This document shows positions 1 through 64,000 of a stretch of DNA of 64,000 nt, piece after piece. Every line of letters begins with the position of its first letter. Position 1 is the stretch's first letter. The notes below the pieces were generated by a model that worked only from the letters and a program-made list of their open reading frames with translations, searched no databases and had not been told where the DNA came from. A program made the translations under genes and the position numbers. Source of the stretch: Bacteriovoracaceae bacterium (lineage in GTDB: Bacteria > Bdellovibrionota > Bacteriovoracia > Bacteriovoracales > Bacteriovoracaceae); NCBI GenBank assembly GCA_047634375.1, contig JBLIAG010000003.1, forward strand, positions 10,262-74,261, read 5' to 3'.

Positions 1-51
1 ACCGCTGCAATTGTACTCTCGACTATAGCTAATTTTACGAGAAATAATTGC

Positions 52-930
52 ATGGTATCGAACCTTGATGATTTAAGCTTAAAAGAACTCGAAACCATTG
101 GGCTTGATAACAGTATTAGTTCTGGTTGGAAGCCAATAGTTTTTGAGCTTATAGCATCGGAATACTTGATGCGTGGGGAACTGAAGAAATCTTTAAGTTG
201 GCTTAATCAGTATCAGAAAATAGATCCGCAGAATAGGATTTTTGTTGGACTGCAGGCGTTTGTTTTATACAAGATGAATAAAATAAGAGAGTCCAAGAAA
301 ATTCTTGCAAAGTTTCTTTCAAAAAGAGATGACTCTAGTCTTTACAATAATCTAGGTGTCTTGGAACTTAAAACAGGTAATTTGAAAACTGCATTCGCCC
401 ATTTTGAAAAGTCGACAGCTCTGGCAGAAAAAAACAAAGATTATAAATTAATTTTAAAAAACTTACAGGGAAAAGGAATTATCCTCCTCTCTGTAGGAAA
501 GTTTGAGGAGGTGTCTAATCTTGTGAAGGAGTCCGAGAAGTATACGGAAAAGTTTGAAAAAGAGGCTGTAGGGGTAAGGTCTATTTTAGCTTTTGCAAGT
601 AGAGAGTATGATATGGTGGCTAAGGATCTAGTCGAACTTAAGAAAAAGCCTGAAAGATTAAATTATGAACAAAATCAATTACTTTGTTATTCGTATATCG
701 GATTGAAGGACTTAGGTAGGGCAAGAACTGCATGTGGGGACTTTCCCAAAATGATAATTAAGATTGATGCTGCAATAAAAAATGGAGAAGATATTTATAT
801 TAGTCATTGCCCATACAGCTTAGATAATATTAAGTTTGAGTATTCCAAGGTAGATAAGATAGAGAGTGAATGTAAGGTTCTGACGTTAAAAGATTATGAA
901 TTAAGTAAGCGGGTCAAGGTTTTAAGGTAG
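52..930 (+). CDS. TPR-like repeat protein (hypothetical); reading frame is open to the window edge so the true start may lie upstream
   Basis: 292-aa ORF; helical repeat-like composition with recurring L/A/K/Y spacing typical of TPR-like proteins; no stop in frame between position 1 and the first ATG at 52. Confidence 0.45.
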   Translation: MVSNLDDLSLKELETIGLDNSISSGWKPIVFELIASEYLMRGELKKSLSWLNQYQKIDPQNRIFVGLQAFVLYKMNKIRESKKILAKFLSKRDDSSLYNNLGVLELKTGNLKTAFAHFEKSTALAEKNKDYKLILKNLQGKGIILLSVGKFEEVSNLVKESEKYTEKFEKEAVGVRSILAFASREYDMVAKDLVELKKKPERLNYEQNQLLCYSYIGLKDLGRARTACGDFPKMIIKIDAAIKNGEDIYISHCPYSLDNIKFEYSKVDKIESECKVLTLKDYELSKRVKVLR

Positions 931-1068
931 AGCTGTCTCAAAATGGTAGGTCTTAGCCGAGTATATTTTGACCATGTTGAGGATCAAAATTGGTTATATT
1001 CTATATTCTTTCTAATATTTTATTGGATTATTCCGAATAGGATATATATATAAAATTTAGGAGTTCTT

Positions 1069-1776
1069 GTGAAAAAGATATTAATAATAGTCGTGAATAT
1101 TTCAATGGTTAGTTGTGCTTCATTGTTCAATGATAAGAATCAATCAGTTAGAGTTTATGGTGGTGTGAAAAATGGTACTACTGTCATCTCTTCTCCTGAA
1201 GGGCAATTTGAACTTGAGGGAAGTCAAGGCTACGTTACTTTGGCAAGAAAAAGAAAAGATATCCCAATGACTCTAGTTTGTGAGGAAGGTACCAAAAAGT
1301 CTTTTTTAGCGACTACTAAGTTTGATTGGGGGACAGGATGGATGGATATCTTTTTTTGGCCAACCTTCGCAGAAGCATTTATGTCAGAGAGTGCTTATAA
1401 TATTAAAGATATAGATATATCTGGAGTATGCTTAGAGCTACCAAAATTTATACATAAAGATTTTGAGAAAAGAAAAGGTGTGTTGAGCTTTCTGAATCAG
1501 GGCGTTAAGTCTGATATTGAGGCTAGGAAAACATATGGTAATAATATGATGAAGGACTTCTGCAAAGGTCAATTTGAAGTACTTGCTGAAAGCAATAAAG
1601 ATCAATACACTGGCACAATTAGTAGCTTGAATCTTACAAAGAGCTCCAATACTCATGGCAATGTAAATAGTAAATTAAATATTTATTCTTCGAATACTTC
1701 ATCAAGTGTATCTGGTTGGGGATCATCATCAGCTATTTATAAAAATGATTTATACATTTTCTTTAAATGTAAATAA
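1069..1776 (+). CDS. hypothetical secreted protein/lipoprotein (GTG start)
   Basis: 235-aa ORF; hydrophobic N-terminus MKKILIIVVNISMVSCASLF with Cys in a lipobox-like position; Ser/Asn-rich C-terminus. Confidence 0.5.
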   Translation: MKKILIIVVNISMVSCASLFNDKNQSVRVYGGVKNGTTVISSPEGQFELEGSQGYVTLARKRKDIPMTLVCEEGTKKSFLATTKFDWGTGWMDIFFWPTFAEAFMSESAYNIKDIDISGVCLELPKFIHKDFEKRKGVLSFLNQGVKSDIEARKTYGNNMMKDFCKGQFEVLAESNKDQYTGTISSLNLTKSSNTHGNVNSKLNIYSSNTSSSVSGWGSSSAIYKNDLYIFFKCK

Positions 1777-1797
1777 TGTAATTTTCTCTTTTCTGTT

Positions 1798-1830
1798 AAG
1801 TAGCTATATTTCCTTAAAATAGCTACTTTT
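1798..1830 (+). terminator. putative intrinsic terminator after CDS 1069-1776
   Basis: perfect 10-bp inverted repeat AAGTAGCTAT / ATAGCTACTT (1798-1807 and 1819-1828) with 11-nt loop followed by TTT. Confidence 0.35.
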
Positions 1831-1984
1831 CCCTACTTTAGAGAACTAAAAAAGTAGGTCAGTCAGCAGTCAGCCAAAAATCAGACAGGTGAATGAAATA
1901 ATATGAAACAAATTGAAAAGTATAAAACTTCTGACTAGAAAAACGAACATGACTTTGTTGTAAGTGATTTAAAGTGCTTGAAAC

Positions 1985-2017
1985 AAAAAAGCCTCATGGA
2001 TTAGATGAGGCTTTTTT
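1985..2017. terminator. bidirectional rho-independent terminator flanking the 3' end of tRNA-Asp
   Basis: A6 - GCCTCAT (1991-1997) - 7-nt loop - ATGAGGC (2005-2011) - T6; symmetric A/T runs allow termination in both directions. Confidence 0.5.
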
Positions 2018-2031
2018 AAGTATACGAAAAA

Positions 2032-2108
2032 TGGCGGGAGCGAAGGGACTCGAACCCTCGGCCTTCTGCGTGACAGGCAGACGTTATAACCAACTTAACT
2101 ACGCCCCC
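2032..2108 (-). tRNA. tRNA-Asp (anticodon GTC)
   Basis: reverse complement folds as a cloverleaf: acceptor GGGGGCG/CGCTCCC, D-stem GTTA/TAAC, anticodon stem TCTGC/GCAGA with loop CTGTCAC (GTC), T-loop GTTCGAGT, discriminator G, encoded CCA. Confidence 0.85.
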
Positions 2109-2239
2109 GTTTTTTTTCGTATAGTGAATATAATTTTTCAGACGTTTATCGTCAACAGTTTTTTAACGATTTTCTTCATTTTTCTAAAAAATATGACCAT
2201 TCAGCTTCAGTATGCTAATCTAACTGCACTGGAGGCATT

Positions 2240-3304
2240 ATGGAGTACATGAAAGTACTTTGGGCATATTTACTAGTTTCATCACCATACTTATTATTTG
2301 GACTATTATTTTCAGGCCTTATTCATAAATTTGTACCTATGAGTAAAGTTAAAAAATGGCTTGGGAGAGATAGTTTTTCTTCAGTACTAAAAGCTTCTCT
2401 TGTGGGAGTACCATTGCCTTTATGCTCATGCTCAGTAATACCGACCGCAGTTACTTTGAAGAAAGCTGGTGCCTCAAACGGTGCAACTTCAGCCTTTTTA
2501 ATTTCAACACCAGAGTCAGGTGTTGATTCCATATCTATAACTTATGCATTAATTGATCTTCCGATGACGTTGATTAGACCTCTTGCAGCATTTTGTTCAG
2601 CTTTTTTTGCTGGTGCACTGCAGTTTATGTTTAATGACTTCGAATATAAGGAAGAAATAAATCAGGAAGCACCTGCTAAGTCTTCGTGTTGTTCAAAAAA
2701 GAAAGAAACTCCAAAAGAAACTCCTGTTGAATTATTTAAAGGCGTATTTAAATACGGTTATGGGAAACTGATTAATGATATTTCAGTTTGGTTAACAATA
2801 GGGATTCTACTTGGTGCCCTTATTGAATTTGTCGTACCTGATAACTTCTTTACTTCGATGGGGATGATTGAAAATAGAATTATGATTCTTCTTATCGGTG
2901 TACCTCTTTATATATGTGCTTCGGCATCAACACCCATAGCAGTGTCATTAATGTTGAAAGGTTTATCACCTGGATCAGCATTACTACTTCTTCTTGTAGG
3001 GCCTGCGACAAATATTTCAAATATTGCCGTTCTTCAAAAATACATTGGTAAAAAGGGAGTTGCTTTAAACGTCTTTTCAATTGTATTTGTGGCATTGATC
3101 TTCTCTTTTATTACAGACTATATGTATGCGCATTTCTTTAAGCTACAGCTAAGTGAGATGCTTCAGCATCATGATCACGGTGGAGCTTGGTGGGAAGTTA
3201 TTTCAGCAATAATTCTTGTCATCCTACTTTCTAAAGGGATCTATAAAGAAGAGATTAAGCCAAGGCTTAAAGGTAATAAGCCTTCCGCCTGTGGCAGTAA
3301 GTAA
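2240..3304 (+). CDS. polytopic permease, DUF318/ArsP-like family (CSCS motif)
   Basis: 354-aa ORF with multiple hydrophobic helices; PLPLCSCSVIP motif resembling the TPFCSCS signature of DUF318/ArsP-type permeases; Cys-rich hydrophilic loop. Confidence 0.55.
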   Translation: MEYMKVLWAYLLVSSPYLLFGLLFSGLIHKFVPMSKVKKWLGRDSFSSVLKASLVGVPLPLCSCSVIPTAVTLKKAGASNGATSAFLISTPESGVDSISITYALIDLPMTLIRPLAAFCSAFFAGALQFMFNDFEYKEEINQEAPAKSSCCSKKKETPKETPVELFKGVFKYGYGKLINDISVWLTIGILLGALIEFVVPDNFFTSMGMIENRIMILLIGVPLYICASASTPIAVSLMLKGLSPGSALLLLLVGPATNISNIAVLQKYIGKKGVALNVFSIVFVALIFSFITDYMYAHFFKLQLSEMLQHHDHGGAWWEVISAIILVILLSKGIYKEEIKPRLKGNKPSACGSK

Positions 3305-3364
3305 ATTCTTCAAAAATTATAGATAAAGCTTTAAAATTTCATTCAAAATGGTAATTCTGAAGTC

Positions 3365-4229
3365 ATGAAAATCTTTTGTACGCTATTCGTATTTTTAACT
3401 TCATTTTCAGGACATTCCACAGTCTTTAACGATGATGATCGACTTGATTATCATGAAATGCCTAAAGAAATACAGGCCGTAGCTCAGGCGAGTGTTAGCT
3501 TGATTCCAAAGTATAAACTTAAAAAAATAGGTAATAAATATCTTGTGGCCTATGATTCAATTGAAAAGGTTCTAGGATTTTGTCCCGATGCTAATTTTGC
3601 AAAACAACCTCAAGGTGCAAACTGTAGTGGCGCTCTAATTAAGGGAAACTCTATCTTAACAGCAGCTCATTGTATCTCTCACGAAATGGATGGATACAAT
3701 AAGGTCGATTTCTACGCTGTTTTCAACTATAAAAAATATCACAAGGACCAAAAGGATTATTATATTCCAGAGTCTGATGTTTATACTCTCGATAAAGAAA
3801 TTTATCATGATCTTTGATCAGACGTTTTATAAAAGCTCACTAGACATGGCGATATATAAGCTAGACCGTAAAGTGAGTTATAAGCCTGCAGAGTTGGAGT
3901 TTAAGTCACCTAAGGTAGGAGATAGAGTATATGTCTTAGGTTATCCTTTAGGGCTGCCATTAAAGCTTTCTGATGATTCATTAGTTACGCACTCTAGAGT
4001 TTTAAAAAATAGTTTTAGACACGAGTTAGATACTTTTTCTGTGAACTCTGGTTCTCCCATTTTTAATTCAAATAATAAAATCGTCGGTGTTCATGTCCGT
4101 GGTACGGGCGTAAATTATAAGAAGTTTGGAAAAGAATGCAATGACTGGGGCCAGGGCGAAAGTGGTAAGGACTTTGGTGAGGCAAATGAGATTCTTGCCC
4201 TTAAAAAAATTTATCAAAATTTAAAGTAG
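3365..4229 (+). pseudogene. trypsin-like serine peptidase (S1B, glutamyl-endopeptidase-like) split by a frameshift near 3800-3830
   Basis: ORF 3365-3817 carries a signal peptide and the His motif (NSILTAAHC). Overlapping ORF 3690-4229 in another frame carries the Asp motif (DMAIYKL) and the Ser motif (VNSGSPIF). Together they reconstruct one S1B catalytic triad. Confidence 0.5.
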
Positions 4230-4248
4230 ATAAAAATCTAGTGACCTA

Positions 4249-5181
4249 TTAGTGTAAAAACTTCGGATAAGTAAAAAGAACCAAATGACATTGATTAAGT
4301 AAAAAATGTACTAATATTGAGTTTTCGACTTTTCTTGTTTTATAAAAAATATATCCATAGAACAATCCGGCCATCGTCGATAATATGACATAGACCAAAC
4401 CACCCTTAAAGTGTGCCAATCCAAAAAGGACCGCTGCAATTACTAAGGCGATTTTCCTGCCTTGATATCTCTCTGAAAGTCTCCCATCAAGAGAATTTTG
4501 AATGACTCCTCTGAATAACATTTCTTCTGCAACACAAACGAAAATTAAGTTATTAAAAGACCAGACGATCATCTCGATACTAAGTTTGGGGTCCCAGCGG
4601 ATATGGCCTAGGAGAATACCAGGTCCAAGAAGTACGATAATCGTTATTAATGTCGTGATAAGGATTAACCTAATGTTAACCAAGTCTTTTAGGGAGCCTT
4701 TTGGGTTAAAGAAGTAGAGAAGGATAAGACCAATGAAAGTTTTATCAAAATTTATATATAAATTAAAAGGAACTGAAGAGGATGAAAATTGGTGTTCATT
4801 TAAAATAAGTGGATTGGTAAAGCCAGGAATAAGGTGGAGATAGAAAGTAAAAGTCGCCACTATGATTAAAAAGAAAAAGGTATTTTTTAATATAGGAAGG
4901 GTCGATCTTTTATGGGTGTAACAAAGAGCAATAAAGCTAAAAATTGAAATGACAGCATAATGGTTTATATGTTCGAAGTAGTAAGCCGTAGTAATGCTAG
5001 CAATACCCAATAAGTGAGTATATTGCTTGGACTTATGCCAGTGGGATACGATGGCCAATGCCAAAAATATAAAAGGGATAAATTCAATCATATAAAAATT
5101 GTAACAGAAGCTTGTAATGATGTATAATTGAGTTATGGCAATACAACTAGCATTGGCACGATTATTGGCGATACTCGTCAT
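4249..5181 (-). CDS. CPBP-family (CAAX/Abi) intramembrane metalloprotease
   Basis: 310-aa polytopic protein with EExxxR (VAEEMLFRGV), FxxxH (FGLAHF) and HxxxN (HFLLNQ) motifs; start ambiguous (alternative ATG at 5091). Confidence 0.6.
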   Translation of the reverse strand: MTSIANNRANASCIAITQLYIITSFCYNFYMIEFIPFIFLALAIVSHWHKSKQYTHLLGIASITTAYYFEHINHYAVISIFSFIALCYTHKRSTLPILKNTFFFLIIVATFTFYLHLIPGFTNPLILNEHQFSSSSVPFNLYINFDKTFIGLILLYFFNPKGSLKDLVNIRLILITTLITIIVLLGPGILLGHIRWDPKLSIEMIVWSFNNLIFVCVAEEMLFRGVIQNSLDGRLSERYQGRKIALVIAAVLFGLAHFKGGLVYVILSTMAGLFYGYIFYKTRKVENSILVHFLLNQCHLVLFTYPKFLH

Positions 5182-5959
5182 TAGTGCTTTCTTTTTTATT
5201 GGTGGAAAGCAGGTTGCATTTGATTTCTATTCACCTTTTTTGATGGCTCATTATCTCATGGCCGTAATATTTTTAGCTAATATTAAAAAAGTTACATCTA
5301 GAGGCAATAGATATATTGCTTCTTTGGTACTTTTGGCCATTACTGCTGCGGTTATTACTAATCTCCAATTTATTCATATCCTTGTATACTTTGGCATTCA
5401 TTCTATTTTAACTGATATATATATGCCTAGGTATTTGGGAATGAAGCAGACTGTTGGGGAGATAATAGCGAGGGTTCCATTTACAGCTCTTTCTTATTTC
5501 TTTTTTATTCGTGAACTTCCAATCGTAAAAGATATTCTACCAGCGGAAACACATTTCTACTTAACTGGTATGAGTTTCATAATAATGACTTTCTATTTTA
5601 TCTGGAAAAAGAAAGAATTCCCATGGTATGAAATACCATTTCTAATCGCTGTTATGGGATCCTTTTATTTTGATTTTGTCTTTGAGCCGTATAGTGTGAT
5701 CTTTTATCATATTATCCTTTGGTTATTTCTCCCTATATTAAAATTGAGATGGAAAGCATCTAAAATGGTTGGACTCCACTTTCTCCTCTATGGAATTTTT
5801 GTGGCCTTTCCATTTCCTGATAATTTTCTAATTAACCCGCAAAACTGCTGGGGAGATCATTGTATTGGGTTTATCGCATATTTTCACATAACAGTTTCTT
5901 TTGGAACTTCCAGCTTAAATCCAATCTTTTTGCAAAGGGCGCTGGGATTTATTAAATAA
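5135..5959 (+). CDS. hypothetical polytopic membrane protein
   Basis: 274-aa ORF, strongly hydrophobic with several predicted TM segments; overlaps the divergent CPBP gene by 47 nt at the annotated starts, so one start is probably downstream (e.g. Met at 5243). Confidence 0.4.
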   Translation: MAIQLALARLLAILVISAFFFIGGKQVAFDFYSPFLMAHYLMAVIFLANIKKVTSRGNRYIASLVLLAITAAVITNLQFIHILVYFGIHSILTDIYMPRYLGMKQTVGEIIARVPFTALSYFFFIRELPIVKDILPAETHFYLTGMSFIIMTFYFIWKKKEFPWYEIPFLIAVMGSFYFDFVFEPYSVIFYHIILWLFLPILKLRWKASKMVGLHFLLYGIFVAFPFPDNFLINPQNCWGDHCIGFIAYFHITVSFGTSSLNPIFLQRALGFIK

Positions 5960-6206
5960 ATTTCCTTGGTGGCAAAGTGAACTCTAAAATAATTACATTG
6001 TAAGAAGCAAGAAAGTGAACACTAAATGTTCCAATCTTTCTTTCCTTGTAATCACCTAATCCGTTGAATTTAATCATCTTTTATTGGCCTGTAGAGATGG
6101 TGCAAAATAGGTGTTCACTTTTATGCTAATAGTAAGCTTTTATAGTATTTTCATATTGTTATCCATTAGATACATAGTCTGTGAAACCAAATTAAGGATC
6201 AGACAG

Positions 6207-7619
6207 ATGTTCAAACTTATTAGCTTAATCGCAATTCTTACTCCTCTCGCAGGACTCGCCCAAACAATTACACAAGATAATATTACACAAGGAACTGCAG
6301 TCGCTGATCCAAGTAAATATCCATTCGGTGAATTTGTAATAGATCGAATCATTTATGAGGAGCGTGCTTATAGTACTGCTCAGAAGACTGAGTTAGGAGA
6401 TAGTGTCGAGCTAGAAATGGGAATACGTTATCAAAAAGATGAGAACTCATTCGCAAGGTTTAGATTTGAGACAGATCCAGCTGAAAATAGAAAAGATAAT
6501 GAAACATCAAATTTTGAAATTATTTACAATAGAAAATTTAAAGATTTTATATTCCAAGTAGACCTTGGGTTGGAAACAGATGATTCAAGTAATGGTGGAA
6601 CGAATCTTGGAATGGATTTAGACAGTGATGATACATTTATCTCATATAAGTCTTCTGAGAAATCAGAAGTTACTTTTTACCCATTTAACTTTAGAACAGA
6701 TGTGGGATATGAGTTTAATACTAAAGATGTAACAAGAATCTCTTATATAGAGGGCTCTCCAACAACTATTTTATCGACTCCAGCAAATGACGAAGAGTTC
6801 GTAACAAAAACAATTCCTGGAATTGAAATGAAGTATAAGCTAACTGATAGTTATGTTTATGCAGGTGTTGGGATCGCTTCTTATTTATACCCAACAAACT
6901 CAGATTTTGATATTGAAACGAACCCAAGTGCAACTTCATGGGAAAGAAAAGAAGCTTCAGCTTTCAAATTTGGATATGTTCTAGATAAAAAGGATGACAT
7001 CAGAGTTAGCTTACAATTTGCTCAACATGGAAACACTGAAGAGACGGGGGCCTTGCTAAATAGTGCGGTATCGTTTAGTTATTTCCAAGTTAATCAAGCT
7101 CTATTGTTTTCTTTGGAAGTTACTCAAACAACTGCAGGAAAAAAGCCATATAATTTAAGTCGTTCAACTAATTGGATTGAAGATATTGCATTAAATAAGC
7201 CAGTATATAGCGACATCAACGGTGATGAACAAGATTGGGTTGGAGAGTCTGACACAGCTTACGGTATTAAACTTGGATATAATTTAGAGACAACAACTCC
7301 ATATATTTCTTATAAGTATCAAGGTGAACACTTCATTTTTAATGATATTGAATCAGCACATTTATTAAGGACTGATGATGAGTCTAAAGGACATGGAGGA
7401 TTAACTCGTGTGGCCCTTGGAAGTTTTTTTTACTACGACAACTTATACTTTAATCCACAATTAGAGTGGCAACAGGCCAAAAATCCAGTTTTCTCAAATA
7501 GTACAGACGTATCAAACGATAGACTCCAATCAAGTTTCAAAAAAGAAAATGTAATCTTATCTTTAAAAGTTACTTTTGCTTATGATGGGGCAAATCTTAA
7601 TCAGAACTGGTGGTTCTAA
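6207..7619 (+). CDS. putative outer-membrane beta-barrel protein (hypothetical)
   Basis: signal peptide MFKLISLIAILTPLAGLAQ at the internal Met of ORF 6111-7619; alternating beta-strand-like composition; C-terminal aromatic residue (…NQNWWF) typical of OM beta-barrels. Confidence 0.45.
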   Translation: MFKLISLIAILTPLAGLAQTITQDNITQGTAVADPSKYPFGEFVIDRIIYEERAYSTAQKTELGDSVELEMGIRYQKDENSFARFRFETDPAENRKDNETSNFEIIYNRKFKDFIFQVDLGLETDDSSNGGTNLGMDLDSDDTFISYKSSEKSEVTFYPFNFRTDVGYEFNTKDVTRISYIEGSPTTILSTPANDEEFVTKTIPGIEMKYKLTDSYVYAGVGIASYLYPTNSDFDIETNPSATSWERKEASAFKFGYVLDKKDDIRVSLQFAQHGNTEETGALLNSAVSFSYFQVNQALLFSLEVTQTTAGKKPYNLSRSTNWIEDIALNKPVYSDINGDEQDWVGESDTAYGIKLGYNLETTTPYISYKYQGEHFIFNDIESAHLLRTDDESKGHGGLTRVALGSFFYYDNLYFNPQLEWQQAKNPVFSNSTDVSNDRLQSSFKKENVILSLKVTFAYDGANLNQNWWF

Positions 7620-7628
7620 GGATAACTT

Positions 7629-9635
7629 ATGAAGTTTAAACAAATAATTCTATCTTTTTTGTTTTCATTACTACTTGCTTGTAGTGGTGCTAATCAAGAA
7701 ACTAAGAATGATAGTCCTCTAGATAAAGATCAAAATAACGCTATCAAGTCAGTTGTAGTTCAAACGGATAAACTCCTTGATGATATGAGGGCCAGAAGAG
7801 TTTTTAGCTCGAACACAAGAAGGGAACAACAAATCCTACAACAAAGTATGACAATTATTAAAAACTCATTAGTGAAAATAATTGCTGGAAATGATACTAT
7901 TGGTTCTTTTAAAACTCTTTATACATATGTAAAGAAACTAGAAAGTATAAGTCTTATACAAACAGACTCAACTCTAATTAATTCTTATAAAGAAGATCTT
8001 TATTCAATTACTCATAAGATTGCAAAAGCATTAAGTATAAATGTCGATGACTTTTCTTGGATTCTTTATGAAACAAGGTTTAGTAACTTACTACCTTTTA
8101 CAACAACTTCTACTGCTGGGGATTGGATTAATGATTGGTCTCTAGGGGCAAGTCATGCGAAAGTTCGTGGATATGGAAATAAAGCTTGGCTCGTTTCTCC
8201 ACTGATAAACTTAAATAATGTGGAAAAGGCTGCTTTTAAAATCCATCATATGATTATGGTTGATGATGATTCAAGAAGCCGTATTGCGTTTGATAGAAAC
8301 AAAATCATTCAAAATACTTATAAAGCAATGGTTTCAACTGATTATATATCCGGTCATCCAGATGAGGCAACTTGGGAAGAAGTTAAGCTTTCAGGTTTTC
8401 CGACAGCTGTTAATTTTCACGCTAAGTGGTCTGATGAAATCGATATCTCAAAATTTAAAGGTGAGAATGTATCTATTGCTCTTCTTTATGACATGAATGA
8501 TAAGGAATTAGGTACACATAGAGTTTCTTGGCAAATTAATCAATTTCAAGTTTATGGAATCTCAGATGACTTTGAAGTAACTGATAGACCAGTAAAGAAG
8601 TATTTATACCAAGACGGATTTAATAAGAAGAACCTAGGTCAGAATAAATCCGTTGCTACTGGAGAAAATGTTCAGTGGACTGATTATGGTAGAGGCGGTG
8701 AAACAGAATTTGCAAAATTAGAGGCTTCTGTTCCAGGAATTGATACTTGGCTAATGACACCAAAACTAAGTTTAAAAGGTGAAGCACCAATCTTAAAATT
8801 AAAAGAAGTCGCTAGAAATCTAGATAGACCAAATTTCCTAGTCAAAATTTCAGCAGACTATAATGGTGGTGATCCAACAAAATCAACTTGGAAAACTTTT
8901 GAGCATATTCCAGCTGATTACTCTGCAGAAGAGGGGGCTTGGAAAAACTTTAACTCTCTTGATATGGATATTTCTGAATTCTTAGGAAAAGACATAGTCA
9001 TTGCTTTTCAATATAAAAATATTGAAGGTCTTCATACTGCTTGGGAAATTGACGAAGTATTAATCGAAGGAGATGGAGAGGAAGTTAAGACTACTGAACT
9101 ATCTATTACTTATACAAATGAAAATGAAGTTCCCGATATAGAAGGCGTTGACACAATATATAGTTACAATTTCACGAAAGGCCTTGATTCTTTAGAAATT
9201 AAAAAGAGTGCTGAAACAAGCGCTGATTTTAACTTCACTGAGAGAAACGGTGAAGGGTATATTGAAATCGCTGGTTTTAAGACTAAGAGTGAAGGTTCAA
9301 CTCAATTGATTTCAGAAACGATTCAGTTAAATAGTGACGATAGCTACCTAAAGGTAAAACAGGCAGTTAATCACTATAAACCTGCTGGGCAAAAGTTAAA
9401 CCTTATTAAAATCTTGGTCGCTAAGTTGGACGATCTATCAAACACTATAGAAGTACAATTTGAAAAGAAACCACTTGGTTCTGCTTGGGATAAAGTCGAA
9501 TCTGAATGGGTTTTATTACCAAAAGAACTTAAAGAATCTCAAATAAAAGTTATTTTTCAATATGAGGGAGTTAAGGAAGAAAATCTTTACCCGAGCTGGA
9601 ATCTATTTGAATTCAAAATAGGGGAAAAGAAGTAA
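7629..9635 (+). CDS. large hypothetical lipoprotein
   Basis: 668-aa ORF; lipobox LLLACSG after hydrophobic N-terminus; RBS AAGGA upstream; no recognisable catalytic motif. Confidence 0.5.
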   Translation: MKFKQIILSFLFSLLLACSGANQETKNDSPLDKDQNNAIKSVVVQTDKLLDDMRARRVFSSNTRREQQILQQSMTIIKNSLVKIIAGNDTIGSFKTLYTYVKKLESISLIQTDSTLINSYKEDLYSITHKIAKALSINVDDFSWILYETRFSNLLPFTTTSTAGDWINDWSLGASHAKVRGYGNKAWLVSPLINLNNVEKAAFKIHHMIMVDDDSRSRIAFDRNKIIQNTYKAMVSTDYISGHPDEATWEEVKLSGFPTAVNFHAKWSDEIDISKFKGENVSIALLYDMNDKELGTHRVSWQINQFQVYGISDDFEVTDRPVKKYLYQDGFNKKNLGQNKSVATGENVQWTDYGRGGETEFAKLEASVPGIDTWLMTPKLSLKGEAPILKLKEVARNLDRPNFLVKISADYNGGDPTKSTWKTFEHIPADYSAEEGAWKNFNSLDMDISEFLGKDIVIAFQYKNIEGLHTAWEIDEVLIEGDGEEVKTTELSITYTNENEVPDIEGVDTIYSYNFTKGLDSLEIKKSAETSADFNFTERNGEGYIEIAGFKTKSEGSTQLISETIQLNSDDSYLKVKQAVNHYKPAGQKLNLIKILVAKLDDLSNTIEVQFEKKPLGSAWDKVESEWVLLPKELKESQIKVIFQYEGVKEENLYPSWNLFEFKIGEKK

Positions 9636-9636
9636 T

Positions 9637-12171
9637 ATGAAAACTTTAATAGCGACTATCTTTTTAAGTATAATGTTTGGTTGTGATAATACTAGTTATG
9701 ATCGCAAACAAGAGAATACTATAATTACTGGAAATACAGATAAGAATGTCTCATCGACAGCTGGAAACTTAGTGGCCAGTGCTATTAAAGAAGTTCATGA
9801 ACTTGATATGGTTTTTTACCCAAAAACTTTAATCAACCCGAATGTAAGTGCTCTGCTGGCAAAGAATATGACACAAGAGGAAATTAGTAATCTTCTTAGT
9901 CTTTATCCTGAAGGGAGTATGGATCAATTTCATATTGGTAATATGTCAGGTAAAGATATTAAAAACTTTTTATTTCAAAGAACAACAGAGCTTTTTTCTG
10001 CTGAATTAGAAGTTGCAGGTGCAAGATACAATTTTAAATTTGATGGTGGTTTTCCACTAGTTAAAACAGTAGTTAGAGAAGATCATAGCGCCATAAAAGA
10101 TAGTGAGTTTTATAAAGTTGCTATCAGTAAATATTATTATTTTTCTGGAGATACTTTTCCAAGTTATAAATATAGAAACTCAATCGAGAGAGTATTTCAG
10201 AATCACTTTATAGAGGTTTCGGCCAGAGATTCAGTAAAGTCTTATATTTCAAATTCTAATTATCAAATTCCTTTTTTAAAAATTAAAAGAGCGATTGTTT
10301 CTCATACTCAAAAAGTTGAGCGTGGTTTTGTTAAGATTTCTGAGATTCAAGGACAAACTCATTTATCAAAAATGAAAGGTGATATTGTCACTGTTAGGGC
10401 CATAGTTACTGCAGAGGCTAGTGTTGATTGGTACCCAGGTGGAACAGAATATTATTTACAAGAAGAAGAAAAGGATTGGGATACAGACTCAAAAACAAGT
10501 GAGGGTATTCACCTATATATTTCAAACAAGTTAACTGATATGCATGTTGGTGATAAAGTCGAAGTAACGGCACAAGTTTACGAGGAAATCTCAGCAAGTG
10601 GCTTAACTCGAACCCAACTTAGAAATATTAAAAGTTATAAAGTTATTAGTTCAGGTAATTCTCTACCAAGGGCCATTATTATCGGTGAGAATGGAGTCGA
10701 AATACCAAAAGAACATGTATCTACTTATAGTGGAAATATAAATAATAAAAAGTCTTTGAAACTATCTGACGGAATTGATTTTTGGGAAAGTTTTGAAGGG
10801 ATGAGAGTTACCATTCAGAATCCAAGAGTTATGGGATTTAGAGGTGGTAAAGAGTCATCTGATCCATTTGAAATGAAAAGTCATTTAACACTTTATGTTC
10901 TTCCTGATGGTCATGGAACTCATAACCTTACTAGAGGTGGCGGAATTATGCCTAACCCTGATAAAGATCTTTGGAATCCTAATCTATTAACTATAGCATC
11001 AGGAAACCTTACAAAAGATTTGAATCCTGAAAAAGCATATAATGTTGGTGAAGTTATTTCAGGTAAATTAACTGGAATTATTAGGTACACGAAAAACTTA
11101 TTTGGTGATGGGGAATATAACTTTATCATCCCTACTGTTCAGGATGACCTCATCACATTCAATAATAAATCTGTTAGTTCAACTTTAGAGAATTGTATTG
11201 AATCTGGTACAGGTGTTATCACTCTAGCGTGTCGGCCAGAAGTTAGTTATAAAGCTAAGAAAAATAAATTAACAATTGCTTCTTATAATCTAAAGAACCT
11301 TTCTGGTAATGATCAAAATAGAATTGAAGCCACTGCCCAAATGTTTAAGTCAAATCTACACTGCCCAGATATCATTGGGCTCGTAGAAGTTCAGGATGAT
11401 AATGGTCTTGATTACGCCGGTAATTCGGATGCATCTTCAATGTTAGATAGATTAATTGATGCAATTCCATGTGGTGATAAGTCTTATAAGGCCCTTAATA
11501 TAAATCCACAACTTCATACTGAGGGTGGACAGCCTGGTGGAAATATTCGTGTGGCCATGCTTTATGATGTTAATCGAGTTAGTTTTAATGAAAGACTGGT
11601 TAGTGGCCCAAGAGATGAGACGACAGTTTTAAAAGGTGGAGTCTTAAGTAATAACCCTGGACGAATTTTTCCTAATGATAAAGCATTTGCAAGAACTCGA
11701 AAAAGTATTATTGCTCAGTTTGGATTTGAAGGTGAAGATGTTTATGTAGTTGTAAATCACTTTAACTCAAAACTTGGTGACTCAGGTCATTGGGGTGCAG
11801 TTCATCCTGTAGTGAGAGGAAGTGAAACAAGAAGGGCCAAGCTTGCATATAAAATGAATGAGTTTATAAGTTTGGTAGAGCGAAGAAATCCAAATGCAAA
11901 TATTGCTGTAATTGGAGATTTTAACGCTTATCTAAATGAAGGTCCGATGAAAATATTAGAGGGGAATATACTCTATAATCTAATGCGTGATCTACCTGAG
12001 AATATGCGTTATACAACAAATCACAATGGTAACTCTCAATCTCTAGATTATATTTTTGTTAATAAAGGTTTGCGTAAAAAGTCTCCTGAGTTTAATGTAC
12101 TTCACCTAAACTCAGACTATATGGGAAGATTATCAGATCATGATCCTGTTAGTGCAGCATTTCAATTTTAG
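9637..12171 (+). CDS. lipoprotein with C-terminal endonuclease/exonuclease/phosphatase (EEP, DNase I-like) domain; probable extracellular nuclease
   Basis: 844 aa; lipobox IMFGCDN; C-terminal ~330 aa carry EEP hallmarks (LTIASYNLKNL, GLVEVQDDNG, terminal SDHDPVSAAFQF); start is 1 nt after the stop of the upstream lipoprotein gene. Confidence 0.65.
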   Translation: MKTLIATIFLSIMFGCDNTSYDRKQENTIITGNTDKNVSSTAGNLVASAIKEVHELDMVFYPKTLINPNVSALLAKNMTQEEISNLLSLYPEGSMDQFHIGNMSGKDIKNFLFQRTTELFSAELEVAGARYNFKFDGGFPLVKTVVREDHSAIKDSEFYKVAISKYYYFSGDTFPSYKYRNSIERVFQNHFIEVSARDSVKSYISNSNYQIPFLKIKRAIVSHTQKVERGFVKISEIQGQTHLSKMKGDIVTVRAIVTAEASVDWYPGGTEYYLQEEEKDWDTDSKTSEGIHLYISNKLTDMHVGDKVEVTAQVYEEISASGLTRTQLRNIKSYKVISSGNSLPRAIIIGENGVEIPKEHVSTYSGNINNKKSLKLSDGIDFWESFEGMRVTIQNPRVMGFRGGKESSDPFEMKSHLTLYVLPDGHGTHNLTRGGGIMPNPDKDLWNPNLLTIASGNLTKDLNPEKAYNVGEVISGKLTGIIRYTKNLFGDGEYNFIIPTVQDDLITFNNKSVSSTLENCIESGTGVITLACRPEVSYKAKKNKLTIASYNLKNLSGNDQNRIEATAQMFKSNLHCPDIIGLVEVQDDNGLDYAGNSDASSMLDRLIDAIPCGDKSYKALNINPQLHTEGGQPGGNIRVAMLYDVNRVSFNERLVSGPRDETTVLKGGVLSNNPGRIFPNDKAFARTRKSIIAQFGFEGEDVYVVVNHFNSKLGDSGHWGAVHPVVRGSETRRAKLAYKMNEFISLVERRNPNANIAVIGDFNAYLNEGPMKILEGNILYNLMRDLPENMRYTTNHNGNSQSLDYIFVNKGLRKKSPEFNVLHLNSDYMGRLSDHDPVSAAFQF

Positions 12172-12309
12172 AAATTATTCCCTGTAAATTTTATTAACTA
12201 TATGAATTTAGGATCATATTCGTTTAAAGATAGGCGAAATGAAGCGGAGTTTCATTGCCTTGCTCGTTTGGAAGTGTTAAATGAGTGATAGATAAACTCT
12301 AAGGTAAGA

Positions 12310-12762
12310 ATGAAAGTATGGATTGATGCGGATGCATGTCCCAAAATGGTTAAAGAGCTAATTTTTAAAGCCTCTTTTCGTTTAAAAGTTGATGTCTGTT
12401 TAGTGGCCAATAGCTATTTAACAATTCCCCTCGCGCCAAATTTAAGCTTCATTAAAGTTGATAGTGGTGCTGACGTCGCAGACGCTTATATTGTCGAACA
12501 TTCAAGTGAAGAAGATTTGGTTGTAACAGCGGATATTCCACTAGCAGCTTTAATTGTAGAGAAGGGAGCTACGGCGATAAACCCAAGGGGTGAGATTTAT
12601 ACCGAAGAGAATATAAGTGAAAGACTATCTGTAAGAAACTTCATGCAAGACCTTAGAGATGGTGGGGTTGATACTGGTGGACCACCTCCATTGGGCCCAA
12701 AAGACAAAGAGCGATTTGCTAACGCTTTTGATCGAATAATGACTCAGCTATTAAGAAAATAA
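12310..12762 (+). CDS. yaiI: YaiI/YqgE family protein (UPF0178/DUF188)
   Basis: 150 aa; N-terminus MKVWIDADACP and overall length match the YaiI family. Confidence 0.65.
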   Translation: MKVWIDADACPKMVKELIFKASFRLKVDVCLVANSYLTIPLAPNLSFIKVDSGADVADAYIVEHSSEEDLVVTADIPLAALIVEKGATAINPRGEIYTEENISERLSVRNFMQDLRDGGVDTGGPPPLGPKDKERFANAFDRIMTQLLRK

Positions 12763-12773
12763 ATTAGGAAAAA

Positions 12774-14165
12774 ATGAAAACATTTCAAGAATTAGATCTA
12801 TTACCAAGTATAAAAAAAGCCTTAGAAGAAAAAGGTTATACGACACCAACACCAATTCAAGCAAAGTCCATCCCACACTTATTAGAAGGAAAAGACTTAC
12901 TTGGTATTGCACAGACAGGGACTGGTAAAACAGCTGCCTTCTCGCTACCAATCATTAACGGAATTGGTAAAACCTTTGTTAAGATGAAACCTAAAAGAAC
13001 TAGGGTTCTTATATTAACTCCAACAAGAGAACTTGCTTCTCAAATAGAAATCAATATTAAGTCTTACGCTAAAGGACTTAGATTAAAGACTAAGGTTATT
13101 TTCGGTGGAGTTGGCGCAACACCTCAGATAAATGCATTAAAACAAGGATTAGATATCGTTGTAGCAACTCCTGGTAGATTGCTAGACCTTATGAATACAA
13201 ATCATATTGTTTTTGATCAACTCGATACTTTTGTTTTAGATGAAGCCGATAGAATGCTAGATATGGGGTTTATTCACGATGTAAAAAAGATCATCGCAAA
13301 ACTACCTCCCAAAAAACAAACTTTATTATTTTCGGCAACAATGCCAAAAGATATTGAAAAACTTGCTGCAACTCTTCTTCATAAGCCAGAAAGGGTTGAG
13401 GTAACTCCTGAATCAAGTACAGTCGATAAGATTACACAATCAGTAAGTATGCTTACCAAAGATAATAAACTACACCTTCTTGTTAAAATTCTTAAAGAAG
13501 AAGATATAAAAAGTGTCCTTGTTTTTACAAGAACAAAACATGGTGCAGATAAAGTTGTTAGAAAACTTGAGCAATCAAGTATCAAAGCTGCTGCCATTCA
13601 TGGAAATAAATCTCAAAACAATCGTGTACGTGCACTCGATAAATTTAGAAGTGGAGAGTTAAAAGTTCTTATTGCTACAGATATTGCAGCACGAGGAATT
13701 GATGTTGAGCATATTAGCCACGTTATCAATTTTAACTTACCTGAAGATCCAAAAAGTTATGTTCACCGAATTGGTAGAACCGCACGTGCGGGTAGAGAAG
13801 GTATTGCGATTTCTTTTTGTGATGCTGCGGAGATGGGGTATTTAAAAACAATCGAAAAACATACTAAACAAAAGATTCCAGTAAACCTAGATCAACCTTA
13901 TCATGAAGAGATGACTCCTGTGGCTCCACCGAAACCTGGTGCGAATAGACAAGGTGGCGGTCGAAATGGTGGTGGTCGAAATGGTGGTGGACGTCAAGGC
14001 GCACCTAAGACCGGTGGAAAGCCAAGTAGTAACTCTAGATCTGGAAATAAAACAAGTAAGAAACCAACTTCAAAACCTGGTCAGAAATCAGCTGCACCTA
14101 AATCTGGAAATACCATTACAAAAAAACCAGCAAGATCATTTCGTAGGAAAGTTAAGAAAGATTAG
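12774..14165 (+). CDS. rhlE: ATP-dependent DEAD-box RNA helicase (RhlE-like) with Gly/Arg/Asn-rich C-terminal tail
   Basis: Q-motif, AQTGTGKT (motif I), DEAD, SAT, HRIGRTARAGREG (motif VI); C-terminal GGGRNGGGRNGGGRQG repeats. Confidence 0.85.
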   Translation: MKTFQELDLLPSIKKALEEKGYTTPTPIQAKSIPHLLEGKDLLGIAQTGTGKTAAFSLPIINGIGKTFVKMKPKRTRVLILTPTRELASQIEINIKSYAKGLRLKTKVIFGGVGATPQINALKQGLDIVVATPGRLLDLMNTNHIVFDQLDTFVLDEADRMLDMGFIHDVKKIIAKLPPKKQTLLFSATMPKDIEKLAATLLHKPERVEVTPESSTVDKITQSVSMLTKDNKLHLLVKILKEEDIKSVLVFTRTKHGADKVVRKLEQSSIKAAAIHGNKSQNNRVRALDKFRSGELKVLIATDIAARGIDVEHISHVINFNLPEDPKSYVHRIGRTARAGREGIAISFCDAAEMGYLKTIEKHTKQKIPVNLDQPYHEEMTPVAPPKPGANRQGGGRNGGGRNGGGRQGAPKTGGKPSSNSRSGNKTSKKPTSKPGQKSAAPKSGNTITKKPARSFRRKVKKD

Positions 14166-14168
14166 AGT

Positions 14169-15788
14169 TTAAGCCGCATTCGGTTCTGAATTAAGGGGAA
14201 GAGTTACAGAAAACACTGTATTCCCCTTTTCACTTTTAACTTTCATTGAGCCACCATGGTTCTCAACAACTGTTAAGCTAAGTGATAACCCAAGCCCTGT
14301 CCCAGAACCAACAGATTTAGTTGTAAAGAAAGGGGTCATAATTTTGTTGATATTTTCTTTTGAAATACCATCACCATTATCAATAATGTCGAGTTTTACA
14401 AAATCTCTCTCTCTTGAAATGAGGACCTTTACTGTTTTAACTTCAACTCTACTTTCTTTGACAGCGTCAAAAGCGTTGTTCAGTAAATTGACAAGTACTC
14501 TTGAAATTTCCACCTGTCGACAATCCAATTGAAGCCTTGGAACATCATTTTGATACTCAAGGGTTACCCCACGCGATTTGAACTTTTGTTGTGACAGATG
14601 GATGGCGTCTTTAGCAATTTCGTCTGTAGTAATCCTTACCATATTGGCATCACTATCATTTCTGGAAAGATTTCTAAGACTTTGGACAATTTGAGATATT
14701 CTATTGACGACCTCTATGATCTTATCTGAGTACTCCATTATTTCTTCATTAGTGATCTTCTCTTTTTTAGCAAGAGTTCTCATTCGAAAGGCATGACCTT
14801 TAACGACTGTGAGTGGGTTGTTAATCTCATGAGCAATTCCACCGGCCATCTCTCCTAAACTAGCGAGTCTTGATGATTCATAGGACATAGCTTTTTGCTG
14901 ATTATATTTAACAGTCATACTATAGAAAAGAATCGAAAAGAAAATAAAGACGATAGAAAAGAAGAAAACGATCTTATTTCTAACCTCATGAACTTTATTA
15001 TACATTTTAGTTGTATCGACATAAGTTTGAGCAATAACATTTTTGATTCTAGGGAAAAGAAAGCTAACATCAATATCTCTTTTGAAATAGGCAACGTTTT
15101 CTTTTATGAAAGATTTTGAAGAGGTTTTATTTTGCTTGTCCTGAGCTGAAAATGTACTTATGTTAAAATTCTTATGGATAATTTCCACTTCTTGTTGGGT
15201 TACTTCTTTGAAAAGTTTTAAAACCTTTTCTAAACTTAAGACCATAACGAAATAATGGCTAACTTCGTAATCGTCACCTTCTATAGGGTAAACAATAATT
15301 TTCTTGATAGAGTTATCTTCTAAAGTGATAAATTCATTTTCATAGGATTGATTATCTAGAGCTGTATTAATTATTGAATTATAATTTTCGTTTTCTAAAT
15401 TTAGGGGGGGGGAATGTTCATTAGTTTTATAGTTGTGAATTACATGTCCAAGATTATTGTATAAAACAAATCTCGTATTTCCAAAAATAGTACTTGTTGA
15501 ATTACCAAAGCCGAGTAGGGCATTCTCCCATTTTATAGGGTTAAAAACTTTTTTCTTTAGAATCTTTGGCCCTTGACCTTTTATCCATATTCTTGCCTGA
15601 GCATTCAATTCATACAGATTAGATTCAATTAGAGTTTCAAGAATCTTTGCTTGTTCACTTGCTGCTTGCCGATCGAATGTGCTTGATAACTCTGATTCAA
15701 TTGAGCTACTTAGAAAAATTACAAAGCTAAGACTTAACGCAAAGGCAGCAACAACTTTTAGAATTTGTTTTGTATTAATCTTGAGCAC
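14169..15788 (-). CDS. sensor histidine kinase with periplasmic sensing domain (GTG start)
   Basis: 539 aa; N-terminal TM, large extracytoplasmic region, second TM, H-box AHEINNPL, N/G boxes (LLNNAFDA, DNGDGI, GTGLGLSL); RBS GGAG before GTG. Confidence 0.75.
   Translation of the reverse strand: MLKINTKQILKVVAAFALSLSFVIFLSSSIESELSSTFDRQAASEQAKILETLIESNLYELNAQARIWIKGQGPKILKKKVFNPIKWENALLGFGNSTSTIFGNTRFVLYNNLGHVIHNYKTNEHSPPLNLENENYNSIINTALDNQSYENEFITLEDNSIKKIIVYPIEGDDYEVSHYFVMVLSLEKVLKLFKEVTQQEVEIIHKNFNISTFSAQDKQNKTSSKSFIKENVAYFKRDIDVSFLFPRIKNVIAQTYVDTTKMYNKVHEVRNKIVFFFSIVFIFFSILFYSMTVKYNQQKAMSYESSRLASLGEMAGGIAHEINNPLTVVKGHAFRMRTLAKKEKITNEEIMEYSDKIIEVVNRISQIVQSLRNLSRNDSDANMVRITTDEIAKDAIHLSQQKFKSRGVTLEYQNDVPRLQLDCRQVEISRVLVNLLNNAFDAVKESRVEVKTVKVLISRERDFVKLDIIDNGDGISKENINKIMTPFFTTKSVGSGTGLGLSLSLTVVENHGGSMKVKSEKGNTVFSVTLPLNSEPNAA
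15404..15412. repeat. G9/C9 homopolymer tract inside the sensor kinase CDS (encodes Ser-Pro-Pro)
   Basis: ttaGGGGGGGGGaatg at 15404-15412; exceptional in this AT-rich sequence. Confidence 0.9.
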
Positions 15789-15927
15789 GATTCTCCATTA
15801 AGTAATTAGCTAATAACGATACCCAATAATCGGCTTTTATTTGGAATTTCTTTAACTTAAGGAGATCTAAACTTACAAAAATATCCATAAGCTATGGTAA
15901 ACTTGGATGTAAATCAAAAGGAATTAT

Positions 15928-16500
15928 ATGAAAAAGATAAGTTTTTTTATTTGTGGGATTTTAATCCTGAGTTTTAATGTAAATGCTAAAGAATTTGAAA
16001 AATTCTGCAAGGGAGTTCCTTCATGGCCAAAAGGACAGGATGTTAGAAAAAATCCAGGTCTAAAGGTTTATGAAGATGTAAAGCTAGGAAAACCCATAGG
16101 AGCAAAATTCGCTATTCAAAAGCTTTCTATGCCAGGTTGGTTAGTTATAGATGCGAGAGATAAAGCGACCCGTGAAACTACTGGAAGAGTTATAGGTGCC
16201 TTACTAATCGTATCTGATTATCAAGTTAAAGCGGATAATGAATTTACCTTGGAAAAATTATTAAAAAGTCTTAATAGTAAGAGGGCACACAAGCACCTTA
16301 AAAAACGATCAATGGCCAAAATTGAAAATATCGCTGATTTAAAAAAACAGAAATATATTTTATTCTGTAATGGATTTAAGTGTCATCGTTCAAGTTTTGC
16401 TGCTTGTCAGCTGAGAGATATGGGGGTGCCATTTAAAAACATCTATTTAGCTCTTGGAGGCTTTGACGATATGAAATCAAGCGGAGCTAAGACGAGATAA
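15928..16500 (+). CDS. secreted rhodanese-like domain protein
   Basis: 190 aa; signal peptide; C-terminal ILFCNGFKCHRSSFAACQLRDMG…LGGFDDM resembles the rhodanese active-site Cys loop and flanking helix. Confidence 0.55.
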   Translation: MKKISFFICGILILSFNVNAKEFEKFCKGVPSWPKGQDVRKNPGLKVYEDVKLGKPIGAKFAIQKLSMPGWLVIDARDKATRETTGRVIGALLIVSDYQVKADNEFTLEKLLKSLNSKRAHKHLKKRSMAKIENIADLKKQKYILFCNGFKCHRSSFAACQLRDMGVPFKNIYLALGGFDDMKSSGAKTR

Positions 16501-16597
16501 GTGATTAGATATTTGGTAATTAAGGAGTTCTTTATTTAAGAATGGTCCTGAAAGTAACGATAAATAAATTCTATGTAAATATACAAGGAAAGGTTTT

Positions 16598-18256
16598 ATG
16601 AAAGTTGCTCCATTACCTATTGATGAAAAAGAGAGATTAGACACTCTTAAGCAGTATGATATTTTAGATACTCTTCCAGAAATGGACTTTGATGATTTTA
16701 CATTATTAGCATCGCATATCTGTGAAGCACCAATAGCTTTAATTTCATTAGTTGATGAATCAAGGCAATGGTTTAAGTCAAAAGTTGGACTAGATGCAAT
16801 GGAAACTCCGCGAGATGTAGCTTTTTGTTCCCATGCTATTCTAAATGATAAAGTCTTTGTTGTTAAGGATTCACTAAATGATGAGCGATTTAAAGATAAT
16901 CCTCTTGCCACTGGTGCGCCGAATGTTAGGTTTTACGCAGGAGCACCTCTAATAACTCCCTCAGGGCACAAAATTGGTACCCTATGTGTAATTGATAGTG
17001 TTCCTAGAAACCTTAAAACAAAACAAATTGATGCTCTAGCGAGGTTATCTAGGCAAGTGGTAAATCAACTTGAATTAAGATTAATAAATAAAGAAGCATT
17101 AAAAACATCGGAATTAAAATCCTCATTTCTAGCAACTATGAGTCACGAAATTAGAACACCGTTAAACGGAATAATTGGCTTTTCTCATTTGTTGGGAGAA
17201 GAAAAACTATCGAAAAAAGCATTAAGTTATGTTCAAAATATAAGTTCTTGCAGTGAGAGCTTACTAACAATAATAAATGACATCTTAGATATTTCGAAAA
17301 TAGAAGCCGGAAAACTATTAATTGAAAAAATTCCCTTTAACTTAAAAACAATTCTAGAAAAATCATTCCTTATTTTTAAAACAAATATTGAGAAAAGACA
17401 ACTGGATGCAAATTTTCTAATTCATGAGAACGTCCCGGAAGTTATTCTTGGGGACCCCTTGAGAATGCGCCAAATCTTTTTAAATTTAATTGGAAACGCA
17501 GTGAAGTTTACTAGTGATGGTGGATCAATAGATATCATCGTAGAAAGAGGATTGGGCCGTGGCAATAACCAACTTGAGTTAATCTTTACTGTCAAAGATT
17601 CGGGAGTTGGAATAAGTCTGGACGATCAAAAAAGACTTTTTGAAAATTTCGAACAAGCGGATAATTCTACAACTCGTAATTATGGTGGCACCGGCCTTGG
17701 ACTCTCTATTTGCTCGAAACTTGTGTCGATGCTTGGGGGAAAAATTTGGGTGGAGAGTGATATAGGGAAGGGCGCATCATTTATTTTTACTATACTCACT
17801 GAGAAAAGTGTATTGAAGCTAGGAAGTGTTGAAGAATCTTTACCACTGGTTTTAAAGGATCATTTAGTTTTAAATATTTTAGCTGCAGAAGATAACCATC
17901 TTAATCAAGTCTTGTTACGAGCAATCTTAAAAAAAATAGGTCAGGACCAAGTACATTTTACTTCAAATGGTCTTGATGTTGTGACAGCTGCAAAAGAGAA
18001 TCACTATGATTTGATTTTAATGGATATTCAAATGCCTAAATTAGATGGATATGAAGCAACTAAAGAAATTAGAAAGGCTTTAGGGGGTGATATTAAAATT
18101 ATTGGACTTTCAGCAAATGCATTTGAGGATGATAAGTTAAAAGCTATTGAAGCAGGCATGGATGGTTATCTTGAAAAACCAATCGACATTGATGAGATAT
18201 CAAAGCTAATTTTGGAAATTGAATGTAGCATTTCAAAACGAAAAAAAATAAGTTAA
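16598..18256 (+). CDS. hybrid sensor histidine kinase/response regulator with N-terminal GAF domain
   Basis: 552 aa; GAF-like N-terminal 160 aa, H-box MSHEIRTPLNGI, N box LIGNAVKFT, G boxes DSGVGI / GTGLGLSI, C-terminal REC domain (AAEDN…LILMDIQMPKLDGYE). Confidence 0.8.
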   Translation: MKVAPLPIDEKERLDTLKQYDILDTLPEMDFDDFTLLASHICEAPIALISLVDESRQWFKSKVGLDAMETPRDVAFCSHAILNDKVFVVKDSLNDERFKDNPLATGAPNVRFYAGAPLITPSGHKIGTLCVIDSVPRNLKTKQIDALARLSRQVVNQLELRLINKEALKTSELKSSFLATMSHEIRTPLNGIIGFSHLLGEEKLSKKALSYVQNISSCSESLLTIINDILDISKIEAGKLLIEKIPFNLKTILEKSFLIFKTNIEKRQLDANFLIHENVPEVILGDPLRMRQIFLNLIGNAVKFTSDGGSIDIIVERGLGRGNNQLELIFTVKDSGVGISLDDQKRLFENFEQADNSTTRNYGGTGLGLSICSKLVSMLGGKIWVESDIGKGASFIFTILTEKSVLKLGSVEESLPLVLKDHLVLNILAAEDNHLNQVLLRAILKKIGQDQVHFTSNGLDVVTAAKENHYDLILMDIQMPKLDGYEATKEIRKALGGDIKIIGLSANAFEDDKLKAIEAGMDGYLEKPIDIDEISKLILEIECSISKRKKIS

Positions 18257-18272
18257 TTCAAAGTATTCCAAA

Positions 18273-18947
18273 TTATAGTAGGAAAATTTCATCATCCCTG
18301 AACCAGGTGGTTATAGATAGTCTCGGTTCAACAACAAGTTTCACTTCGTGATAAATATCAGCGGAAAAGAAAAGAGCAATGCTTCCTTTTTTAGGAGTAA
18401 TCGTTTTTTCTACTTGAGATTTTGATCCACTTTTAAATAAAACAAATTCGCCACCTTTTTTACAATTATTTAGATAGATACAACAGGTCATCTGTCTATG
18501 ACGAGCCAGTTTATGCTGATCTAGATGGGGTTTGTAAAAACCTCCTTGATTATATAATGCAAACTGAGACTCGAATCTTTTTAGTGGAATTCTAAAATAA
18601 TGACTAATTGAATTCATAAGCTCAGTTATAATTGAATTTAAATAAAGTAACGATGTATCTTCCTCGTCAAAGTTAATCCATCTAATCGAGCCGTTTCGTA
18701 TATTGTGATCTTTTTGTGTTTTTATTCCTCTTCCAATTTTTCCATCTGAAAAGAGGTTTCTTTTTTCTTTTTCCATGGAAATTTGGGATAGTTTGTCACA
18801 TAACTCATCTGGCAAAAAGTTTTCTTGATGAAACCATTTATTTTTTTCAAGAGATAAATTAATCCTTTCTAAGTTTATGTTAGACATAAGCTCAACTACG
18901 TTCATGTTTAAATTTGGGCGGCTAACATTTGATGATAACCAATCCAT
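18273..18947 (-). CDS. 2OG-Fe(II) oxygenase superfamily protein (prolyl-hydroxylase-like)
   Basis: 224 aa; HxD…H iron-binding arrangement (YKPHLDQH … IYHEV) in a jelly-roll-length C-terminal half. Confidence 0.5.
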   Translation of the reverse strand: MDWLSSNVSRPNLNMNVVELMSNINLERINLSLEKNKWFHQENFLPDELCDKLSQISMEKEKRNLFSDGKIGRGIKTQKDHNIRNGSIRWINFDEEDTSLLYLNSIITELMNSISHYFRIPLKRFESQFALYNQGGFYKPHLDQHKLARHRQMTCCIYLNNCKKGGEFVLFKSGSKSQVEKTITPKKGSIALFFSADIYHEVKLVVEPRLSITTWFRDDEIFLL

Positions 18948-19008
18948 CCTTATAAAGGTTTCTTCTGTTTCTTCTAACTAAAAGTCTAGGATTGATTATA
19001 ATTACAGA

Positions 19009-19022
19009 GTGGCAATTGCCAC
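19009..19022. promoter_or_regulatory. perfect 14-bp palindrome GTGGCAATTGCCAC in the divergent intergenic region; candidate operator
   Basis: exact 7+7 inverted repeat between divergently transcribed genes 18273-18947(-) and 19209-20117(+). Confidence 0.3.
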
Positions 19023-19208
19023 AGATAGCTATAAAAAAGCTTCGATGGATGAATGTACTTGGTACTTGTTTAAAAAGCAATCTTCTAATTCTAATCAACA
19101 ATATTTCAGATAGTTAAGAGGTTTATTCCTCGATATTAACTTTGAAGATTTTTGTGCTTTTCAATTTGATGAATGATTCTTATAGTTAAGGCTTAATAGA
19201 GAGAGAGA

Positions 19209-20117
19209 ATGGAACTATCCAAGCATAAAAATCATCGAGATGCTTCGTACCTTAGTTGGTTACGTAAGCAAGAATGTGTAATCTCTGGGCAAAAAGCTCA
19301 GTGTGCCCATCACATCCGCCTAGGAACTAATGGTGGTAGTTCGCTTAAGCCATCTGACTATTTCTGTATTCCACTTCTTAATGAGTATCATACGACTGGA
19401 TTATTTGCGATCCATATTATTGGTGAAGACTCATTTTTAACTCAGTTTAGGTTGAATAAAAATGAGCTGTTTATTGGATATCTAAAGCAATATTTAATTG
19501 AAGAGTTTGATACTTATATTCAATTAGAAGATCTTCATGGCGAAAGTTTAATCGCTTATATGATTAAGTTAATTGAAGAGAAAGGGCCTCAGTTTGATAA
19601 GCCCCGAAAGAAAACTAAAAACAAAAAAATAAGTAATTCTAGTATTTCAAAAAAGAGTATTACTGAGAATGAGTTCTATCAGAAGGCCAAAGAGGAAAAG
19701 AAAGTTCGTGATCGCCAGTTGAGAATGAAACTTAAAGAAGAAGGTCAAAATTCTAATAAAACCTTTAATCCAATTTTGAAAAAAAAGAGTTCAAAATCAT
19801 CCAAAACTTTTAAAGGTAATGAATTCTACGAAAAAGCTAAAGAAGATAAAAGAATTCAGGATAAAGAGCTTAGACAGAAGTTAAAAGCTTCTCAAAAAAC
19901 AGTTAAGACAAATGATACTCAATCTGAATTTTATGAAAAAGCTAAAGAGCTAAAACGTATGAGAGATAAAGAATTACGCGAAAAAATTAAGCTTTCTAAA
20001 AAAGCTAAAAAATTAAGTAACAGCCAAACAGAATTCTATCTTCAGGGCAAAGAACAAAAGCGAATTCGAGATAAAGAGCTTAGACAGAAAGTTAAAGAGC
20101 AAAGAAAATCTATCTGA
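19209..20117 (+). CDS. hypothetical protein: N-terminal Cys/His-rich (putative Zn-binding, DUF968-like) domain + C-terminal 4-5 tandem Lys/Glu/Arg-rich ~40-aa repeats
   Basis: N-terminus WLRKQECVISGQ…CAHHIRLG…CIPLLNEYH; C-terminus repeats EFYxKAKExKRxRDKELRQKxK; DNA-level tandem repeat from ~19660 to 20110. Confidence 0.5.
   Translation: MELSKHKNHRDASYLSWLRKQECVISGQKAQCAHHIRLGTNGGSSLKPSDYFCIPLLNEYHTTGLFAIHIIGEDSFLTQFRLNKNELFIGYLKQYLIEEFDTYIQLEDLHGESLIAYMIKLIEEKGPQFDKPRKKTKNKKISNSSISKKSITENEFYQKAKEEKKVRDRQLRMKLKEEGQNSNKTFNPILKKKSSKSSKTFKGNEFYEKAKEDKRIQDKELRQKLKASQKTVKTNDTQSEFYEKAKELKRMRDKELREKIKLSKKAKKLSNSQTEFYLQGKEQKRIRDKELRQKVKEQRKSI
19660..20110 (+). repeat. in-frame tandem repeat (4-5 units, ~105-150 nt) inside CDS 19209-20117
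   Basis: recurring gaattctacgaaaaagctaaaga… / gataaagagcttagacagaa units; identical 20-mer at 19861 and 20071. Confidence 0.7.
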
Positions 20118-20424
20118 ATATATTTCTCATATAGAATATCATGTAATATCAGTGGGTTAGGAGCGACTTTGCTGCTGTATTACTTGTATGCCTCACTGAC
20201 CAAATATTGATCAGTGCTTGTAAACTCTTCAAGGTCAATATGATTATTTGAGTAAATCTGTAATTATTGAATCACTTTAAAATTAAAATAAGTTCAACGA
20301 ATGCATTGGATTTAATTATTCAAAGTCTTCCTTTTTTATGAGGAATTTTATTGGAGTCGTGTGTCGAATTAAATAATTCACCTCATTTTAAATGTTTTAA
20401 GCTTACAAAGGCTTAAAGTAAGAG

Positions 20425-20450
20425 GGCGTCCTTTAAGGGCGCCTTTTTTT
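20425..20450 (+). terminator. strong rho-independent terminator
   Basis: GGCGTCC-TTTAA-GGGCGCC stem-loop (7 bp incl. G-U) followed by T7 (20444-20450). Confidence 0.6.
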
Positions 20451-20480
20451 ATTAAAAGATTAAACCCTTAGGAGTCATCA

Positions 20481-21314
20481 TTGAAAAGTGTCTTTATTAT
20501 TTTTATATTATTAGCTTTTTCCTGTTCATCACCAGTTATAAAGAGTGATGATAATAAAAAAAATGTTATTCAACCTCTTAACTCAAAAAATATTATGAAT
20601 AAATATTCAAGAGGACTTGATAAATTCTTCTCTAGGGAGGAAGTTGTTAAAGATACTAGTTTTTTTGAGTTAAAAAATATTTGGAATAGTCTTACATGGA
20701 GTGAGATTATGGCAGATGGTAGCATCATATCTTTAAGTTCAGGGACTATTGGAAAGGGGATGTTATTTGTATTATCGAAAGAACATTCATTTCTTTCTAA
20801 ACCAGGGGCAACACTAACAACTCGAAAAATAAGTGGATTTAATGGAGTTTTAGTAAGACCATATGATGTTAGTGAAGAGTGGGCCGGCGCTATGATGATT
20901 CATGAATTAGTTCACTTAAGTCATATGATTTCAGGGAAAAGTGTTTCATCGAGTGAGGGCGAGTATTTGGCATATATGGAAGAGAGAAAAGCTCTTGATA
21001 TTTTAACTGAAAATAAATTGACTATTGAACAAGATACTTTAATCAAAGAAATGAAACTTAATAGTTATATTCAAGTCATCTGGCACTTTAATAATAATCG
21101 AATAAAATTTCAAGAGAAGCTTATGGAAATGGATAGAAGAATTTCTAAAGAAAAACCAAAAAGCATGTCTGAATTAGAGATGAGGCTAGGATTTTATGCT
21201 GTATCTATATCTTTAGGTATATTGGAGAAAGGCGAATTTGATAAAAAAACTCCTTTCAAAGGGAGGGGAATTCAAGTTGTCGGACAAGTCCTTAAAGAAG
21301 TTGGGAAGTATTAG
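20481..21314 (+). CDS. lipoprotein with HExxH motif; putative zinc metallopeptidase (TTG start)
   Basis: 277 aa; AGGAG-6nt-TTG; lipobox LLAFSCS; AMMIHELVHLSH contains HELVH. Confidence 0.45.
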   Translation: MKSVFIIFILLAFSCSSPVIKSDDNKKNVIQPLNSKNIMNKYSRGLDKFFSREEVVKDTSFFELKNIWNSLTWSEIMADGSIISLSSGTIGKGMLFVLSKEHSFLSKPGATLTTRKISGFNGVLVRPYDVSEEWAGAMMIHELVHLSHMISGKSVSSSEGEYLAYMEERKALDILTENKLTIEQDTLIKEMKLNSYIQVIWHFNNNRIKFQEKLMEMDRRISKEKPKSMSELEMRLGFYAVSISLGILEKGEFDKKTPFKGRGIQVVGQVLKEVGKY

Positions 21315-21527
21315 TAGCCGGTACCAGTCATAAAATTCCATTCGTTTATAATGACATAAATAATTTCAATTACAGTAATCATACTAGGTTATTTGTTTTG
21401 TTGGTTTAGATTTCATATTGTGTGCTTGGAAATATGAAGAGAGATCAAGCGTATTTTAACAGTTGAGGATAATATCAATTTTGATATTACTTCTTATGCT
21501 AAGAAAACAAACCACAAGGGAGCCAGT

Positions 21528-22031
21528 ATGAAGAAAACAAGGACAATTTTAACAATTTTAATTTTAGGACAGATCTCAAGTACCTTTGCTCAAGCACGGA
21601 ACTCTATAGGTGATTTACAAGCAGTAAAGCTTCGAGTTAATGAGAAGACAGTTCAAGTAGATGTGCATTACCCTAACTATAGAATGGGTGGAGGAACACC
21701 TTCTACCAGAGAAATTATTGATTGCTTTGTATTAGATATTTTAGATTCTGATCATGAGGTGACTCTCAATCTAAAGAAAAAGATCTCTCAGGAAGTTCTA
21801 GTTGCTCAGGGGTTTAATAGAGACAGTCAAACGGAACTAGTACCCATGATTAAGGGGGATAATATCGTTTTCAAAGTACTAAGAGGCAATCTATATATGA
21901 CAACTTTTACAGTTAGTGGAAGGGAGGATAAGCCCTTAGGAGATATTTTGGATGCTCTAATGCCTCATACAAGACAAGGGAATTCCCCTAGTGCTGTAAA
22001 TTTACTTTATGTAAGAGACTGTCGTCTTTAA
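21528..22031 (+). CDS. hypothetical secreted protein
   Basis: 167 aa; signal peptide MKKTRTILTILILGQISSTFAQA; no recognisable motif. Confidence 0.4.
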   Translation: MKKTRTILTILILGQISSTFAQARNSIGDLQAVKLRVNEKTVQVDVHYPNYRMGGGTPSTREIIDCFVLDILDSDHEVTLNLKKKISQEVLVAQGFNRDSQTELVPMIKGDNIVFKVLRGNLYMTTFTVSGREDKPLGDILDALMPHTRQGNSPSAVNLLYVRDCRL

Positions 22032-22251
22032 AATATTTTTCTAAGGTGTTAGTGGAGAAGACTGTTCTTGTCCATTAACTATTTTTCTGAATTTCTTATC
22101 TCAAACTTCACTTTGTTTGTGGAGTTTTTCTATCCTATTTATTTATCAAATTAGCCATTTGTATGTAGATCAATTCCCTCAGCTACTAAGGTAATTCATG
22201 TCGATGTCGATAGGTATTCTATAAGAAAATCTGAGAGTTGGGGAAATTCCA

Positions 22252-23589
22252 ATGTTAAAAAGAGCTGTGAAATCTATTTTAAGGAATATTAATATTAATT
22301 CCGTTTCAGGAAATGTCATCATCTTGAGTACCGTTACATTTATATGTTTGTTATTTTCAACTCCGATTATTTATAAAGTTCTTTGGAATACACTCTATGA
22401 AAAAGGATTGCAGGAAAATAAGCTACAGGCCGAGAGAATAGCAACTCTAGTTAATAGGGATTTAAGTAATGGTATTCCGGTAGATGTTGTGTTGGAAAAA
22501 TTTCAATTTATGCTTGAAAATACCACCCAGAATCACGAACATTTTGCTTGTGTTGTTAAAGGGAATGGAACTGTTATCGCTCATCCGAATCCGACTAATG
22601 TTGGTAAAGATGTAACGGGCTGGACTCTCGATGACGGAAAGGACATTGTGTCCTTTGATTATGCTGCGAAAAAAAATATTAAGTTTGGTGGAATTCAAAC
22701 GAGAACAAATGGCTCACAGGATTTAAGTTATCAATCTCCAATTGATACGCAAGATTGGGTCGTCGCCGTACATACAAACCTGAACTTACTTGAAAGTGAA
22801 TCTCTTCGAATTTTAAAAAATATAGGAATTGTTCTTATTCCCATTATGATTCTAATCATTTTGATCAGCTCCTTAATTGTTAAAAGAATTCATAAAAAAA
22901 ATAATGAAAAATTGGAAAATGCAAACGAGAAACTGAACAGCTTTGGTAAAATAGTTTGTCATGATGCCTCAGGCCCTTTAACAGGTATCATCGCTCTTGT
23001 TGATCTCATCATTGAGGACTATTCTGAAATATTACCTGAAGATGCTCAAAGCAGTTTGAGTACTGTCTCAAGTGCAACCTTTAGACTTCAAACAATGCTT
23101 CAGGACCTCTATTTATTCTGTAATTCACAGGTAGGGTTGAAGCCAGAGTTAGAAGATGTTGATCTTAATATACTAGCAAATGATATTATTTCTGATTTAC
23201 AAATTCAGATAACAGAAAGTAACGCAACAATCGTCTTGAAGGATTTGGGTACTGTGAGAAGTGGACGTAGCGAATTAAGACTTGCACTTCAAAATTTAAT
23301 TTCAAATGCGATTAAATATATAGAAAAAGGTAAAAAGCCTATTGTAGAAATTTACATGGATGGTGAAATGAATCTGTGTGTTAAGGATAACGGGATTGGT
23401 ATCAGCGAAGAGAATTATGAAAAAATCTTTGATCCTTTTAGTCGACTCGTTGGATCAGATTACGATGGGACAGGACTTGGGCTTTCAACATGTCAGAGGC
23501 TTATTAGATACACAGACGGAGATGTTTCTGTTTCTAGTGTAAAGGGAGAGGGCTCAACTTTTAAAATTTCCTTTCAATTGACCACGTAG
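22252..23589 (+). CDS. sensor histidine kinase with extracytoplasmic Cache-like domain
   Basis: 445 aa; TM - ~150-aa extracytoplasmic region - TM; H-box VCHDASGPLTGI; N box ISNAIKY; G boxes DNGIGI, GTGLGLSTC. Confidence 0.7.
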   Translation: MLKRAVKSILRNININSVSGNVIILSTVTFICLLFSTPIIYKVLWNTLYEKGLQENKLQAERIATLVNRDLSNGIPVDVVLEKFQFMLENTTQNHEHFACVVKGNGTVIAHPNPTNVGKDVTGWTLDDGKDIVSFDYAAKKNIKFGGIQTRTNGSQDLSYQSPIDTQDWVVAVHTNLNLLESESLRILKNIGIVLIPIMILIILISSLIVKRIHKKNNEKLENANEKLNSFGKIVCHDASGPLTGIIALVDLIIEDYSEILPEDAQSSLSTVSSATFRLQTMLQDLYLFCNSQVGLKPELEDVDLNILANDIISDLQIQITESNATIVLKDLGTVRSGRSELRLALQNLISNAIKYIEKGKKPIVEIYMDGEMNLCVKDNGIGISEENYEKIFDPFSRLVGSDYDGTGLGLSTCQRLIRYTDGDVSVSSVKGEGSTFKISFQLTT

Positions 23590-23742
23590 TTTATTGGGAG
23601 AGGGGCCTCTCGGACGGAACTTTGTAAATTCAAAAAGTTATAGAATATTTGTGGTCGGGTCAGCTATAAAATTTAGAAAAACAACCTGCTTTTAAGTTTC
23701 TTTATGCAACCTTTCGTGCTATAATGAAACCTGGGGGACTTT

Positions 23743-23964
23743 ATGAGTAGAGCTGTAAAAATATCAGAAGATTTAGTAAATGAGGCAGAGGTGTATTCCA
23801 AGTCGTTTAATCGGTCTATATCATCCCAAATAGAATTTTGGACTAAAATAGGTAAAATTTCTGAAGAAAATCCTGACATGTCATTCAATGAGATTAAAGA
23901 TATTCTTATAGCTAGGGAAGAAGTAAATGCAGGTTTAGTTTCTGAGTATAAGTTTGGTGTATAG
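23743..23964 (+). CDS. type II antitoxin, ParD-like
   Basis: 73-aa ORF immediately upstream (5-nt gap) of a RelE/ParE-like toxin gene; small acidic protein with N-terminal ribbon-like segment. Confidence 0.5.
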   Translation: MSRAVKISEDLVNEAEVYSKSFNRSISSQIEFWTKIGKISEENPDMSFNEIKDILIAREEVNAGLVSEYKFGV

Positions 23965-23969
23965 GTATT

Positions 23970-24260
23970 ATGGCCAAGAAAAAAGTAAAAATATTTCAAA
24001 CAAATTTATTTAGCAAGAAGATTAAAAAACTTTCAAAAAAACAAAAAATAGATCTGGATGGTGCTGTTGAGAAAATCGTGAAGGACCCAACGATTGGAAC
24101 AGAGAAGAAGGGGGATTTAATTGGAGTTTATGTATATAAGTTCAAGACTTCAACCCAGCAGTTACTACTTGCTTACGAGTGGGATGAAGAATCTAGAACT
24201 TTGTTGATGATTGGAGTTCATGAGAATTTTTATCGCGAAATAAAAAACTATAAAAAATAG
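23970..24260 (+). CDS. type II toxin, RelE/ParE family
   Basis: 96 aa, basic; pattern …DPTIGTEKKGDLIGVYVYKFK…LLAYEWDEESRTLLMIGVHENFY resembles the RelE/ParE fold consensus. Confidence 0.55.
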   Translation: MAKKKVKIFQTNLFSKKIKKLSKKQKIDLDGAVEKIVKDPTIGTEKKGDLIGVYVYKFKTSTQQLLLAYEWDEESRTLLMIGVHENFYREIKNYKK

Positions 24261-24455
24261 ACAATACTTATAAATTATATATTTCCATTTCTTTAGTGTG
24301 GCTAATCAAGTGGTGGCCTCGGTGGAATACATTTATATCAAAGTACTTAGAGACTATTCCTGTCTTAGGTCCGTCATACTGTTAACTTTTTTTACACCGT
24401 ATGAATATATTTCTACAGTATCTAATGTTGTAAGCTTCTTTGCTATAATCCTTAA

Positions 24456-25226
24456 ATGTATCGTCATTTTAAAATACTCATATTCATTATTTTAAGTCTA
24501 AAGCTTCAAGTCGTTTATGCAATTTATAATGGAAGTGAATTTTCAAATATCGAAGATGATCTTGTTTTTCAAGTTCAGTTCGAACAAGGTCACCATACTG
24601 ATGCTCCTTGTTCAGCAACAATAATTAGTGACTTTACCTTCATAACAGCGGCTCATTGTGTAGATAAATTAAATATCAGTAAGAAAATTCTTTTGCATAT
24701 TAAAGATGAAAAATTTGAAGTTGAGAGTCTGTATATCCCTTTGGAATATTTTACAGCAGATACTGTTTACAAGAAAAGCTTAGGAACAATTGATGAAATT
24801 AAGTATCATCGAAATCTTGCCTTATTCGATCTAGCGATTGTAAATGTAAAAGCTCGATTACCAGAGAGCTATAATCGTTCAGAGCCAATATTTCAAAAAG
24901 AAGTGGAGGGGATATCTGTTTGGGTTGTGGGAGCAGGTTATACGAATTATAATAATGAAACGCGAAAGTTTTATAATAACCCAGGTTCTACTCATTATAG
25001 AGTTCAAGAATTATCAGTTTTGGACAGTGAAGTTTATATGGTGAAAGGAAGTGGGTTTGATGATTATATAACAACACCCGGGGACTCTGGGGGGAGTATG
25101 TTCATTGCAGACTCAAATAAGCAAATAGGTGTTTTAAGAGGAAGTTCTGCTACTACGACAGAATCAGCATCTATATTTACTCCCATACATATACATCAAG
25201 AGTTCATACAAAAATTTTCAAAGTAG
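24456..25226 (+). CDS. trypsin-like serine peptidase (S1 family), secreted
   Basis: 256 aa; signal peptide; His motif FITAAHCV, Asp motif LALFDLAIVNV, Ser motif PGDSGGSMF. Confidence 0.7.
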   Translation: MYRHFKILIFIILSLKLQVVYAIYNGSEFSNIEDDLVFQVQFEQGHHTDAPCSATIISDFTFITAAHCVDKLNISKKILLHIKDEKFEVESLYIPLEYFTADTVYKKSLGTIDEIKYHRNLALFDLAIVNVKARLPESYNRSEPIFQKEVEGISVWVVGAGYTNYNNETRKFYNNPGSTHYRVQELSVLDSEVYMVKGSGFDDYITTPGDSGGSMFIADSNKQIGVLRGSSATTTESASIFTPIHIHQEFIQKFSK

Positions 25227-25257
25227 TGATCAGATAGAGGTTCAAGTATTTTCGCAC

Positions 25258-25343
25258 TGGTGGCTCGGGCGGGACTTGAACCCGCACAGTATTGCTACCG
25301 GTGGATTTTGAATCCACTGTGTCTACCATTCCACCACCGAGCC
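25258..25343 (-). tRNA. tRNA-Leu (anticodon CAA), class II with long variable arm
   Basis: acceptor GGCTCGG/CCGAGCC, anticodon stem GTGGA/TCCAC with loop TTCAAAA (CAA), variable arm CGGTAGCAATACTGTG, T-arm GCGGG-TTCAAGT-CCCGC, discriminator A, encoded CCA. Confidence 0.85.
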
Positions 25344-25658
25344 ATGGATGTATTGTAAGTGTATATTATTGTGTGAGTGAGAAGCTGTCAAAGAGAAACA
25401 GTACAGCTTTTGTGTGCGCTGCATCGGAAATTGTTAATCAACTTAAGAATTCATCCAATATTTTTCTCCTTTATGGGCAAAACTGGGCTCTTTGGATGTA
25501 ATTAAAGAGGGTGCTAAAATAGTTTTTAAACTAAACGAAAAGTAATAAATTATTGTCCTTAAATTAAGTAAATTTAAGGGACACCATACGTATCAGCATT
25601 TGATTCAATGCTAGAATATACTCTAAATAATTACTTTTATTAATAGGTTAGGACTAGC

Positions 25659-27938
25659 ATGAGCAATAGTTACGAAAAAGAATTTGAGAAAATTGAAAGA
25701 GAAGGTAGCTTACATGTAGTTCATTGGTTAATCATATTTCTTTCCTCAACAGTGACTATAGGGGCCTGGTATTTTACAAAGGCCCAAATCTCCGAAAAAA
25801 AATTAATTGAATTTCAAAAAAGCTCTAATCAGGTTATTGAACTGATTACTGATAGAATGCAAAAGTATGAAGATGCGCTTTGGGCCGGAGTCTCAACTAT
25901 TTATGTAAATGGTGGGGATATAGATAGTCCTAAATGGCGAACATTCTCAAGTACATTTGAAATCGATAAAAAATACCCAGGTATTAGTGGTATTGGTGTA
26001 ATCCATAATATTAAACCAAACAATATTCCTGCGTATTTAAAAAGAGAGAGAGTTCTTAGACCAGACTATCACATCCATCCCGCTCATGGACGTGATGATT
26101 TTTGGCCCATTACTCATATAGAGCCCGTTAAAGCTAATGCTAGGGCAGTTGGTCTCGATATGGCCCATGAACTTAATCGTTATACAGCAGCTCTTAAGGC
26201 CAGAGATACGGCATTGGCGCAAATTACAGGACCCATCGTTCTCGTTCAGGATTCAGGAAAAACACCTGGCTTTCTTTTTTTTACACCATTTTATAAAAAC
26301 AATCAAAAAGATAACTTAACTGAAAGGAGGGAGAATATAACTGGACTTGTTTATGCTCCCTTTGTTTTTAAAACTTTAATGAGAGGTGTTCTCTCCCAAG
26401 ATAAGAGATTAATTAGTATCAAAATATCAGATGGTACGGAAATACTATTTGATGAATTAAACTCCAAAAATACCGAATTTGATGATAGTCCATCTTATTC
26501 TCTACAAGAAACTATTCCTATGTATGGGAGAGATTGGAATTTTGAAGTTCAAACAACTAAAACATTCAAAAAGGTTATGCAAAATAATCAACCAAGACTA
26601 ATTCTTATATGTGGAATTATTTTAGACCTTTTATTGTTCTTTATTTTTCTTTTCTTAAGTCGAGCCAATAAAAAAATACTTCAATTTGGCCAAGAAGTTA
26701 GTCTTAGCTATAAGGATGAAACAAAAAAATTAGAAGATTTAAATAAAGATCTTAAAGCTGAAGTGAGTGCTAGAAAGTTTGCTGAATTACGAACACAAAA
26801 TACAAAAGAAGCAAATATTCAATTTTTAACAAAAATGGATTTTAAAATAAAGAAACCATTAAATGAAATATTAGAAGCAATAGAAAATCCAAATTTAGAA
26901 AAACTAGCACCAGAGGTAAGCTCATCTGTTAAACAGTCAGGACAGGATTTGATTGAAGTTATAAAGAATATTTTGGATGTTTCTAAATTAGAAGCAGGCC
27001 AAGTTGTTTTGAACCCAACACCTACCGATTTTTATAAACTGATAGATTCTTGCCTTGATAGTTATATTCCTAAATTTGAGAAAAAGGGAATTACATTTAA
27101 ACAAAGTATTGATGATTCTGTGCCACAGTATTTAAAATTAGATTCTAATAAACTTAAAGAAGTCCTCTTGTGCTTAGTAGATAATGCTTATCAATTTACT
27201 GATATTGGTTCAATTGAACTAACAGTTGAAGCGCAAGAAGATCCACAAACTAATCAGGTGGAGTTGCAGGTTAGCGTTATTGATACAGGTGTTGGGCTTG
27301 ATCATAAATCGTTGGAGTATATCTTTTCTCCTTTTGTTAATAGAAATGAGATTTTAGGCCAAAGTAGTATTGGCTCTGGTTTGAGCTTGTGTTTAGCAAA
27401 AAAAATAGTAGAGCTCTTTAAAGGGGAATTAAGAACCCGAAGTATTTTAGGCAAAGGAAGTAATTTTACTTTTTCAATTCAGTGTGAAAGATGTAATGAA
27501 CTTGAATTCTTTGAACAAAAAAGTAAATCGAAGAAAGAAATTGAGGTTCAGGATAAGTGGGATCGAGATGTGATATTAGTTGAGCCGGATCCTGATGAGC
27601 AAAGATTGACATCCTCAATTCTTCATCAGCTGGGTATCAACTCCATCGAAATTGTAAAAGACGGCGTAGAACTTTTAAAAAGATTCGAAGCTAAGAATTT
27701 CGCCGTTGCATTGATTAGAGATGATTTTGAGACAGCAGAAAAATTAAGAAAATTAAGTGGCTCTGTTATTTCAGGAGGCCCATATATCATTGGTATGTGC
27801 CAAAATATAAATAAAGAAGATAAGGACAAATTTAATTTAATTGGCGGAGACTATCTATTTGAAATGCCACTAGATTCTAAACAAGTAGAAGATGTTCTTA
27901 ATACTCTAAAGATTAATCTGAAGGATAAGGCTATCTAG
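25659..27938 (+). CDS. CHASE-domain sensor kinase-like protein lacking the H-box histidine; degenerate C-terminal receiver-like domain
   Basis: 759 aa; TM; extracytoplasmic CHASE-like region (GISGIGVIHNI … HELNRYTAALKARDT … ITGPIVLVQD); second TM; DHp-like helix FLTKMDFKIKKPLNEI where the conserved His is Phe; intact N/G1/G2 boxes (VDNAYQFT, DTGVGLD, GSGLSL). Confidence 0.65.
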   Translation: MSNSYEKEFEKIEREGSLHVVHWLIIFLSSTVTIGAWYFTKAQISEKKLIEFQKSSNQVIELITDRMQKYEDALWAGVSTIYVNGGDIDSPKWRTFSSTFEIDKKYPGISGIGVIHNIKPNNIPAYLKRERVLRPDYHIHPAHGRDDFWPITHIEPVKANARAVGLDMAHELNRYTAALKARDTALAQITGPIVLVQDSGKTPGFLFFTPFYKNNQKDNLTERRENITGLVYAPFVFKTLMRGVLSQDKRLISIKISDGTEILFDELNSKNTEFDDSPSYSLQETIPMYGRDWNFEVQTTKTFKKVMQNNQPRLILICGIILDLLLFFIFLFLSRANKKILQFGQEVSLSYKDETKKLEDLNKDLKAEVSARKFAELRTQNTKEANIQFLTKMDFKIKKPLNEILEAIENPNLEKLAPEVSSSVKQSGQDLIEVIKNILDVSKLEAGQVVLNPTPTDFYKLIDSCLDSYIPKFEKKGITFKQSIDDSVPQYLKLDSNKLKEVLLCLVDNAYQFTDIGSIELTVEAQEDPQTNQVELQVSVIDTGVGLDHKSLEYIFSPFVNRNEILGQSSIGSGLSLCLAKKIVELFKGELRTRSILGKGSNFTFSIQCERCNELEFFEQKSKSKKEIEVQDKWDRDVILVEPDPDEQRLTSSILHQLGINSIEIVKDGVELLKRFEAKNFAVALIRDDFETAEKLRKLSGSVISGGPYIIGMCQNINKEDKDKFNLIGGDYLFEMPLDSKQVEDVLNTLKINLKDKAI

Positions 27939-29459
27939 ATGGTTGAGAATAAAGTCTTAAGTAGGAAACTTTTAAGCCTACTAGATGTATCGTCTATTTT
28001 ATCAGTCATTGTTGGGATATTGGTAGTCTTTGGAAATATTTATAATGTTTTTCCACTTATTCAAATCTTTAATCTCTTTATTCCAGTGAGCCTCATTTCG
28101 GGGATTAGTTTTATTCTTCTAGGCTTCGGTGTCATGGTAAGAAATGACTATGTTAATATCTCTCGATTCCTAACTTTTTCGGTAATTGGAATTCAATTAA
28201 TAAATCTTCTCTTCTTTTGCTTTGGAAAGATTGATTTGAGTTTGCTTCTTATTGAAAATATGGGATTCGAAATTATTCCAGCAAAGCGAAATACCGGGAT
28301 TATGTTTCTCTTTTTAAATTTTTCAGCATTATCATTAATTGGTAAGATTGATACATTAAGAAAGAAGATAGTGTTTTTCGTGATAAGTTTTTTTAATGTT
28401 TATATAATCTTAAATGGTTGTTTTTTATATTTTTCTGATCCAATTCAGGGTGGCCTTTTAAAGCAATTATACCTCTCTCTTCATGCAATCCTTATTTTTA
28501 CTGCCTTTCAAGTTAGTTATGCCCTCGAAGTTGAAACATATAAGGAATTAAAAAATCTACGAACTTACGTTCTTGTTTTAGGGATTGTAACGGCTGTTGT
28601 GATAGGTGTACAGATTCGTCTTTCCCTCGAGAAAAATGTTAACAAGACTAAGGATACGATTTCTACTTTAATTGTTGAGCAGTTTAAAGCCAATTTAAAA
28701 TTAAGGGTTATACAATCTTTGAATTGGGTTATTGCACATGAAAAAAAAGATTTAATAAAGCAGTCTAGTATAAATACCGCTTCCGTCGAGTGCTTTGAAA
28801 AAAAATATGTTAGAGAGCATTTCTTGGGTGGAGAGCTTTGCTCTAAGGAAAATATAAAATATGAGTATGATCTTAAAGAATATAAGTTTCTAGAAATTCA
28901 AGATCTTGAGGTTGTTTCTATATATGAAGAGGACTCAGAGCTTAAAGCTTTATTGAATTTTGAAATTTTTGGTCAAACAGGTGTTAATAGAATGATTCTA
29001 AATCTAAGTGATATCCTTACAAGTCTTGAATCTCAGTGGACGGAATTTAAAATGGAGGTTGGTACTCAAAAGGGATATACTGAAGATCATAACTCTGTGT
29101 TTAACAAAATTATTTTGAATTCAGAATATTATCTACAACTTAAATCTGAAAACGATTTAACCGAAAATCTAAAGACTTCTTTACCCGAAGTTGTACTCTT
29201 TTTGATTCTACTCCTGAATCTTATAATTTATAGCTTTTTAAGTTATTTTCAAAAAATGCAGTCAGCTTTTGAATTGAATTTTAAAAGTATTCAAAACAGA
29301 AATAATGAATTGGCCAATAGAGAGCATGAAATATCTACAAAGGATCAGAGAGTTCAAAATTTACTCAATAAATATATCGATAGTGATGAGCCGATGGTGA
29401 AGGCAAAAATTATTACAGAACTAAAGAGTATTTCGAATAATTCAGGTGAGAAAAAATGA
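27939..29459 (+). CDS. polytopic membrane protein with C-terminal helical/coiled-coil region (sensor-like, no output domain)
   Basis: 506 aa; ~7 predicted TM helices in first 230 aa; ATG immediately after stop of upstream gene; 3' end overlaps next gene start (ATGA). Confidence 0.45.
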   Translation: MVENKVLSRKLLSLLDVSSILSVIVGILVVFGNIYNVFPLIQIFNLFIPVSLISGISFILLGFGVMVRNDYVNISRFLTFSVIGIQLINLLFFCFGKIDLSLLLIENMGFEIIPAKRNTGIMFLFLNFSALSLIGKIDTLRKKIVFFVISFFNVYIILNGCFLYFSDPIQGGLLKQLYLSLHAILIFTAFQVSYALEVETYKELKNLRTYVLVLGIVTAVVIGVQIRLSLEKNVNKTKDTISTLIVEQFKANLKLRVIQSLNWVIAHEKKDLIKQSSINTASVECFEKKYVREHFLGGELCSKENIKYEYDLKEYKFLEIQDLEVVSIYEEDSELKALLNFEIFGQTGVNRMILNLSDILTSLESQWTEFKMEVGTQKGYTEDHNSVFNKIILNSEYYLQLKSENDLTENLKTSLPEVVLFLILLLNLIIYSFLSYFQKMQSAFELNFKSIQNRNNELANREHEISTKDQRVQNLLNKYIDSDEPMVKAKIITELKSISNNSGEKK

Positions 29460-31000
29460 AATTAAAATTAATAAAAGTATTTACTCCAATTATCCTTCTG
29501 ATAATCGTTATCGTTTCTTTCGCAGTAATTGTTAAAAATGAGATTGATTCTCGTTTTGCTCCAAAGAGTGAGTCGGAGATAGCTAAGATCATATCACTAA
29601 ATAAGATGTGGTATGAAACATATTTCAAAACCTATGACGATTACACTTCACTAATAACTTCTAGAACTCAGTTAAGAAGGAGTTTAAATTTACTTCAAAC
29701 AGAAGGTAAGAAAGAGCACCTTGATAAGGTCGTTAAAATAACAAATGATGCCATAAGAGCGTTGCCACAAATTGAAGGGATAAGATTATACAACGACAAA
29801 AAAATCTTGCTGGTAAAGGTTGGGCCAATGAAAGATGTTCAACTTCGAAATTTTGATAAACAAACTCGTTTTTTAAAAGGAGCTGGTGATAATATCATCG
29901 GCTTTTCAAGATCTCCACTCAATCTAGATGGTAAGATTATTGGCTATATAGATGTTTCTTATAGGAATACGAAGTTAAAAGCATATCATGATGAAATTTC
30001 TAAAAATGACTATGTTTTTAAAACTGAAATTTTATTTGCAAATAATTTTGATGATCGCTTACTATTACTTACTTCGAATCCTGATCCACTCCCAGAATCT
30101 TTAAAGGTTACAGTCAAAGAGATTATTCTATCGAATAATCTTATAATAAAGGTTTTTGTAAACAATGACCGTAGTGGGTTAAATCTAAAGATCACTAATC
30201 TTTTTAACTATTTAGTTCTTCCGGTAATTATATTATTTGGAATCATTATTATTTATCTTTGGAGTATTTTACATAGGGGAAAGGATGAAATGGAACTTCT
30301 AGTTAAGGAGTCAGCAAAGGCTAATAATGAACTTTCTCAAATTGTTTATCGAACGTCTCACGATTTAAGGGCACCAATAACAAGTATTAGAGGATTAACA
30401 TATATATTGGAAGACGAGTTAGAATCTGGGAATTATAATGATGTTTTGGATGGAATACTCGATATACAATCAAGTGCAGATTCCCTCGCAAGGTTAATTG
30501 ATGATTTGATGATTACTATTAAATCTGATTTAAGCTCTGAAAAAACAGATCTTGTTGCTGTTCAGGAGATTTTTGATGACCTGAATAAGTTAATTAAAAA
30601 TAGTATTAATTTGTCCAATATTCAACTTATTACCAACATTGGAATTTCGGATATATTTACAAAAAAGAGAAAGCTCACTCAAATTCTTTATAATATAGTA
30701 ATGAACTCAATCAAATTCTCTGATCCTTCAAAGATCAGCTCATTCATAAGTATTTCCATTAATGAAGTTGAGGACGAAATATATATAAAGGTCGAGGATA
30801 ACGGTATTGGGATGACTGAAGAAAATGTTTCAAAAATATTTGATATGTTTAGTCGTTTTAGTGCGAAGTCGGCTTCTGGCAGTGGGCTTGGAATGTATAT
30901 TGTTCACAAAGATGTTGCCTCGTTAAAAGGTAGAATTTTTGTTACAAGTGAGCTAAACTTAAAGACAATTATAACAATTGTTTTACCAAGGAAAGAGTAA
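29456..31000 (+). CDS. sensor histidine kinase
   Basis: 514 aa; TM - periplasmic ~220 aa - TM; H-box RTSHDLRAPITSI; N box IVMNSIKFS; G boxes DNGIGM, GSGLGMYIV. Confidence 0.75.
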   Translation: MKLKLIKVFTPIILLIIVIVSFAVIVKNEIDSRFAPKSESEIAKIISLNKMWYETYFKTYDDYTSLITSRTQLRRSLNLLQTEGKKEHLDKVVKITNDAIRALPQIEGIRLYNDKKILLVKVGPMKDVQLRNFDKQTRFLKGAGDNIIGFSRSPLNLDGKIIGYIDVSYRNTKLKAYHDEISKNDYVFKTEILFANNFDDRLLLLTSNPDPLPESLKVTVKEIILSNNLIIKVFVNNDRSGLNLKITNLFNYLVLPVIILFGIIIIYLWSILHRGKDEMELLVKESAKANNELSQIVYRTSHDLRAPITSIRGLTYILEDELESGNYNDVLDGILDIQSSADSLARLIDDLMITIKSDLSSEKTDLVAVQEIFDDLNKLIKNSINLSNIQLITNIGISDIFTKKRKLTQILYNIVMNSIKFSDPSKISSFISISINEVEDEIYIKVEDNGIGMTEENVSKIFDMFSRFSAKSASGSGLGMYIVHKDVASLKGRIFVTSELNLKTIITIVLPRKE

Positions 31001-31435
31001 ATGGAATTCGAAATTCTAACAGTTGATGATCAAGCAATGGATAGGAAAATACTATCTAAAATGTTAACAAAGTTATTTCCTGATGTGACTATTCACGAAG
31101 CAGAGAATGGACAACTCGCAATTGATTTTCTAAAGCAATATGACCAAACTCTTATAAAAGAGAATGTAAGTGTGAAAATGCCTCTGGTTATTTTTCTTGA
31201 TATCAATATGCCAGTTATGAATGGGTTTGAATTTTTAGATGTACTTTGTTCAGAGGTTAAATCAGAACTTATTGTGCTGGATCCATTAGTTGTAAGTATG
31301 CTCTCATCGTCTAAGAATGAGGAAGATATAGCTAAGGCTAAAGCTTATGGAATTGTTAAAGATTTCGTAACAAAATATCCTAAAGATAAAACTCAGTTAA
31401 AGCTTACAATAGAAAATGCACTAAAAGGTAGCTAG
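31001..31435 (+). CDS. single-domain response regulator (REC)
   Basis: 144 aa; ILTVDDQAMDRK…, phospho-acceptor context IFLDINMPVMNGFEFL; ATG directly abuts the kinase stop. Confidence 0.7.
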   Translation: MEFEILTVDDQAMDRKILSKMLTKLFPDVTIHEAENGQLAIDFLKQYDQTLIKENVSVKMPLVIFLDINMPVMNGFEFLDVLCSEVKSELIVLDPLVVSMLSSSKNEEDIAKAKAYGIVKDFVTKYPKDKTQLKLTIENALKGS

Positions 31436-31495
31436 CTTAAGTTTACATCATAACTTATCTCGGTTTATAATAAATCAAATTCAAAAGGGGTAGTT

Positions 31496-32506
31496 ATGGG
31501 TATTTTTGATGCTTTTAAGAAGCAATTTATTGATGTTATTGAATGGAGTGAAGATGATTCCGGTCTTATTCAATACCGCTATCCTTTTATCGATAAAGAA
31601 ATTCAATACGGTGGACAATTAACTGTTAGTGAAGGGCAAGTGGCTTTATTTGTTAACGAAGGTAAAGTCGCCGATTTATTTGAGCCTGGTCTTCATAAAT
31701 TAATGACAAATAATTTGCCTATCTTAACAAGTTTAATGAACTGGGATAAAGCTTTTGAATCTCCATTCAAGTCAGACGTCTACTATTTTGTTACTAGAGA
31801 CCAGATAGATCAAAGATGGGGAACACCCAATCCAATTACAATTCGGGATAAAGAGTTTGGTCATATTAGATTAAGGGCCAATGGAACTTATACATTCAAA
31901 CTAGATGATGCTCGCCTATTTTTTGAAAAAGTATCGGGAACAAGAGGTGAGTATAGAATCGATGAATTAAATGATCAGCTAAGGTCAAATATACTTACTT
32001 CAATTAGTTCATTTTTTGGGAAAGCAGATATTCCATTTTTGGATATGGCGGCGAACCAAGTTGAGTTTTCTAAGGCCATTCAAGGAGCTGTTGAAGCTGA
32101 GTTTACAGCTTATGGATTAAAACTTCAGTCTTTCAATGTTCAAAACCTATCACTACCTGAAGAACTACAAGATTACCTAGATAAAAAATCTAAGATGAAT
32201 ATGATCGGTGACCTTAATAAATATGCTCAATTTGAAACGGCAGATAATATTGGAACAGCAGCTGCAAACGAAGGTGGCGGAGCAGGAATGGGAGTTGGTT
32301 TAGGTGCCGGTATCTCTATGGGGCAAACAATGATGAATAGCATGGGAAATGCTAGTGGACAAAATTCAAATCCTGTAAATGAAAGTGCCACTGAAGAAGA
32401 AATTCTTTCAACTATTGAAAAATTACACGGTTTGAAAGAGAAAGGTATTTTAACTGAAGAAGAATTTAATACAAAGAAATCGGAACTACTTAAAAAGTTA
32501 ATATAA
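31496..32506 (+). CDS. SPFH/Band-7 domain protein with Gly-rich linker and C-terminal SHOCT-like domain
   Basis: 336 aa; N-terminal ~270 aa match the SPFH-type (COG4260-like) pattern (DVIEWSED…GQLTVSEGQVALFVNEGK…YYFVTRDQ); linker GGGAGMGVGLGAGISMG; C-terminal EEEILSTIEKLHGLKEKGILTEEEFNTKKSELL is SHOCT-like. Confidence 0.6.
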   Translation: MGIFDAFKKQFIDVIEWSEDDSGLIQYRYPFIDKEIQYGGQLTVSEGQVALFVNEGKVADLFEPGLHKLMTNNLPILTSLMNWDKAFESPFKSDVYYFVTRDQIDQRWGTPNPITIRDKEFGHIRLRANGTYTFKLDDARLFFEKVSGTRGEYRIDELNDQLRSNILTSISSFFGKADIPFLDMAANQVEFSKAIQGAVEAEFTAYGLKLQSFNVQNLSLPEELQDYLDKKSKMNMIGDLNKYAQFETADNIGTAAANEGGGAGMGVGLGAGISMGQTMMNSMGNASGQNSNPVNESATEEEILSTIEKLHGLKEKGILTEEEFNTKKSELLKKLI

Positions 32507-33148
32507 ATGTTAAAAGCAGTATGCCCCAGTTGTGGGGGGGAGATAATTTTTCGTTCAAGTAACTCTGTATTGGCAGTTTGTACTTACTGTCGATCAAATA
32601 TTGTACGACATGATACGAATTTAGAACTAATTGGAAAGCAATCAGATCTTTTACCAGATATGAGTCCTTTGCAAATAGGTGTCTCTGGCAAATATGAGCA
32701 TATGAGGTTTCAAGTTGTCGGAAGACAAATTATGAAATGGAAAAATGGTCAATGGAATGAATGGTATATTATTTTTTCTGATGGTTCAGATGGATGGCTT
32801 GCTGAAGCCCAGGGGGAATTCAGTATTCTGCGAAAACCAAAAAAACAGCCTAAATTACCTAGTCCAAGTGAAATTTCAAAGCTTCATACAATTGAAATTG
32901 ATAAGTTGCACTTTAAATTAATTGATAAAAAGAAAGTTACATGTTTAGGAAGTGAAGGTGAACTTCCTTTCAAAGCAGTTGAAGGTGATAAATCTTTAAC
33001 TATGGATTTCTCAGATGGTAATGAAGGATTTGCAAGTGTTGAGGTTTTGTCTGATGGTGAAGTGCTCATTTATGTTGGAGCTTTTACTTCTTTAAAGAAA
33101 ATGTCTGTTTCTGGAATTCGTAGATTCGAAGGCTGGGAAAAGCTATGA
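32507..33148 (+). CDS. Zn-ribbon + DUF4178-like protein
   Basis: 213 aa; CPSCGGEI…CTYCRS zinc ribbon then beta-rich domain with W.EY/WL.E.G pattern; start directly follows SPFH stop codon. Confidence 0.5.
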   Translation: MLKAVCPSCGGEIIFRSSNSVLAVCTYCRSNIVRHDTNLELIGKQSDLLPDMSPLQIGVSGKYEHMRFQVVGRQIMKWKNGQWNEWYIIFSDGSDGWLAEAQGEFSILRKPKKQPKLPSPSEISKLHTIEIDKLHFKLIDKKKVTCLGSEGELPFKAVEGDKSLTMDFSDGNEGFASVEVLSDGEVLIYVGAFTSLKKMSVSGIRRFEGWEKL

Positions 33149-34491
33149 GAAAGAATACTGAATTCGTAAGACCAGTTCTTAAGAGTTTTAATTGCCCTAG
33201 CTGTGGAGCGACACTTGATTTAAAGGCAGTTGGTATTACAGTTTCGGTGGCGTGTCCCAGTTGTCATAATATTATTGATGTAAACAATCCAAGTCTGGCG
33301 ATTATTTCTAAAGCCAATAGTAAATATAAAGTAAAACCTTCAATACCTATAGGAAGTCGTGGAAAGCTCTCTGGAAATGTTTATGAAGTCATTGGTTTTA
33401 TGGAACGAAAAGAGGGGATTTACCCTTGGAAAGAATACCTTCTCTATAATCCTTACGTCGGCTTTAGATGGCTTTTTGAAATGAATGGTCATTGGAGTTT
33501 TATTAAAAGAATAAGAACTCTACCCGAAGTCATTTCATCTACAAATCTAAAATATAAAGGTAGGTCATTTAAGCTATATAATGAAGGAAATGCTAGTGTT
33601 TCTTACGTAGAAGGTGAGTTCTATTGGAGAGTAGAAGAAAAAGATACTTCAAGACTCTTTGATTATATTAGCCCACCATATATGCTTTCAAAAGAGAGGC
33701 AAAACACTGAGATCACCTGGACTTTGGGAACTTATATTACGCCTGAAAGGTTAGAAAAATCTTTTAAGTTAAAAGATAAGCTTATAAAGCCTCAGGGAGT
33801 GGGGGCCAACCAACCATCTCCAGTTAAAGAAAAATTTAAAAATAATATCACTTTAGCAGCCTTGGCCCTCTTGGCTTGTTTAATAATGCAAGTTATAAGG
33901 ACAGGTACGGCCAATGAAGAATCACTCTATAGAAGTGATTTGAATTTGACCCTGGATCCTGGGGAGCAGAGCCTAGTAGCTCCAAAATTTAAACGAATTC
34001 AAACCAGGCCATTTAAAAGAAGCTCGACTCCTGACAAAATTAGCTTAATTAAAACACGAGAATTTCAAATTAATGAAAGTGGAAAGAATATAAAGCTTAA
34101 GGGTTATGCAGCCGTTCGTAATACATGGATTTTTCTGGATACACTTTTAGTTAATGCTGAAACTGGAAAAGGTATTCCACTACCTCTTGAGATTTCCTAT
34201 TACTTTGGATCTGATTGGACTGAGGGCTCAAAAAATGAAAGTGTTATTGCCTATAATGTTCCAGCTGGTACCTATTATCTTAGTATTCAAGCTCAAATAC
34301 CACGTAACTTTAGTATACACACAACGGTCAGTGTTGAGTTAATAAGTGACACTGTAATCATGTCTAACTTTTATTGGCTTCTGATAGCACTTTTCTTTCC
34401 GCTATTATTTACTGGTTTAGGATCATATTCATTTGAGAAAAAAAGATGGGTCAATGGAAGTGAAAATCCATATGGTGATTGGGAGAGTTAA
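33145..34491 (+). CDS. Zn-ribbon + DUF4178-like protein with two TM segments and extra C-terminal extracytoplasmic domain (paralog of upstream gene)
   Basis: 448 aa; CPSCGAT…CPSCHN ribbon; region 33300-33700 aligns with the upstream gene (IGxxGK…WxEY…WLxExxG); TM helices ITLAALALLACLIMQVI and FYWLLIALFFPLLFTGLG; ATGA overlap with upstream. Confidence 0.5.
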   Translation: MRKNTEFVRPVLKSFNCPSCGATLDLKAVGITVSVACPSCHNIIDVNNPSLAIISKANSKYKVKPSIPIGSRGKLSGNVYEVIGFMERKEGIYPWKEYLLYNPYVGFRWLFEMNGHWSFIKRIRTLPEVISSTNLKYKGRSFKLYNEGNASVSYVEGEFYWRVEEKDTSRLFDYISPPYMLSKERQNTEITWTLGTYITPERLEKSFKLKDKLIKPQGVGANQPSPVKEKFKNNITLAALALLACLIMQVIRTGTANEESLYRSDLNLTLDPGEQSLVAPKFKRIQTRPFKRSSTPDKISLIKTREFQINESGKNIKLKGYAAVRNTWIFLDTLLVNAETGKGIPLPLEISYYFGSDWTEGSKNESVIAYNVPAGTYYLSIQAQIPRNFSIHTTVSVELISDTVIMSNFYWLLIALFFPLLFTGLGSYSFEKKRWVNGSENPYGDWES

Positions 34492-34641
34492 TGTTATATA
34501 AAATACTTTACGGAGCTTTTGTTTGTTATTTTGGGTATGTCTCTTTTACTGGAAGGTCCGTTTGGAACTCATCTGCAGAAAGAAAAATGACTCCAAAGGG
34601 AAAACGAAGTTATTATAATCATAAATAAATTGGAGGAATAA

Positions 34642-34860
34642 ATGGAAAATTTAATTAATATTCAAAGTATTGTATCAGCGGTGATCTTTTCAATATTAGG
34701 TTGTATTGCTTTTGGAATTGCATTTAAGGTAATAGATTTCTTGACACCTAATGATATGTGGAATGAAATTTTAGAAGAACATAATAATGCTCTTGCTATT
34801 GTCATTGGAAGTGTTGCAATAGGTATTGCTATAATTATTTCAGCTTCTATTAGAGGTTAA
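34642..34860 (+). CDS. DUF350-like small membrane protein (two TM helices)
   Basis: 72 aa; two hydrophobic helices separated by TPNDMWNEILEEHNNA; RBS GGAGGAATAAATG; stop abuts next gene start. Confidence 0.45.
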   Translation: MENLINIQSIVSAVIFSILGCIAFGIAFKVIDFLTPNDMWNEILEEHNNALAIVIGSVAIGIAIIISASIRG

Positions 34861-36354
34861 ATGACATTCGCATTATTGTTCTCTGTTGCAGTCATTGCAA
34901 CTTGTGGGCTTGTATATGAATTAATAGCTGGTGCATTGGCCAGTTATCTATTGGGTGATTCAATCACCCAGTTTTCTTTTATAATTGGTGTCTACCTTTT
35001 TGCGATGGGGGTAGGATCCTACTTATCCAAATTTATTACAAAAAGACTTTTGACCACTTTTATCAATATCGAGTTTATTGTTGGTATTGTTGGTGGTGTT
35101 TCAGCAACGGTTTTATTTTTATCTTTTGAATATATAAACTCATTTCGAATTTTACTTTATACCTTTGTCTTTGTGATCGGAACTTTGGTGGGGCTAGAAA
35201 TTCCTTTGCTTATGAGAATCTTACAAGACAAGTATGAATTTAAAGACTTAGTATCAAAAGTTTTCACAGTCGATTATATAGGAGCATTATTTGCGTCCAT
35301 TACGTTTCCTTTAATTCTGGCCCCTCAATTAGGTCTCATGCGAACAGCATTTCTATTTGGAATTTTCAATATTCTCGTGGGCCTTTGGACTCTTTATTTA
35401 TTTAGAGGAGAGTTAGTTAGTTTTAAATTCCAGAGGACGACTGGTATCTTTTTTTTAATCTTCCTTGTTTTTGGTTTTGTATATTCAAATCAACTACTTC
35501 AGTTCGCCGAATCTAATCACTATGATGATCCTATTATTTTTAATAAAAAATCTCCCTATCAAAAGTTAGTCCTAACTAAGGGGCACGATTTAAAATTATA
35601 TATTAATGGTAATCTTCAATTTAGCTCTATGGACGAGTACAGGTATCATGAAGCACTAGTTCACCCCGGAATGGCCAATAATGATTATATCAAAAATGTC
35701 CTTGTCTTAGGTGGTGGTGATGGTTTCGCTGTAAGAGAAGTTTTAAAGTATCCTCAGGTCGAAAAAGTAACCCTTGTTGATCTTGATCCGTTAATGACAA
35801 AACTCTTTAAAGAAAATAAAGATCTTGTGTCCCTTAATAGTAATGCTTTAAATTCACATAAGGTAACAGTCATTAACGATGATGCTTTTGTTTGGCTAAG
35901 AGATAAGAATAAGAAAAAATATGATTATATTATTATCGATTTCCCTGATCCTTCTAACTTTTCACTAGGAAAACTTTATTCTAAATCCTTCTTTAAAATA
36001 GTTAAATCAAGTCTTAGTGACGAAGGCCTAATGGTCATTCAGAGTACTTCTCCATATTTCGCTAGAAAATCCTATTGGTGTGTTGGAAATACAATTGACC
36101 ATGTAGGGCTAAAGACTATTCCTTACCACGCCTATGTACCATCTTTTGGAGAATGGGGTTATTTTATGGCGAGTAAAAAGCCTTATAGATTTCCTGAGAA
36201 ATTTGTCGAAGGTCTAAAGTTCATAAATGGCGATACACTTAAGCAAATGTTCCAATTTCCAAAGGACATGAGTAAGGTTAAAACAGAAGTTAATCGATTA
36301 AATAATCAAATTCTTGTTCATTACTTTGAAGAAGAATGGTCGCAGTTTAATTAA
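34861..36354 (+). CDS. polyamine aminopropyltransferase (spermidine-synthase-like) fused to N-terminal ~7-TM membrane domain
   Basis: 497 aa; first ~200 aa polytopic; then PABS fold motifs VLVLGGGDGFAVREVLKY, VTLVDLDP, YDYIIIDFPDPSN. Confidence 0.75.
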   Translation: MTFALLFSVAVIATCGLVYELIAGALASYLLGDSITQFSFIIGVYLFAMGVGSYLSKFITKRLLTTFINIEFIVGIVGGVSATVLFLSFEYINSFRILLYTFVFVIGTLVGLEIPLLMRILQDKYEFKDLVSKVFTVDYIGALFASITFPLILAPQLGLMRTAFLFGIFNILVGLWTLYLFRGELVSFKFQRTTGIFFLIFLVFGFVYSNQLLQFAESNHYDDPIIFNKKSPYQKLVLTKGHDLKLYINGNLQFSSMDEYRYHEALVHPGMANNDYIKNVLVLGGGDGFAVREVLKYPQVEKVTLVDLDPLMTKLFKENKDLVSLNSNALNSHKVTVINDDAFVWLRDKNKKKYDYIIIDFPDPSNFSLGKLYSKSFFKIVKSSLSDEGLMVIQSTSPYFARKSYWCVGNTIDHVGLKTIPYHAYVPSFGEWGYFMASKKPYRFPEKFVEGLKFINGDTLKQMFQFPKDMSKVKTEVNRLNNQILVHYFEEEWSQFN

Positions 36355-36355
36355 T

Positions 36356-37963
36356 ATGAAAATTAACCGAAGAAAATTACTCCTAGCAGCTGGCTCACTC
36401 ACCATCATTTCCCTTATTGGTTTTAGAAAAATAAAAGGCTTTTTAAAAGAAAGAATTATTCCAGGATCTATTTCTGGAGCAAATTTTTCGAGAGGACACC
36501 TCATTCGTGATCCACAGTTTGAAGGCGAAATAATTCATGAAGAGATTCCTGTTGTCATTATTGGTGGTGGAGTATCGGGACTGTCCGCTGGATATCAATT
36601 AGCAAAATCAGGCTTTACAGATTTCAAAATTCTAGATTTAGAAAATCGGGTTGGAGGTAACTCTTCAAGCGCAAGTAATAGCGCTGGAAGCTATCCTTTA
36701 GGAGCGCATTATGTTCCTCTTGCATCAAGTGAGGCCACAGAGTTAAAAGAATTCTTTCGAGATTCTGGAGTAATAGTAAATGAAGATCTAGATAATCCCG
36801 AATATAATGATTTCTTCGTTTGTAGTGCTCCACAAGATCGGCTTTTTCTCCATGGGCGTTGGCAAGAAAATCTTGAGCCAAAACAGGGAGTTCCAATCGA
36901 TCAGCAAAATGAATTTAGACGTTTTTTTTCTATTATGGATAAATTAAAAATATCCCGCGGAAAAGATGGACTAAGGGCCTTTGCAATTCCGATGAGTAGA
37001 AGTTCCAAAGATTCTAAATTCTTGAAGTACGATCAAATGACTATGAAAGATTTTTTGATAAAAAATGAATTTCTAAGTGAATATCTACATTGGTATGTAA
37101 ACTATTGCTGTCTGGACGATTACGGCGCTCCTATGGAATTAGTTTCTGCATGGGCCGGTATACATTATTTTGCTTCTCGAAATGGTAAAGGAAAAAACTT
37201 AACTTCTTCTGATGTTATTACTTGGCCACAAGGAAATGGATGGTTTGTTGATAAACTGTCTTCTGGAATTAAAAATCAAATTCAATTAAATAGTCTTGTT
37301 TATGAAATTAATGAAGAAGATGGTATTTATCTAATTAAAAATTTTAACTTTGAAAGCAAAAAAAGGCACTTCATTAGGTGCAGAAAAGTTATATATGCTT
37401 CACCCTTATTTACAGCAAAAAGAACAGTACAAATAAAAGAACTTCAGGAAAAAATCCAAAAAGTTAACATCGAGTATTCACCATGGATGACAGCAAATAT
37501 TTTATTCAAAGGATCTTTGAATGATTCGAATATTCCAGTTTGCTGGGATAATGTAAACTATCATGGGAAAAGTTTGGGGTATATTTATGGTAATCACCAA
37601 GATGTAAATAGAGTCAATGAGAAGATTAATCTAACACAATATTGGCCCCTTATAAAAAGTACTCCTCAAAAAGCTAGAATTAGAGCACTCACAAAAACCC
37701 ATCAAGAATGGTGTGAAGATGTCATTAATGAGCTAGAGCTCACCCATACGGATGTACGAGAAAGAATTGAAAGGATAGATGTTTCTTTATGGGGACACGC
37801 AATGGCCATCCCCAAAGTTGGATTTTTAAATCGCATAAATCAGCTGGATGAGAATAAGAGTTTTATCTTTGCACATACAGATCATGCAGGCGTTTCTATT
37901 TTTGAGGAAGCTTTTTACCAAGGTTTGAGTGCTGCGAACAAGATAATAAAAGGTCAACCTTGA
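36356..37963 (+). CDS. Tat-signal FAD-dependent oxidoreductase, amine-oxidase-like
   Basis: N-terminus MKINRRKLLLAAGSLTIISLIGF (twin-arginine motif); dinucleotide-binding VVIIGGGVSGLSAGYQLA…LDLENRVGGNS; ATG 1 nt after previous stop (ORF track start 36314 is probably upstream read-through of the frame). Confidence 0.6.
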   Translation: MKINRRKLLLAAGSLTIISLIGFRKIKGFLKERIIPGSISGANFSRGHLIRDPQFEGEIIHEEIPVVIIGGGVSGLSAGYQLAKSGFTDFKILDLENRVGGNSSSASNSAGSYPLGAHYVPLASSEATELKEFFRDSGVIVNEDLDNPEYNDFFVCSAPQDRLFLHGRWQENLEPKQGVPIDQQNEFRRFFSIMDKLKISRGKDGLRAFAIPMSRSSKDSKFLKYDQMTMKDFLIKNEFLSEYLHWYVNYCCLDDYGAPMELVSAWAGIHYFASRNGKGKNLTSSDVITWPQGNGWFVDKLSSGIKNQIQLNSLVYEINEEDGIYLIKNFNFESKKRHFIRCRKVIYASPLFTAKRTVQIKELQEKIQKVNIEYSPWMTANILFKGSLNDSNIPVCWDNVNYHGKSLGYIYGNHQDVNRVNEKINLTQYWPLIKSTPQKARIRALTKTHQEWCEDVINELELTHTDVRERIERIDVSLWGHAMAIPKVGFLNRINQLDENKSFIFAHTDHAGVSIFEEAFYQGLSAANKIIKGQP

Positions 37964-39006
37964 ACCCTTGGATTCTAAGCCAAAGATTTGATTTAAGTTT
38001 TTTATTACTTCCAGGATTTCTATCTGTTGTAATTGTGATTTTTGGGAATGAGTTTGGGGTAAGTCCAAGTCATGTATCCCCCGTTATGTGGTTATTATTA
38101 GTCGTTCTCATTGATGTTTGCCATGTCTGGTCTACTTTATTTAGAACATACTTAAATAAATACTCAAATGAAGAATTTGAGAAAGAATTATTTCTAATTC
38201 CCTTTGCTGTATGGGTGAGTGGAACTATTATTTGTTCAATCAGTAGTACAGCATTCTGGACTTTACTGGCGTATACAGCGGTATTTCATTTCTTAAAACA
38301 ACAGGTTGGTATACTCAAAATATATTGTCAGAAATCTAAACAATTAGCTAGATCATATACCTGGGATATCTTTTTTACCTATTCATTAATGCTCATTCCG
38401 ATTGTTTATTGGCACCTTACACCAAGGGAGTTTCATTGGTTTACACCCACGGATTTTTTTAAATTTAATACTCAAAATATAGATTTTCTTATTCCTCCAG
38501 TTTATTTAACTCTAATCTTAATACATCTAATTAAAGAATATAATTTTCGGAGTGATTTTAATCTTCCAAAGAATATTCATATTCTTTCCACTGGCCTAGT
38601 ATGGTTTTTTGGAATTATTTATTATAATAATGATTGGACGTTCACATTAACGAATGTTGTTCATCACGGGATTCCTTATTTCGCTCTTGTCTGGGCGAGT
38701 TGTTTGAGAGGTGATTACACGACAAGTCCCAGGTTTTTTCAGGTAATTTTTAAGAAAAAAATAGTTATTAGAACAATGTTTTTTTTAGGCTTACTTTTTT
38801 GCCTAGGATATGGGGAAGAACTTCTTTGGGACATTTTTGTGTGGCATGATAACGATTCCATTTTCCCTAAATCTTTTTATGTCGAACTAAGTGACATAAC
38901 TTTGGTTTGGTTAGTTCCACTTTTAACTCTACCTCAGGCAACTCACTATATTCTTGATGGGGTTATTTGGAAAAGAAATCGAAAAACAAAAGAGTTCGCT
39001 TTTTAA
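37960..39006 (+). CDS. hypothetical polytopic membrane protein, Trp/His-rich (TTG start overlapping upstream stop; alternative Met further in)
   Basis: 348 aa; ~8 hydrophobic segments; many conserved-looking W/H/Y (HVW, WHLTPREFHW, VVHHGIPYF). Confidence 0.4.
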   Translation: MNPWILSQRFDLSFLLLPGFLSVVIVIFGNEFGVSPSHVSPVMWLLLVVLIDVCHVWSTLFRTYLNKYSNEEFEKELFLIPFAVWVSGTIICSISSTAFWTLLAYTAVFHFLKQQVGILKIYCQKSKQLARSYTWDIFFTYSLMLIPIVYWHLTPREFHWFTPTDFFKFNTQNIDFLIPPVYLTLILIHLIKEYNFRSDFNLPKNIHILSTGLVWFFGIIYYNNDWTFTLTNVVHHGIPYFALVWASCLRGDYTTSPRFFQVIFKKKIVIRTMFFLGLLFCLGYGEELLWDIFVWHDNDSIFPKSFYVELSDITLVWLVPLLTLPQATHYILDGVIWKRNRKTKEFAF

Positions 39007-39974
39007 TAAGTAGACTTTACGAGCTTAAGTGTTTCATCCATTTTAAAACGATAGAATTCATCGCCTAAGTGCTTTGTCAGGTTAGAGCTATCTAAAAGGC
39101 AAGAGTATTTTAAATAGTCTATCAGGTATTCTGGAACATCAAGGTTGGTCACTTTTAGTACTTTATTAAGTGCGCTCGCCATTGAAATAGGGAACGGAAT
39201 GCCCTTAGATCCTATTATGTCGAGTGCCTTTCTTAGACTTACAAATTCATTGGTAGCTACGTTGTAAATTCCTGTAGGGAGTTTTCCAATTGAATGGTAT
39301 AGAACCTGTGCCATGTCAAATTCATGAATAAATTGAAAGACAGGATTATAATCAATTGGTCTTAAGGCAAGGCTACTCGTTAGGTATTTACTCATACTGT
39401 TTGAAATTTGGTTTCCAATTATATTACAAGGTCTCAAAATGACAGAGCTTACTTGATTTTGATACTTCCACATCCAGGTTGAGCAAATTTGATCCATTTC
39501 TACGACATCTCTTAGTTCCGGATGTTTCATTGATGCCTTAAGGGGGGAATCTTCCTTCAGAAATATACTATTATCACTAAATGCGCCATAAACGTGAAAG
39601 GTACTTAAAATAACAATCTTTTTTACATTAAATCGTAAACTTAAATCTAAGATTCTATTCGTTCCCATTACACTAAGTTCTAGTCTTTCTGTAAGACCGG
39701 CATGGATATTTGAGCTATGAGAAATTCTCGCAAGATGGTAAACATAGTCAAAATTATGATCTCTAAATAAATTCTCAAAATTACCTCTTGAAAACCTTAA
39801 CTTTTCTGCTTTAAGCCCTTTGAGCTTTGAAACTTTATGTACTGGCCTTGTATCGATTCCAAGTATTTCCCAATCAGGGTGATGCTGAAGGATTAGTTTA
39901 CTCAAAATTTGGGCAAGGCCTCCAGCTATTCCAATTATTAGTACTTTCTTTTTTGTTTCTTCCATTTTATCCAT
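39003..39974 (-). CDS. NAD-dependent epimerase/dehydratase family protein (extended SDR)
   Basis: 323 aa; N-terminal Rossmann KKVLIIGIAGGLAQ; length and pattern typical of sugar-nucleotide epimerase/dehydratases. Confidence 0.65.
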   Translation of the reverse strand: MDKMEETKKKVLIIGIAGGLAQILSKLILQHHPDWEILGIDTRPVHKVSKLKGLKAEKLRFSRGNFENLFRDHNFDYVYHLARISHSSNIHAGLTERLELSVMGTNRILDLSLRFNVKKIVILSTFHVYGAFSDNSIFLKEDSPLKASMKHPELRDVVEMDQICSTWMWKYQNQVSSVILRPCNIIGNQISNSMSKYLTSSLALRPIDYNPVFQFIHEFDMAQVLYHSIGKLPTGIYNVATNEFVSLRKALDIIGSKGIPFPISMASALNKVLKVTNLDVPEYLIDYLKYSCLLDSSNLTKHLGDEFYRFKMDETLKLVKSTY

Positions 39975-40841
39975 TTAAAACTTCTTCATTATATCGTTGA
40001 TTGGCTTTCTAACTTTATCAAAAAATTTACGTCTATCTTGAAGGCCTCGAGTGATGTTTTCTTTGATTACTTTTTCGATTTTATGGATATGTGGTCTTAT
40101 GTCTTTCTCAGGAGCTTCAGAGGATAAATCTTTTGGAATATTTATTGGTTTACCGATGTAAATATCAATTGGAGAGGGAAGGGGAATGGCATTGAGTGGA
40201 ATCGGAAGATTTGGTAGCCCCAATTTCTTTGCTAGTTCAGCTGCCTGAAACACTATTGGGAACATTTCTTCTGCGCCCACTACTGATATTGGTAAAATTT
40301 GCGTTTTTGCTTGCAATGCAATTCTATAAAACCCACTTGAAAACTTTTGTAACCTATAAAAATTCTTTGTACTTTTATTTATACCCCGAACACCCTCAGG
40401 AAAGACTAAGATTGATTCACCCTGCTTTAGTAACCATTTACAGTTCTCCCTATCTCCCAAAATTGAACCTGTTTGAGCTGAAATATCTCCAATAAATGGC
40501 ATTCCGGCCATAAATCTTTCTATCATACTATGAAGAACTCTTGGTTGATCAAATTCGTATGCCATGGCAATTGTTATAAGCATGGCATCGATAGGTACTT
40601 GGCCAGTATGGTTAGAAACAACCATATAAGGGTTGTCCCTCACGTTTTCAATCCCAAAGACTCTAACCTTAAAATAGTTACGGTAGATAGGTAGAACGAA
40701 CTCCATCGCTGTCTTAACGGTATTTAAGTTAAACCCCCAAGGGTCTTGGTAGTCTTTGTATCTTTCTTGGAGCTTCTTAAAGACTAGGTCTTTTCTCTCT
40801 TTGTCAGATTTCGATAATTTTATATTAAATTGCTCAAGCAT
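39975..40841 (-). CDS. lysophospholipid acyltransferase (PlsC-like)
   Basis: 288 aa; acyltransferase motifs VVSNHTGQVPID (H…D) and FPEGVRG. Confidence 0.6.
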   Translation of the reverse strand: MLEQFNIKLSKSDKERKDLVFKKLQERYKDYQDPWGFNLNTVKTAMEFVLPIYRNYFKVRVFGIENVRDNPYMVVSNHTGQVPIDAMLITIAMAYEFDQPRVLHSMIERFMAGMPFIGDISAQTGSILGDRENCKWLLKQGESILVFPEGVRGINKSTKNFYRLQKFSSGFYRIALQAKTQILPISVVGAEEMFPIVFQAAELAKKLGLPNLPIPLNAIPLPSPIDIYIGKPINIPKDLSSEAPEKDIRPHIHKIEKVIKENITRGLQDRRKFFDKVRKPINDIMKKF

Positions 40842-40924
40842 ATAATTCCAATTTTATTCCTATATTCATTTATAATGTATTTAACGCTATACTTTAAGCG
40901 GGAAAATAAGGCTCAGGAGATAAA

Positions 40925-41257
40925 ATGAATACTCATGGAAAAAATGACAATAATAAACCTTCAGATGGTGATTCGAATGATTGGAAAGGCAAATTCAGTG
41001 AATTAGTAAATACCTGTCAAAGTGAACTAAAGAAAACGACAAAGATTGGGATGAAGATGATTTCTGCTTCACAGTCTAATACTCAATTACATGATACTTA
41101 TGAAACAATGGGGCGCTGGCTCTTAGAACAAGTTGATGCTGGAAAAATATCTGTTGAAGATGAAGAAATCAGATCAATGATTAGTAAAGTAAAAGAGTTA
41201 GAAGTTCAATTAAAAGACTATGAGCGAGAAGTTCAAGATATTAAAAAGGGAGAGTAG
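40925..41257 (+). CDS. hypothetical coiled-coil protein
   Basis: 110 aa, hydrophilic, C-terminal heptad-like region; RBS AGGAGATAAAATG. Confidence 0.35.
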   Translation: MNTHGKNDNNKPSDGDSNDWKGKFSELVNTCQSELKKTTKIGMKMISASQSNTQLHDTYETMGRWLLEQVDAGKISVEDEEIRSMISKVKELEVQLKDYEREVQDIKKGE

Positions 41258-41274
41258 AGTTTAAGGATGATACT

Positions 41275-41961
41275 TTATTCTTGCTCTACAGTTAAACCTT
41301 CTAATAACATTTCAGCGTCTTTTAATTTATAAAGGTAAGAAATAAGAGATTGTTCTAAGGGATCAAGTCCATCTTTTTTTTCAGCTGATACATAAAAAAT
41401 TTGCTTTACGTGTTTAAAGTCTTTGATAATCTGAGGTTTTAATTTATCTAGGACCGCTCTTTCTTTCTGTTTTTTTAGTTTATCAATTTTATTAAAAATA
41501 AGTAATATTTCTACAAGTTTAGGATTGATATAATCGTAAAACTTTTTATCCATATCTTGATTGGGGTGTCTGGCATCTTGCAAGTTAAGTAATAATGTTT
41601 TTCCATTTAATGTACTGAAAAAAGCATCCATTACAACTACCCAGTTTTTACTCATGGCTTTATTTACTGCTGCATGTCCGTAGCCAGGTAAATCGTATAA
41701 ATAGTATTTTTTGTAGGTATTATCTTTTGTGAGTTCAAAAGAGAAAATATTAATTTTTTGAGTTCGACCTGGAGTCTTTGACGTTTTAGCGGTTTTTCCA
41801 CCAAATAAACTATTAATTAATGAAGATTTACCAACATTTGATCGACCAACAAAGGCGATACCGATGGCATCAGGATTTTCATCCCACCACTTAACAATTT
41901 GTTCTGGTGTGTCATATGCTCGCAAAAATTTAGCTGAGCCTTTTTTTATTTCGATTTTCAT
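41275..41961 (-). CDS. engB: ribosome-biogenesis GTPase EngB/YihA
   Basis: 228 aa; G1 GRSNVGKSSLIN, G2/G3 context KTSKTPGRTQ, DLPGYG, NKIDKL (G4). Confidence 0.7.
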   Translation of the reverse strand: MKIEIKKGSAKFLRAYDTPEQIVKWWDENPDAIGIAFVGRSNVGKSSLINSLFGGKTAKTSKTPGRTQKINIFSFELTKDNTYKKYYLYDLPGYGHAAVNKAMSKNWVVVMDAFFSTLNGKTLLLNLQDARHPNQDMDKKFYDYINPKLVEILLIFNKIDKLKKQKERAVLDKLKPQIIKDFKHVKQIFYVSAEKKDGLDPLEQSLISYLYKLKDAEMLLEGLTVEQE

Positions 41962-42038
41962 AGGTAAGAAGATTTAACTGTTTTGGTAAAGTCCGGCAAT
42001 TCTTTTTTTCATAACTTGTGATTTATACATAGCTATTT

Positions 42039-43397
42039 ATGGCCTCAATCGTGAACAGTTCTCCCATAACTGAAGGAGAGTCCATGCAAATACTTGAACA
42101 ACCAATGATTTCAGATCATTTTGACCATCTAGGCCTTAAAGAGGGAGATTCTTTTGAAATTATACCAATTTCTGGTCGAAGGAAAACTTTTACTCTTAAT
42201 CGGACAAAAATTGATTTTATAAGTGAAAACTTAAAAGGAGTGGTGCAAAGCCAAGGATTAAAGGTTCTTGGATGTCAAAAGCATGAAAGCTTTCATGTTC
42301 AGTTGAACAGAGTGCAATGTATTGGAAGAAATCAAGGATATAAGGAAAGATTCTTGCTAAGTGTTCTTGAAGGGGGCCCGGTCCGTTTAAATGGAAATTT
42401 TATTTTTAATGGCTATATTGAAGTGAATGATCGCTTAGAGATTGGTTTTAATAAAATTTTATTCAAGCAAAGAATGGAAGCAAGCTTTGTTGATTCGCAA
42501 GAAGAGCTCATAAGTGAGAATAGTAAAATTATAAGCTCTACAATACCTATACTTATAGAAGGTGAAACAGGAGTTGGAAAAACTTCTCTCGCAAGAAAAA
42601 TCCATATGGCTTCAGGAAGGGAAGGACAGTTTGTTCATATTAATATTTCATCTTTTTCTCCCAGTTTAATTGAATCAGAAATGTTTGGACATGTGAAAGG
42701 AGCATTTACAGGAGCAATGAACGATAAGAAAGGAGCGTTTCGAGAAGCTAGTAAAGGTACACTTTTCATTGATGAAATTGATTCACTACCACTTGAAATT
42801 CAAACAAAGCTATTACTTTTTTTAGATAATTTTACGTCAAGACCAGTGGGAGGAACGATTGATCATAAAGTGGATTTAAGAATTATTTTTTCTTCAGGTT
42901 CTAAGTTAGAAAGCTTGGTGGACAAAGCCAAAATGAGAAAAGATTTTTATTTTAGAATCTCTAATGGTTATTGTTTAAAGCTAAAACCCCTTAGGGATGA
43001 TCCTAATCTTATCGTTAACTTCTGTGAGAAGTTTGCAAATGATCACTGCTTGGTCTTTTCAAAAAAAATCCTAGAGTTTTATTCATCATTACCCTGGCCT
43101 GGAAATTTTAGACAACTCAAAGGTCATCTAGAGAGAAAAATTATATTGAGTTCTAATAATAAGGTGGACTTTGACTACACTGATGAAGAGCTTATTTGCC
43201 AAACATCTGAACTTAAAAAATTAGTAAGAAGTGATGAAGGCCTTGCAACTTTAGCAGAAGTAAAAGAAAACCATGCTTTAAAAGTCTATTTGCACTGTGA
43301 TAGAAACTATACTAAAGCAGCGGCACTTTTAGGTATTTCTACAAGATCATTAAGGGGATTTATATCGAAGGAGAAAATTCCAAAACAAGCAGGCTAG
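42039..43397 (+). CDS. sigma-54-dependent transcriptional activator with FHA-like N-terminal domain and C-terminal HTH
   Basis: 452 aa; AAA+ Walker A GETGVGKT, GAFTGA signature, Walker B LFIDEID; C-terminal helix-turn-helix; N-terminal region with …VRLNGNFIFNGYIEVNDRLEIGF resembling FHA. Confidence 0.8.
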   Translation: MASIVNSSPITEGESMQILEQPMISDHFDHLGLKEGDSFEIIPISGRRKTFTLNRTKIDFISENLKGVVQSQGLKVLGCQKHESFHVQLNRVQCIGRNQGYKERFLLSVLEGGPVRLNGNFIFNGYIEVNDRLEIGFNKILFKQRMEASFVDSQEELISENSKIISSTIPILIEGETGVGKTSLARKIHMASGREGQFVHINISSFSPSLIESEMFGHVKGAFTGAMNDKKGAFREASKGTLFIDEIDSLPLEIQTKLLLFLDNFTSRPVGGTIDHKVDLRIIFSSGSKLESLVDKAKMRKDFYFRISNGYCLKLKPLRDDPNLIVNFCEKFANDHCLVFSKKILEFYSSLPWPGNFRQLKGHLERKIILSSNNKVDFDYTDEELICQTSELKKLVRSDEGLATLAEVKENHALKVYLHCDRNYTKAAALLGISTRSLRGFISKEKIPKQAG

Positions 43398-43401
43398 GTT
43401 C

Positions 43402-44295
43402 TTAAGAGCCAACCATATATAGGATATTAACTTCTTCTACTTCACCTTCGACATGGTTTTCGTAGAGGAAGTTATTTATTTCATCTCTAATCTTTTCTTT
43501 AAGAACTTCTTTTCCTTCTGTCTGCATAGGAAAGTCTGAAACAACTGGTTCTACCGTTGTGAAGAAGTAATCTTTGAGCTTATACTCATATTGAATTAGG
43601 TAGTATTTTGCAAAACGAGTACTTGTTCTTAAACTGAAGTCCACAGTAATTGAGTTGATTTTTTCAACACTTTCACTGAAAATAGGAACTTTCATATTTA
43701 GAATTTTTATAGTTTTTTGTTCATAAAGTCTATAATCAGGTTTGTAATCATACTCTTGGACACTGGCGATACTTCTCGATGGAAACTCTTTCATAAATAT
43801 TTGGTTGGCACCAAAGTACATTCCAATACCACCAGCTATAATCAATGCAAATAGTGATAAACCTACGATAGCATTTTTTTTGTTCATGGATTTTATTTTG
43901 GTAAATACATATTCAGATTTTGGTTTTAAGAAAATTTTGAAATTTTCTTTATGCTGTTTTGGTGAAGTTGTAAGAATAAAATATTTCGCAGCAGCAAGCT
44001 TTTCAATCCCTTTTTCTTTAACAGGGTAGTTTTGAATTTCATTTATTTTGGTAAAGAGTTGATCAACTTTTATTTTGAAATTCGCATAACCAGCTTTAGC
44101 GTTTTTCTTAGAGAGCTCAATTTTAGTGACCTTCCAACTTTGAAGGTTTGATTTTATGGATAAGTACTTATCAGAAATAGGCTTAGGAATAGCCTTAATT
44201 AGTAATTGAAAAATACTAGCAAAGATCTTACCTAAGAGCTTATTTAAGAATTCTTCTAATTTTGCAAACTTTTCGATCATTTCTTGATACCTCAC
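43402..44295 (-). CDS. hypothetical membrane-anchored protein
   Basis: 297 aa; single internal TM (NAIVGLSLFALIIAGGIGMYF); no motif recognised. Confidence 0.4.
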   Translation of the reverse strand: MRYQEMIEKFAKLEEFLNKLLGKIFASIFQLLIKAIPKPISDKYLSIKSNLQSWKVTKIELSKKNAKAGYANFKIKVDQLFTKINEIQNYPVKEKGIEKLAAAKYFILTTSPKQHKENFKIFLKPKSEYVFTKIKSMNKKNAIVGLSLFALIIAGGIGMYFGANQIFMKEFPSRSIASVQEYDYKPDYRLYEQKTIKILNMKVPIFSESVEKINSITVDFSLRTSTRFAKYYLIQYEYKLKDYFFTTVEPVVSDFPMQTEGKEVLKEKIRDEINNFLYENHVEGEVEEVNILYMVGS

Positions 44296-44393
44296 TAAAC
44301 TTGTCGGTTACTTGAGGGAATAGCTTTAGTAATAATCGAAAATATTGCCTCCGCCCCAATTTCTTTAAGTAAATGTTCTTAAAATGACGATCT

Positions 44394-45098
44394 ATGAATG
44401 AGGGAACCAAGGATGGAGCTTTTATGAAACCTTTTAAGTTATTGATTTTAATTAGTATTTTCTTACTGTCGGCTTGTAGCCTGCTAGATCACCGAGATTT
44501 TTCAAATGAAATGGATGAATATCGATATGCTGAACCTATGTTTAGTGCCCACCAAGATTTTATGGTTTTATCCGGAGATTCAGGTCGAGATCATAGAACA
44601 AACAGAGAGATCAAAACTAGAACACCGGCCAGTATTAATGAGAGATATGAAGATATGCACTCAAATAGCCTTAGGCGTGAACTTAAACATTACGAAGCGA
44701 GGCTAACTGAGGATGAATATTACGAATTTAGTAATATGAAAGATGAAATTGGTTCTGTTTCAGAGCAGATATATTACCTAAGATTAAATAGTAGAGAACG
44801 ACAAGAATACTTACAAATTAGAAAAATAAAAGAGAGTAGTCCTAGAAATTCAAGAGGTTATGATGGATATGGGCCTAAAAGGTTAGCATTTCACGAACTT
44901 CCAAAGAGAAACGTGCAGGATGATGTTGTGTTGGGAATGCAAATGGATGAAGTTGTTGGTAATTGGGGAACTCCAGAGAAAAGAGATATTGCAGGGGACC
45001 CTAAGTTTAAAAATGAAAGATGGGCCTTTCGTAAGAACGGTAGAATAAAGTATATATACTTTGAATCAGGTCGTGTTCAAGGTTGGAGCGAGCAATAG
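44394..45098 (+). CDS. hypothetical lipoprotein
   Basis: 234 aa; lipobox FLLSACSLL; Arg/Glu-rich. Confidence 0.45.
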   Translation: MNEGTKDGAFMKPFKLLILISIFLLSACSLLDHRDFSNEMDEYRYAEPMFSAHQDFMVLSGDSGRDHRTNREIKTRTPASINERYEDMHSNSLRRELKHYEARLTEDEYYEFSNMKDEIGSVSEQIYYLRLNSRERQEYLQIRKIKESSPRNSRGYDGYGPKRLAFHELPKRNVQDDVVLGMQMDEVVGNWGTPEKRDIAGDPKFKNERWAFRKNGRIKYIYFESGRVQGWSEQ

Positions 45099-45240
45099 TC
45101 TAAACCTCTTAATTGTGAAGTGTTGCGTCGCGACAGCTTCACTCCTTTAGCATCATAAATAAGTTATCATTTTCTTGAAAATCAGGTACATTCTTGCGTA
45201 TTATGAACATTAACCGACAATTTAACTTAATAGGTGATTT

Positions 45241-46212
45241 ATGGAATATACACTGGATTTTGAGAAACCTGTTCACGAATTAGAAAATCAAATTAAAGAG
45301 CTTAAAGAAGCTAATGAAAAATCAGAATTAGATATCACCAAAGAGATTGGTGCCCTACAAAATAAAGTAGATAGTTTACTGAAAGAGATTTATGAAAATC
45401 TTAACCCTTGGGAAAGAGTTCAACTTTCAAGACATCCAAAAAGACCCCACACACAAGACTATATTGATTTAATGATTGAAGACTTTCATGAAGTCCATGG
45501 AGATAGACGTTTTAGTGACGACCCTTCCATGATCACTGGGTTTGGTTACCTCAATGGTGAAAAGGTAGCAGTTATTGGTATTGAAAAAGGTCGAAAGACT
45601 CAAGATAAAATTAAAAGAAACTTTGGTATGGCCAGACCTGAGGGTTATAGAAAGGCGATACGAATTTTAAAAATGGCAGCGAAATTTGATATTCCTGTAA
45701 TAAGCTTTGTTGATACTCCTGGTGCATACCCAGGAATTGGTGCAGAGGAGAGGGGGCAGGCCCAAGCAATTGCGGAAAACCTTGAAGAAATGTTTGGGAT
45801 CAGTGTTCCTATCGTAGCCGTTGTTATTGGTGAAGGTGGATCTGGTGGTGCTTTAGGAATTGCTATTGCAGATAGAATTCATATGATGGAATATTCTGTT
45901 TATTCCGTAATTTCTCCAGAATCTTGTGCTTCTATTCTTTGGTCAGACCCTAAGCGTGCTGAATTTGCAGCAAACTCTTTAAAGTTAGATCCAAAAAAAG
46001 CACTAGAGTTAAAAATAATTGATTCAATTATAGTTGAACCTGTCGGTGGGGCCCATAGAGAGCCTGAGCTAGCCGCGAAAACACTTGTAGAGAAGATTTC
46101 AAAAGATATTCAAGAGCTTAAAAAGCTTTCGAAAGAAAACCTCCTAGAGGAGAGATTCCAAAAATTTAGAACTATGGGGAATCAAACAATCGAAATGGGA
46201 GAGTCAATATAA
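45241..46212 (+). CDS. accA: acetyl-CoA carboxylase carboxyltransferase subunit alpha
   Basis: 323 aa; strong family pattern (LDFEKP…, SRHPKRPHT, FVDTPGAYPGIGAEERGQ, IGEGGSGGAL). Confidence 0.9.
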   Translation: MEYTLDFEKPVHELENQIKELKEANEKSELDITKEIGALQNKVDSLLKEIYENLNPWERVQLSRHPKRPHTQDYIDLMIEDFHEVHGDRRFSDDPSMITGFGYLNGEKVAVIGIEKGRKTQDKIKRNFGMARPEGYRKAIRILKMAAKFDIPVISFVDTPGAYPGIGAEERGQAQAIAENLEEMFGISVPIVAVVIGEGGSGGALGIAIADRIHMMEYSVYSVISPESCASILWSDPKRAEFAANSLKLDPKKALELKIIDSIIVEPVGGAHREPELAAKTLVEKISKDIQELKKLSKENLLEERFQKFRTMGNQTIEMGESI

Positions 46213-47084
46213 TGTCTATTCAATCAATGACAGGCTTTGGAAAAGGAAAAATTGAAGGTGATAACTTTGATCTTTCAGTTGAGATTAAAACCGTTAATCA
46301 TCGTTTTAAAGATATGCGTTTTAAAATGGGAAGTATTTTTAATTCCCAAGAAATAATTTTAAAGAAGAAGCTCGAAAAACAATTTAGTCGAGGAAGTTTT
46401 GATGTTTTTGTAAACTACAAGAAAAATCAAAAGAAACAAGGAGAACTTGAATTAGACTTTAACAAAATTACAAAATTTGTCGAATCAATCAAGAAGATAT
46501 CTGATGCCTCTGGTGTTGAAGTCACAGTAAGCCCAACTGAATTTATGAGAAATGACTTTTATAAAGAAGACCTTGAAAAAGAAGATGAGCTTTTAACAAT
46601 GTTAGAACCTGCATTTCAAGAAGCAATTGAATCTCTTGAAATTAGTCGAAATGAAGAAGGTGGAAAATTAATTGAAAAATTAAAAGAACATCAAGCCGAA
46701 TACACTAAACATTATGAACAAATTACCGGACTTAAAGAAACATATCAAGAAAAAGTAAAAGATAAATTAAAAAAACGTTTTGAAAAAGATGGTGCTGAAT
46801 TAAATATTGATGAACCTCGGTTTTTGCAAGAGGTAATTTACTATCTCGAAAAATTAGATGTGGACGAGGAAATTAATAGGATAACTATTCATTTGGAGAA
46901 ACTAACAAATATTTTAGATTCCGAAGGTGAAGTTGGACGACAAATCGATTTTTTAATTCAAGAGCTTAACCGAGAAACAAATACAATTGGTTCAAAATCA
47001 GGTGATAGTTCTATTTCTGAAAATGTTGTACAAATGAAAGTTCAACTTGAGAAGATTAGAGAACAGGCCTTAAATTTACAATAA
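46212..47084 (+). CDS. yicC: YicC-family protein
   Basis: 290 aa; N-terminal MTGFGKG, C-terminal DFLIQELNRETNTIGSKS; ATGTAA overlap with accA. Confidence 0.8.
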   Translation: MSIQSMTGFGKGKIEGDNFDLSVEIKTVNHRFKDMRFKMGSIFNSQEIILKKKLEKQFSRGSFDVFVNYKKNQKKQGELELDFNKITKFVESIKKISDASGVEVTVSPTEFMRNDFYKEDLEKEDELLTMLEPAFQEAIESLEISRNEEGGKLIEKLKEHQAEYTKHYEQITGLKETYQEKVKDKLKKRFEKDGAELNIDEPRFLQEVIYYLEKLDVDEEINRITIHLEKLTNILDSEGEVGRQIDFLIQELNRETNTIGSKSGDSSISENVVQMKVQLEKIREQALNLQ

Positions 47085-47096
47085 TAAGGAATAAAG

Positions 47097-47666
47097 TTGA
47101 GTCGCGGAAAAATAGTAGTAATTGTTGCCCCTTCAGGCACTGGAAAATCCACATTACTTGAAAAATTAAAACAAGATTTACCCTCTTTAGAATGGTCAGT
47201 TTCGTGTACAACCAGACCTGCCCGCAAGGGAGAAGTAGATGGTGAAGATTATTTTTTCCTTCCTGAGGCTGAATTTTTAGATTTAAAAGCAAAAGACGAG
47301 TTTATTGAATGGGCAAAAGTCCACTCAAATTACTATGGAACTCGTAAGTCCTTTATTGATGAAGGTCTGGAGAGAGGGGCTCATTTACTCTTTGATTTAG
47401 ATATTCAAGGTTGTGACTCAATAAAAAAAATCTATGGTGAAGAGGCTAATGTAATTTTTATTGAGCCTCCTAGCGTTGAGGAGCTAAAAAAGCGACTTAT
47501 GGCCAGAGGGACTGAGACTAGAGAAGTTATTCAAGAACGCTTAAATAATGCAAAAAAAGAACTAACACGAAAAAATGATTTCGATTATAATGTAGTTAAC
47601 GACAATTTTGATAAGGCTTATGTGAAATTACACGAGGTTGTTTCAAAGATTCTTACCGGGAGTTAA
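47097..47666 (+). CDS. gmk: guanylate kinase
   Basis: 189 aa; P-loop APSGTGKSTL, SVSCTTRPAR(K)GE, YYGT motifs. Confidence 0.9.
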   Translation: MSRGKIVVIVAPSGTGKSTLLEKLKQDLPSLEWSVSCTTRPARKGEVDGEDYFFLPEAEFLDLKAKDEFIEWAKVHSNYYGTRKSFIDEGLERGAHLLFDLDIQGCDSIKKIYGEEANVIFIEPPSVEELKKRLMARGTETREVIQERLNNAKKELTRKNDFDYNVVNDNFDKAYVKLHEVVSKILTGS

Positions 47667-47668
47667 TT

Positions 47669-49861
47669 ATTTATTATCGCTTAGATTTTTCTCATGAAGG
47701 TGATGTTGGCATTGACGAGTTATCCCGAAGATTAAAAGCAACAATTCCAGATGCTGATATTGATTTATTTGTTAAGGCATTTAATTTCGCTGAACTTCAC
47801 CATAGACCACAAAAAAGAAGTTCTGGTGAACCATATATAATTCATCCCATAAATGTGGCCATTACTTTAATGAAATTAAAAATGGATCTTCAAAGTATTT
47901 GTGGAGGTTTACTTCATGATGTTGTTGAAGACTGTGATGTTTCTGAAGAAGAAATTCGCACCGAGTTCGGCGATGATATTGCAAACATCGTAATCGGTTG
48001 TACAAAAATTTCTAAAATTAAATTTAAAACAAAAGAAGAGTCACAAGCAGAAAACTTTCGAAAGATGGTTGTTGCTATGGCAAAAGATATTCGAGTTATC
48101 ATTGTTAAACTTGCAGATAGAATGCATAACATGCTTACTCTTCAGTACGTCTCAAAAGAAAAACAGGTTAAGAAAGCTCAAGAAACATTAGATATTTATG
48201 TCCCGCTTGCTAGTAGACTTGGTATTAACTCTGTTAAGAGTGAACTTGAAGATTTATGTTTACGATTTTTACACCCAGAGGTTTATTACAGACTGGCTGA
48301 AAAAATTGCTATGAAAAAATCAGAGCGAGAATTTTATATTAAAGAAACCGTTGAAGGAATGAAAGAAAAGCTTTCAGAGTACTCTGTCAAAGCTGATGTT
48401 TCGGGACGTCCAAAGCATTTCTATTCTATTTATAAAAAAATGCACCATAGAGGTGTTGATTATGATCAAATTCAAGACTTACTGGCATTCAGAATTATTA
48501 CTAATAATATTACTGAATGTTATAAGTGCTTAGGAATTATTCATTCATCTTTCACACCTGTTCCTGGAAGGTTTAAAGATTATATCGCCATCCCAAAAGT
48601 GAACGGCTATCAATCACTCCATACAACTGTTATTGGGCCAGGGGCGGAAAGAATAGAGATTCAAATTAGAACCACCGAGATGCAAGATATTGCAGAGACT
48701 GGTGTTGCTGCACACTGGGTTTATAAGAACGGTTCAAAAAGGCCTAAGAATTTAAAATGGGTTGAAGAGCTAATGGAGTACAATCGTGATATTCAGCAAA
48801 GTTCTGAATTCATGGATGTTGTAAAAAATGATTTAGATGTTGGTGGAATATTTGTTTTTACTCCTAGTGGGGATGTTCGAGAACTAAGACATGGTTCTAG
48901 CCCATTAGATTTTGCATATGCCGTTCATACGGATGTTGGAAATTGTTGTGTTGGAGCTAAAGTAAATGGAAAGATGGTACCACTAAAGTACCGACTTAAA
49001 TCTGGTGATACTGTTGAAGTCCTGACTTCAAAGACACAAACACCTAGTAAAGACTGGCTAAAGATAGCTAAGACGAGTAAGGCGAGAACAAAGATTAAGC
49101 AACATCTTTTAAAGCTAGAGCGGGAAAGAAATAGAGAGATCGGAGAAGAGATTCTTGATAAGGCGATTAAAGCATACGGAACGACTATTAAGGCACTTGA
49201 TAAGAAGAATGACTTTAATAAAACATTCGATCATTTAAATGTAAAAGACTTACCAGAACTTTGTCTTCATTTAGGCTCTGGAAGATTTCCTATTAAGCAA
49301 GTTTTAGAACTTATTCCATCAATCGATTTCAATTCACAAGATGAAGAAGTAAAGGAAAAGAAAAAAAAGGAATTTGATACTCTTTATAAAGAAATTTCAA
49401 ATACTGCGAAGAAAACCTCTAATAAAGATAACGCCGTTATTGTTGATGGTCTTGATGATATAATGGTGCGTATGGGTAAGTGTTGTAATCCAATACCAGG
49501 AGATCCAATTGTTGGATTTATTACAAGAGGACGTGGAATTACAATTCATACTAAGGCCTGTCAAAGAGTTCATGAGATTGAGGATACAAGAAAAGTATTT
49601 GTTGAGTGGAACTCTGCATACAGCTTTAGGCATCCGGTAAGTGTTAGAGTTATTACTCACGATAGACCAGGTACATTGTCTCGAATAACAAATAATATTC
49701 ATGGGCATGGAATTAATATCAAATCTGCTATTGCAAAATCTCTTCCGGACATGAAGGGAAGTTTCCTTTTCGAGATTGAAGTTAAAGATTATTCAGAGTA
49801 TTTAAAAGTTGTTTCGTTGATTGAAGCAATGGAAGAAATAATTTCAGTAACAAGGTCATAG
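47669..49861 (+). CDS. rel: bifunctional (p)ppGpp synthetase/hydrolase RelA/SpoT family; 5' end uncertain (no canonical start codon in frame)
   Basis: HD motif HHRPQKRSSGEPYIIHP…LHDVVED encoded in frame upstream of first ATG (47855); synthetase, TGS and C-terminal ACT regions follow; candidate ATT start at 47669 six nt after GGGAG. Confidence 0.8.
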   Translation: MYYRLDFSHEGDVGIDELSRRLKATIPDADIDLFVKAFNFAELHHRPQKRSSGEPYIIHPINVAITLMKLKMDLQSICGGLLHDVVEDCDVSEEEIRTEFGDDIANIVIGCTKISKIKFKTKEESQAENFRKMVVAMAKDIRVIIVKLADRMHNMLTLQYVSKEKQVKKAQETLDIYVPLASRLGINSVKSELEDLCLRFLHPEVYYRLAEKIAMKKSEREFYIKETVEGMKEKLSEYSVKADVSGRPKHFYSIYKKMHHRGVDYDQIQDLLAFRIITNNITECYKCLGIIHSSFTPVPGRFKDYIAIPKVNGYQSLHTTVIGPGAERIEIQIRTTEMQDIAETGVAAHWVYKNGSKRPKNLKWVEELMEYNRDIQQSSEFMDVVKNDLDVGGIFVFTPSGDVRELRHGSSPLDFAYAVHTDVGNCCVGAKVNGKMVPLKYRLKSGDTVEVLTSKTQTPSKDWLKIAKTSKARTKIKQHLLKLERERNREIGEEILDKAIKAYGTTIKALDKKNDFNKTFDHLNVKDLPELCLHLGSGRFPIKQVLELIPSIDFNSQDEEVKEKKKKEFDTLYKEISNTAKKTSNKDNAVIVDGLDDIMVRMGKCCNPIPGDPIVGFITRGRGITIHTKACQRVHEIEDTRKVFVEWNSAYSFRHPVSVRVITHDRPGTLSRITNNIHGHGINIKSAIAKSLPDMKGSFLFEIEVKDYSEYLKVVSLIEAMEEIISVTRS

Positions 49862-49865
49862 GAGA

Positions 49866-50819
49866 GTGAAAGCTTTATTTAGATTTATTCTTTTCGTCTT
49901 TCTATTCAGTAGTGTTGCATCTGCAACAACTGTTTATGACAAGTTCTCAGATGAGACCTTTAGAAAAATCGATAACTCTCTTACTATTCATATTATACCG
50001 TCGACGTATCCACTAAACTGGACGACGCCAAGGTCATTACTCTTTTCGATAATAAAGAATAAATATTTTTTTCCAAAGACGAATCATTTTATTGGCCATG
50101 TTTCAGCAGAATTAAATTGTACGATTAATGGAAAAAAGGAACGACTCTTTATGGGGCAGTCCTCGAATTCTCTCGATGGTTTTAGAGATTTTATTTTACA
50201 AGGTTATGGTTTTTCACTTCTTAATATGCCAACAAATAACTATGATGACGTTCCACTTTTAACAGTGCCCGGTAAGTTGGATCAGGTTGAAGGCTCTTCA
50301 CAGCACTTTGATGATTTAATTTCATCTGATGTTTTTGGATTACTTTCTTTTCGTATTAAACAAAAAGACTGTGAAGCAACTGCTGAATTTATGAAAGAGT
50401 ATCACCAGAGAACCCTAAACAATCAGGGGGCCGGAAATAACTATGGTTTTGGCGCAGATCCAATAAAATTTCAAGGTGCAGGTTGTGCACCATTCGTTCA
50501 AACCTTATTTGAGACCTCACAACTTTTTGATTTCAGCAAAGAGATGAATCAAGTTGTGTACCTTCCAAACTCCCTTCTTGGAAATCCAAAAAATGGAAAA
50601 AAAGTCGGATTGTGGACACTTCTAACTTCAAATTTGGATATGAGTGTTAAGGACAAGAAAACGAGGACATTTTCATTTCCTGATCCACAATTATTATTTG
50701 AAAAACTGAATAGTATCTACTCAGGTAAAGAGAAAGCAGGTGCAACGCTAGTTCAAAAGGGACTAATTGGTAATAGAGCTCCTTATGTCATACTAGATAT
50801 GACCTTAAGCACTAATTAA
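49866..50819 (+). CDS. hypothetical secreted protein (GTG start)
   Basis: 317 aa; signal peptide MKALFRFILFVFLFSSVASA. Confidence 0.4.
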   Translation: MKALFRFILFVFLFSSVASATTVYDKFSDETFRKIDNSLTIHIIPSTYPLNWTTPRSLLFSIIKNKYFFPKTNHFIGHVSAELNCTINGKKERLFMGQSSNSLDGFRDFILQGYGFSLLNMPTNNYDDVPLLTVPGKLDQVEGSSQHFDDLISSDVFGLLSFRIKQKDCEATAEFMKEYHQRTLNNQGAGNNYGFGADPIKFQGAGCAPFVQTLFETSQLFDFSKEMNQVVYLPNSLLGNPKNGKKVGLWTLLTSNLDMSVKDKKTRTFSFPDPQLLFEKLNSIYSGKEKAGATLVQKGLIGNRAPYVILDMTLSTN

Positions 50820-50866
50820 TCCAGTTCTTGCTTGGAAAAATGTGTTAAATCTGAAATAATTTTGAA

Positions 50867-51679
50867 ATGAGCCTTATACGACTATTATTATCAAGCACCA
50901 TCTTCTTAACCCTAGCTATTCCTAGTCTGGGGTGGTCTAAGGATAACTTTCTCGAATTCGGGGATATTAACTTTGGTAGGGACTTTAAAGAAAAGAGTAA
51001 GTGGTTATTTAAATCAGGCGTTGAATTAATTAACTACCCGACAGTCTTACCAGAGTTCGATGGTGAACATGAAAATATTGGTGACAGTGAGAGAAATGAA
51101 CTCAACGGTTACGGTTTAAACTTTGGTCGTGACTTCTATCTTACAAATGGCTTTTCAGCTTTAATTACTGTAGGTGCTTATTACAGTAAGACTCTAGATA
51201 AAACAATTGGAAAAGCAGCTCAAGATATTGATTTGGATTTCTCAGAAACTCGAACAGCTCATCAATTGTCAGCGTATGAAGCAGCTATAGCATTTAACTA
51301 TATTGTTGATTATAAAATTGTCGACATCCAGCCATTTATTGAAGTTGGTGCTGGTGTTGGTACTGCTAAAACTGAAAAGCAATATAAAAGTATAGGACTT
51401 ACTTCTGTTACTAATGGTTCAGAAAACTATGATGTGACGGTTAATGAGGACTTTACCTTTTCTAGAGTATCTCTTGGGGTGAATCTCATTTCTTATAAAG
51501 GCTTAATGTCTTACTTAAAGTTGACTAGTATGCAGATTGCCAAATCTTCAAGAAAAACAGAAGGGAACTCTAATGCTTATCAATCCGCGACAGTTATTGA
51601 TATCAGTTCTGATGAAAAGAATTTAAAAGAATCCGAAACTGTAACAATGGTTTCTGTTGGTATTGGGAGATATTTCTAA
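50867..51679 (+). CDS. putative outer-membrane beta-barrel protein (hypothetical)
   Basis: 270 aa; signal peptide; alternating pattern; C-terminal …GIGRYF. Confidence 0.4.
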   Translation: MSLIRLLLSSTIFLTLAIPSLGWSKDNFLEFGDINFGRDFKEKSKWLFKSGVELINYPTVLPEFDGEHENIGDSERNELNGYGLNFGRDFYLTNGFSALITVGAYYSKTLDKTIGKAAQDIDLDFSETRTAHQLSAYEAAIAFNYIVDYKIVDIQPFIEVGAGVGTAKTEKQYKSIGLTSVTNGSENYDVTVNEDFTFSRVSLGVNLISYKGLMSYLKLTSMQIAKSSRKTEGNSNAYQSATVIDISSDEKNLKESETVTMVSVGIGRYF

Positions 51680-52530
51680 TGAATAAGTTTGGTATCATTT
51701 TTCTTTTATTCACCGTAAGCATAATAAGTAGTTGCGATACAGTCGAAGAAATTTTTCTTTTTGATAAAAATGATCCCGAATATGCTGAACTTCTTGCTAT
51801 GCAAGCAGCAAAATGTGTAAGTGATGCTAAAATATTTGATGCACTTGATGAGTCCAAAGATTTTTTAAATTCAGGAGAGTTAAATCGTATTTATAAAATT
51901 TCCCAGGATACTCAAAACTTACGAGAAGTATTTGTAAAGATTACTAATGTAACTGCAACTGAAATGGAATTAAGGTTTAATAGTAGTGATGATACTCTAG
52001 ATAAAGTCGTAACTTTTGAGGTGACAGATCATGAAGCGCTTATTGATGAATTGAAAATTGTTTCTTGTACAGCCGAATACAGTGATCATTTCACTGCCTC
52101 AGGACTATCAAGTACGGATAAGATGACCTTAAAGTGGTTTAAAGAAACTATTGTTGTTATTGATGATGACGATGATGATGATGAACCAGAGAAATATAAT
52201 CGTAGAACTGATACTTATACTTTTGATAAAGATTTACCACTTATCTTTTTTTACTATAATGGAACAAAAATATCAAATGTCATGGATGACGATAGCGATG
52301 ATGCTAAAGAGAAAACTTCAACGAGTAAAATTACAATCACTGATGTTACTAGTGAAAATGAGTGTGATCCAAGTGAAGATAGCTATAATTTAAACTGTGA
52401 ATTCTCTTTAACGTCACCTGTATGTAGTGTTGAAATTAAGGCAGGTTTATATAGTTCTAATCGTTTCTCAGATGAACTTATTGATATGCCAGACGCAAAT
52501 TGTAACTTATTACAATCAGCTAATTTATAA
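51679..52530 (+). CDS. hypothetical lipoprotein with acidic poly-Asp tracts
   Basis: 283 aa; lipobox IISSCDT; IDDDDDDDEPEK and DDDSDDAKE runs; ATG overlaps upstream stop. Confidence 0.4.
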   Translation: MNKFGIIFLLFTVSIISSCDTVEEIFLFDKNDPEYAELLAMQAAKCVSDAKIFDALDESKDFLNSGELNRIYKISQDTQNLREVFVKITNVTATEMELRFNSSDDTLDKVVTFEVTDHEALIDELKIVSCTAEYSDHFTASGLSSTDKMTLKWFKETIVVIDDDDDDDEPEKYNRRTDTYTFDKDLPLIFFYYNGTKISNVMDDDSDDAKEKTSTSKITITDVTSENECDPSEDSYNLNCEFSLTSPVCSVEIKAGLYSSNRFSDELIDMPDANCNLLQSANL

Positions 52531-53205
52531 TTCTTGATGAATTACTGTTTCGTTACGATCCCAAAATAATAAGAATGTAGAAGTTTTAAAGAACTTATAA
52601 ACCTCTTTGAAAAGCTTTTGGAGATTATTAGTTTGGCGATAATCACTCGGAATACTTTCAAAGTGAAATTTAAATTCTGAGTTTTGATCTGATAAGGCAC
52701 TCATAATCGTAGATATTCTCAGCATGTGATAATCACTAGAAATAATGAGTACATTTTTTACTGTCGAGAGTTTTTCCATATAGTGGATTGTTGCGAGGCC
52801 ATTTTCAATAGTGTTTCTTGCAAGGTAGTCTAATTCAATATGATGACTTTCTTGCTCAAGATAATCATCTACAGATATGTCTTTACCTTGTTTCTTTAAA
52901 AGTATCTTTAAATTATTTTTAGCATATACACCGGTTATAAAAATTTTTGCAGATGGGTGCTTTTCGGCTTTCTTTAAAGTGTAATCAATTCTTCCTGTAT
53001 CACCTGTAAAGACTGCAATAAGGTCAGGGGATCTTTTGAAGAATGCCTGGGCAGTAGCTTCATTTTGTTTTTCTGCATAAATAGGGATGTAGATACAAAG
53101 TAGGGTAAATGAAACACAGATAAGACTTGATATAATCACGATAGAACGAAAAATTCTTTTCGTTCTAGTCTTACGTGTTTCAAATACATACTTTTTTGTA
53201 AACAA
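52525..53205 (-). CDS. DUF218/YdcF-family protein (SanA/ElyC-like)
   Basis: 226 aa; N-terminal TM; LIAVFTGDTGRI…IFITGV…VLIISSDYHMLR pattern of DUF218. Confidence 0.55.
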   Translation of the reverse strand: MFTKKYVFETRKTRTKRIFRSIVIISSLICVSFTLLCIYIPIYAEKQNEATAQAFFKRSPDLIAVFTGDTGRIDYTLKKAEKHPSAKIFITGVYAKNNLKILLKKQGKDISVDDYLEQESHHIELDYLARNTIENGLATIHYMEKLSTVKNVLIISSDYHMLRISTIMSALSDQNSEFKFHFESIPSDYRQTNNLQKLFKEVYKFFKTSTFLLFWDRNETVIHQEL

Positions 53206-53208
53206 TCT

Positions 53209-53595
53209 TTAGCCTTTTGCTGCGATTACTTCTATTTCTACAACTGCACCTTTTGGAAGGTTTGGAACTTCAACGCAACTTCTTGCAGGGTAGGGTTCAG
53301 AGAAATATTTAACATAAGCATCGTTAACTAGACCAAATTTTCCAAGGTCAGTTACAAAGATACTTGTTTTGATAATGTGTTCTCTTGTAATAGAGCAGCT
53401 CTCAAGTAGTCCATCAATATTTCTCATGATTTGATCAATTTGAGCTTGAAACCCTTCAACTAAAGTTGATGTTTTAGGATCAATTCCGATCTGACCTGAA
53501 AAGTAAAAGACACCATTATGCTCTACACCCTGAGAGTATGTTCCAACAGCTTGTGGAGCTAAATCTGTTTGAATTATATTCTTTTTAAAACCCAT
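53209..53595 (-). CDS. ridA: RidA/YjgF-family enamine/imine deaminase
   Basis: 128 aa; typical pattern APQAVGTYSQ…GQIGIDP…RSCVEV…LPKGA.VEIEVIA. Confidence 0.85.
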   Translation of the reverse strand: MGFKKNIIQTDLAPQAVGTYSQGVEHNGVFYFSGQIGIDPKTSTLVEGFQAQIDQIMRNIDGLLESCSITREHIIKTSIFVTDLGKFGLVNDAYVKYFSEPYPARSCVEVPNLPKGAVVEIEVIAAKG

Positions 53596-53605
53596 GTCGT
53601 CCTCT

Positions 53606-55876
53606 TTATTTATTTCTTAAATCACTAACAAGTGCAGTTACGTGAGTCATGTTAATAATCTCTTCAACAGTTGAAGTCCTCTGAACAATATTCGCTGCAA
53701 AGTCAGATGGAGCAATTACTGGACCGATAGCTGTACACTCACTTAACTGGCTTAAAAGCTTATAACTTATATTTGCAGATTGAAGATCTGGGAAGATGAC
53801 AATATCTGCTGGCTTTTTGAGGTCAGAAAACTTAAATAAGTTTGTTAGAATTTCATTATTAACAGCAACGTCAGCTTGCATTTCACCATCAACCATAAGC
53901 TCTGGCATTTTTGCTTTTGTTAATTCAACAGCTTTTTTTACTTTATTCGTATCACTATTAAGGTTCGATCCAAAGTTAGAGTAACTTAAGAATGCTACCG
54001 ATGGTTCTTTTTGCATAAGATTTCTATACATTTCAGTTGTTGCAATTGCAATGTCTGAAAGATCTTCTGCTGATGGATTAAGTTGTACAGTACAGTCAGA
54101 TAAGAAAAGAACTCTGTTTCTATAAACGAGTATGATTATTCCACAGGCTTTAGTTCCTTTTTGGTGACCAAGTACTCTCATCATTGGTTTGAAACAGTCA
54201 GGGTAGTTTTGAGTTGTTCCTGTTATCATCCCATCAGCATGACCTTTCTTTACCATCATTGATGCAAAGTAGTTTCCACGTTTCATTAAATCTTCAGAAA
54301 GAGAAAGAGTGGCCCCTGATCTTTTTCTGTCGTTATGATAGCTAAAGTAATAATCCTTAAAGTTTCCTGACGATGATGGTTTTATAATGTCGACTTTTTC
54401 TTTTAAGTGACTCAGTCCAAGATCATCCATTTTCTTATGAATTATTTGAGTATCTCCAATAAGAATTGGCTCAATTTTTCCTTCGTCAGTTAAAGTTTCA
54501 ACTGCTCTTAGAATTCTTGTGTTTGTTCCTTCTGAGAAAACGATTTTTTTCTTATCTTGTTTGTTTAATCTTGATCTAACAGATCTCATAAACTCAGCTG
54601 ATTGCCCTAGACGAGCTTCAAGCTCTAGTGCGTATTGATTAAAGTCAGTAATGATTTCTCTTGCGACTCCTGAATCACAAGCGGCTTTTGCAACTGCAGG
54701 TGCTACGCGTGTTAAAACTCTTTTATCAAAAGGCTTAGGGATTAAATAATCTTTTCCGAATTTAAAACTTTTTCCACCGTATGCCATTTTTACATTTTCA
54801 GGAACTTCTTCTTTTGCAAGATTTGCAAGAGCATAAACTGCAGCGATTTTCATCTCTTCATTTATTTTTCTGGCCTTAACATCAAGTGCTCCTCTAAAGA
54901 TAAACGGGAAGCCTAGAACATTATTAACTTGGTTAGGGTAATCTGAACGACCTGTTGCCATGATTGCGTCATCTCTAACTTCGGCAACTTCTTCAGGAAG
55001 AATTTCTGGATCAGGGTTTGCCATTGCAAAAATAATAGGTTGTTTTGCCATTGTCTTTACCATCTCTTTGGTAACGACACCTTTAGCAGAACAACCCATA
55101 AAAGCATCAGCACCGTCAAGGGCATCAGCAATAGTTCTGGCCTTTGATTCAGCTGCGAATTGATCTTTGTACTTGTTCATTCCTTCTTTTCTACCTTTAT
55201 ATATAACTCCCTTGGAGTCACACATTAAAAGGTTTTCAGGTTTTGCCCCAAGGCGGAAAAAAAGCTTTGCAATTGCCATGGCAGCGGCACCAGCACCACT
55301 GAAAACTATTTTTGTATCTTCAATTTTTCTATTAGTTAATTCAAGAGCATTTACAAAACCTGCCGTTGCGATAATGGCAGTACCATGTTGATCATCATGA
55401 AAAACTGGAATATCCATAATTTCTTGAAGTTGAGCTTCAACTTCAAAACACTCTGGTGCTTTAATGTCTTCAAGGTTAATTCCACCAAAAGTAGGTTCTA
55501 GAGGTTTGATTGTTGCAACCATTTCTTCAACGGTAGTACAGTCGATTTCAATATCGAATACATCTACATCTGCGAATCGCTTAAAGAGAACACCTTTACC
55601 TTCCATAACTGGCTTTCCAGCAAGTGCACCAATATTTCCAAGTCCTAGTACGGCGGAACCGTTACTTATTACACCAACTAAATTTCCTTTTGATGTATAT
55701 TTGTAAACAGCATCTGGATTTTTTGCAATTTCTAAACAGGGCTCTGCTACTCCCGGAGAGTAGGCGAGTGATAAATCTCTAGAGGTGATACAAGGTTTAG
55801 TAGGGACAACTTCAATTTTTCCTGGTCTACCTTTTGAGTGATAATCTAAAGCGGCTTGCTTTTTATTTTCTTCCAC
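53606..55876 (-). CDS. maeB: NADP-dependent malic enzyme with C-terminal phosphotransacetylase-like domain
   Basis: 756 aa; malic-enzyme N-terminal half ([29 protein letters not shown]) + PTA-like C-terminal half. Confidence 0.9.
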
Positions 55877-56009
55877 AATAATTCCTTTTACTAATTAAAT
55901 TTAAATTAGAAATATTCTAACAGATTGCACAGTGTCAATGCTTCATTTTCAAGCACTTTTTTTTGATAAAAAGCGAAACGCTCAAGTTCTTTTAGTGTAG
56001 AATAGCATT

Positions 56010-56720
56010 ATGAGTTTTTTTAACACTATTTTCAAAAGAAAATTTATTGAACGTGCGTATAGATTTCTTGTCGAGGAGCATCATGATTTATCTGTTGCTA
56101 TAGACGGTGATGAGTACGCTGTTGAAAATATCTCCACTTCAGGTATTTGTTTGAGATCTGAAGAGCTCTCTGAGAAATTTAGAATATTGAATGAAACAAT
56201 TATTAGTTTGCGAGTTAACGGTAAAATTTTTAGCGTATCCGCGGATGTTGCGAGAAGAAATAAAAATTTTATAGCTTTTGCTGTTTCAAGAGATTTTCCA
56301 GAATTTAAGAAAGAAGTGAGGACATATTTTAATAATGAAATGAAGAGTATCAATGTTGTTAGAAGAGATGTTGCAGAGTTAAAGTATGAAGGGCCTGGTG
56401 AAATATTTTGGTACTATGGCGATAGATATCATGAGCTATACTTTATTATTAATCAAGGTGACCTTGTCGCATTCTGGGTTAATTGTCGTAATCTAATTTT
56501 TGAATTTAATGTTGAGGAAAAGTTAAAAACATTTCTTTTTTCAAGCCAAGATCTAGATATTAATGAAGAGTTTTCTGGTGAGTCTCAATTTAAAAACGAT
56601 CCCTTTCTTTATAGCGAAATGAATCCGTTTGTTGTGAAGTTTCTAAATGGAATTAATAATATTGATGAAAAAATTAAGTCAGAAATTTTAAAAACAATAG
56701 AGTCTGGTCGTGAATCTTAG
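56010..56720 (+). CDS. PilZ-like domain protein (tentative)
   Basis: 236 aa; N-terminal segment DGDEYAVENISTSGICL resembles PilZ D.S.GG context; weak. Confidence 0.35.
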   Translation: MSFFNTIFKRKFIERAYRFLVEEHHDLSVAIDGDEYAVENISTSGICLRSEELSEKFRILNETIISLRVNGKIFSVSADVARRNKNFIAFAVSRDFPEFKKEVRTYFNNEMKSINVVRRDVAELKYEGPGEIFWYYGDRYHELYFIINQGDLVAFWVNCRNLIFEFNVEEKLKTFLFSSQDLDINEEFSGESQFKNDPFLYSEMNPFVVKFLNGINNIDEKIKSEILKTIESGRES

Positions 56721-58480
56721 CGATTTGCGAGATTTGTTTCATTAAGTAATAAATCAAGTGAGTTGTATAGATTAACAACGCCTGGGTTTTTAATTATATC
56801 TTCTATTTGAACTTTTCCAAGACCTGGTTTAAAAACCGATGTACCAGTAAGGTCTGTTTGTCCGCTAATAATGAGTTTTTTTAATTCACTTGCTGTTAGG
56901 TGAGGATCTTGTGATAAAAGTACTGCTGCAATTGCTGAAACGATAGGTGCCGCCATTGAAGTTCCAGACATACTTGCATATTTATTATTTGGTGTTGTGG
57001 AATAAATAAATGAACCAGGTGCTAAGATATCAACATTATTCTTACCGTAATTTGAAAAAGAAGTGATTGCTGTTTCATCTTTATCTGGATTGGAAGCCGC
57101 TACTGTAATGTAGTTACTAAGCCTGATTCCATCTACTATTGGACTCGGAAAACTTTGTTTCTTATCAATATCTAAATAATCATTTCCTGAAGCTTGAATG
57201 ACTAATACATTGTTATTTTTTGCAAATTTAAGTGCAGCCTGAACTTCTCGTTTATGAGGGGATAAGTACTTTCCAAAACTAAGATTTATTATATGAGCCC
57301 CATTATTTACGGCATAATAAATTGAGTTAACAATATCTTTATCTCTTTCGTCACCATCTGGTATCGCCCTTATAGGCATGATTTTTACGTTTTTAGCGAT
57401 GCCTCTAATTCCAAAGTCATTCTCTCTATTTGCTGCAATAACACCTGCTATATGTGTTCCATGAAGTGGGGCAGGTCCAATAACATCATTATTTCCGTAA
57501 CCCTCTTCAATTATAAGATTTGGATTATCTTTTATGAGTTCTGATCTTTTTGAAAATTTATGATTGTAATGAACTTCATATTGAATGCGATAAAGCTCTT
57601 TTTGCTCTTCAAGATAGAGTTTATCTACACCTTGTTTGGAGAAATTCTTTAGGGTTTTAATTGCTTGCTTTTCAAGTGGTGATATTGTCGTAATTCTATT
57701 TAGTTTGCTCAAAGATATATTATTGATATCTAATCTATATGCAGAAAGAATTTCAAATGCTCTATGAAAAACTTTTAAGTCCATATCGTAGTCACTATAA
57801 AGTTTTTTTGCTCTTTCTCTTTTTGTCGTAATAAGTTTTTTAAGTTTTCCAAAGGAGTAATTCTCTTTGTAGGATACTTTGTTTTGTGATTGTCTCTTTA
57901 GCATTAAGCGACTGTACTCTCTTGTGATTTCTAAAGAATCTTCTTTTTGTTGAAATCTACTATCTGCTTGAGTTAGACTTGGGATAAAGGTAGCAGGGTC
58001 GATTTCAATTTGCGCATGTCCTTCCCGTGAACCAAGAAAGTTCCAGCCCATATAATCATCAACATAACCGTTATTATCATCATCGATATTGTTATTAGGA
58101 ATTTCTTTATAATTAACCCAGATTTTCCCTCGTAAGTCTTTATGGTTTACATCGATTCCAGCATCAATGATGGCAACAATAATTTCTTTTCCGTATGCTA
58201 TTTGAGGGTATGAGATATAAGCTTTTTTAGAACTAATTCCTAGTAACTTTTGGACGTTAGAGTCGAGTAGGTGCCAATCTTTTGGTACATGTGCGTTTTC
58301 ATCAAGGTAGAGAACAGTTCCTTTTAACTTGCTGATTGTTCTGAATTTTAATTTATTGTTCTTTCTAAGTATCTTTTTTAACTCAAGAGTTTTTCCAAAC
58401 GACTTTGCCATGATGAATTGGGCACCGATAATAAAAAAGAAAAAGGTAAGTCTTTTTTTGAACATAAAGCTATTTAGCAA
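56717..58480 (-). CDS. S8-family (subtilisin-like) serine peptidase, secreted
   Basis: 587 aa; signal peptide; Asp (VAIIDAGIDVNH), His (HGTHIAGVIAA), Ser (GTSMAAPIVSA) motifs. Confidence 0.8.
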   Translation of the reverse strand: MLNSFMFKKRLTFFFFIIGAQFIMAKSFGKTLELKKILRKNNKLKFRTISKLKGTVLYLDENAHVPKDWHLLDSNVQKLLGISSKKAYISYPQIAYGKEIIVAIIDAGIDVNHKDLRGKIWVNYKEIPNNNIDDDNNGYVDDYMGWNFLGSREGHAQIEIDPATFIPSLTQADSRFQQKEDSLEITREYSRLMLKRQSQNKVSYKENYSFGKLKKLITTKRERAKKLYSDYDMDLKVFHRAFEILSAYRLDINNISLSKLNRITTISPLEKQAIKTLKNFSKQGVDKLYLEEQKELYRIQYEVHYNHKFSKRSELIKDNPNLIIEEGYGNNDVIGPAPLHGTHIAGVIAANRENDFGIRGIAKNVKIMPIRAIPDGDERDKDIVNSIYYAVNNGAHIINLSFGKYLSPHKREVQAALKFAKNNNVLVIQASGNDYLDIDKKQSFPSPIVDGIRLSNYITVAASNPDKDETAITSFSNYGKNNVDILAPGSFIYSTTPNNKYASMSGTSMAAPIVSAIAAVLLSQDPHLTASELKKLIISGQTDLTGTSVFKPGLGKVQIEDIIKNPGVVNLYNSLDLLLNETNLANR

Positions 58481-58555
58481 AACCCAAAAATAACTTCAAA
58501 TGCATTGAAATTATTATACTAATATTGGGTACGTCTCATGTTGCAATGCACTGTC

Positions 58556-59236
58556 TTAGCTTTTGATTATTAATGATTTAAGTAGTTTAGAGGTGTTTTC
58601 TAGTAACTCTTCTTTAGTGCCATTATTTAGAATTATTAGGTCAGAAAGGGACTTTTTGGTCTCAATATCAATTTGTTGAGACAGGATATTTTGGGCCAAA
58701 ACTTTTTTGATATGATCTCTTTTCATTAACCTTTGGATTTGAATTTCAGGAGAACAATATACCAAAATATTTAAGTCAAACTTGCTTTGTAATTTTTTTT
58801 CAAATAGTAGAGGGATATCATAGACTAAGAATTCGTATTCATTAAAATCAAGTTTTTTTAGCTCTTTTTCAAATTCTAAGGGAAGTCTTTCATATAGAAA
58901 GTTTTCGATTCTAACTTTCAAATCCTCAGTTTTAAAAAATTCTTCCCTCAAAATTTTGAAATCTATAATGTCGTTTTCAACAATGGCCTTTGGGCAAACT
59001 TTATTGATGAACTTAATCGTTTTATGGTCTCTATAAATTAATTTTATTAGACAGTCGGCGTCAATTACGGGGACACCTAGCTCATGTAAAATTTTAGCCA
59101 CAGTAGATTTACCAGTTGCAATTCCTCCAGTTAAGGCAATGATAGGGAGCGAGGTGTTATATAACCTATTTTTCGTGAACAGTTTAATATAGTTTGATTT
59201 GAGCTTATGCATTAGTAGATGTAAACTGTACCACAT
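58556..59236 (-). CDS. coaE: dephospho-CoA kinase (start probably downstream of annotated Met)
   Basis: 226 aa; P-loop IALTGGIATGKST; length beyond P-loop typical of CoaE. Confidence 0.7.
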   Translation of the reverse strand: MWYSLHLLMHKLKSNYIKLFTKNRLYNTSLPIIALTGGIATGKSTVAKILHELGVPVIDADCLIKLIYRDHKTIKFINKVCPKAIVENDIIDFKILREEFFKTEDLKVRIENFLYERLPLEFEKELKKLDFNEYEFLVYDIPLLFEKKLQSKFDLNILVYCSPEIQIQRLMKRDHIKKVLAQNILSQQIDIETKKSLSDLIILNNGTKEELLENTSKLLKSLIIKS

Positions 59237-59263
59237 ATTTACTTATACACGGAGGGTTTTCAT

Positions 59264-60094
59264 ATGAAAGGCCATACATATATATCAAAACCAGTTGACG
59301 AGAATGGATTCGTTGAGTGGAGTGACTTAGAAAATAAAACATGGACCACTTTGGTGTCTCGGCAAAAAGACATTATACTTGGTCGTGCCAGTGATGAATT
59401 CTTAAGGGGATTAGAATTACTTAACTTTCCCGATGATAGAATACCTCAACTACCAGAAATAAATAAAGTTCTCCTTGAAACAACTGGCTGGGGAGTTGAA
59501 CCTGTTCCTGCATTAATTCAGCCAAAAGAATTTTTCGAGTTACTGGCAAATAAGAGATTTCCAGCAGCGACTTTTATTCGTATACCTGAAGAAATCGATT
59601 ATATTCAAGAACCAGATATTTTTCACGAAATCTATGGACATACGCCGCTTTTAACAAATCAAGCTTATGGTGACTTTATGGAGAAATTCGGAAACCTCGC
59701 CTTAAAAGCACAGCCTAAAGATAGAAGACGATTGTTCAGGCTATTCTGGTTTACAATTGAATTTGGTTTATTGAAAACTCCAGAGGGCCTTAAGGCTTAT
59801 GGTGGTGGAATTCTATCTTCAATAGGGGAGACTCAATATTGCCTGACGGAGGAGTCTAAGAAATTAGACTTTGATATTTTAGAAGTTTTAAGAACTCCAT
59901 ATAGGATTGATATCATGCAACCTTTATATTTTATCATTGAAGAGTTTGATGATTTATTTACAATCTTAGATCATGACATATTAGAACTTATTGAAGAGTC
60001 AAAAAGAATTGGAGATCATCCTCCAGCTTATCCACCAAAAGAAGTGGAAGCTGATGATGAGGAAGCAGGCGGAATGGGAGCAATGAAATGTTAG
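59264..60094 (+). CDS. phhA: phenylalanine-4-hydroxylase (biopterin-dependent aromatic amino-acid hydroxylase)
   Basis: 276 aa; PDIFHEIYGHTPLL iron-binding His pair, EFGLLK, overall family pattern. Confidence 0.85.
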   Translation: MKGHTYISKPVDENGFVEWSDLENKTWTTLVSRQKDIILGRASDEFLRGLELLNFPDDRIPQLPEINKVLLETTGWGVEPVPALIQPKEFFELLANKRFPAATFIRIPEEIDYIQEPDIFHEIYGHTPLLTNQAYGDFMEKFGNLALKAQPKDRRRLFRLFWFTIEFGLLKTPEGLKAYGGGILSSIGETQYCLTEESKKLDFDILEVLRTPYRIDIMQPLYFIIEEFDDLFTILDHDILELIEESKRIGDHPPAYPPKEVEADDEEAGGMGAMKC

Positions 60095-60363
60095 ACATTA
60101 TGAATGAATTTAAGAAACTACCTGAAGGGTGGGAACTTTGTGAGAAAACAAAACTTCGAAAAACTTTTTCTTTTAAAGGTTTTATGAAGACGATGTCCTT
60201 TGTAAATGCTGTTGCATGGGAAGCCAATAGAATTATGCATCACCCTGATATGGAAGTTAGCTTTAATAAATGTGTTATAAATATCACAACACACGACGAC
60301 GGAAATATTTTATCTGAAAAAGATTTCTTACTAGCAACTAATATTGAGAGCTTATTAAATTAG
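60088..60363 (+). CDS. phhB: pterin-4a-carbinolamine dehydratase
   Basis: 91 aa; …FKGFMKTMSFVNAVAWEANRIMHHPDMEVSFNKCVINITTHD matches PCD family; overlaps phhA stop. Confidence 0.8.
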   Translation: MLDIMNEFKKLPEGWELCEKTKLRKTFSFKGFMKTMSFVNAVAWEANRIMHHPDMEVSFNKCVINITTHDDGNILSEKDFLLATNIESLLN

Positions 60364-60364
60364 T

Positions 60365-61540
60365 ATGAAAATAATCTTAACTACTGGGAAATCTCAGATT
60401 AAAGAATTTATTGTTGATCGGAACCAAGTTACTATTGGGCGAAGTAACAAATGTGATATATGTATTCCGAGTGATCATATTTCAAGGAAGCACCTTGAGG
60501 TTACCATTAGAAACGATGAAATTTTTATTAAGGATCTAACTCTATCTAATTGGGTTTCATATAATGATGAAAAATTACAAAAAGATGTAGAGACTCAATA
60601 CTTTGATTTTGCAAAACTTTCTCTACCCGGAAATTTAAATTTTAAAATTGAATTAGACCAGGAAGAAAATTCTGGTTTTAATTACCGAGATCAATTAGAG
60701 AGAACAAATACAACGACCAAAGTTATTCCTGAATCGGATAGTTTTAATGAAGACATTTATCATTCTCCTATTGGAGTGGATGGTGAATTAGATCCAGCAC
60801 TAAGACGAAAACTCAACGGAGGTAAAGACTCTGATGGGGAAACTAAATTTAGAAAAGAAATAGTTCTTATGATGGCCGCTTTTTTTGGAATTTGTATTTA
60901 TCTATTTGTTTTTATGCCAAATTCGGAAACTGTTGAAGATAATTCTTCTTTATCACAAGTTCAAAATAATAAACCTAGAGTAACGAGAAAAATTAAGAGG
61001 AAAGCAAGGCCAAGGCCGAAGAAGAGTATTGTTACTTCAAAGCCAAAATCAAAAGTACAAAAAGAATTTGAATCTTTATATAAAAATGCAGATAGCTGTT
61101 ATAAAGGGTATACTAAGAGAATTTGTTTAATGACCTTAAAGGGAAAAACGAAGTTTGAGGGAGCTGTTCTTAAAGGCTCTACTCTTCATGTCTTTAAAAA
61201 CTATAGAGTGAGAACTCTAAATATGTTTTTAGAGAAAAGAGGATATGCGAAAGACGCATTAAACCAAAGTGGAATGGAGAGAGTGATAGCGGGTGAAATC
61301 ATCTTAATTCCTAAAATTATGGAAGAAATGGAAGGTCAAAAAATTTCAAAGGTGAAGGTTCATCTCTTTAATCTCTCTGGGCCAGAAGTTAAATATCGAT
61401 CAACGTATAGAATAGACCCTTCTTTCTTTAGAAGGTATGACTTGGATGAATATAATAGAGCCTATAGCTCAGTTCGAAATAATCTAGACACTTCAGTATT
61501 TGCTCGTGAATTTACCCGCTTTCTATCAAGAGAAGAGTAA
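60365..61540 (+). CDS. FHA-domain membrane protein
   Basis: 391 aa; N-terminal FHA (VTIGRSNKCDICIPSDHISRKHLEV…NWVSYN); central TM (LMMAAFFGICIYLFVF); basic linker KRKARPRPKK. Confidence 0.6.
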   Translation: MKIILTTGKSQIKEFIVDRNQVTIGRSNKCDICIPSDHISRKHLEVTIRNDEIFIKDLTLSNWVSYNDEKLQKDVETQYFDFAKLSLPGNLNFKIELDQEENSGFNYRDQLERTNTTTKVIPESDSFNEDIYHSPIGVDGELDPALRRKLNGGKDSDGETKFRKEIVLMMAAFFGICIYLFVFMPNSETVEDNSSLSQVQNNKPRVTRKIKRKARPRPKKSIVTSKPKSKVQKEFESLYKNADSCYKGYTKRICLMTLKGKTKFEGAVLKGSTLHVFKNYRVRTLNMFLEKRGYAKDALNQSGMERVIAGEIILIPKIMEEMEGQKISKVKVHLFNLSGPEVKYRSTYRIDPSFFRRYDLDEYNRAYSSVRNNLDTSVFAREFTRFLSREE

Positions 61541-61561
61541 ACCGAGAAGGAAAAAATTATT

Positions 61562-62965
61562 ATGAAAAAAGTTAAAGTGGCCATCATTGGTGCAGGGTCA
61601 GGCGGATTATCTGCAAGAAGAGAAGTTCAAAAAAAAACTGATGATTACGTCGTAATTGACGGCGGCACTCTTGGAACAACCTGTGCTCGAGTTGGCTGTA
61701 TGCCCTCTAAAGTACTTATCCAAGTCGCAGAAGATTTTAATCGTAGAAAAAAATATGAAGAAGAGGGCATCTCTGGTGGAGGTGAACTTTCAATAAATTC
61801 TTCCAAAGTTATGACTCATGTTCGCAAGCTTCGAGATAGATTTGTAAGAGGAGTTATTGGTGGCATGGACTCATGGGGCGAAAGTAACTTTATCGCTGAG
61901 TACGCAACATTTGTTGACGCAAATACCCTGCAAGTTGGCGCTGAAAGAATTTACGCAGAAAAAATTATTATTGCAACCGGGTCAACTCCAGTCGTACCAG
62001 CTATGTTTCAAGAATTTAAAGAACATTTAATCACAACTGATAGCTTTTTTGAACTTGAACAATTACCACAGTCGGTTGCTGTTTTAGGACTTGGTGTTAT
62101 TGGAATAGAACTTGGACAAGCACTTCATAGACTTGGTGTTGAAACTGTGGGAATTGCTAGAAGAGAAATTGTTTCAGGTGTTTCAGATCCTAAGCTTAGA
62201 GAGTATGTAAATCGAAAATTCTCAGAAGAGATGAACTTATCTTTTAATGGTGTGCAAAGTGTTGAAAAGGTCGGGGATAAATTAAAAATTATTTCGGGTG
62301 ATAAAGAGTTTTTAGTCGAGAAGATTTTACTCACAGCTGGTAGAAGTACCAATTGGAATTCACTAGGAATTGAGTGTTTAAACCTCACCAGTTCAAACCG
62401 AGGAGTTCCGGAATTCAACCCACAAACATTTCAATTAAAAGATCACGCACATATATTTTTAGCGGGAGATAATACAGGAGAGAAACAAGTCTTACATGAA
62501 GCAAGTGATGAAGGTCGAATCGCTGGTTATAACTGTGTGAATGAAATTCAAGCGTTCAAATTAAGAACCCCGCTAGTGGTAACTTTTTCTGATCCTAATA
62601 TAGCTTTTGTTGGTCAAATGTATAAAGAGTTAGTTGATGCAAAAACTGAATTTGAAATTGGAGAAGTAAGTTTCGAAGGTCAAGGGCGTAGTATTGTTAA
62701 ATTGAAAGAAATAGGAATGTTAAGAGTTTATGGTTGTAAAAAAACTGGTACTCTATTAGGGGCAGAACTTATGGCGCCAGATGGTGAACATTTGGCCCAT
62801 CTACTAAGCTGGGTGATTTCTCAAAATCTTACTGTAAATCAAGTCTTAGCGATGCCTTTTTACCACCCCGTCATAGAAGAAGGTCTAAGGACTGCTTTGA
62901 GAGATTTAAGAGAAAAAGTAGATGAAAAACAACCGGCTTTAGAAATATTTCCAGTAGAGGACTAG
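61562..62965 (+). CDS. class I pyridine nucleotide-disulfide oxidoreductase (dihydrolipoyl dehydrogenase-like flavoprotein)
   Basis: 467 aa; FAD GxGxxG (IIGAGSGG), redox-active CxxxxC (TCARVGCMPSK), NAD GxGxxG (VLGLGVIGIE), C-terminal HP…E dimerisation motif. Confidence 0.7.
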   Translation: MKKVKVAIIGAGSGGLSARREVQKKTDDYVVIDGGTLGTTCARVGCMPSKVLIQVAEDFNRRKKYEEEGISGGGELSINSSKVMTHVRKLRDRFVRGVIGGMDSWGESNFIAEYATFVDANTLQVGAERIYAEKIIIATGSTPVVPAMFQEFKEHLITTDSFFELEQLPQSVAVLGLGVIGIELGQALHRLGVETVGIARREIVSGVSDPKLREYVNRKFSEEMNLSFNGVQSVEKVGDKLKIISGDKEFLVEKILLTAGRSTNWNSLGIECLNLTSSNRGVPEFNPQTFQLKDHAHIFLAGDNTGEKQVLHEASDEGRIAGYNCVNEIQAFKLRTPLVVTFSDPNIAFVGQMYKELVDAKTEFEIGEVSFEGQGRSIVKLKEIGMLRVYGCKKTGTLLGAELMAPDGEHLAHLLSWVISQNLTVNQVLAMPFYHPVIEEGLRTALRDLREKVDEKQPALEIFPVED

Positions 62966-62969
62966 TTAG

Positions 62970-63401
62970 ATGATTTGGTATAATGATTATAGCTTAGAGC
63001 AAATTAATGAAGGTAATAAAAACTCCATGGTTGAACATTGTGGAATTATTATTACCAAAAAAAGTTCTGATTCATTAACTGGGACTATGCCTGCGGACAA
63101 AAGAACTCATCAGCCATTTGGGATTGTTCACGGTGGTGCAAATTGTGTTCTTGCTGAAACCTTAGGAAGTATTGCAGCCAATATGACTTGCAATCCAAAG
63201 GAAGCTCACGCAGTTGGTTTAAGTATTACAACTAACCATATTAAAGCTGTTCGAAATGGCTCCATTAAGGGTGTGGCAAAGGCAACACATATGGGTAGAA
63301 CGACTCAGGTCTGGGAAATTAAAACATATAATACTAATGAGCAATTAACCTCATCAACCACGCTAACCATGGCGATTGTCTCAAAGCTTGGTAAAAGTTA
63401 A
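62970..63401 (+). CDS. hotdog-fold thioesterase (PaaI/YbdB family)
   Basis: 143 aa; HCGIIIT…QPFGIVHGGANCVLAETLGS pattern. Confidence 0.7.
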   Translation: MIWYNDYSLEQINEGNKNSMVEHCGIIITKKSSDSLTGTMPADKRTHQPFGIVHGGANCVLAETLGSIAANMTCNPKEAHAVGLSITTNHIKAVRNGSIKGVAKATHMGRTTQVWEIKTYNTNEQLTSSTTLTMAIVSKLGKS

Positions 63402-63970
63402 TTCTCAGTTTTAATTGAAATGATAACTGGTCGATGATCTGATGGGAACTCACCATTCGCAGACTTAGTGGCATCAACAGTAAAATTTATAATTCTCCAA
63501 TCTAATTCCTTGGATAAAAGAATATGATCAACTCGGCACTCAGGAAATTTTTTACCCTTTCTTGTATAACAAATATCTTTATCTGATTGATATTCACCAA
63601 GAACTTGGAAATTTTCTTTTTTATCAAATGAGTTGGAAAAGACTCCATCAATTAATTTTTTATACTCAGGCATATCAACTGTTAAATTTGTATCAGCTGC
63701 AAAAATGATAGGCTCTTTTACTTTTTTGAAATATTGATTAACCATTTCCGCTGCACCTAGTAAGTTTTCTAAACGGTTATCAAAATGCGAACCAACAAAA
63801 ATAAAGGGGCCGGTTTTTCCCTCTAATTTGATCCAATGAACTTGTCTCGGTAGGGACAATTTCCAGCCCAAAGAGAACGAACCCTCTCTTGGTCCTAGCC
63901 AAAACTGACCTTTATCAATGAGTTTAAACTTACTCTTATTATATAGTAGGGTTGGGTCAGCATAGCTCAT
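63398..63970 (-). CDS. endonuclease/exonuclease/phosphatase (EEP) family domain protein, short
   Basis: 190 aa; C-terminal DHILLS … FPSDHRPVIISIK typical EEP ending; N-terminal catalytic Asn/Glu region not evident. Confidence 0.45.
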   Translation of the reverse strand: MSYADPTLLYNKSKFKLIDKGQFWLGPREGSFSLGWKLSLPRQVHWIKLEGKTGPFIFVGSHFDNRLENLLGAAEMVNQYFKKVKEPIIFAADTNLTVDMPEYKKLIDGVFSNSFDKKENFQVLGEYQSDKDICYTRKGKKFPECRVDHILLSKELDWRIINFTVDATKSANGEFPSDHRPVIISIKTEN

Positions 63971-64000
63971 AAATAAATAATTACTGGCTATGAATTCATA

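What the first reader, a model, noticed from the sequence alone, without database searches (positions are those of the whole stretch)
25659..31435. Four-gene signalling operon headed by a CHASE-domain kinase-like protein that lacks the phospho-acceptor histidine
The genes at 25659-27938, 27939-29459, 29456-31000 and 31001-31435 abut or overlap. The junctions are TAG then ATG at 27936-27941, an ATGA overlap at 29456-29459, and TAA then ATG at 30998-31003. The first protein has a CHASE-like extracytoplasmic domain and an intact ATP-binding module (N, G1 and G2 boxes). Its DHp-like helix reads FLTKMDFKIKKPLNEI, where the canonical family pattern is F-L-A-x-M-S-H-E-L-R-T-P-L-N. The His is replaced by Phe and no alternative His lies nearby. 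Its C-terminal receiver-like domain is also degenerate. It is followed by a 7-TM protein with no output domain, then a canonical histidine kinase (H-box RTSHDLRAPI) and a stand-alone REC protein. This architecture suggests a pseudokinase/co-sensor that modulates the downstream bona fide kinase, or trans-phosphorylation within a multi-kinase complex.
Basis: seen in the sequence. Interest (0 to 1): 0.65.

Follow-up and report, generated by a model that had tools for sequence, protein, structure and literature searches.

The report
CHASE-sensor histidine pseudokinase in kinase operon
A membrane sensor protein of an uncultured predatory-type bacterium (Bacteriovoracaceae) keeps its outside sensing domain but has lost both phosphorylation sites of its kinase half, so it is a "dead" kinase that probably tunes the working kinase encoded two genes downstream; this kind of regulator is already known from other bacteria.

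Summary
Four abutting or overlapping + strand genes (25659-31435) encode a CHASE-domain hybrid-kinase look-alike (P1), an orphan multi-pass membrane protein (P2), a canonical HisKA/HATPase_c kinase (P3) and a single-domain receiver (P4).

In P1 the phospho-acceptor His is Phe395. The whole S-H-E-x-R-T H-box is replaced. The C-terminal domain keeps a receiver fold but has lost the acceptor Asp through a 6-residue deletion.

It is not a sequencing error. A second strain (97.5% identical) carries the same Phe, and the only other relative (44% identical, sister in 200/200 bootstraps) has Asp there and Gly at the receiver Asp.

The gene is under purifying selection (dN/dS 0.14). The CHASE domain keeps 72 of 76 family-conserved positions, while DHp and receiver have diverged strongly. 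The ATP-binding module is only partly intact.

The nearest canonical relatives are stand-alone genes, so the operon setting goes with the His-less lineage.

Best reading: a phospho-inert co-sensor that modulates the P3-P4 pathway by protein contacts, as RocA, RetS, DivL and PsmA do. The partner and mechanism are inferred, not shown. It is a new member of a known kind, of moderate to low interest.

The parts
25344..25658 (+). 5' leader and promoter region of the operon. It is bounded upstream by a minus-strand tRNA-Leu(CAA) gene at 25258-25343.
   Evidence: tRNA found by ARAGORN and Rfam. No Rfam cis-regulatory element in the leader. No strong sigma-70-like site on the + strand here.
25659..27938 (+). 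P1: 759-aa CHASE-domain pseudo-hybrid histidine kinase. Layout: TM1 aa 18-36, CHASE, TM2 aa 315-333, DHp-like hairpin, HATPase_c, pseudo-receiver.
   Evidence: AF2 mean pLDDT 83.9. Foldseek matches to HK853, GacS, RetS and DivL. dN/dS 0.14 against strain L002.
25917..26441 (+). CHASE extracytoplasmic sensor domain of P1 (aa 87-261), well conserved.
   Evidence: Pfam PF03924 E=1.8e-45. It keeps 72 of 76 positions that are >=90% conserved in canonical relatives. 63% identical to P0002, like canonical pairs.
26823..26864 (+). Degenerate H-box FLTKMDFKIKKPLN (aa 389-402). Phe395 (26841-26843) replaces the phospho-acceptor His. Also Ser394Asp, Glu396Lys, Arg398Lys and Thr399Lys.
   Evidence: Identical in strain L002, with 4 synonymous and 0 non-synonymous changes in the DHp.
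27009..27494 (+). CA (HATPase_c) domain of P1. The Mg-binding Asn509, G1 (DTGVG), F box and G2 glycines are retained. N505C, K512Q and G576S are changed.
   Evidence: Pfam E=1.4e-16. Conserved-column audit 16/24 kept. AF2 pLDDT about 88-95.
27570..27932 (+). Pseudo-receiver domain of P1 (aa 638-758). The (beta-alpha)5 fold is predicted. The acidic pocket Asp is Pro643, the acceptor Asp-x-x-Met-Pro segment is deleted, and the conserved Lys is Met736.
   Evidence: No Response_reg hit. Alignment. Only 3 of 15 conserved positions kept. AF2 secondary structure E638-641 ... H740-758 at pLDDT 77-92.
27939..29459 (+). P2: 506-aa orphan membrane protein. About 7 TM helices in aa 1-230, a loop of about 190 aa, TM 418-436, and a helical tail 437-506. 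Its start abuts the P1 stop.
   Evidence: No Pfam or NCBIfam hit. The only relative in 5.8e9 and 1.84e9 sequence libraries is the near-strain copy. dN/dS 0.25. Hydropathy. AF2 uninformative, pLDDT 36.
29456..31000 (+). P3: 514-aa canonical sensor histidine kinase. TM 8-26, extracytoplasmic domain of about 225 aa of unknown type, TM 253-271, HisKA with His302 (30359-30361), HATPase_c.
   Evidence: Pfam HisKA 3.2e-07 and HATPase_c 6.4e-22. Motifs located. Hydropathy.
31001..31435 (+). P4: 144-aa single-domain response regulator with Asp9, Asp10, acceptor Asp67 and Lys125, and no output domain.
   Evidence: Pfam Response_reg 2.1e-11. Residues read directly.

Best explanation
P1 is a histidine pseudokinase. 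It is a former CHASE-domain hybrid sensor kinase that has lost both phosphorylation sites (H-box His and receiver Asp) and the catalytic H-box neighbours. It has kept its extracytoplasmic CHASE sensor, its two TM helices and the folded DHp/CA/receiver scaffold.

It most likely works as a phospho-inert co-sensor. Ligand binding to the CHASE domain would change the conformation of the dead transmitter. That change would be passed by protein-protein contact within a membrane complex, probably including the co-translated orphan membrane protein P2, to the working kinase P3. This would shift P3's phosphorylation of the single-domain receiver P4.

Shown here: loss of the catalytic residues, retention of the sensor, purifying selection, shared ancestry of the loss, and operon coupling.
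Inferred: the identity of the partner, the direction of regulation, and any ATP binding.
For: - His replaced by Phe395 in alignments to solved kinases. 117 of 120 homologues have His.
- S394, H395, E396, R398 and T399 are all replaced, both in P1 and in its sister P0002. K396 and K398 are shared derived states.
- The receiver acceptor Asp is deleted in P1 and is Gly in P0002.
- P1 and P0002 are sisters in 200/200 NJ bootstraps, also on the CHASE+TM half alone.
- The second strain L002 has an identical DHp with only synonymous changes. Whole-gene dN/dS is 0.14.
- The CHASE domain is conserved like canonical proteins (72/76 positions, 63% identity). DHp is 23% and receiver 21% identical, against 62% and 39% in canonical pairs.
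- All domains fold confidently and match HK853, GacS, RetS and DivL.
- The four genes abut or overlap, with ribosome-binding sites, and the order is conserved in L002.
- In L001 the sister pseudokinase is also followed, with an 8-bp overlap, by a multi-TM gene.
- The nearest canonical relatives P0003, P0004 and P0009 are stand-alone genes.
- Precedents for pseudokinases controlling true kinases: RocA-CovS (PMC7028121) and DivL-CckA (PMC4211667).
Against: - No direct evidence of any P1-P3, P1-P2 or P1-P4 contact.
- P1's DHp is unlike P3's.
- The lineage is tiny: one species with two strains, plus one 4-kb contig. Operon conservation beyond the species can be seen only for the gene immediately downstream, and homology of that gene to P2 could not be shown (hhalign probability 3.7%).
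- In strain L002 the P3 orthologue carries a 1-nt deletion just after the H-box. If real, P1 would be maintained there without an intact P3.
- The dN/dS figures rest on few substitutions.
Confidence: 0.5

Rival explanations
1. DivL-like reversed flow. P1 is not upstream of P3 but is the target of the pathway. Phosphorylated P4, which has no output domain, docks on the dead DHp/CA of P1. P1 then relays that state, combined with its CHASE input, to another effector or back onto P3.
For: - P4 is a stand-alone receiver that needs a protein target.
- P1 keeps a folded DHp-CA unit structurally similar to DivL 4q20.
- The H-box has become Lys-rich (K396, K398, K399), with K396 and K398 shared with P0002. 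That could favour binding of an acidic or phosphorylated partner (inference).
- DivL precedent: PMC4211667.
Against: - DivL has a conserved Tyr and PAS domains, while P1 has Phe (Asp in the sister) and a CHASE domain.
- DHp helix 1, which normally carries the receiver-specificity residues, is the least conserved part between P1 and P0002 (23% identity).
- No binding data.
Confidence: 0.2
2. RetS-like inhibitor. P1's DHp forms heterodimers with a canonical hybrid kinase of the same FLAxMSHEIRTPLN subfamily encoded elsewhere, and blocks its autophosphorylation. Candidates are the GAF hybrid kinase at 16598-18256 or a canonical CHASE paralogue. The operon neighbours would then be a separate pathway.
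For: - RetS kinase-region structures are among the best sequence and fold matches, at 28-30% identity. A RetS-GacS DHp co-complex exists (7n0e).
- P1's DHp aligns much better with the GAF hybrid kinase DHp (score 101, 23/69 identical) than with P3's (score 25).
Against: - The tight translational coupling of P1-P2-P3-P4 argues for a joint function.
- P1's DHp has diverged strongly from all canonical relatives, which would erode a homodimer-like interface.
- No candidate partner could be tested.
Confidence: 0.12
3. The CA domain of P1 is still an active ATP-binding module. It phosphorylates a His in trans, either on P3 or on another protein, within a multi-kinase complex.
For: Despite only 33% identity in the CA domain, P1 and P0002 both keep the Mg-binding Asn509, the G1 DxGxG motif, the F box and the G2 glycines. 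The CA fold is confidently predicted.
Against: - The 100%-conserved first N-box Asn is lost in both proteins (Cys, Ala). The N-box Lys is Gln in P1. G576 is Ser in both.
- P3 has its own complete CA domain.
- The dissimilar DHps make a mixed dimer unlikely.
Confidence: 0.07
4. P1 is a decaying or non-functional gene remnant, or the Phe is a sequencing or assembly artefact.
For: Loss of all catalytic residues. Very small lineage. The neighbouring kinase is frameshifted in one strain.
Against: - Full-length intact ORFs of 759, 759 and 758 aa in three independent assemblies.
- dN/dS of 0.14, with 0 non-synonymous changes in the DHp.
- The CHASE domain is conserved as in functional relatives.
- All domains are confidently folded.
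- The His-less state has persisted to 44% sequence identity.
- The exact protein was seen on 10 contigs.
Confidence: 0.04

Closest known systems
RetS (Pseudomonas aeruginosa), a hybrid-kinase-like regulator of GacS
   Same: Membrane protein with an extracytoplasmic sensor domain fused to a DHp-CA-receiver transmitter, whose phosphorylation chemistry is not what it signals with. It acts on a bona fide kinase. It is among the best sequence and fold matches to P1's kinase core (28-30% identity).
   Different: RetS retains the His and has a 7TMR-DISMED2 sensor and two receivers. It binds GacS through similar DHps (7n0e). P1 has a CHASE sensor, has lost the His, and its DHp is unlike that of the operon kinase P3. 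The statements on RetS mechanism are from established knowledge and were not tested here.
DivL (Caulobacter crescentus) histidine pseudokinase
   Same: Class I kinase fold with a non-phosphorylatable residue at the His site. It functions without kinase activity and couples a single-domain receiver (DivK~P) to a true kinase (CckA) (PMC4211667). It is a structural match to P1 (4q20).
   Different: DivL has a conserved Tyr, cytoplasmic PAS domains and no receiver domain. P1 has Phe (Asp in its sister), a periplasmic CHASE domain and a C-terminal pseudo-receiver.
PsmA (Streptomyces) hybrid-kinase-like pseudokinase
   Same: Hybrid kinase architecture lacking the H-box His. The replacing residue varies between orthologues (E, D, Q, V, Y), as here (F, D). 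It also lacks the E/DxxT/N phosphatase motif (PMC12963549).
   Different: PsmA is cytoplasmic, binds DivIVA at the hyphal tip and keeps a receiver Asp (which is dispensable). P1 is a transmembrane CHASE receptor, has lost the receiver Asp, and sits in an operon with a kinase and a receiver.
RocA (group A Streptococcus), accessory pseudokinase of CovS
   Same: Membrane-embedded kinase look-alike that does not need phosphorylation and enhances a bona fide sensor kinase, probably through membrane-spanning regions (PMC7028121). This is the closest analogue of the mechanism proposed for P1 (with P2) acting on P3.
   Different: RocA has six TM helices, no extracytoplasmic ligand-binding domain, a degenerate CA domain and a dispensable but present His. 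It is not encoded next to covS.
Canonical CHASE-domain hybrid histidine kinases (for example P0003, P0004, P0009 and P0024 of Bacteriovorax sp.)
   Same: Same overall length and architecture, 36-41% identity, and CHASE domain conserved at 72/76 family positions.
   Different: They all carry MSHEIRTP, HisKA and Response_reg hits and the acceptor Asp. The three examined are stand-alone genes without signalling neighbours.

Membership tests
Class I (HisKA-type) sensor histidine kinase | Phospho-acceptor His in the H-box of DHp helix 1 | tested here: not met
   Phe395 aligns with the His of GacS and RetS. 117/120 homologues have His. No other His in the DHp.
Class I (HisKA-type) sensor histidine kinase | HisKA profile match above the Pfam gathering score | tested here: not met
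   13.9 bits against a cut-off of 26.9. The match starts at profile position 14, after the H-box.
Class I (HisKA-type) sensor histidine kinase | E/D at H+1 and T/N at H+4 (catalytic base; phosphatase motif) | tested here: not met
   Lys396 and Lys399 in P1. Lys and Val in P0002.
Class I (HisKA-type) sensor histidine kinase | HATPase_c domain with N, G1, F and G2 boxes | tested here: inconclusive
   HATPase_c E=1.4e-16. N509, DxGxG, F box and G2 glycines are kept, but N505C, K512Q and G576S are changed. ATP binding cannot be decided from sequence.
Class I (HisKA-type) sensor histidine kinase | DHp helical hairpin plus alpha/beta CA fold | tested here: met
   AF2 model with pLDDT 83.9. Foldseek E about 1e-17 to HK853, GacS, RetS and YycG.
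Hybrid histidine kinase (C-terminal receiver) | Receiver domain with acidic pocket, acceptor Asp, and conserved Thr/Ser and Lys | tested here: not met
   No Response_reg hit. D643P, acceptor segment deleted, K736M, and 3/15 conserved positions kept.
Hybrid histidine kinase (C-terminal receiver) | (beta-alpha)5 receiver fold | tested here: met
   AF2 predicts five strands alternating with five helices over aa 638-758, pLDDT 77-92.
CHASE-domain receptors | CHASE domain between two TM helices | tested here: met
   PF03924 E=1.8e-45 over aa 87-261. TM 18-36 and 315-333. 72/76 conserved positions kept.
Histidine pseudokinases (functional class: DivL, RocA, PsmA) | Kinase-like fold that lacks the catalytic residues yet is maintained by selection | tested here: met
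   dN/dS 0.14. The state is shared across 44% identity.
Histidine pseudokinases (functional class: DivL, RocA, PsmA) | No autokinase activity in vitro | not testable with these tools
   Needs a [gamma-32P]ATP assay on the purified cytoplasmic fragment.
Histidine pseudokinases (functional class: DivL, RocA, PsmA) | Physical interaction with, and modulation of, a bona fide kinase or response regulator | not testable with these tools
   Only operon linkage is available. No multimer prediction or interaction assay was possible.
RetS-type DHp heterodimerising inhibitor (with P3 as the target) | DHp closely similar to that of the target kinase | tested here: not met
   P1 DHp against P3 DHp scores 25 (10/29 identical), against 101 for the GAF hybrid kinase DHp.
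DivL family | Conserved Tyr at the His position and an N-terminal PAS array | tested here: not met
   Phe in P1 and Asp in P0002. No PAS hit; a CHASE domain instead.

The most novel reading that the evidence does not exclude
P1, the orphan 8-TM protein P2 and the kinase P3 form a three-subunit membrane receptor. The dead CHASE receptor still binds ATP and acts as a ligand-gated allosteric or trans-acting subunit of P3. In parallel, its Lys-rich former H-box reads the phosphorylation state of P4. The result would be a self-contained feedback module built around a pseudokinase, of a type not described for CHASE receptors.
Probability: 0.1. Interest if true: 0.55.

Novelty: new member of a known kind. 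Interest (0 to 1): 0.3.

Why it matters
CHASE domains are the ligand-binding modules of plant cytokinin receptors and of many bacterial kinases and cyclases. I found no paper describing a bacterial CHASE receptor whose transmitter is phospho-dead (the library searched is limited).

The case gives a clean natural example of how a hybrid kinase can be converted into an accessory sensor. The sensor domain stays frozen, while the DHp and receiver are freed to diverge and the gene becomes operon-linked to a working kinase.

It adds to the growing list of histidine pseudokinases (DivL, RocA, PsmA, RetS-like). It also offers a compact four-gene system in which pseudokinase-to-kinase communication could be reconstituted.

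It does not open a new category. It occurs in a very small, uncultured lineage, which limits its reach.

Tried and rejected
- **More His-less relatives.** I tried a profile search with the P1/P0002/L002 alignment, a genome-contig scan and a metagenome scan. These returned only canonical CHASE kinases. L003 is a high-GC actinobacterial kinase with ASHDLKTPL. The source genome is not in the representative genome collection.
- **Identity of P2.** Pfam and NCBIfam gave nothing, even at E<=10. The word-indexed search and the exhaustive phmmer search of 1.84e9 representatives found only the near-strain copy. The AF2 model is unusable (pLDDT 36), so no fold search was run on it.
- **Homology of P2 to the multi-TM gene after P0002.** BLASTP gave E=0.013 at equivalent N-terminal positions, but hhalign probability is 3.7%. 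This is treated as unproven.
- **Sensor domain of P3 and loop domain of P2.** No family hit.
- **Regulatory RNA in the leader.** None found; only the tRNA.
- **Promoter and terminator scans.** Counts are no higher than in shuffled sequence, so they do not define the operon ends.
- **Sequencing error or pseudogene.** Rejected.
- **Genomic island at the tRNA.** Considered, but the operon lies on the 5' side of the minus-strand tRNA, not at its 3' end. Not pursued.
- **First phylogeny attempt.** It timed out and was redone.

Full report
**1. Observation**

The junctions are TAG|ATG, an ATGA overlap and TAA|ATG. Each start codon is preceded by a purine-rich Shine-Dalgarno-like run.

The cluster is bounded upstream by a minus-strand tRNA-Leu(CAA) gene at 25258-25343. 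Downstream there is a 60-nt gap holding a good sigma-70-like match (TTTACA-18-TATAAT, 31442-31471), which lies ahead of an SPFH/Band-7 gene. The promoter and terminator scans as a whole are no richer than shuffled sequence, so the operon ends are not proven.

The source is an uncultured Bacteriovoracaceae bacterium, according to the name NCBI gives the identical protein. G+C content is about 33%.

**2. P1 domain content and the missing His**

Pfam finds CHASE (E=1.8e-45, aa 87-261) and HATPase_c (E=1.4e-16). HisKA reaches only 13.9 bits against a cut-off of 26.9, and its match starts at profile position 14, after the H-box. No receiver is detected. NCBIfam gives only sub-threshold matches to hybrid kinases such as TorS, LuxQ and BarA.

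phmmer against solved structures aligns FLTKMDFKIKKPLN with FLANMSHEIRTPLN of GacS (7z8n) and FLAKISHEIRTPMN of RetS (6dk8). Phe395 (codon 26841-26843) therefore sits at the phospho-acceptor position.

Among the 120 best homologues, 117 have His in that column. The exceptions are P1 itself (F), P0002 (D) and an unrelated Myxococcales CHASE protein P0084 (Q, with the rest of the H-box intact).

P1's cytoplasmic part contains only two His residues, H549 and H656, neither in the DHp.

**3. Extent of the degeneration**

I audited every position that is at least 90% conserved in 63 canonical relatives.

| Domain | Conserved positions | Kept in P1 | Kept in P0002 |
|---|---|---|---|
| CHASE | 76 | 72 | 73 |
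| DHp | 18 | 11 | 6 |
| CA | 24 | 16 | 20 |
| Receiver | 15 | 3 | 4 |

- **DHp.** The whole S-H-E-x-R-T motif is replaced in both proteins. Lys396 and Lys398 are shared derived states.
- **CA.** The Mg-binding Asn509, G1 (D542, G544, G546), the F box (F556, F559) and G572/G574 are kept. The otherwise invariant first N-box Asn is Cys505 (Ala in P0002), Lys512 is Gln in P1, and Gly576 is Ser in both.
- **Receiver.** The acidic-pocket Asp is Pro643. The segment carrying the acceptor Asp (D-x-x-M-P) is deleted in P1 and reads G-x-x-T-S in P0002. The conserved Lys is Met736 in P1.

An AF2 model built on 65 sequences is confident (mean pLDDT 83.9). It shows a CHASE fold, a long DHp hairpin, an alpha/beta CA domain and a complete (beta-alpha)5 C-terminal domain. 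Foldseek matches HK853, GacS, RetS, YycG and DivL. P1 is therefore a folded kinase look-alike with a pseudo-receiver.

**4. Not an error and not decay**

The identical protein occurs on 10 contigs. A syntenic 13-kb metagenome contig (L002, 94-97% nucleotide identity) encodes a 97.5%-identical P1 with the same H-box.

The Nei-Gojobori dN/dS between the two strains is 0.14 for P1. By domain it is 0.085 for CHASE, 4 synonymous and 0 non-synonymous changes for the DHp, and 0.26 for the pseudo-receiver. It is 0.25 for P2, 0.2-0.36 for P3 and 0.32 for P4. The counts are small but uniformly indicate purifying selection.

The only other close relative, P0002 (44% identity, 758 aa, on a 4-kb contig), is P1's sister in 200/200 NJ bootstraps, including when only the conserved CHASE+TM half is used. 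A profile search found no further member, and the score falls from 1406 bits (P0002) to 748 bits (P0003, canonical). The His-less, Asp-less state is thus old (persisting down to 44% identity) and inherited.

Domain-wise identity between the two pseudokinases, compared with canonical pairs:

| Domain | P1 vs P0002 | Canonical pairs |
|---|---|---|
| CHASE | 63% | about 65% |
| DHp | 23% | 62% |
| CA | 33% | 39-47% |
| Receiver | 21% | about 39% |

The sensor has been kept under its ancestral constraint, while the transmitter has been freed and remodelled.

**5. The neighbours**

- **P2** has no family hit. It has no relative other than the near-strain copy in either the 5.8-billion-sequence word search or an exhaustive phmmer search of 1.84 billion representatives. 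Hydropathy suggests about seven TM helices in aa 1-230, a loop of about 190 aa, an eighth TM helix at 418-436 and a 70-aa helical tail. AF2 is uninformative (pLDDT 36). Its dN/dS of 0.25 argues that it is a real gene.
- **P3** is a canonical kinase: TM, an extracytoplasmic domain of about 225 aa of unknown type, TM, HisKA with His302, and HATPase_c with all boxes.
- **P4** is a single-domain receiver with Asp9, Asp10, Asp67 and Lys125.

In L002 the gene order is identical. In L001 the sister pseudokinase is preceded by an ECF sigma factor and a small ORF. It is followed, with an 8-bp overlap, by a multi-TM protein that runs off the contig. Its homology to P2 could not be established.

The three closest canonical CHASE hybrid kinases that I examined (P0003, P0004, P0009) are stand-alone genes with unrelated neighbours. 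Embedding in a signalling operon therefore goes with the His-less lineage.

**6. Mechanism**

*Shown.* P1 cannot be phosphorylated at the canonical His or Asp, and it lacks the catalytic Glu and the phosphatase Thr. Its CHASE sensor and overall fold are maintained by selection. It is translationally coupled to an orphan membrane protein, a working kinase and a stand-alone receiver.

*Inferred, most likely (about 0.5).* P1 is a phospho-inert co-sensor that passes CHASE-domain ligand occupancy to P3 through contacts in a membrane complex, possibly with P2 as a subunit. This is how RocA acts on CovS (PMC7028121).

*Rivals.*
- DivL-like reversed flow, in which P4~P docks on P1's dead DHp/CA (PMC4211667). 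The shared Lys-rich former H-box is compatible with this but does not demonstrate it.
- RetS-like DHp heterodimerisation. Sequence similarity points away from P3 (score 25) and toward same-subfamily hybrid kinases such as the GAF hybrid kinase at 16598-18256 (score 101).
- Trans-phosphorylation by a still-active CA domain. The N505, K512 and G576 substitutions weaken this.
- Decay or artefact, which is essentially excluded.

One caveat is that the P3 orthologue in L002 has a 1-nt deletion in a short (TA)n run just after the H-box. This is either an assembly error or a very recent lesion, because the downstream part still shows dN/dS of about 0.2.

**7. Comparison with what is known, and novelty**

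Histidine pseudokinases are an established functional class that has arisen repeatedly: DivL (Tyr), RocA, PsmA (a hybrid-kinase look-alike whose His-site residue varies between orthologues, as here; PMC12963549) and the RetS-type regulators.

P1 fails the defining tests for a functional HisKA kinase and for a hybrid-kinase receiver. It passes those for a CHASE receptor and for a selectively maintained kinase-like scaffold. It is not homologous in any special way to DivL, RocA or PsmA, so it is an independent new instance.

A full-text search for "CHASE domain" together with "pseudokinase" returned only plant papers in which the two terms are unrelated. A bacterial CHASE pseudokinase therefore appears undescribed, within the limits of that library.

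**8. Verdict**

- The pseudokinase interpretation is supported.
- The proposed link to the downstream kinase is plausible but untested.
- The finding is a new member of a known kind, in a very small uncultured lineage.
- Interest 0.3.

Noticed in passing
L002:4168-5711 (orthologue of window 29456-31000): In the near-identical strain the canonical kinase P3 is split into 321-aa and 197-aa ORFs. The cause is a 1-nt deletion in a short (TA)n run about 15 codons after the H-box. It may be an assembly error or a recent inactivation. The downstream half still shows dN/dS of about 0.2.
   Followed up: partly
window 27939-29459, against L002:2687-4171: The orphan gene P2 diverges very unevenly between the two strains. 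The first 105 residues are 100% identical. They are followed by a patch with many changes and a 12-aa indel (aa 133-144). dS also varies about 60-fold between neighbouring genes (0.01 for SPFH, 0.34 for P2, 0.59 for the spermidine-synthase-like gene), which suggests recombination between strains.
   Followed up: partly
window 31496-37963: Directly downstream lies a conserved cluster: SPFH/Band-7 with a SHOCT tail, two DUF4178 zinc-ribbon proteins, a small DUF350 gene (called in L002), a membrane-anchored spermidine/spermine-synthase-like protein and an FAD amine oxidase. It is preceded by a strong sigma-70-like site at 31442-31471. It looks like a membrane-stress/polyamine module. Whether the signalling operon controls it is unknown.
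   Followed up: partly
window 25258-25343 (- strand): tRNA-Leu(CAA) gene immediately upstream of the operon, with a TTGACA-17-TAATAT promoter-like site on the minus strand at 25391-25363.
   Followed up: yes
P0084 (Myxococcales CHASE protein, 624 aa; not in the window): An independent loss of the acceptor His in another CHASE kinase: FLATMGQELRTPVN (His to Gln), with the rest of the H-box intact. The cluster has 5 member sequences on 3 contigs. This suggests that His loss recurs among CHASE kinases.
   Followed up: partly
window 30359-30373 (P3 aa 302-306): P3's H-box is H-D-L-R-A-P, with Ala at H+4 where HisKA kinases usually have the Thr/Asn needed for phosphatase activity. P3 may be a poor phosphatase, which would leave room for an accessory regulator.
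   Followed up: no
window 16598-18256 and 22252-23589: Two further sensor kinases lie within 10 kb upstream. One is a canonical GAF hybrid kinase (HisKA 3.8e-21, HATPase_c, Response_reg) whose DHp is the most similar in the window to P1's. The other is a Cache-like kinase with H-box CHDASGPL. The region is rich in signalling genes.
   Followed up: partly
L001:138-984: The sister pseudokinase P0002 is preceded by an ECF-type sigma factor gene and an overlapping 98-aa ORF (a possible anti-sigma factor). This upstream context differs from that in the window.
   Followed up: no

What the first reader, a model, noticed from the sequence alone, without database searches (positions are those of the whole stretch)
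31496..39006. Seven-gene translationally coupled block: SPFH–SHOCT, two Zn-ribbon/DUF4178-like paralogs, DUF350-like protein, membrane-fused spermidine synthase, Tat amine oxidase, Trp/His-rich membrane protein
All seven genes are co-directional and tightly packed. The junctions are: TAA then ATG at 32504-32509; an ATGA overlap at 33145-33148; TAA then ATG at 34858-34863; a 1-nt gap at 36354/36356; and a TTG start overlapping the TGA stop at 37960-37963. This indicates a single operon. The domain inventory combines an envelope scaffold (Band-7/SPFH with a SHOCT oligomerisation tail) with tandem duplicated zinc-ribbon proteins, a two-helix DUF350-type mini protein, and a polyamine module. The polyamine module is a SpeE-like aminopropyltransferase fused to a ~7-TM domain, followed by a periplasm-exported (twin-arginine signal) FAD amine-oxidase-like enzyme. 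DUF350 and polyamine-conjugating genes are known neighbours of the PspA-like yjfJ envelope-stress cluster in enterobacteria, but no PspA/IM30 gene is present here. The combination with a membrane-embedded synthase, an exported oxidase and duplicated Zn-ribbon proteins is not a described system to my knowledge. Hypothesis: a membrane-stress or envelope-remodelling module that makes and oxidises a polyamine at the membrane. It may be regulated by the immediately upstream four-gene sensory operon.
Basis: partly seen in the sequence, partly recalled or inferred. Interest (0 to 1): 0.85.

Follow-up and report, generated by a model that had tools for sequence, protein, structure and literature searches.

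The report
Envelope operon with lysine-tipped mini-peptide
This is a real, tightly packed operon of eight (not seven) genes, found in hundreds of bacterial species and already noticed in the literature but never characterised. The overlooked eighth gene encodes a tiny peptide that always ends in His-Lys, which may be the long-sought target of the membrane-bound 'spermidine synthase'.

Summary
Observation confirmed and extended. All seven ORFs, their junctions and every domain call hold: Band_7_1+SHOCT, two Zn-ribbon/DUF4178 paralogs, DUF350, 7TM-fused aminopropyltransferase, Tat-signal FAD amine oxidase, 348-aa membrane protein. The 151-nt 'gap' holds an eighth gene (34491-34631, 46 aa: one TM helix plus a low-complexity tail ending HK).

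The order C-mini-DUF350-TM-SpeE-oxidase-H recurs in 62 of 66 informative loci from Bacteroidota, Alpha/Betaproteobacteria, Bdellovibrionota and Leptospiraceae, usually with AdoMet decarboxylase (speD). The system is not undescribed. Ravi et al. 2024 (mSystems) list a Band-7/SHOCT variant of DUF350/DUF4178/TM-spermine-synthase operons with AdoMetDC and polyamine oxidase. Function is unknown.

Apparently new here:
- The mini-peptide ends in His-Lys in 70 of 70 loci.
- An unrelated lipoprotein at the same position in TelA-type operons ends in Gly-Lys.
- E. coli's analogous DUF1190 lipoproteins end in Gly-Gly next to peptide-spermidine ligases.
- Charge-based topology puts the SpeE domain, the oxidase and the peptide tail in the periplasm.
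- H is an orphan family with no fold match.

Best hypothesis (about 0.4): the C-terminal Lys is aminopropylated, and an LSD1-like oxidase reverses or processes it. A link to the upstream sensory operon is not supported.

The parts
31442..31471 (+). sigma-70-like promoter candidate (TTTACA-18-TATAAT) in the 60-nt gap between the response-regulator gene and gene A
   Evidence: 11 of 12 matches, joint best on the + strand. The total number of such sites in the region is not above the shuffle expectation, so this is only a candidate.
31496..32506 (+). Gene A, 336 aa: SPFH/Band_7_1 domain, Gly-rich hydrophobic linker, C-terminal SHOCT
   Evidence: PF13421 E 2.4e-74, PF09851 E 5e-8. No strong TM segment by hydropathy. 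Orthologs occur at the same position in 16 of 66 loci (Alpha/Betaproteobacteria, Bdellovibrionota, Ralstonia).
32507..33148 (+). Gene B, 213 aa: CxxC...CxxC zinc ribbon + DUF4178, soluble
   Evidence: PF13785 E 1e-11. Paralog of C. Fused to C in many ~640-aa homologs and in Ralstonia.
33145..34491 (+). Gene C, 448 aa: zinc ribbon + DUF4178 (cytoplasmic), TM helix, ~150-aa beta-sandwich domain (periplasmic), TM helix
34491..34631 (+). One TM helix plus a low-complexity basic tail ending His-Lys
   Evidence: TAATG overlap with C, and a GGGAG upstream. An ORF ending HK* lies between C and F in 70 of 70 loci and in Ralstonia. Background: 71 of 5252 ORFs in those loci end in HK. No Pfam or NCBIfam model. 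An alternative TTG start at 34479 is possible.
34642..34860 (+). Gene E, 72 aa: two-helix DUF350 (YjfL family) membrane protein
   Evidence: PF03994 E 8e-12. Two TM segments. Detected in 56 of 66 loci.
34861..36354 (+). Gene F, 497 aa: 7-TM domain with invariant intramembrane E20, E71, E113, D138 (plus D33), fused to an aminopropyltransferase domain
   Evidence: NF002956 at 684 bits, above the 472 cut-off. Closest solved relatives are thermospermine synthase, a Pyrobaculum aminopropyltransferase and Thermus TAAPT; GGGDG and DxxDP motifs are retained. Seven TM segments, with 200 K/R in N-side loops against 33 in the others across 19 orthologs. Invariant acidic residues in 69 orthologs.
36356..37963 (+). 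Gene G, 535 aa from the ATG (the ORF opens at TTG 36314): twin-arginine signal plus FAD amine-oxidase-family flavoprotein
   Evidence: PF01593 E 5e-12, NAD_binding_8. Only the FAD-binding N-terminus matches solved MAO/PAO/spermine oxidase structures. The RR/RK motif is conserved in orthologs, and by eye several Bacteroidota sequences have a Cys after the hydrophobic region.
37960..39006 (+). Gene H, 348 aa (TTG start): 10-helix integral membrane protein of an orphan family with invariant D52, H55, H110, Q114, H152, H236, E286, E287, H329, D333

Best explanation
SHOWN.
- The block is one eight-gene operon of a Bacteriovoracaceae bacterium.
- It is a typical member of a widespread gene neighbourhood whose core is: DUF4178-TM protein, mini-peptide, DUF350, 7TM-aminopropyltransferase, Tat amine oxidase, and an orphan 10-TM protein.
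- Elsewhere the neighbourhood usually also includes AdoMet decarboxylase.
- It is the Band-7/SHOCT (PspA-less) variant of the DUF350/DUF4178/TM-spermine-synthase operons catalogued by Ravi et al. 2024.

INFERRED MECHANISM.
1. The enzyme does not make free spermidine. It transfers an aminopropyl group from decarboxylated AdoMet onto the epsilon-amine of the invariant C-terminal lysine of the co-encoded mini-peptide D.
2. This produces a spermidine-like tip (Lys side chain plus aminopropyl) on a flexible, membrane-anchored tail.
3. Charge-based topology places the SpeE domain, the Tat-exported oxidase and the peptide tail all on the periplasmic side.
4. The acidic 7-TM domain of F would then act as the conduit for the cationic donor. 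The polar-cored H protein is a second candidate.
5. The FAD amine oxidase G would work like the histone demethylase LSD1, a member of the same amine oxidase family. It would oxidise the N-alkyl-lysine either to remove the group (an eraser) or to convert it into a reactive aldehyde.
6. The remaining proteins would couple the state of this tail to the inner face of the membrane: C (whose beta-sandwich domain is predicted to be periplasmic), its soluble paralog B and the SPFH/SHOCT scaffold A. PspA-CesT or TelA take this role in sister operons.
For: Operon and family:
- ORFs, junctions and domains.
- Gene order conserved in 62 of 66 loci; speD present in 58 of 66.
- Literature description of the neighbourhood.

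Peptide as substrate:
- An ORF ending HK* lies between C and F in 70 of 70 loci. Only the last two residues are invariant.
- Ralstonia keeps an HK-ending 61-aa peptide with speD, F and G, although no H homolog lies in the locus examined (about 8 kb either side of F).
- In TelA-type operons that lack G and H, an unrelated ~510-aa lipoprotein sits directly upstream of DUF350. Its low-complexity tail ends ...RGPxxGK in 12 of 13 family members, down to 28-30% identity. The neighbourhood is conserved around distant members.
- In E. coli, the DUF1190 lipoproteins YjfM and YgiB have low-complexity tails ending GG. Each lies directly upstream of a gene now annotated as peptide--spermidine ligase (yjfC, ygiC), whose physiological substrate is unknown.
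- Both system types would therefore yield a polyamine-tipped tail.
- Ravi et al. cite Li et al. 2019 for 'aminopropylation of other substrates'.

Topology:
- F has 7 TM segments with 200 against 33 K/R.
- G has a conserved Tat motif.
- D's N-flank is more positive than its C-flank in 53 of 65 sequences.

Enzyme:
- Catalytic motifs are intact. The nearest solved relatives include Thermus 1uir, which from general knowledge is a triamine/agmatine aminopropyltransferase accepting larger amines, and thermospermine synthase.
- Four invariant acidic residues lie inside F's TM helices.
Against: - No modification has been observed. The link between peptide and enzyme rests on gene adjacency and a conserved terminus.
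- A periplasmic aminopropyltransferase needs dcAdoMet outside the cytoplasm, which is unprecedented. The topology rests on the positive-inside rule only.
- In the window's own peptide the tail is far more basic than the N-flank, which on its own would suggest a cytoplasmic tail.
- This genome's operon lacks speD, as do three other Bacteriovoracaceae loci, and no speD is found in the 64-kb window.
- A conserved C-terminal Lys also fits a Braun-lipoprotein-like peptidoglycan attachment site.
- The E. coli ligases are ATP-dependent and cytoplasmic while their putative partner lipoproteins are exported, so that analogy has its own topology problem.
- The roles of H, DUF350 and DUF4178 remain guesses.
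Confidence: 0.4

Rival explanations
1. Free-polyamine module. The membrane-fused SpeE makes spermidine or another free polyamine from a diamine at the membrane. The exported oxidase degrades or converts it. The other proteins are scaffolds or sensors. The mini-peptide is an accessory subunit.
For: F scores above the curated cut-off of the NCBIfam equivalog 'polyamine aminopropyltransferase' and keeps the catalytic motifs. G belongs to the amine/polyamine oxidase family. speD is in most related operons. Ralstonia places an ABC transporter directly upstream of F-G.
Against: Ravi et al. cite Li et al. 2019 for aminopropylation of substrates other than polyamines. From my memory of that abstract, which I could not read here, organisms with the fusion lack spermidine and the fusion does not complement an E. 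coli speE mutant. This view does not explain an invariant C-terminal His-Lys or Gly-Lys on the neighbouring exported protein in two unrelated families. It also does not explain why enzyme and oxidase are predicted to be periplasmic.
Confidence: 0.2
2. The C-terminal lysine is not the aminopropyl acceptor. Peptide D and the GK lipoproteins use it as an anchoring or recognition residue, as Braun's lipoprotein uses its C-terminal Lys (…YRK) for cross-linking to peptidoglycan. F would aminopropylate something else in the envelope, such as a lipid head group, peptidoglycan or a small molecule. G would act on that product.
For: The terminus aromatic-basic-Lys (Y at -3 in 52 of 70) resembles Lpp's YRK (general knowledge). 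The peptide tail is predicted to be periplasmic. Polyamines covalently bound to peptidoglycan anchor the outer membrane in Selenomonas (Kojima et al. 2011, cited in PMC8503589). The TM domain of F, with four buried acidic residues, could bind a lipid-linked or cationic acceptor.
Against: It does not explain why such a peptide is always encoded beside the aminopropyltransferase/DUF350 pair in every operon variant seen. It also does not explain why E. coli pairs GG-ending tails with peptide-spermidine ligases. The two ideas are not exclusive: an aminopropylated Lys could itself be the cross-linking amine.
Confidence: 0.3
3. An anti-phage defence or toxin-type island that happens to contain SPFH and methyltransferase-fold proteins.
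For: SPFH and SHOCT domains and Zn-ribbon proteins occur in some defence loci (general knowledge). F's Rossmann domain gives a PADLOC hit to 'mad2'.
Against: The PADLOC hit covers only the generic methyltransferase fold, and the other seven proteins give nothing relevant. The locus is syntenic across phyla rather than patchy within species. GC content is uniform with its surroundings.
Confidence: 0.02
4. Chance juxtaposition of unrelated genes, transcribed independently.
For: None beyond the lack of transcript data.
Against: Seven junctions of -4 to +10 nt. The same order appears in 62 of 66 loci from several phyla. B+C fusions exist.
Confidence: 0.01

Closest known systems
Band-7/2TM/SHOCT variant of the DUF350-DUF4178-7TM-spermine-synthase operons (Ravi, Anantharaman, Aravind, Gennaro et al., mSystems 2024, PMC11237479)
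   Same: Same inventory: Band-7+SHOCT in place of CesT-PspA, DUF4178, DUF350, 7TM-fused Spermine_synth and a polyamine oxidase. Same proposed theme of membrane dynamics coupled to aminopropylation.
   Different: The paper gives one sentence and no function. It does not mention the HK-ending mini-peptide or the 348-aa H family in the text and supplement I could search. This genome's operon lacks the AdoMet decarboxylase named there.
E. coli yjfIJKLMC and tolC-ygiBC clusters (DUF350 YjfL; DUF1190 lipoproteins YjfM/YgiB; peptide--spermidine ligases YjfC/YgiC, Pederick et al. 2023)
   Same: A DUF350 membrane protein, an exported protein with a low-complexity C-terminal tail, and an enzyme that joins a polyamine moiety to a peptide. 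The physiological substrate is unknown.
   Different: E. coli uses an ATP-grasp ligase that adds whole spermidine to a carboxylate. Its tails end Gly-Gly, a PspA homolog is present, and there is no oxidase, no DUF4178 and no H. Here an aminopropyltransferase is paired with tails ending in Lys.
Membrane-fused SpdSyn-like protein with AdoMet decarboxylase (Li, Kurihara, Kim, Liang, Michael, Biochem J 2019)
   Same: A membrane domain fused to a spermidine-synthase-like domain, linked to speD and DUF350, and thought to aminopropylate a non-polyamine substrate (as cited; details from memory).
   Different: The paper was not readable here. As far as I recall it names no acceptor. F here matches NF002956 strongly and the 'fused MFS/spermidine synthase' model NF037959 only marginally.
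TelA-type and PspA-type sister operons (Alteromonas plasmid MCP49-600; Shewanella SO_3765; M. tuberculosis Rv2597-Rv2601)
   Same: TM-SpeE, DUF4178, DUF350 and an exported protein directly upstream of DUF350. In the TelA type that protein ends Gly-Lys.
   Different: The cytoplasmic scaffold is TelA or CesT-PspA (DUF2617 in Mycobacterium) instead of Band-7/SHOCT. There is no oxidase and no H. The exported protein is a ~510-aa lipoprotein or DUF4247 rather than a 46-aa peptide.
LSD1/KDM1 histone demethylase and polyamine oxidases (FAD amine oxidase family PF01593)
   Same: Same flavoenzyme family as G. LSD1 oxidises an N-alkylated lysine on a peptide tail, which is the chemistry proposed for G (general knowledge).
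   Different: G matches solved family members only over the FAD-binding N-terminus. It is Tat-exported, and its substrate is untested.
B. subtilis pspA-ydjGHI (the Band_7_1 protein, written YdjL in Ravi et al. and recalled by me as YdjI, with the double zinc-ribbon membrane protein YdjG)
   Same: An SPFH protein paired with a zinc-ribbon membrane protein in an envelope-stress context. The Band_7_1 subfamily assignment of the B. subtilis protein is from memory.
   Different: That operon contains PspA and a TPM-domain protein and has no polyamine enzymes.

Membership tests
DUF350/DUF4178/7TM-spermine-synthase neighbourhood, Band-7/SHOCT variant (Ravi et al. 2024) | Spermine_synth domain fused to an N-terminal ~7-TM domain | tested here: met
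DUF350/DUF4178/7TM-spermine-synthase neighbourhood, Band-7/SHOCT variant (Ravi et al. 2024) | DUF350 (YjfL) and DUF4178 genes in the same operon | tested here: met
   Conserved order.
DUF350/DUF4178/7TM-spermine-synthase neighbourhood, Band-7/SHOCT variant (Ravi et al. 2024) | Band-7 protein with C-terminal SHOCT replacing the CesT/Tir-PspA pair | tested here: met
   The '2TM' element corresponds at best to a Gly-rich segment that does not reach a TM hydropathy threshold.
DUF350/DUF4178/7TM-spermine-synthase neighbourhood, Band-7/SHOCT variant (Ravi et al. 2024) | Polyamine oxidase gene in the operon | tested here: met
   (PF01593).
DUF350/DUF4178/7TM-spermine-synthase neighbourhood, Band-7/SHOCT variant (Ravi et al. 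2024) | AdoMet decarboxylase gene in the operon | tested here: not met
   No speD in the block or in the 64-kb window by tblastn. It is present in 58 of 66 related loci but absent from the three other Bacteriovoracaceae loci. It could lie elsewhere in the genome.
Polyamine aminopropyltransferase, long membrane form (NCBIfam NF002956 / PRK03612) | Full-length match above the curated cut-off | tested here: met
   684.5 bits against 472, residues 2-495.
Polyamine aminopropyltransferase, long membrane form (NCBIfam NF002956 / PRK03612) | dcAdoMet-binding GGG(D/E)G motif and catalytic DxxDP motif | tested here: met
   (G284-G288, D360, D363 invariant).
Polyamine aminopropyltransferase, long membrane form (NCBIfam NF002956 / PRK03612) | Makes spermidine or another free polyamine | not testable with these tools
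   Needs an enzyme assay. The literature cited suggests otherwise.
Phage-shock (PSP) system | A PspA/IM30 gene | tested here: not met
   None of the eight products matches PspA. tblastn with E. coli YjfJ finds nothing in the window (low sensitivity).
Tat-exported flavoprotein | Twin-arginine motif followed by a hydrophobic stretch, conserved in orthologs | tested here: met
Tat-exported flavoprotein | Actual Tat-dependent export | not testable with these tools
   Needs RR-to-KK mutants and fractionation.
Enzyme with a co-encoded peptide substrate (RiPP-like or LSD1-like logic) | Short peptide gene with an invariant residue, adjacent to the modifying enzymes across lineages | tested here: met
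Enzyme with a co-encoded peptide substrate (RiPP-like or LSD1-like logic) | Demonstrated covalent modification of the peptide | not testable with these tools
   Needs mass spectrometry.
Known anti-phage defence systems (PADLOC) | Match of system-specific proteins | tested here: not met

The most novel reading that the evidence does not exclude
Bacteria possess a periplasmic writer/eraser cycle of protein lysine aminopropylation.
- Writer: a transporter-fused aminopropyltransferase builds a spermidine-like tip on the C-terminal Lys of a dedicated membrane-anchored peptide or lipoprotein.
- Eraser: a Tat-exported LSD1-like flavin oxidase removes or activates it.
- Readout: SPFH, PspA or TelA scaffolds sense the state of the tail through DUF4178/DUF350 proteins.
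- The E. coli YjfM/YgiB (Gly-Gly tails) and YjfC/YgiC peptide-spermidine ligase pairs would be a second route to the same polyamine-tipped tail.

If so, this would identify the unknown substrates of both enzyme classes.
Probability: 0.3. Interest if true: 0.9.

Novelty: new member of a known kind. Interest (0 to 1): 0.7.

Why it matters
The neighbourhood occurs in at least 594 species-level genomes, including Ralstonia solanacearum, Mesorhizobium, Flavobacterium and Chitinophaga. Sister versions occur in Mycobacterium tuberculosis, Shewanella and E. coli. Yet no function is known for DUF350, DUF4178, the membrane-fused 'spermidine synthase' or the H family.

An invariant C-terminal lysine on the co-encoded exported peptide turns two open questions into simple mass-spectrometry and enzyme experiments:
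- What does the membrane SpdSyn-like enzyme aminopropylate?
- What do the peptide-spermidine ligases YgiC and YjfC modify in vivo?

If correct, it would add a new bacterial protein modification and a link between polyamine chemistry and envelope-stress scaffolds.

Tried and rejected
- Li et al. 2019 could not be read, so its content is from memory plus the citation.
- Other Michael-lab papers searched held nothing on the membrane fusion.
- The afdb50 fold library was unavailable.
- Profile searches of H against the PDB and per-member Pfam scans gave nothing. An early idea that H is a CAAX-type protease (one JGI label), a di-iron hydroxylase or a cytochrome could not be supported.
- PADLOC gave no defence system.
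- Rfam found only two tRNAs in the window.
- Promoter and terminator scans are not enriched over shuffles. There is no terminator inside the block.
- tblastn found no speD, PspA, TelA or YjfC homolog in the window.
- I considered a cytoplasmic model, with the SpeE domain and the D tail inside the cell, by analogy with the cytoplasmic E. coli ligases. Three independent charge and signal predictions point to the periplasm, but the cytoplasmic model is not excluded.
- I looked for HK- or GK-ending mini-ORFs next to isolated H genes and found none, so D tracks with F, E and C rather than with H.

Full report
**1. The observation**

The window is uniformly about 33% G+C. Its 348-aa protein is 100% identical to a protein of a 'Bacteriovoracaceae bacterium' MAG.

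The junctions read as stated:
- A/B: TAA-ATG.
- B/C: ATGA.
- E/F: TAA-ATG.
- F/G: 1 nt.
- G/H: TTGA.

Profile searches confirm every domain call:
- Band_7_1 (E 2e-74) plus SHOCT.
- DUF4178 in both zinc-ribbon proteins, which are paralogs (24% identity, E 1e-11).
- DUF350.
- Spermine_synth, with a full-length match to NCBIfam NF002956 (684 bits, cut-off 472).
- Amino_oxidase and NAD_binding_8.
- No family for the last protein.

**2. An eighth gene**

The only sizeable 'gap' (34492-34641) is not empty. An ATG overlapping the stop of gene C (TAATG) opens a 46-aa ORF: MLYKILYGAFVCYFGYVSFTGRSVWNSSAERKMTPKGKRSYYNHK. It ends 10 nt before the DUF350 start, and a GGAGG lies between them. No junction in the block therefore exceeds 10 nt.

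Small genes were called at the same position in Micavibrio and Solitalea.

**3. Conservation**

The 348-aa protein (H) has 963 homologs at E up to 1e-3 in the word-indexed search. It has 2202 cluster representatives in the exhaustive search.

A scan of species-representative genomes found at least 594 genomes carrying it. Eighty loci were fetched. I mapped the window's proteins onto them by tblastn. Of 66 loci with at least 7 kb upstream of H:
- 62 have C, F and G upstream in the same order.
- DUF350 is detectable in 56.
- speD is present in 58.
- Band-7 is present in 16.
- B is present in 35.

Two layouts dominate:
- Band7-B-C-mini-DUF350-F-G-H-speD, in Alpha- and Betaproteobacteria, Oligoflexia and Bdellovibrionota.
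- speD-(B)-C-mini-DUF350-F-G-H, in Bacteroidota.

The window and three other Bacteriovoracaceae loci have the first layout without speD. No speD is detectable in the window.

Many C homologs are ~640-aa B+C fusions, as in Ralstonia.

Homologs of the upstream CHASE-kinase / unknown / kinase / receiver genes are never adjacent upstream in other loci. The 60-nt gap before gene A holds the joint-best sigma-70-like match of the region.

**4. What is already known**

Ravi et al. 2024 (PMC11237479) describe three relevant items:
- Operons combining a 7TM-fused spermine/spermidine-synthase-like protein, DUF350, DUF4178 and a lipoprotein with a CesT/Tir-PspA pair.
- A Mycobacterium variant, Rv2597-Rv2601.

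They propose that such systems monitor polyamines 'or aminopropylation of other substrates', citing Li et al. 2019. I could not open that paper. From memory, its abstract reports that bacteria with the membrane-SpdSyn-like fusion and a functional AdoMetDC lack spermidine, and that the fusion does not complement an E. coli speE mutant.

However, nothing experimental is known. Only this one paper in the searchable library mentions DUF4178.

**5. The mini-peptide**

In all 70 loci with enough sequence, an ORF ending in His-Lys-stop lies between C and F. Residue frequencies at the C-terminus:
- Position -1 is Lys in 70 of 70.
- Position -2 is His in 70 of 70.
- Position -3 is Tyr in 52 of 70.
- The rest is a Ser/Gly-rich, variable tail behind one hydrophobic helix.

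Only 71 of 5252 ORFs of at least 40 aa in those loci end in HK. That is essentially these genes alone. No Pfam or NCBIfam model matches.

Three further observations extend the pattern:
- Ralstonia. On the Ralstonia solanacearum megaplasmid the genes are rearranged: DUF350-Band7-DUF4178x2-mini-speD on one strand, and a divergent ABC transporter-F-G. H is absent from the neighbourhood. The 61-aa mini-protein still ends ...GGHK.
- Alteromonas. On an Alteromonas plasmid a TelA-type sister operon (F-speD-x-TelA-DUF4178-lipoprotein-DUF350) lacks G and H. The gene before DUF350 is a 510-aa lipoprotein whose low-complexity tail ends ...FRNRGPSSGK. Twelve of 13 homologs, down to 28-30% identity, end ...GK. 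The neighbourhood is kept around distant members.
- E. coli. The DUF350 gene yjfL is followed by yjfM, a DUF1190 lipoprotein with tail ...ARGHWGG, and then by yjfC. The paralog ygiB (tail ...SSRSMGG) is followed by ygiC. Both enzymes are now annotated as 'peptide--spermidine ligase', after Pederick et al. 2023. Their physiological substrate is unknown.

The common denominator is an exported protein with a floppy tail, encoded beside a DUF350 protein and an enzyme that can put a polyamine moiety on a peptide end. A Lys side chain plus an aminopropyl group is a spermidine-like arm. A Gly carboxylate plus spermidine gives a comparable tip. This unifying reading is my inference.

**6. Topology**

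- G carries a twin-arginine motif conserved across orthologs. By eye, several Bacteroidota sequences have a cysteine after the hydrophobic region, suggesting Tat lipoproteins.
- F has seven hydrophobic segments. In the 19 orthologs where all seven are detected, loops on the N-terminal side hold 200 K/R against 33 on the other side. This predicts N-in, with the catalytic domain outside.
- The N-flank of D is more positive than the 12 residues after its helix in 53 of 65 sequences. This predicts a periplasmic tail, although the window's own peptide is ambiguous.
- F's TM helices contain invariant E20, E71, E113 and D138. This suits a conduit for a cation such as dcAdoMet.

These are predictions, not measurements. 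A periplasmic aminopropyltransferase would be unprecedented.

**7. The other parts**

- F. Its catalytic domain is closest to thermospermine synthase, a Pyrobaculum enzyme and Thermus TAAPT (the last accepts larger amines, from general knowledge). It keeps GGGDG and DxxDP.
- G. It matches solved MAO, PAO and spermine oxidases only over the FAD-binding region. The same Pfam family includes LSD1, which oxidises N-alkyl-lysine on a peptide tail (general knowledge). That is a precedent for G acting on aminopropyl-lysine. His at -2 accompanies operons that have G, and Gly at -2 accompanies those that lack it. This is a weak correlation from a few operon types.
- H. It models with high confidence as ten helices (pLDDT 92). 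It has invariant His, Asp and Glu residues in the membrane core and has no relative by sequence or fold. It often overlaps speD, and in one locus it remains paired with speD alone. Exporter or membrane enzyme are both open.
- A. It occupies the slot that PspA-CesT or TelA fill in sister operons.

**8. Verdict**

The finding is real and well read, but it belongs to a catalogued, uncharacterised neighbourhood. Its value lies in three things:
- The missed peptide gene.
- The cross-family C-terminal-lysine theme.
- The periplasmic topology.

Together these give a concrete, cheaply testable hypothesis for the acceptor of the membrane 'spermidine synthase'.

I put about 0.4 on lysine aminopropylation of the peptide. 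I put 0.3 on the lysine serving another role while F modifies something else, and 0.2 on free-polyamine metabolism. Defence or chance are negligible.

Noticed in passing
window 25659-31435 (+): Four translationally coupled genes: a CHASE-domain histidine kinase (759 aa), a 506-aa protein with no Pfam match, a second HisKA/HATPase kinase (514 aa) and a receiver-only response regulator (144 aa). Their adjacency to the block is not seen in any related locus.
   Followed up: partly
window 39003-40841 (-): A convergent pair, NAD-dependent epimerase/dehydratase (323 aa) and acyltransferase (288 aa). The epimerase gene overlaps the stop of gene H by 4 nt, so there is no room for a terminator after the operon.
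   Followed up: no
L086 7388-8026 and L089 1745-2416 (E. coli MG1655 yjfM, ygiB): Both DUF1190 lipoproteins end in Gly-Gly after a Ser/Gly-rich tail. Each sits directly upstream of a peptide--spermidine ligase gene. They may be the unknown physiological substrates of YjfC and YgiC.
   Followed up: partly
P0321 (1278 aa): One member of the H family is fused to a complete M1 aminopeptidase (Peptidase_M1_N, Peptidase_M1, ERAP1_C). This is a single case and could be a gene-calling artefact or a hint of peptide processing.
   Followed up: no
L083/L084 (Ralstonia solanacearum OE1-1 megaplasmid CP009763.1, 1529503-1541391): A rearranged version of the system in a genetically tractable plant pathogen. 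DUF350(4TM)-Band7-double DUF4178-61-aa HK peptide-speD lie on one strand. A branched-chain-type ABC transporter followed by F and G lies on the other. No H is nearby.
   Followed up: partly
L022 (Solitalea agri) and L047 (Bdellovibrionota MAG): L022 carries a tandem duplication of the C-DUF350 segment (speD-C-E-C-E-F-G-H). In L047 the tblastn hit to C abuts the hit to G, and D, E and F are missing, which suggests a decayed operon or a misassembly.
   Followed up: no
L016, L042, L081: H homologs occur without C, D, E, F or G within 10 kb. In L016, H keeps only speD as a neighbour. H can evidently be separated from the rest of the system.
   Followed up: partly
window 2035-2108 (-), 25261-25343 (-), 42039-43397 (+): Two tRNA genes are the only Rfam matches in the window. 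A sigma-54-dependent activator gene lies 3 kb downstream of the block.
   Followed up: no
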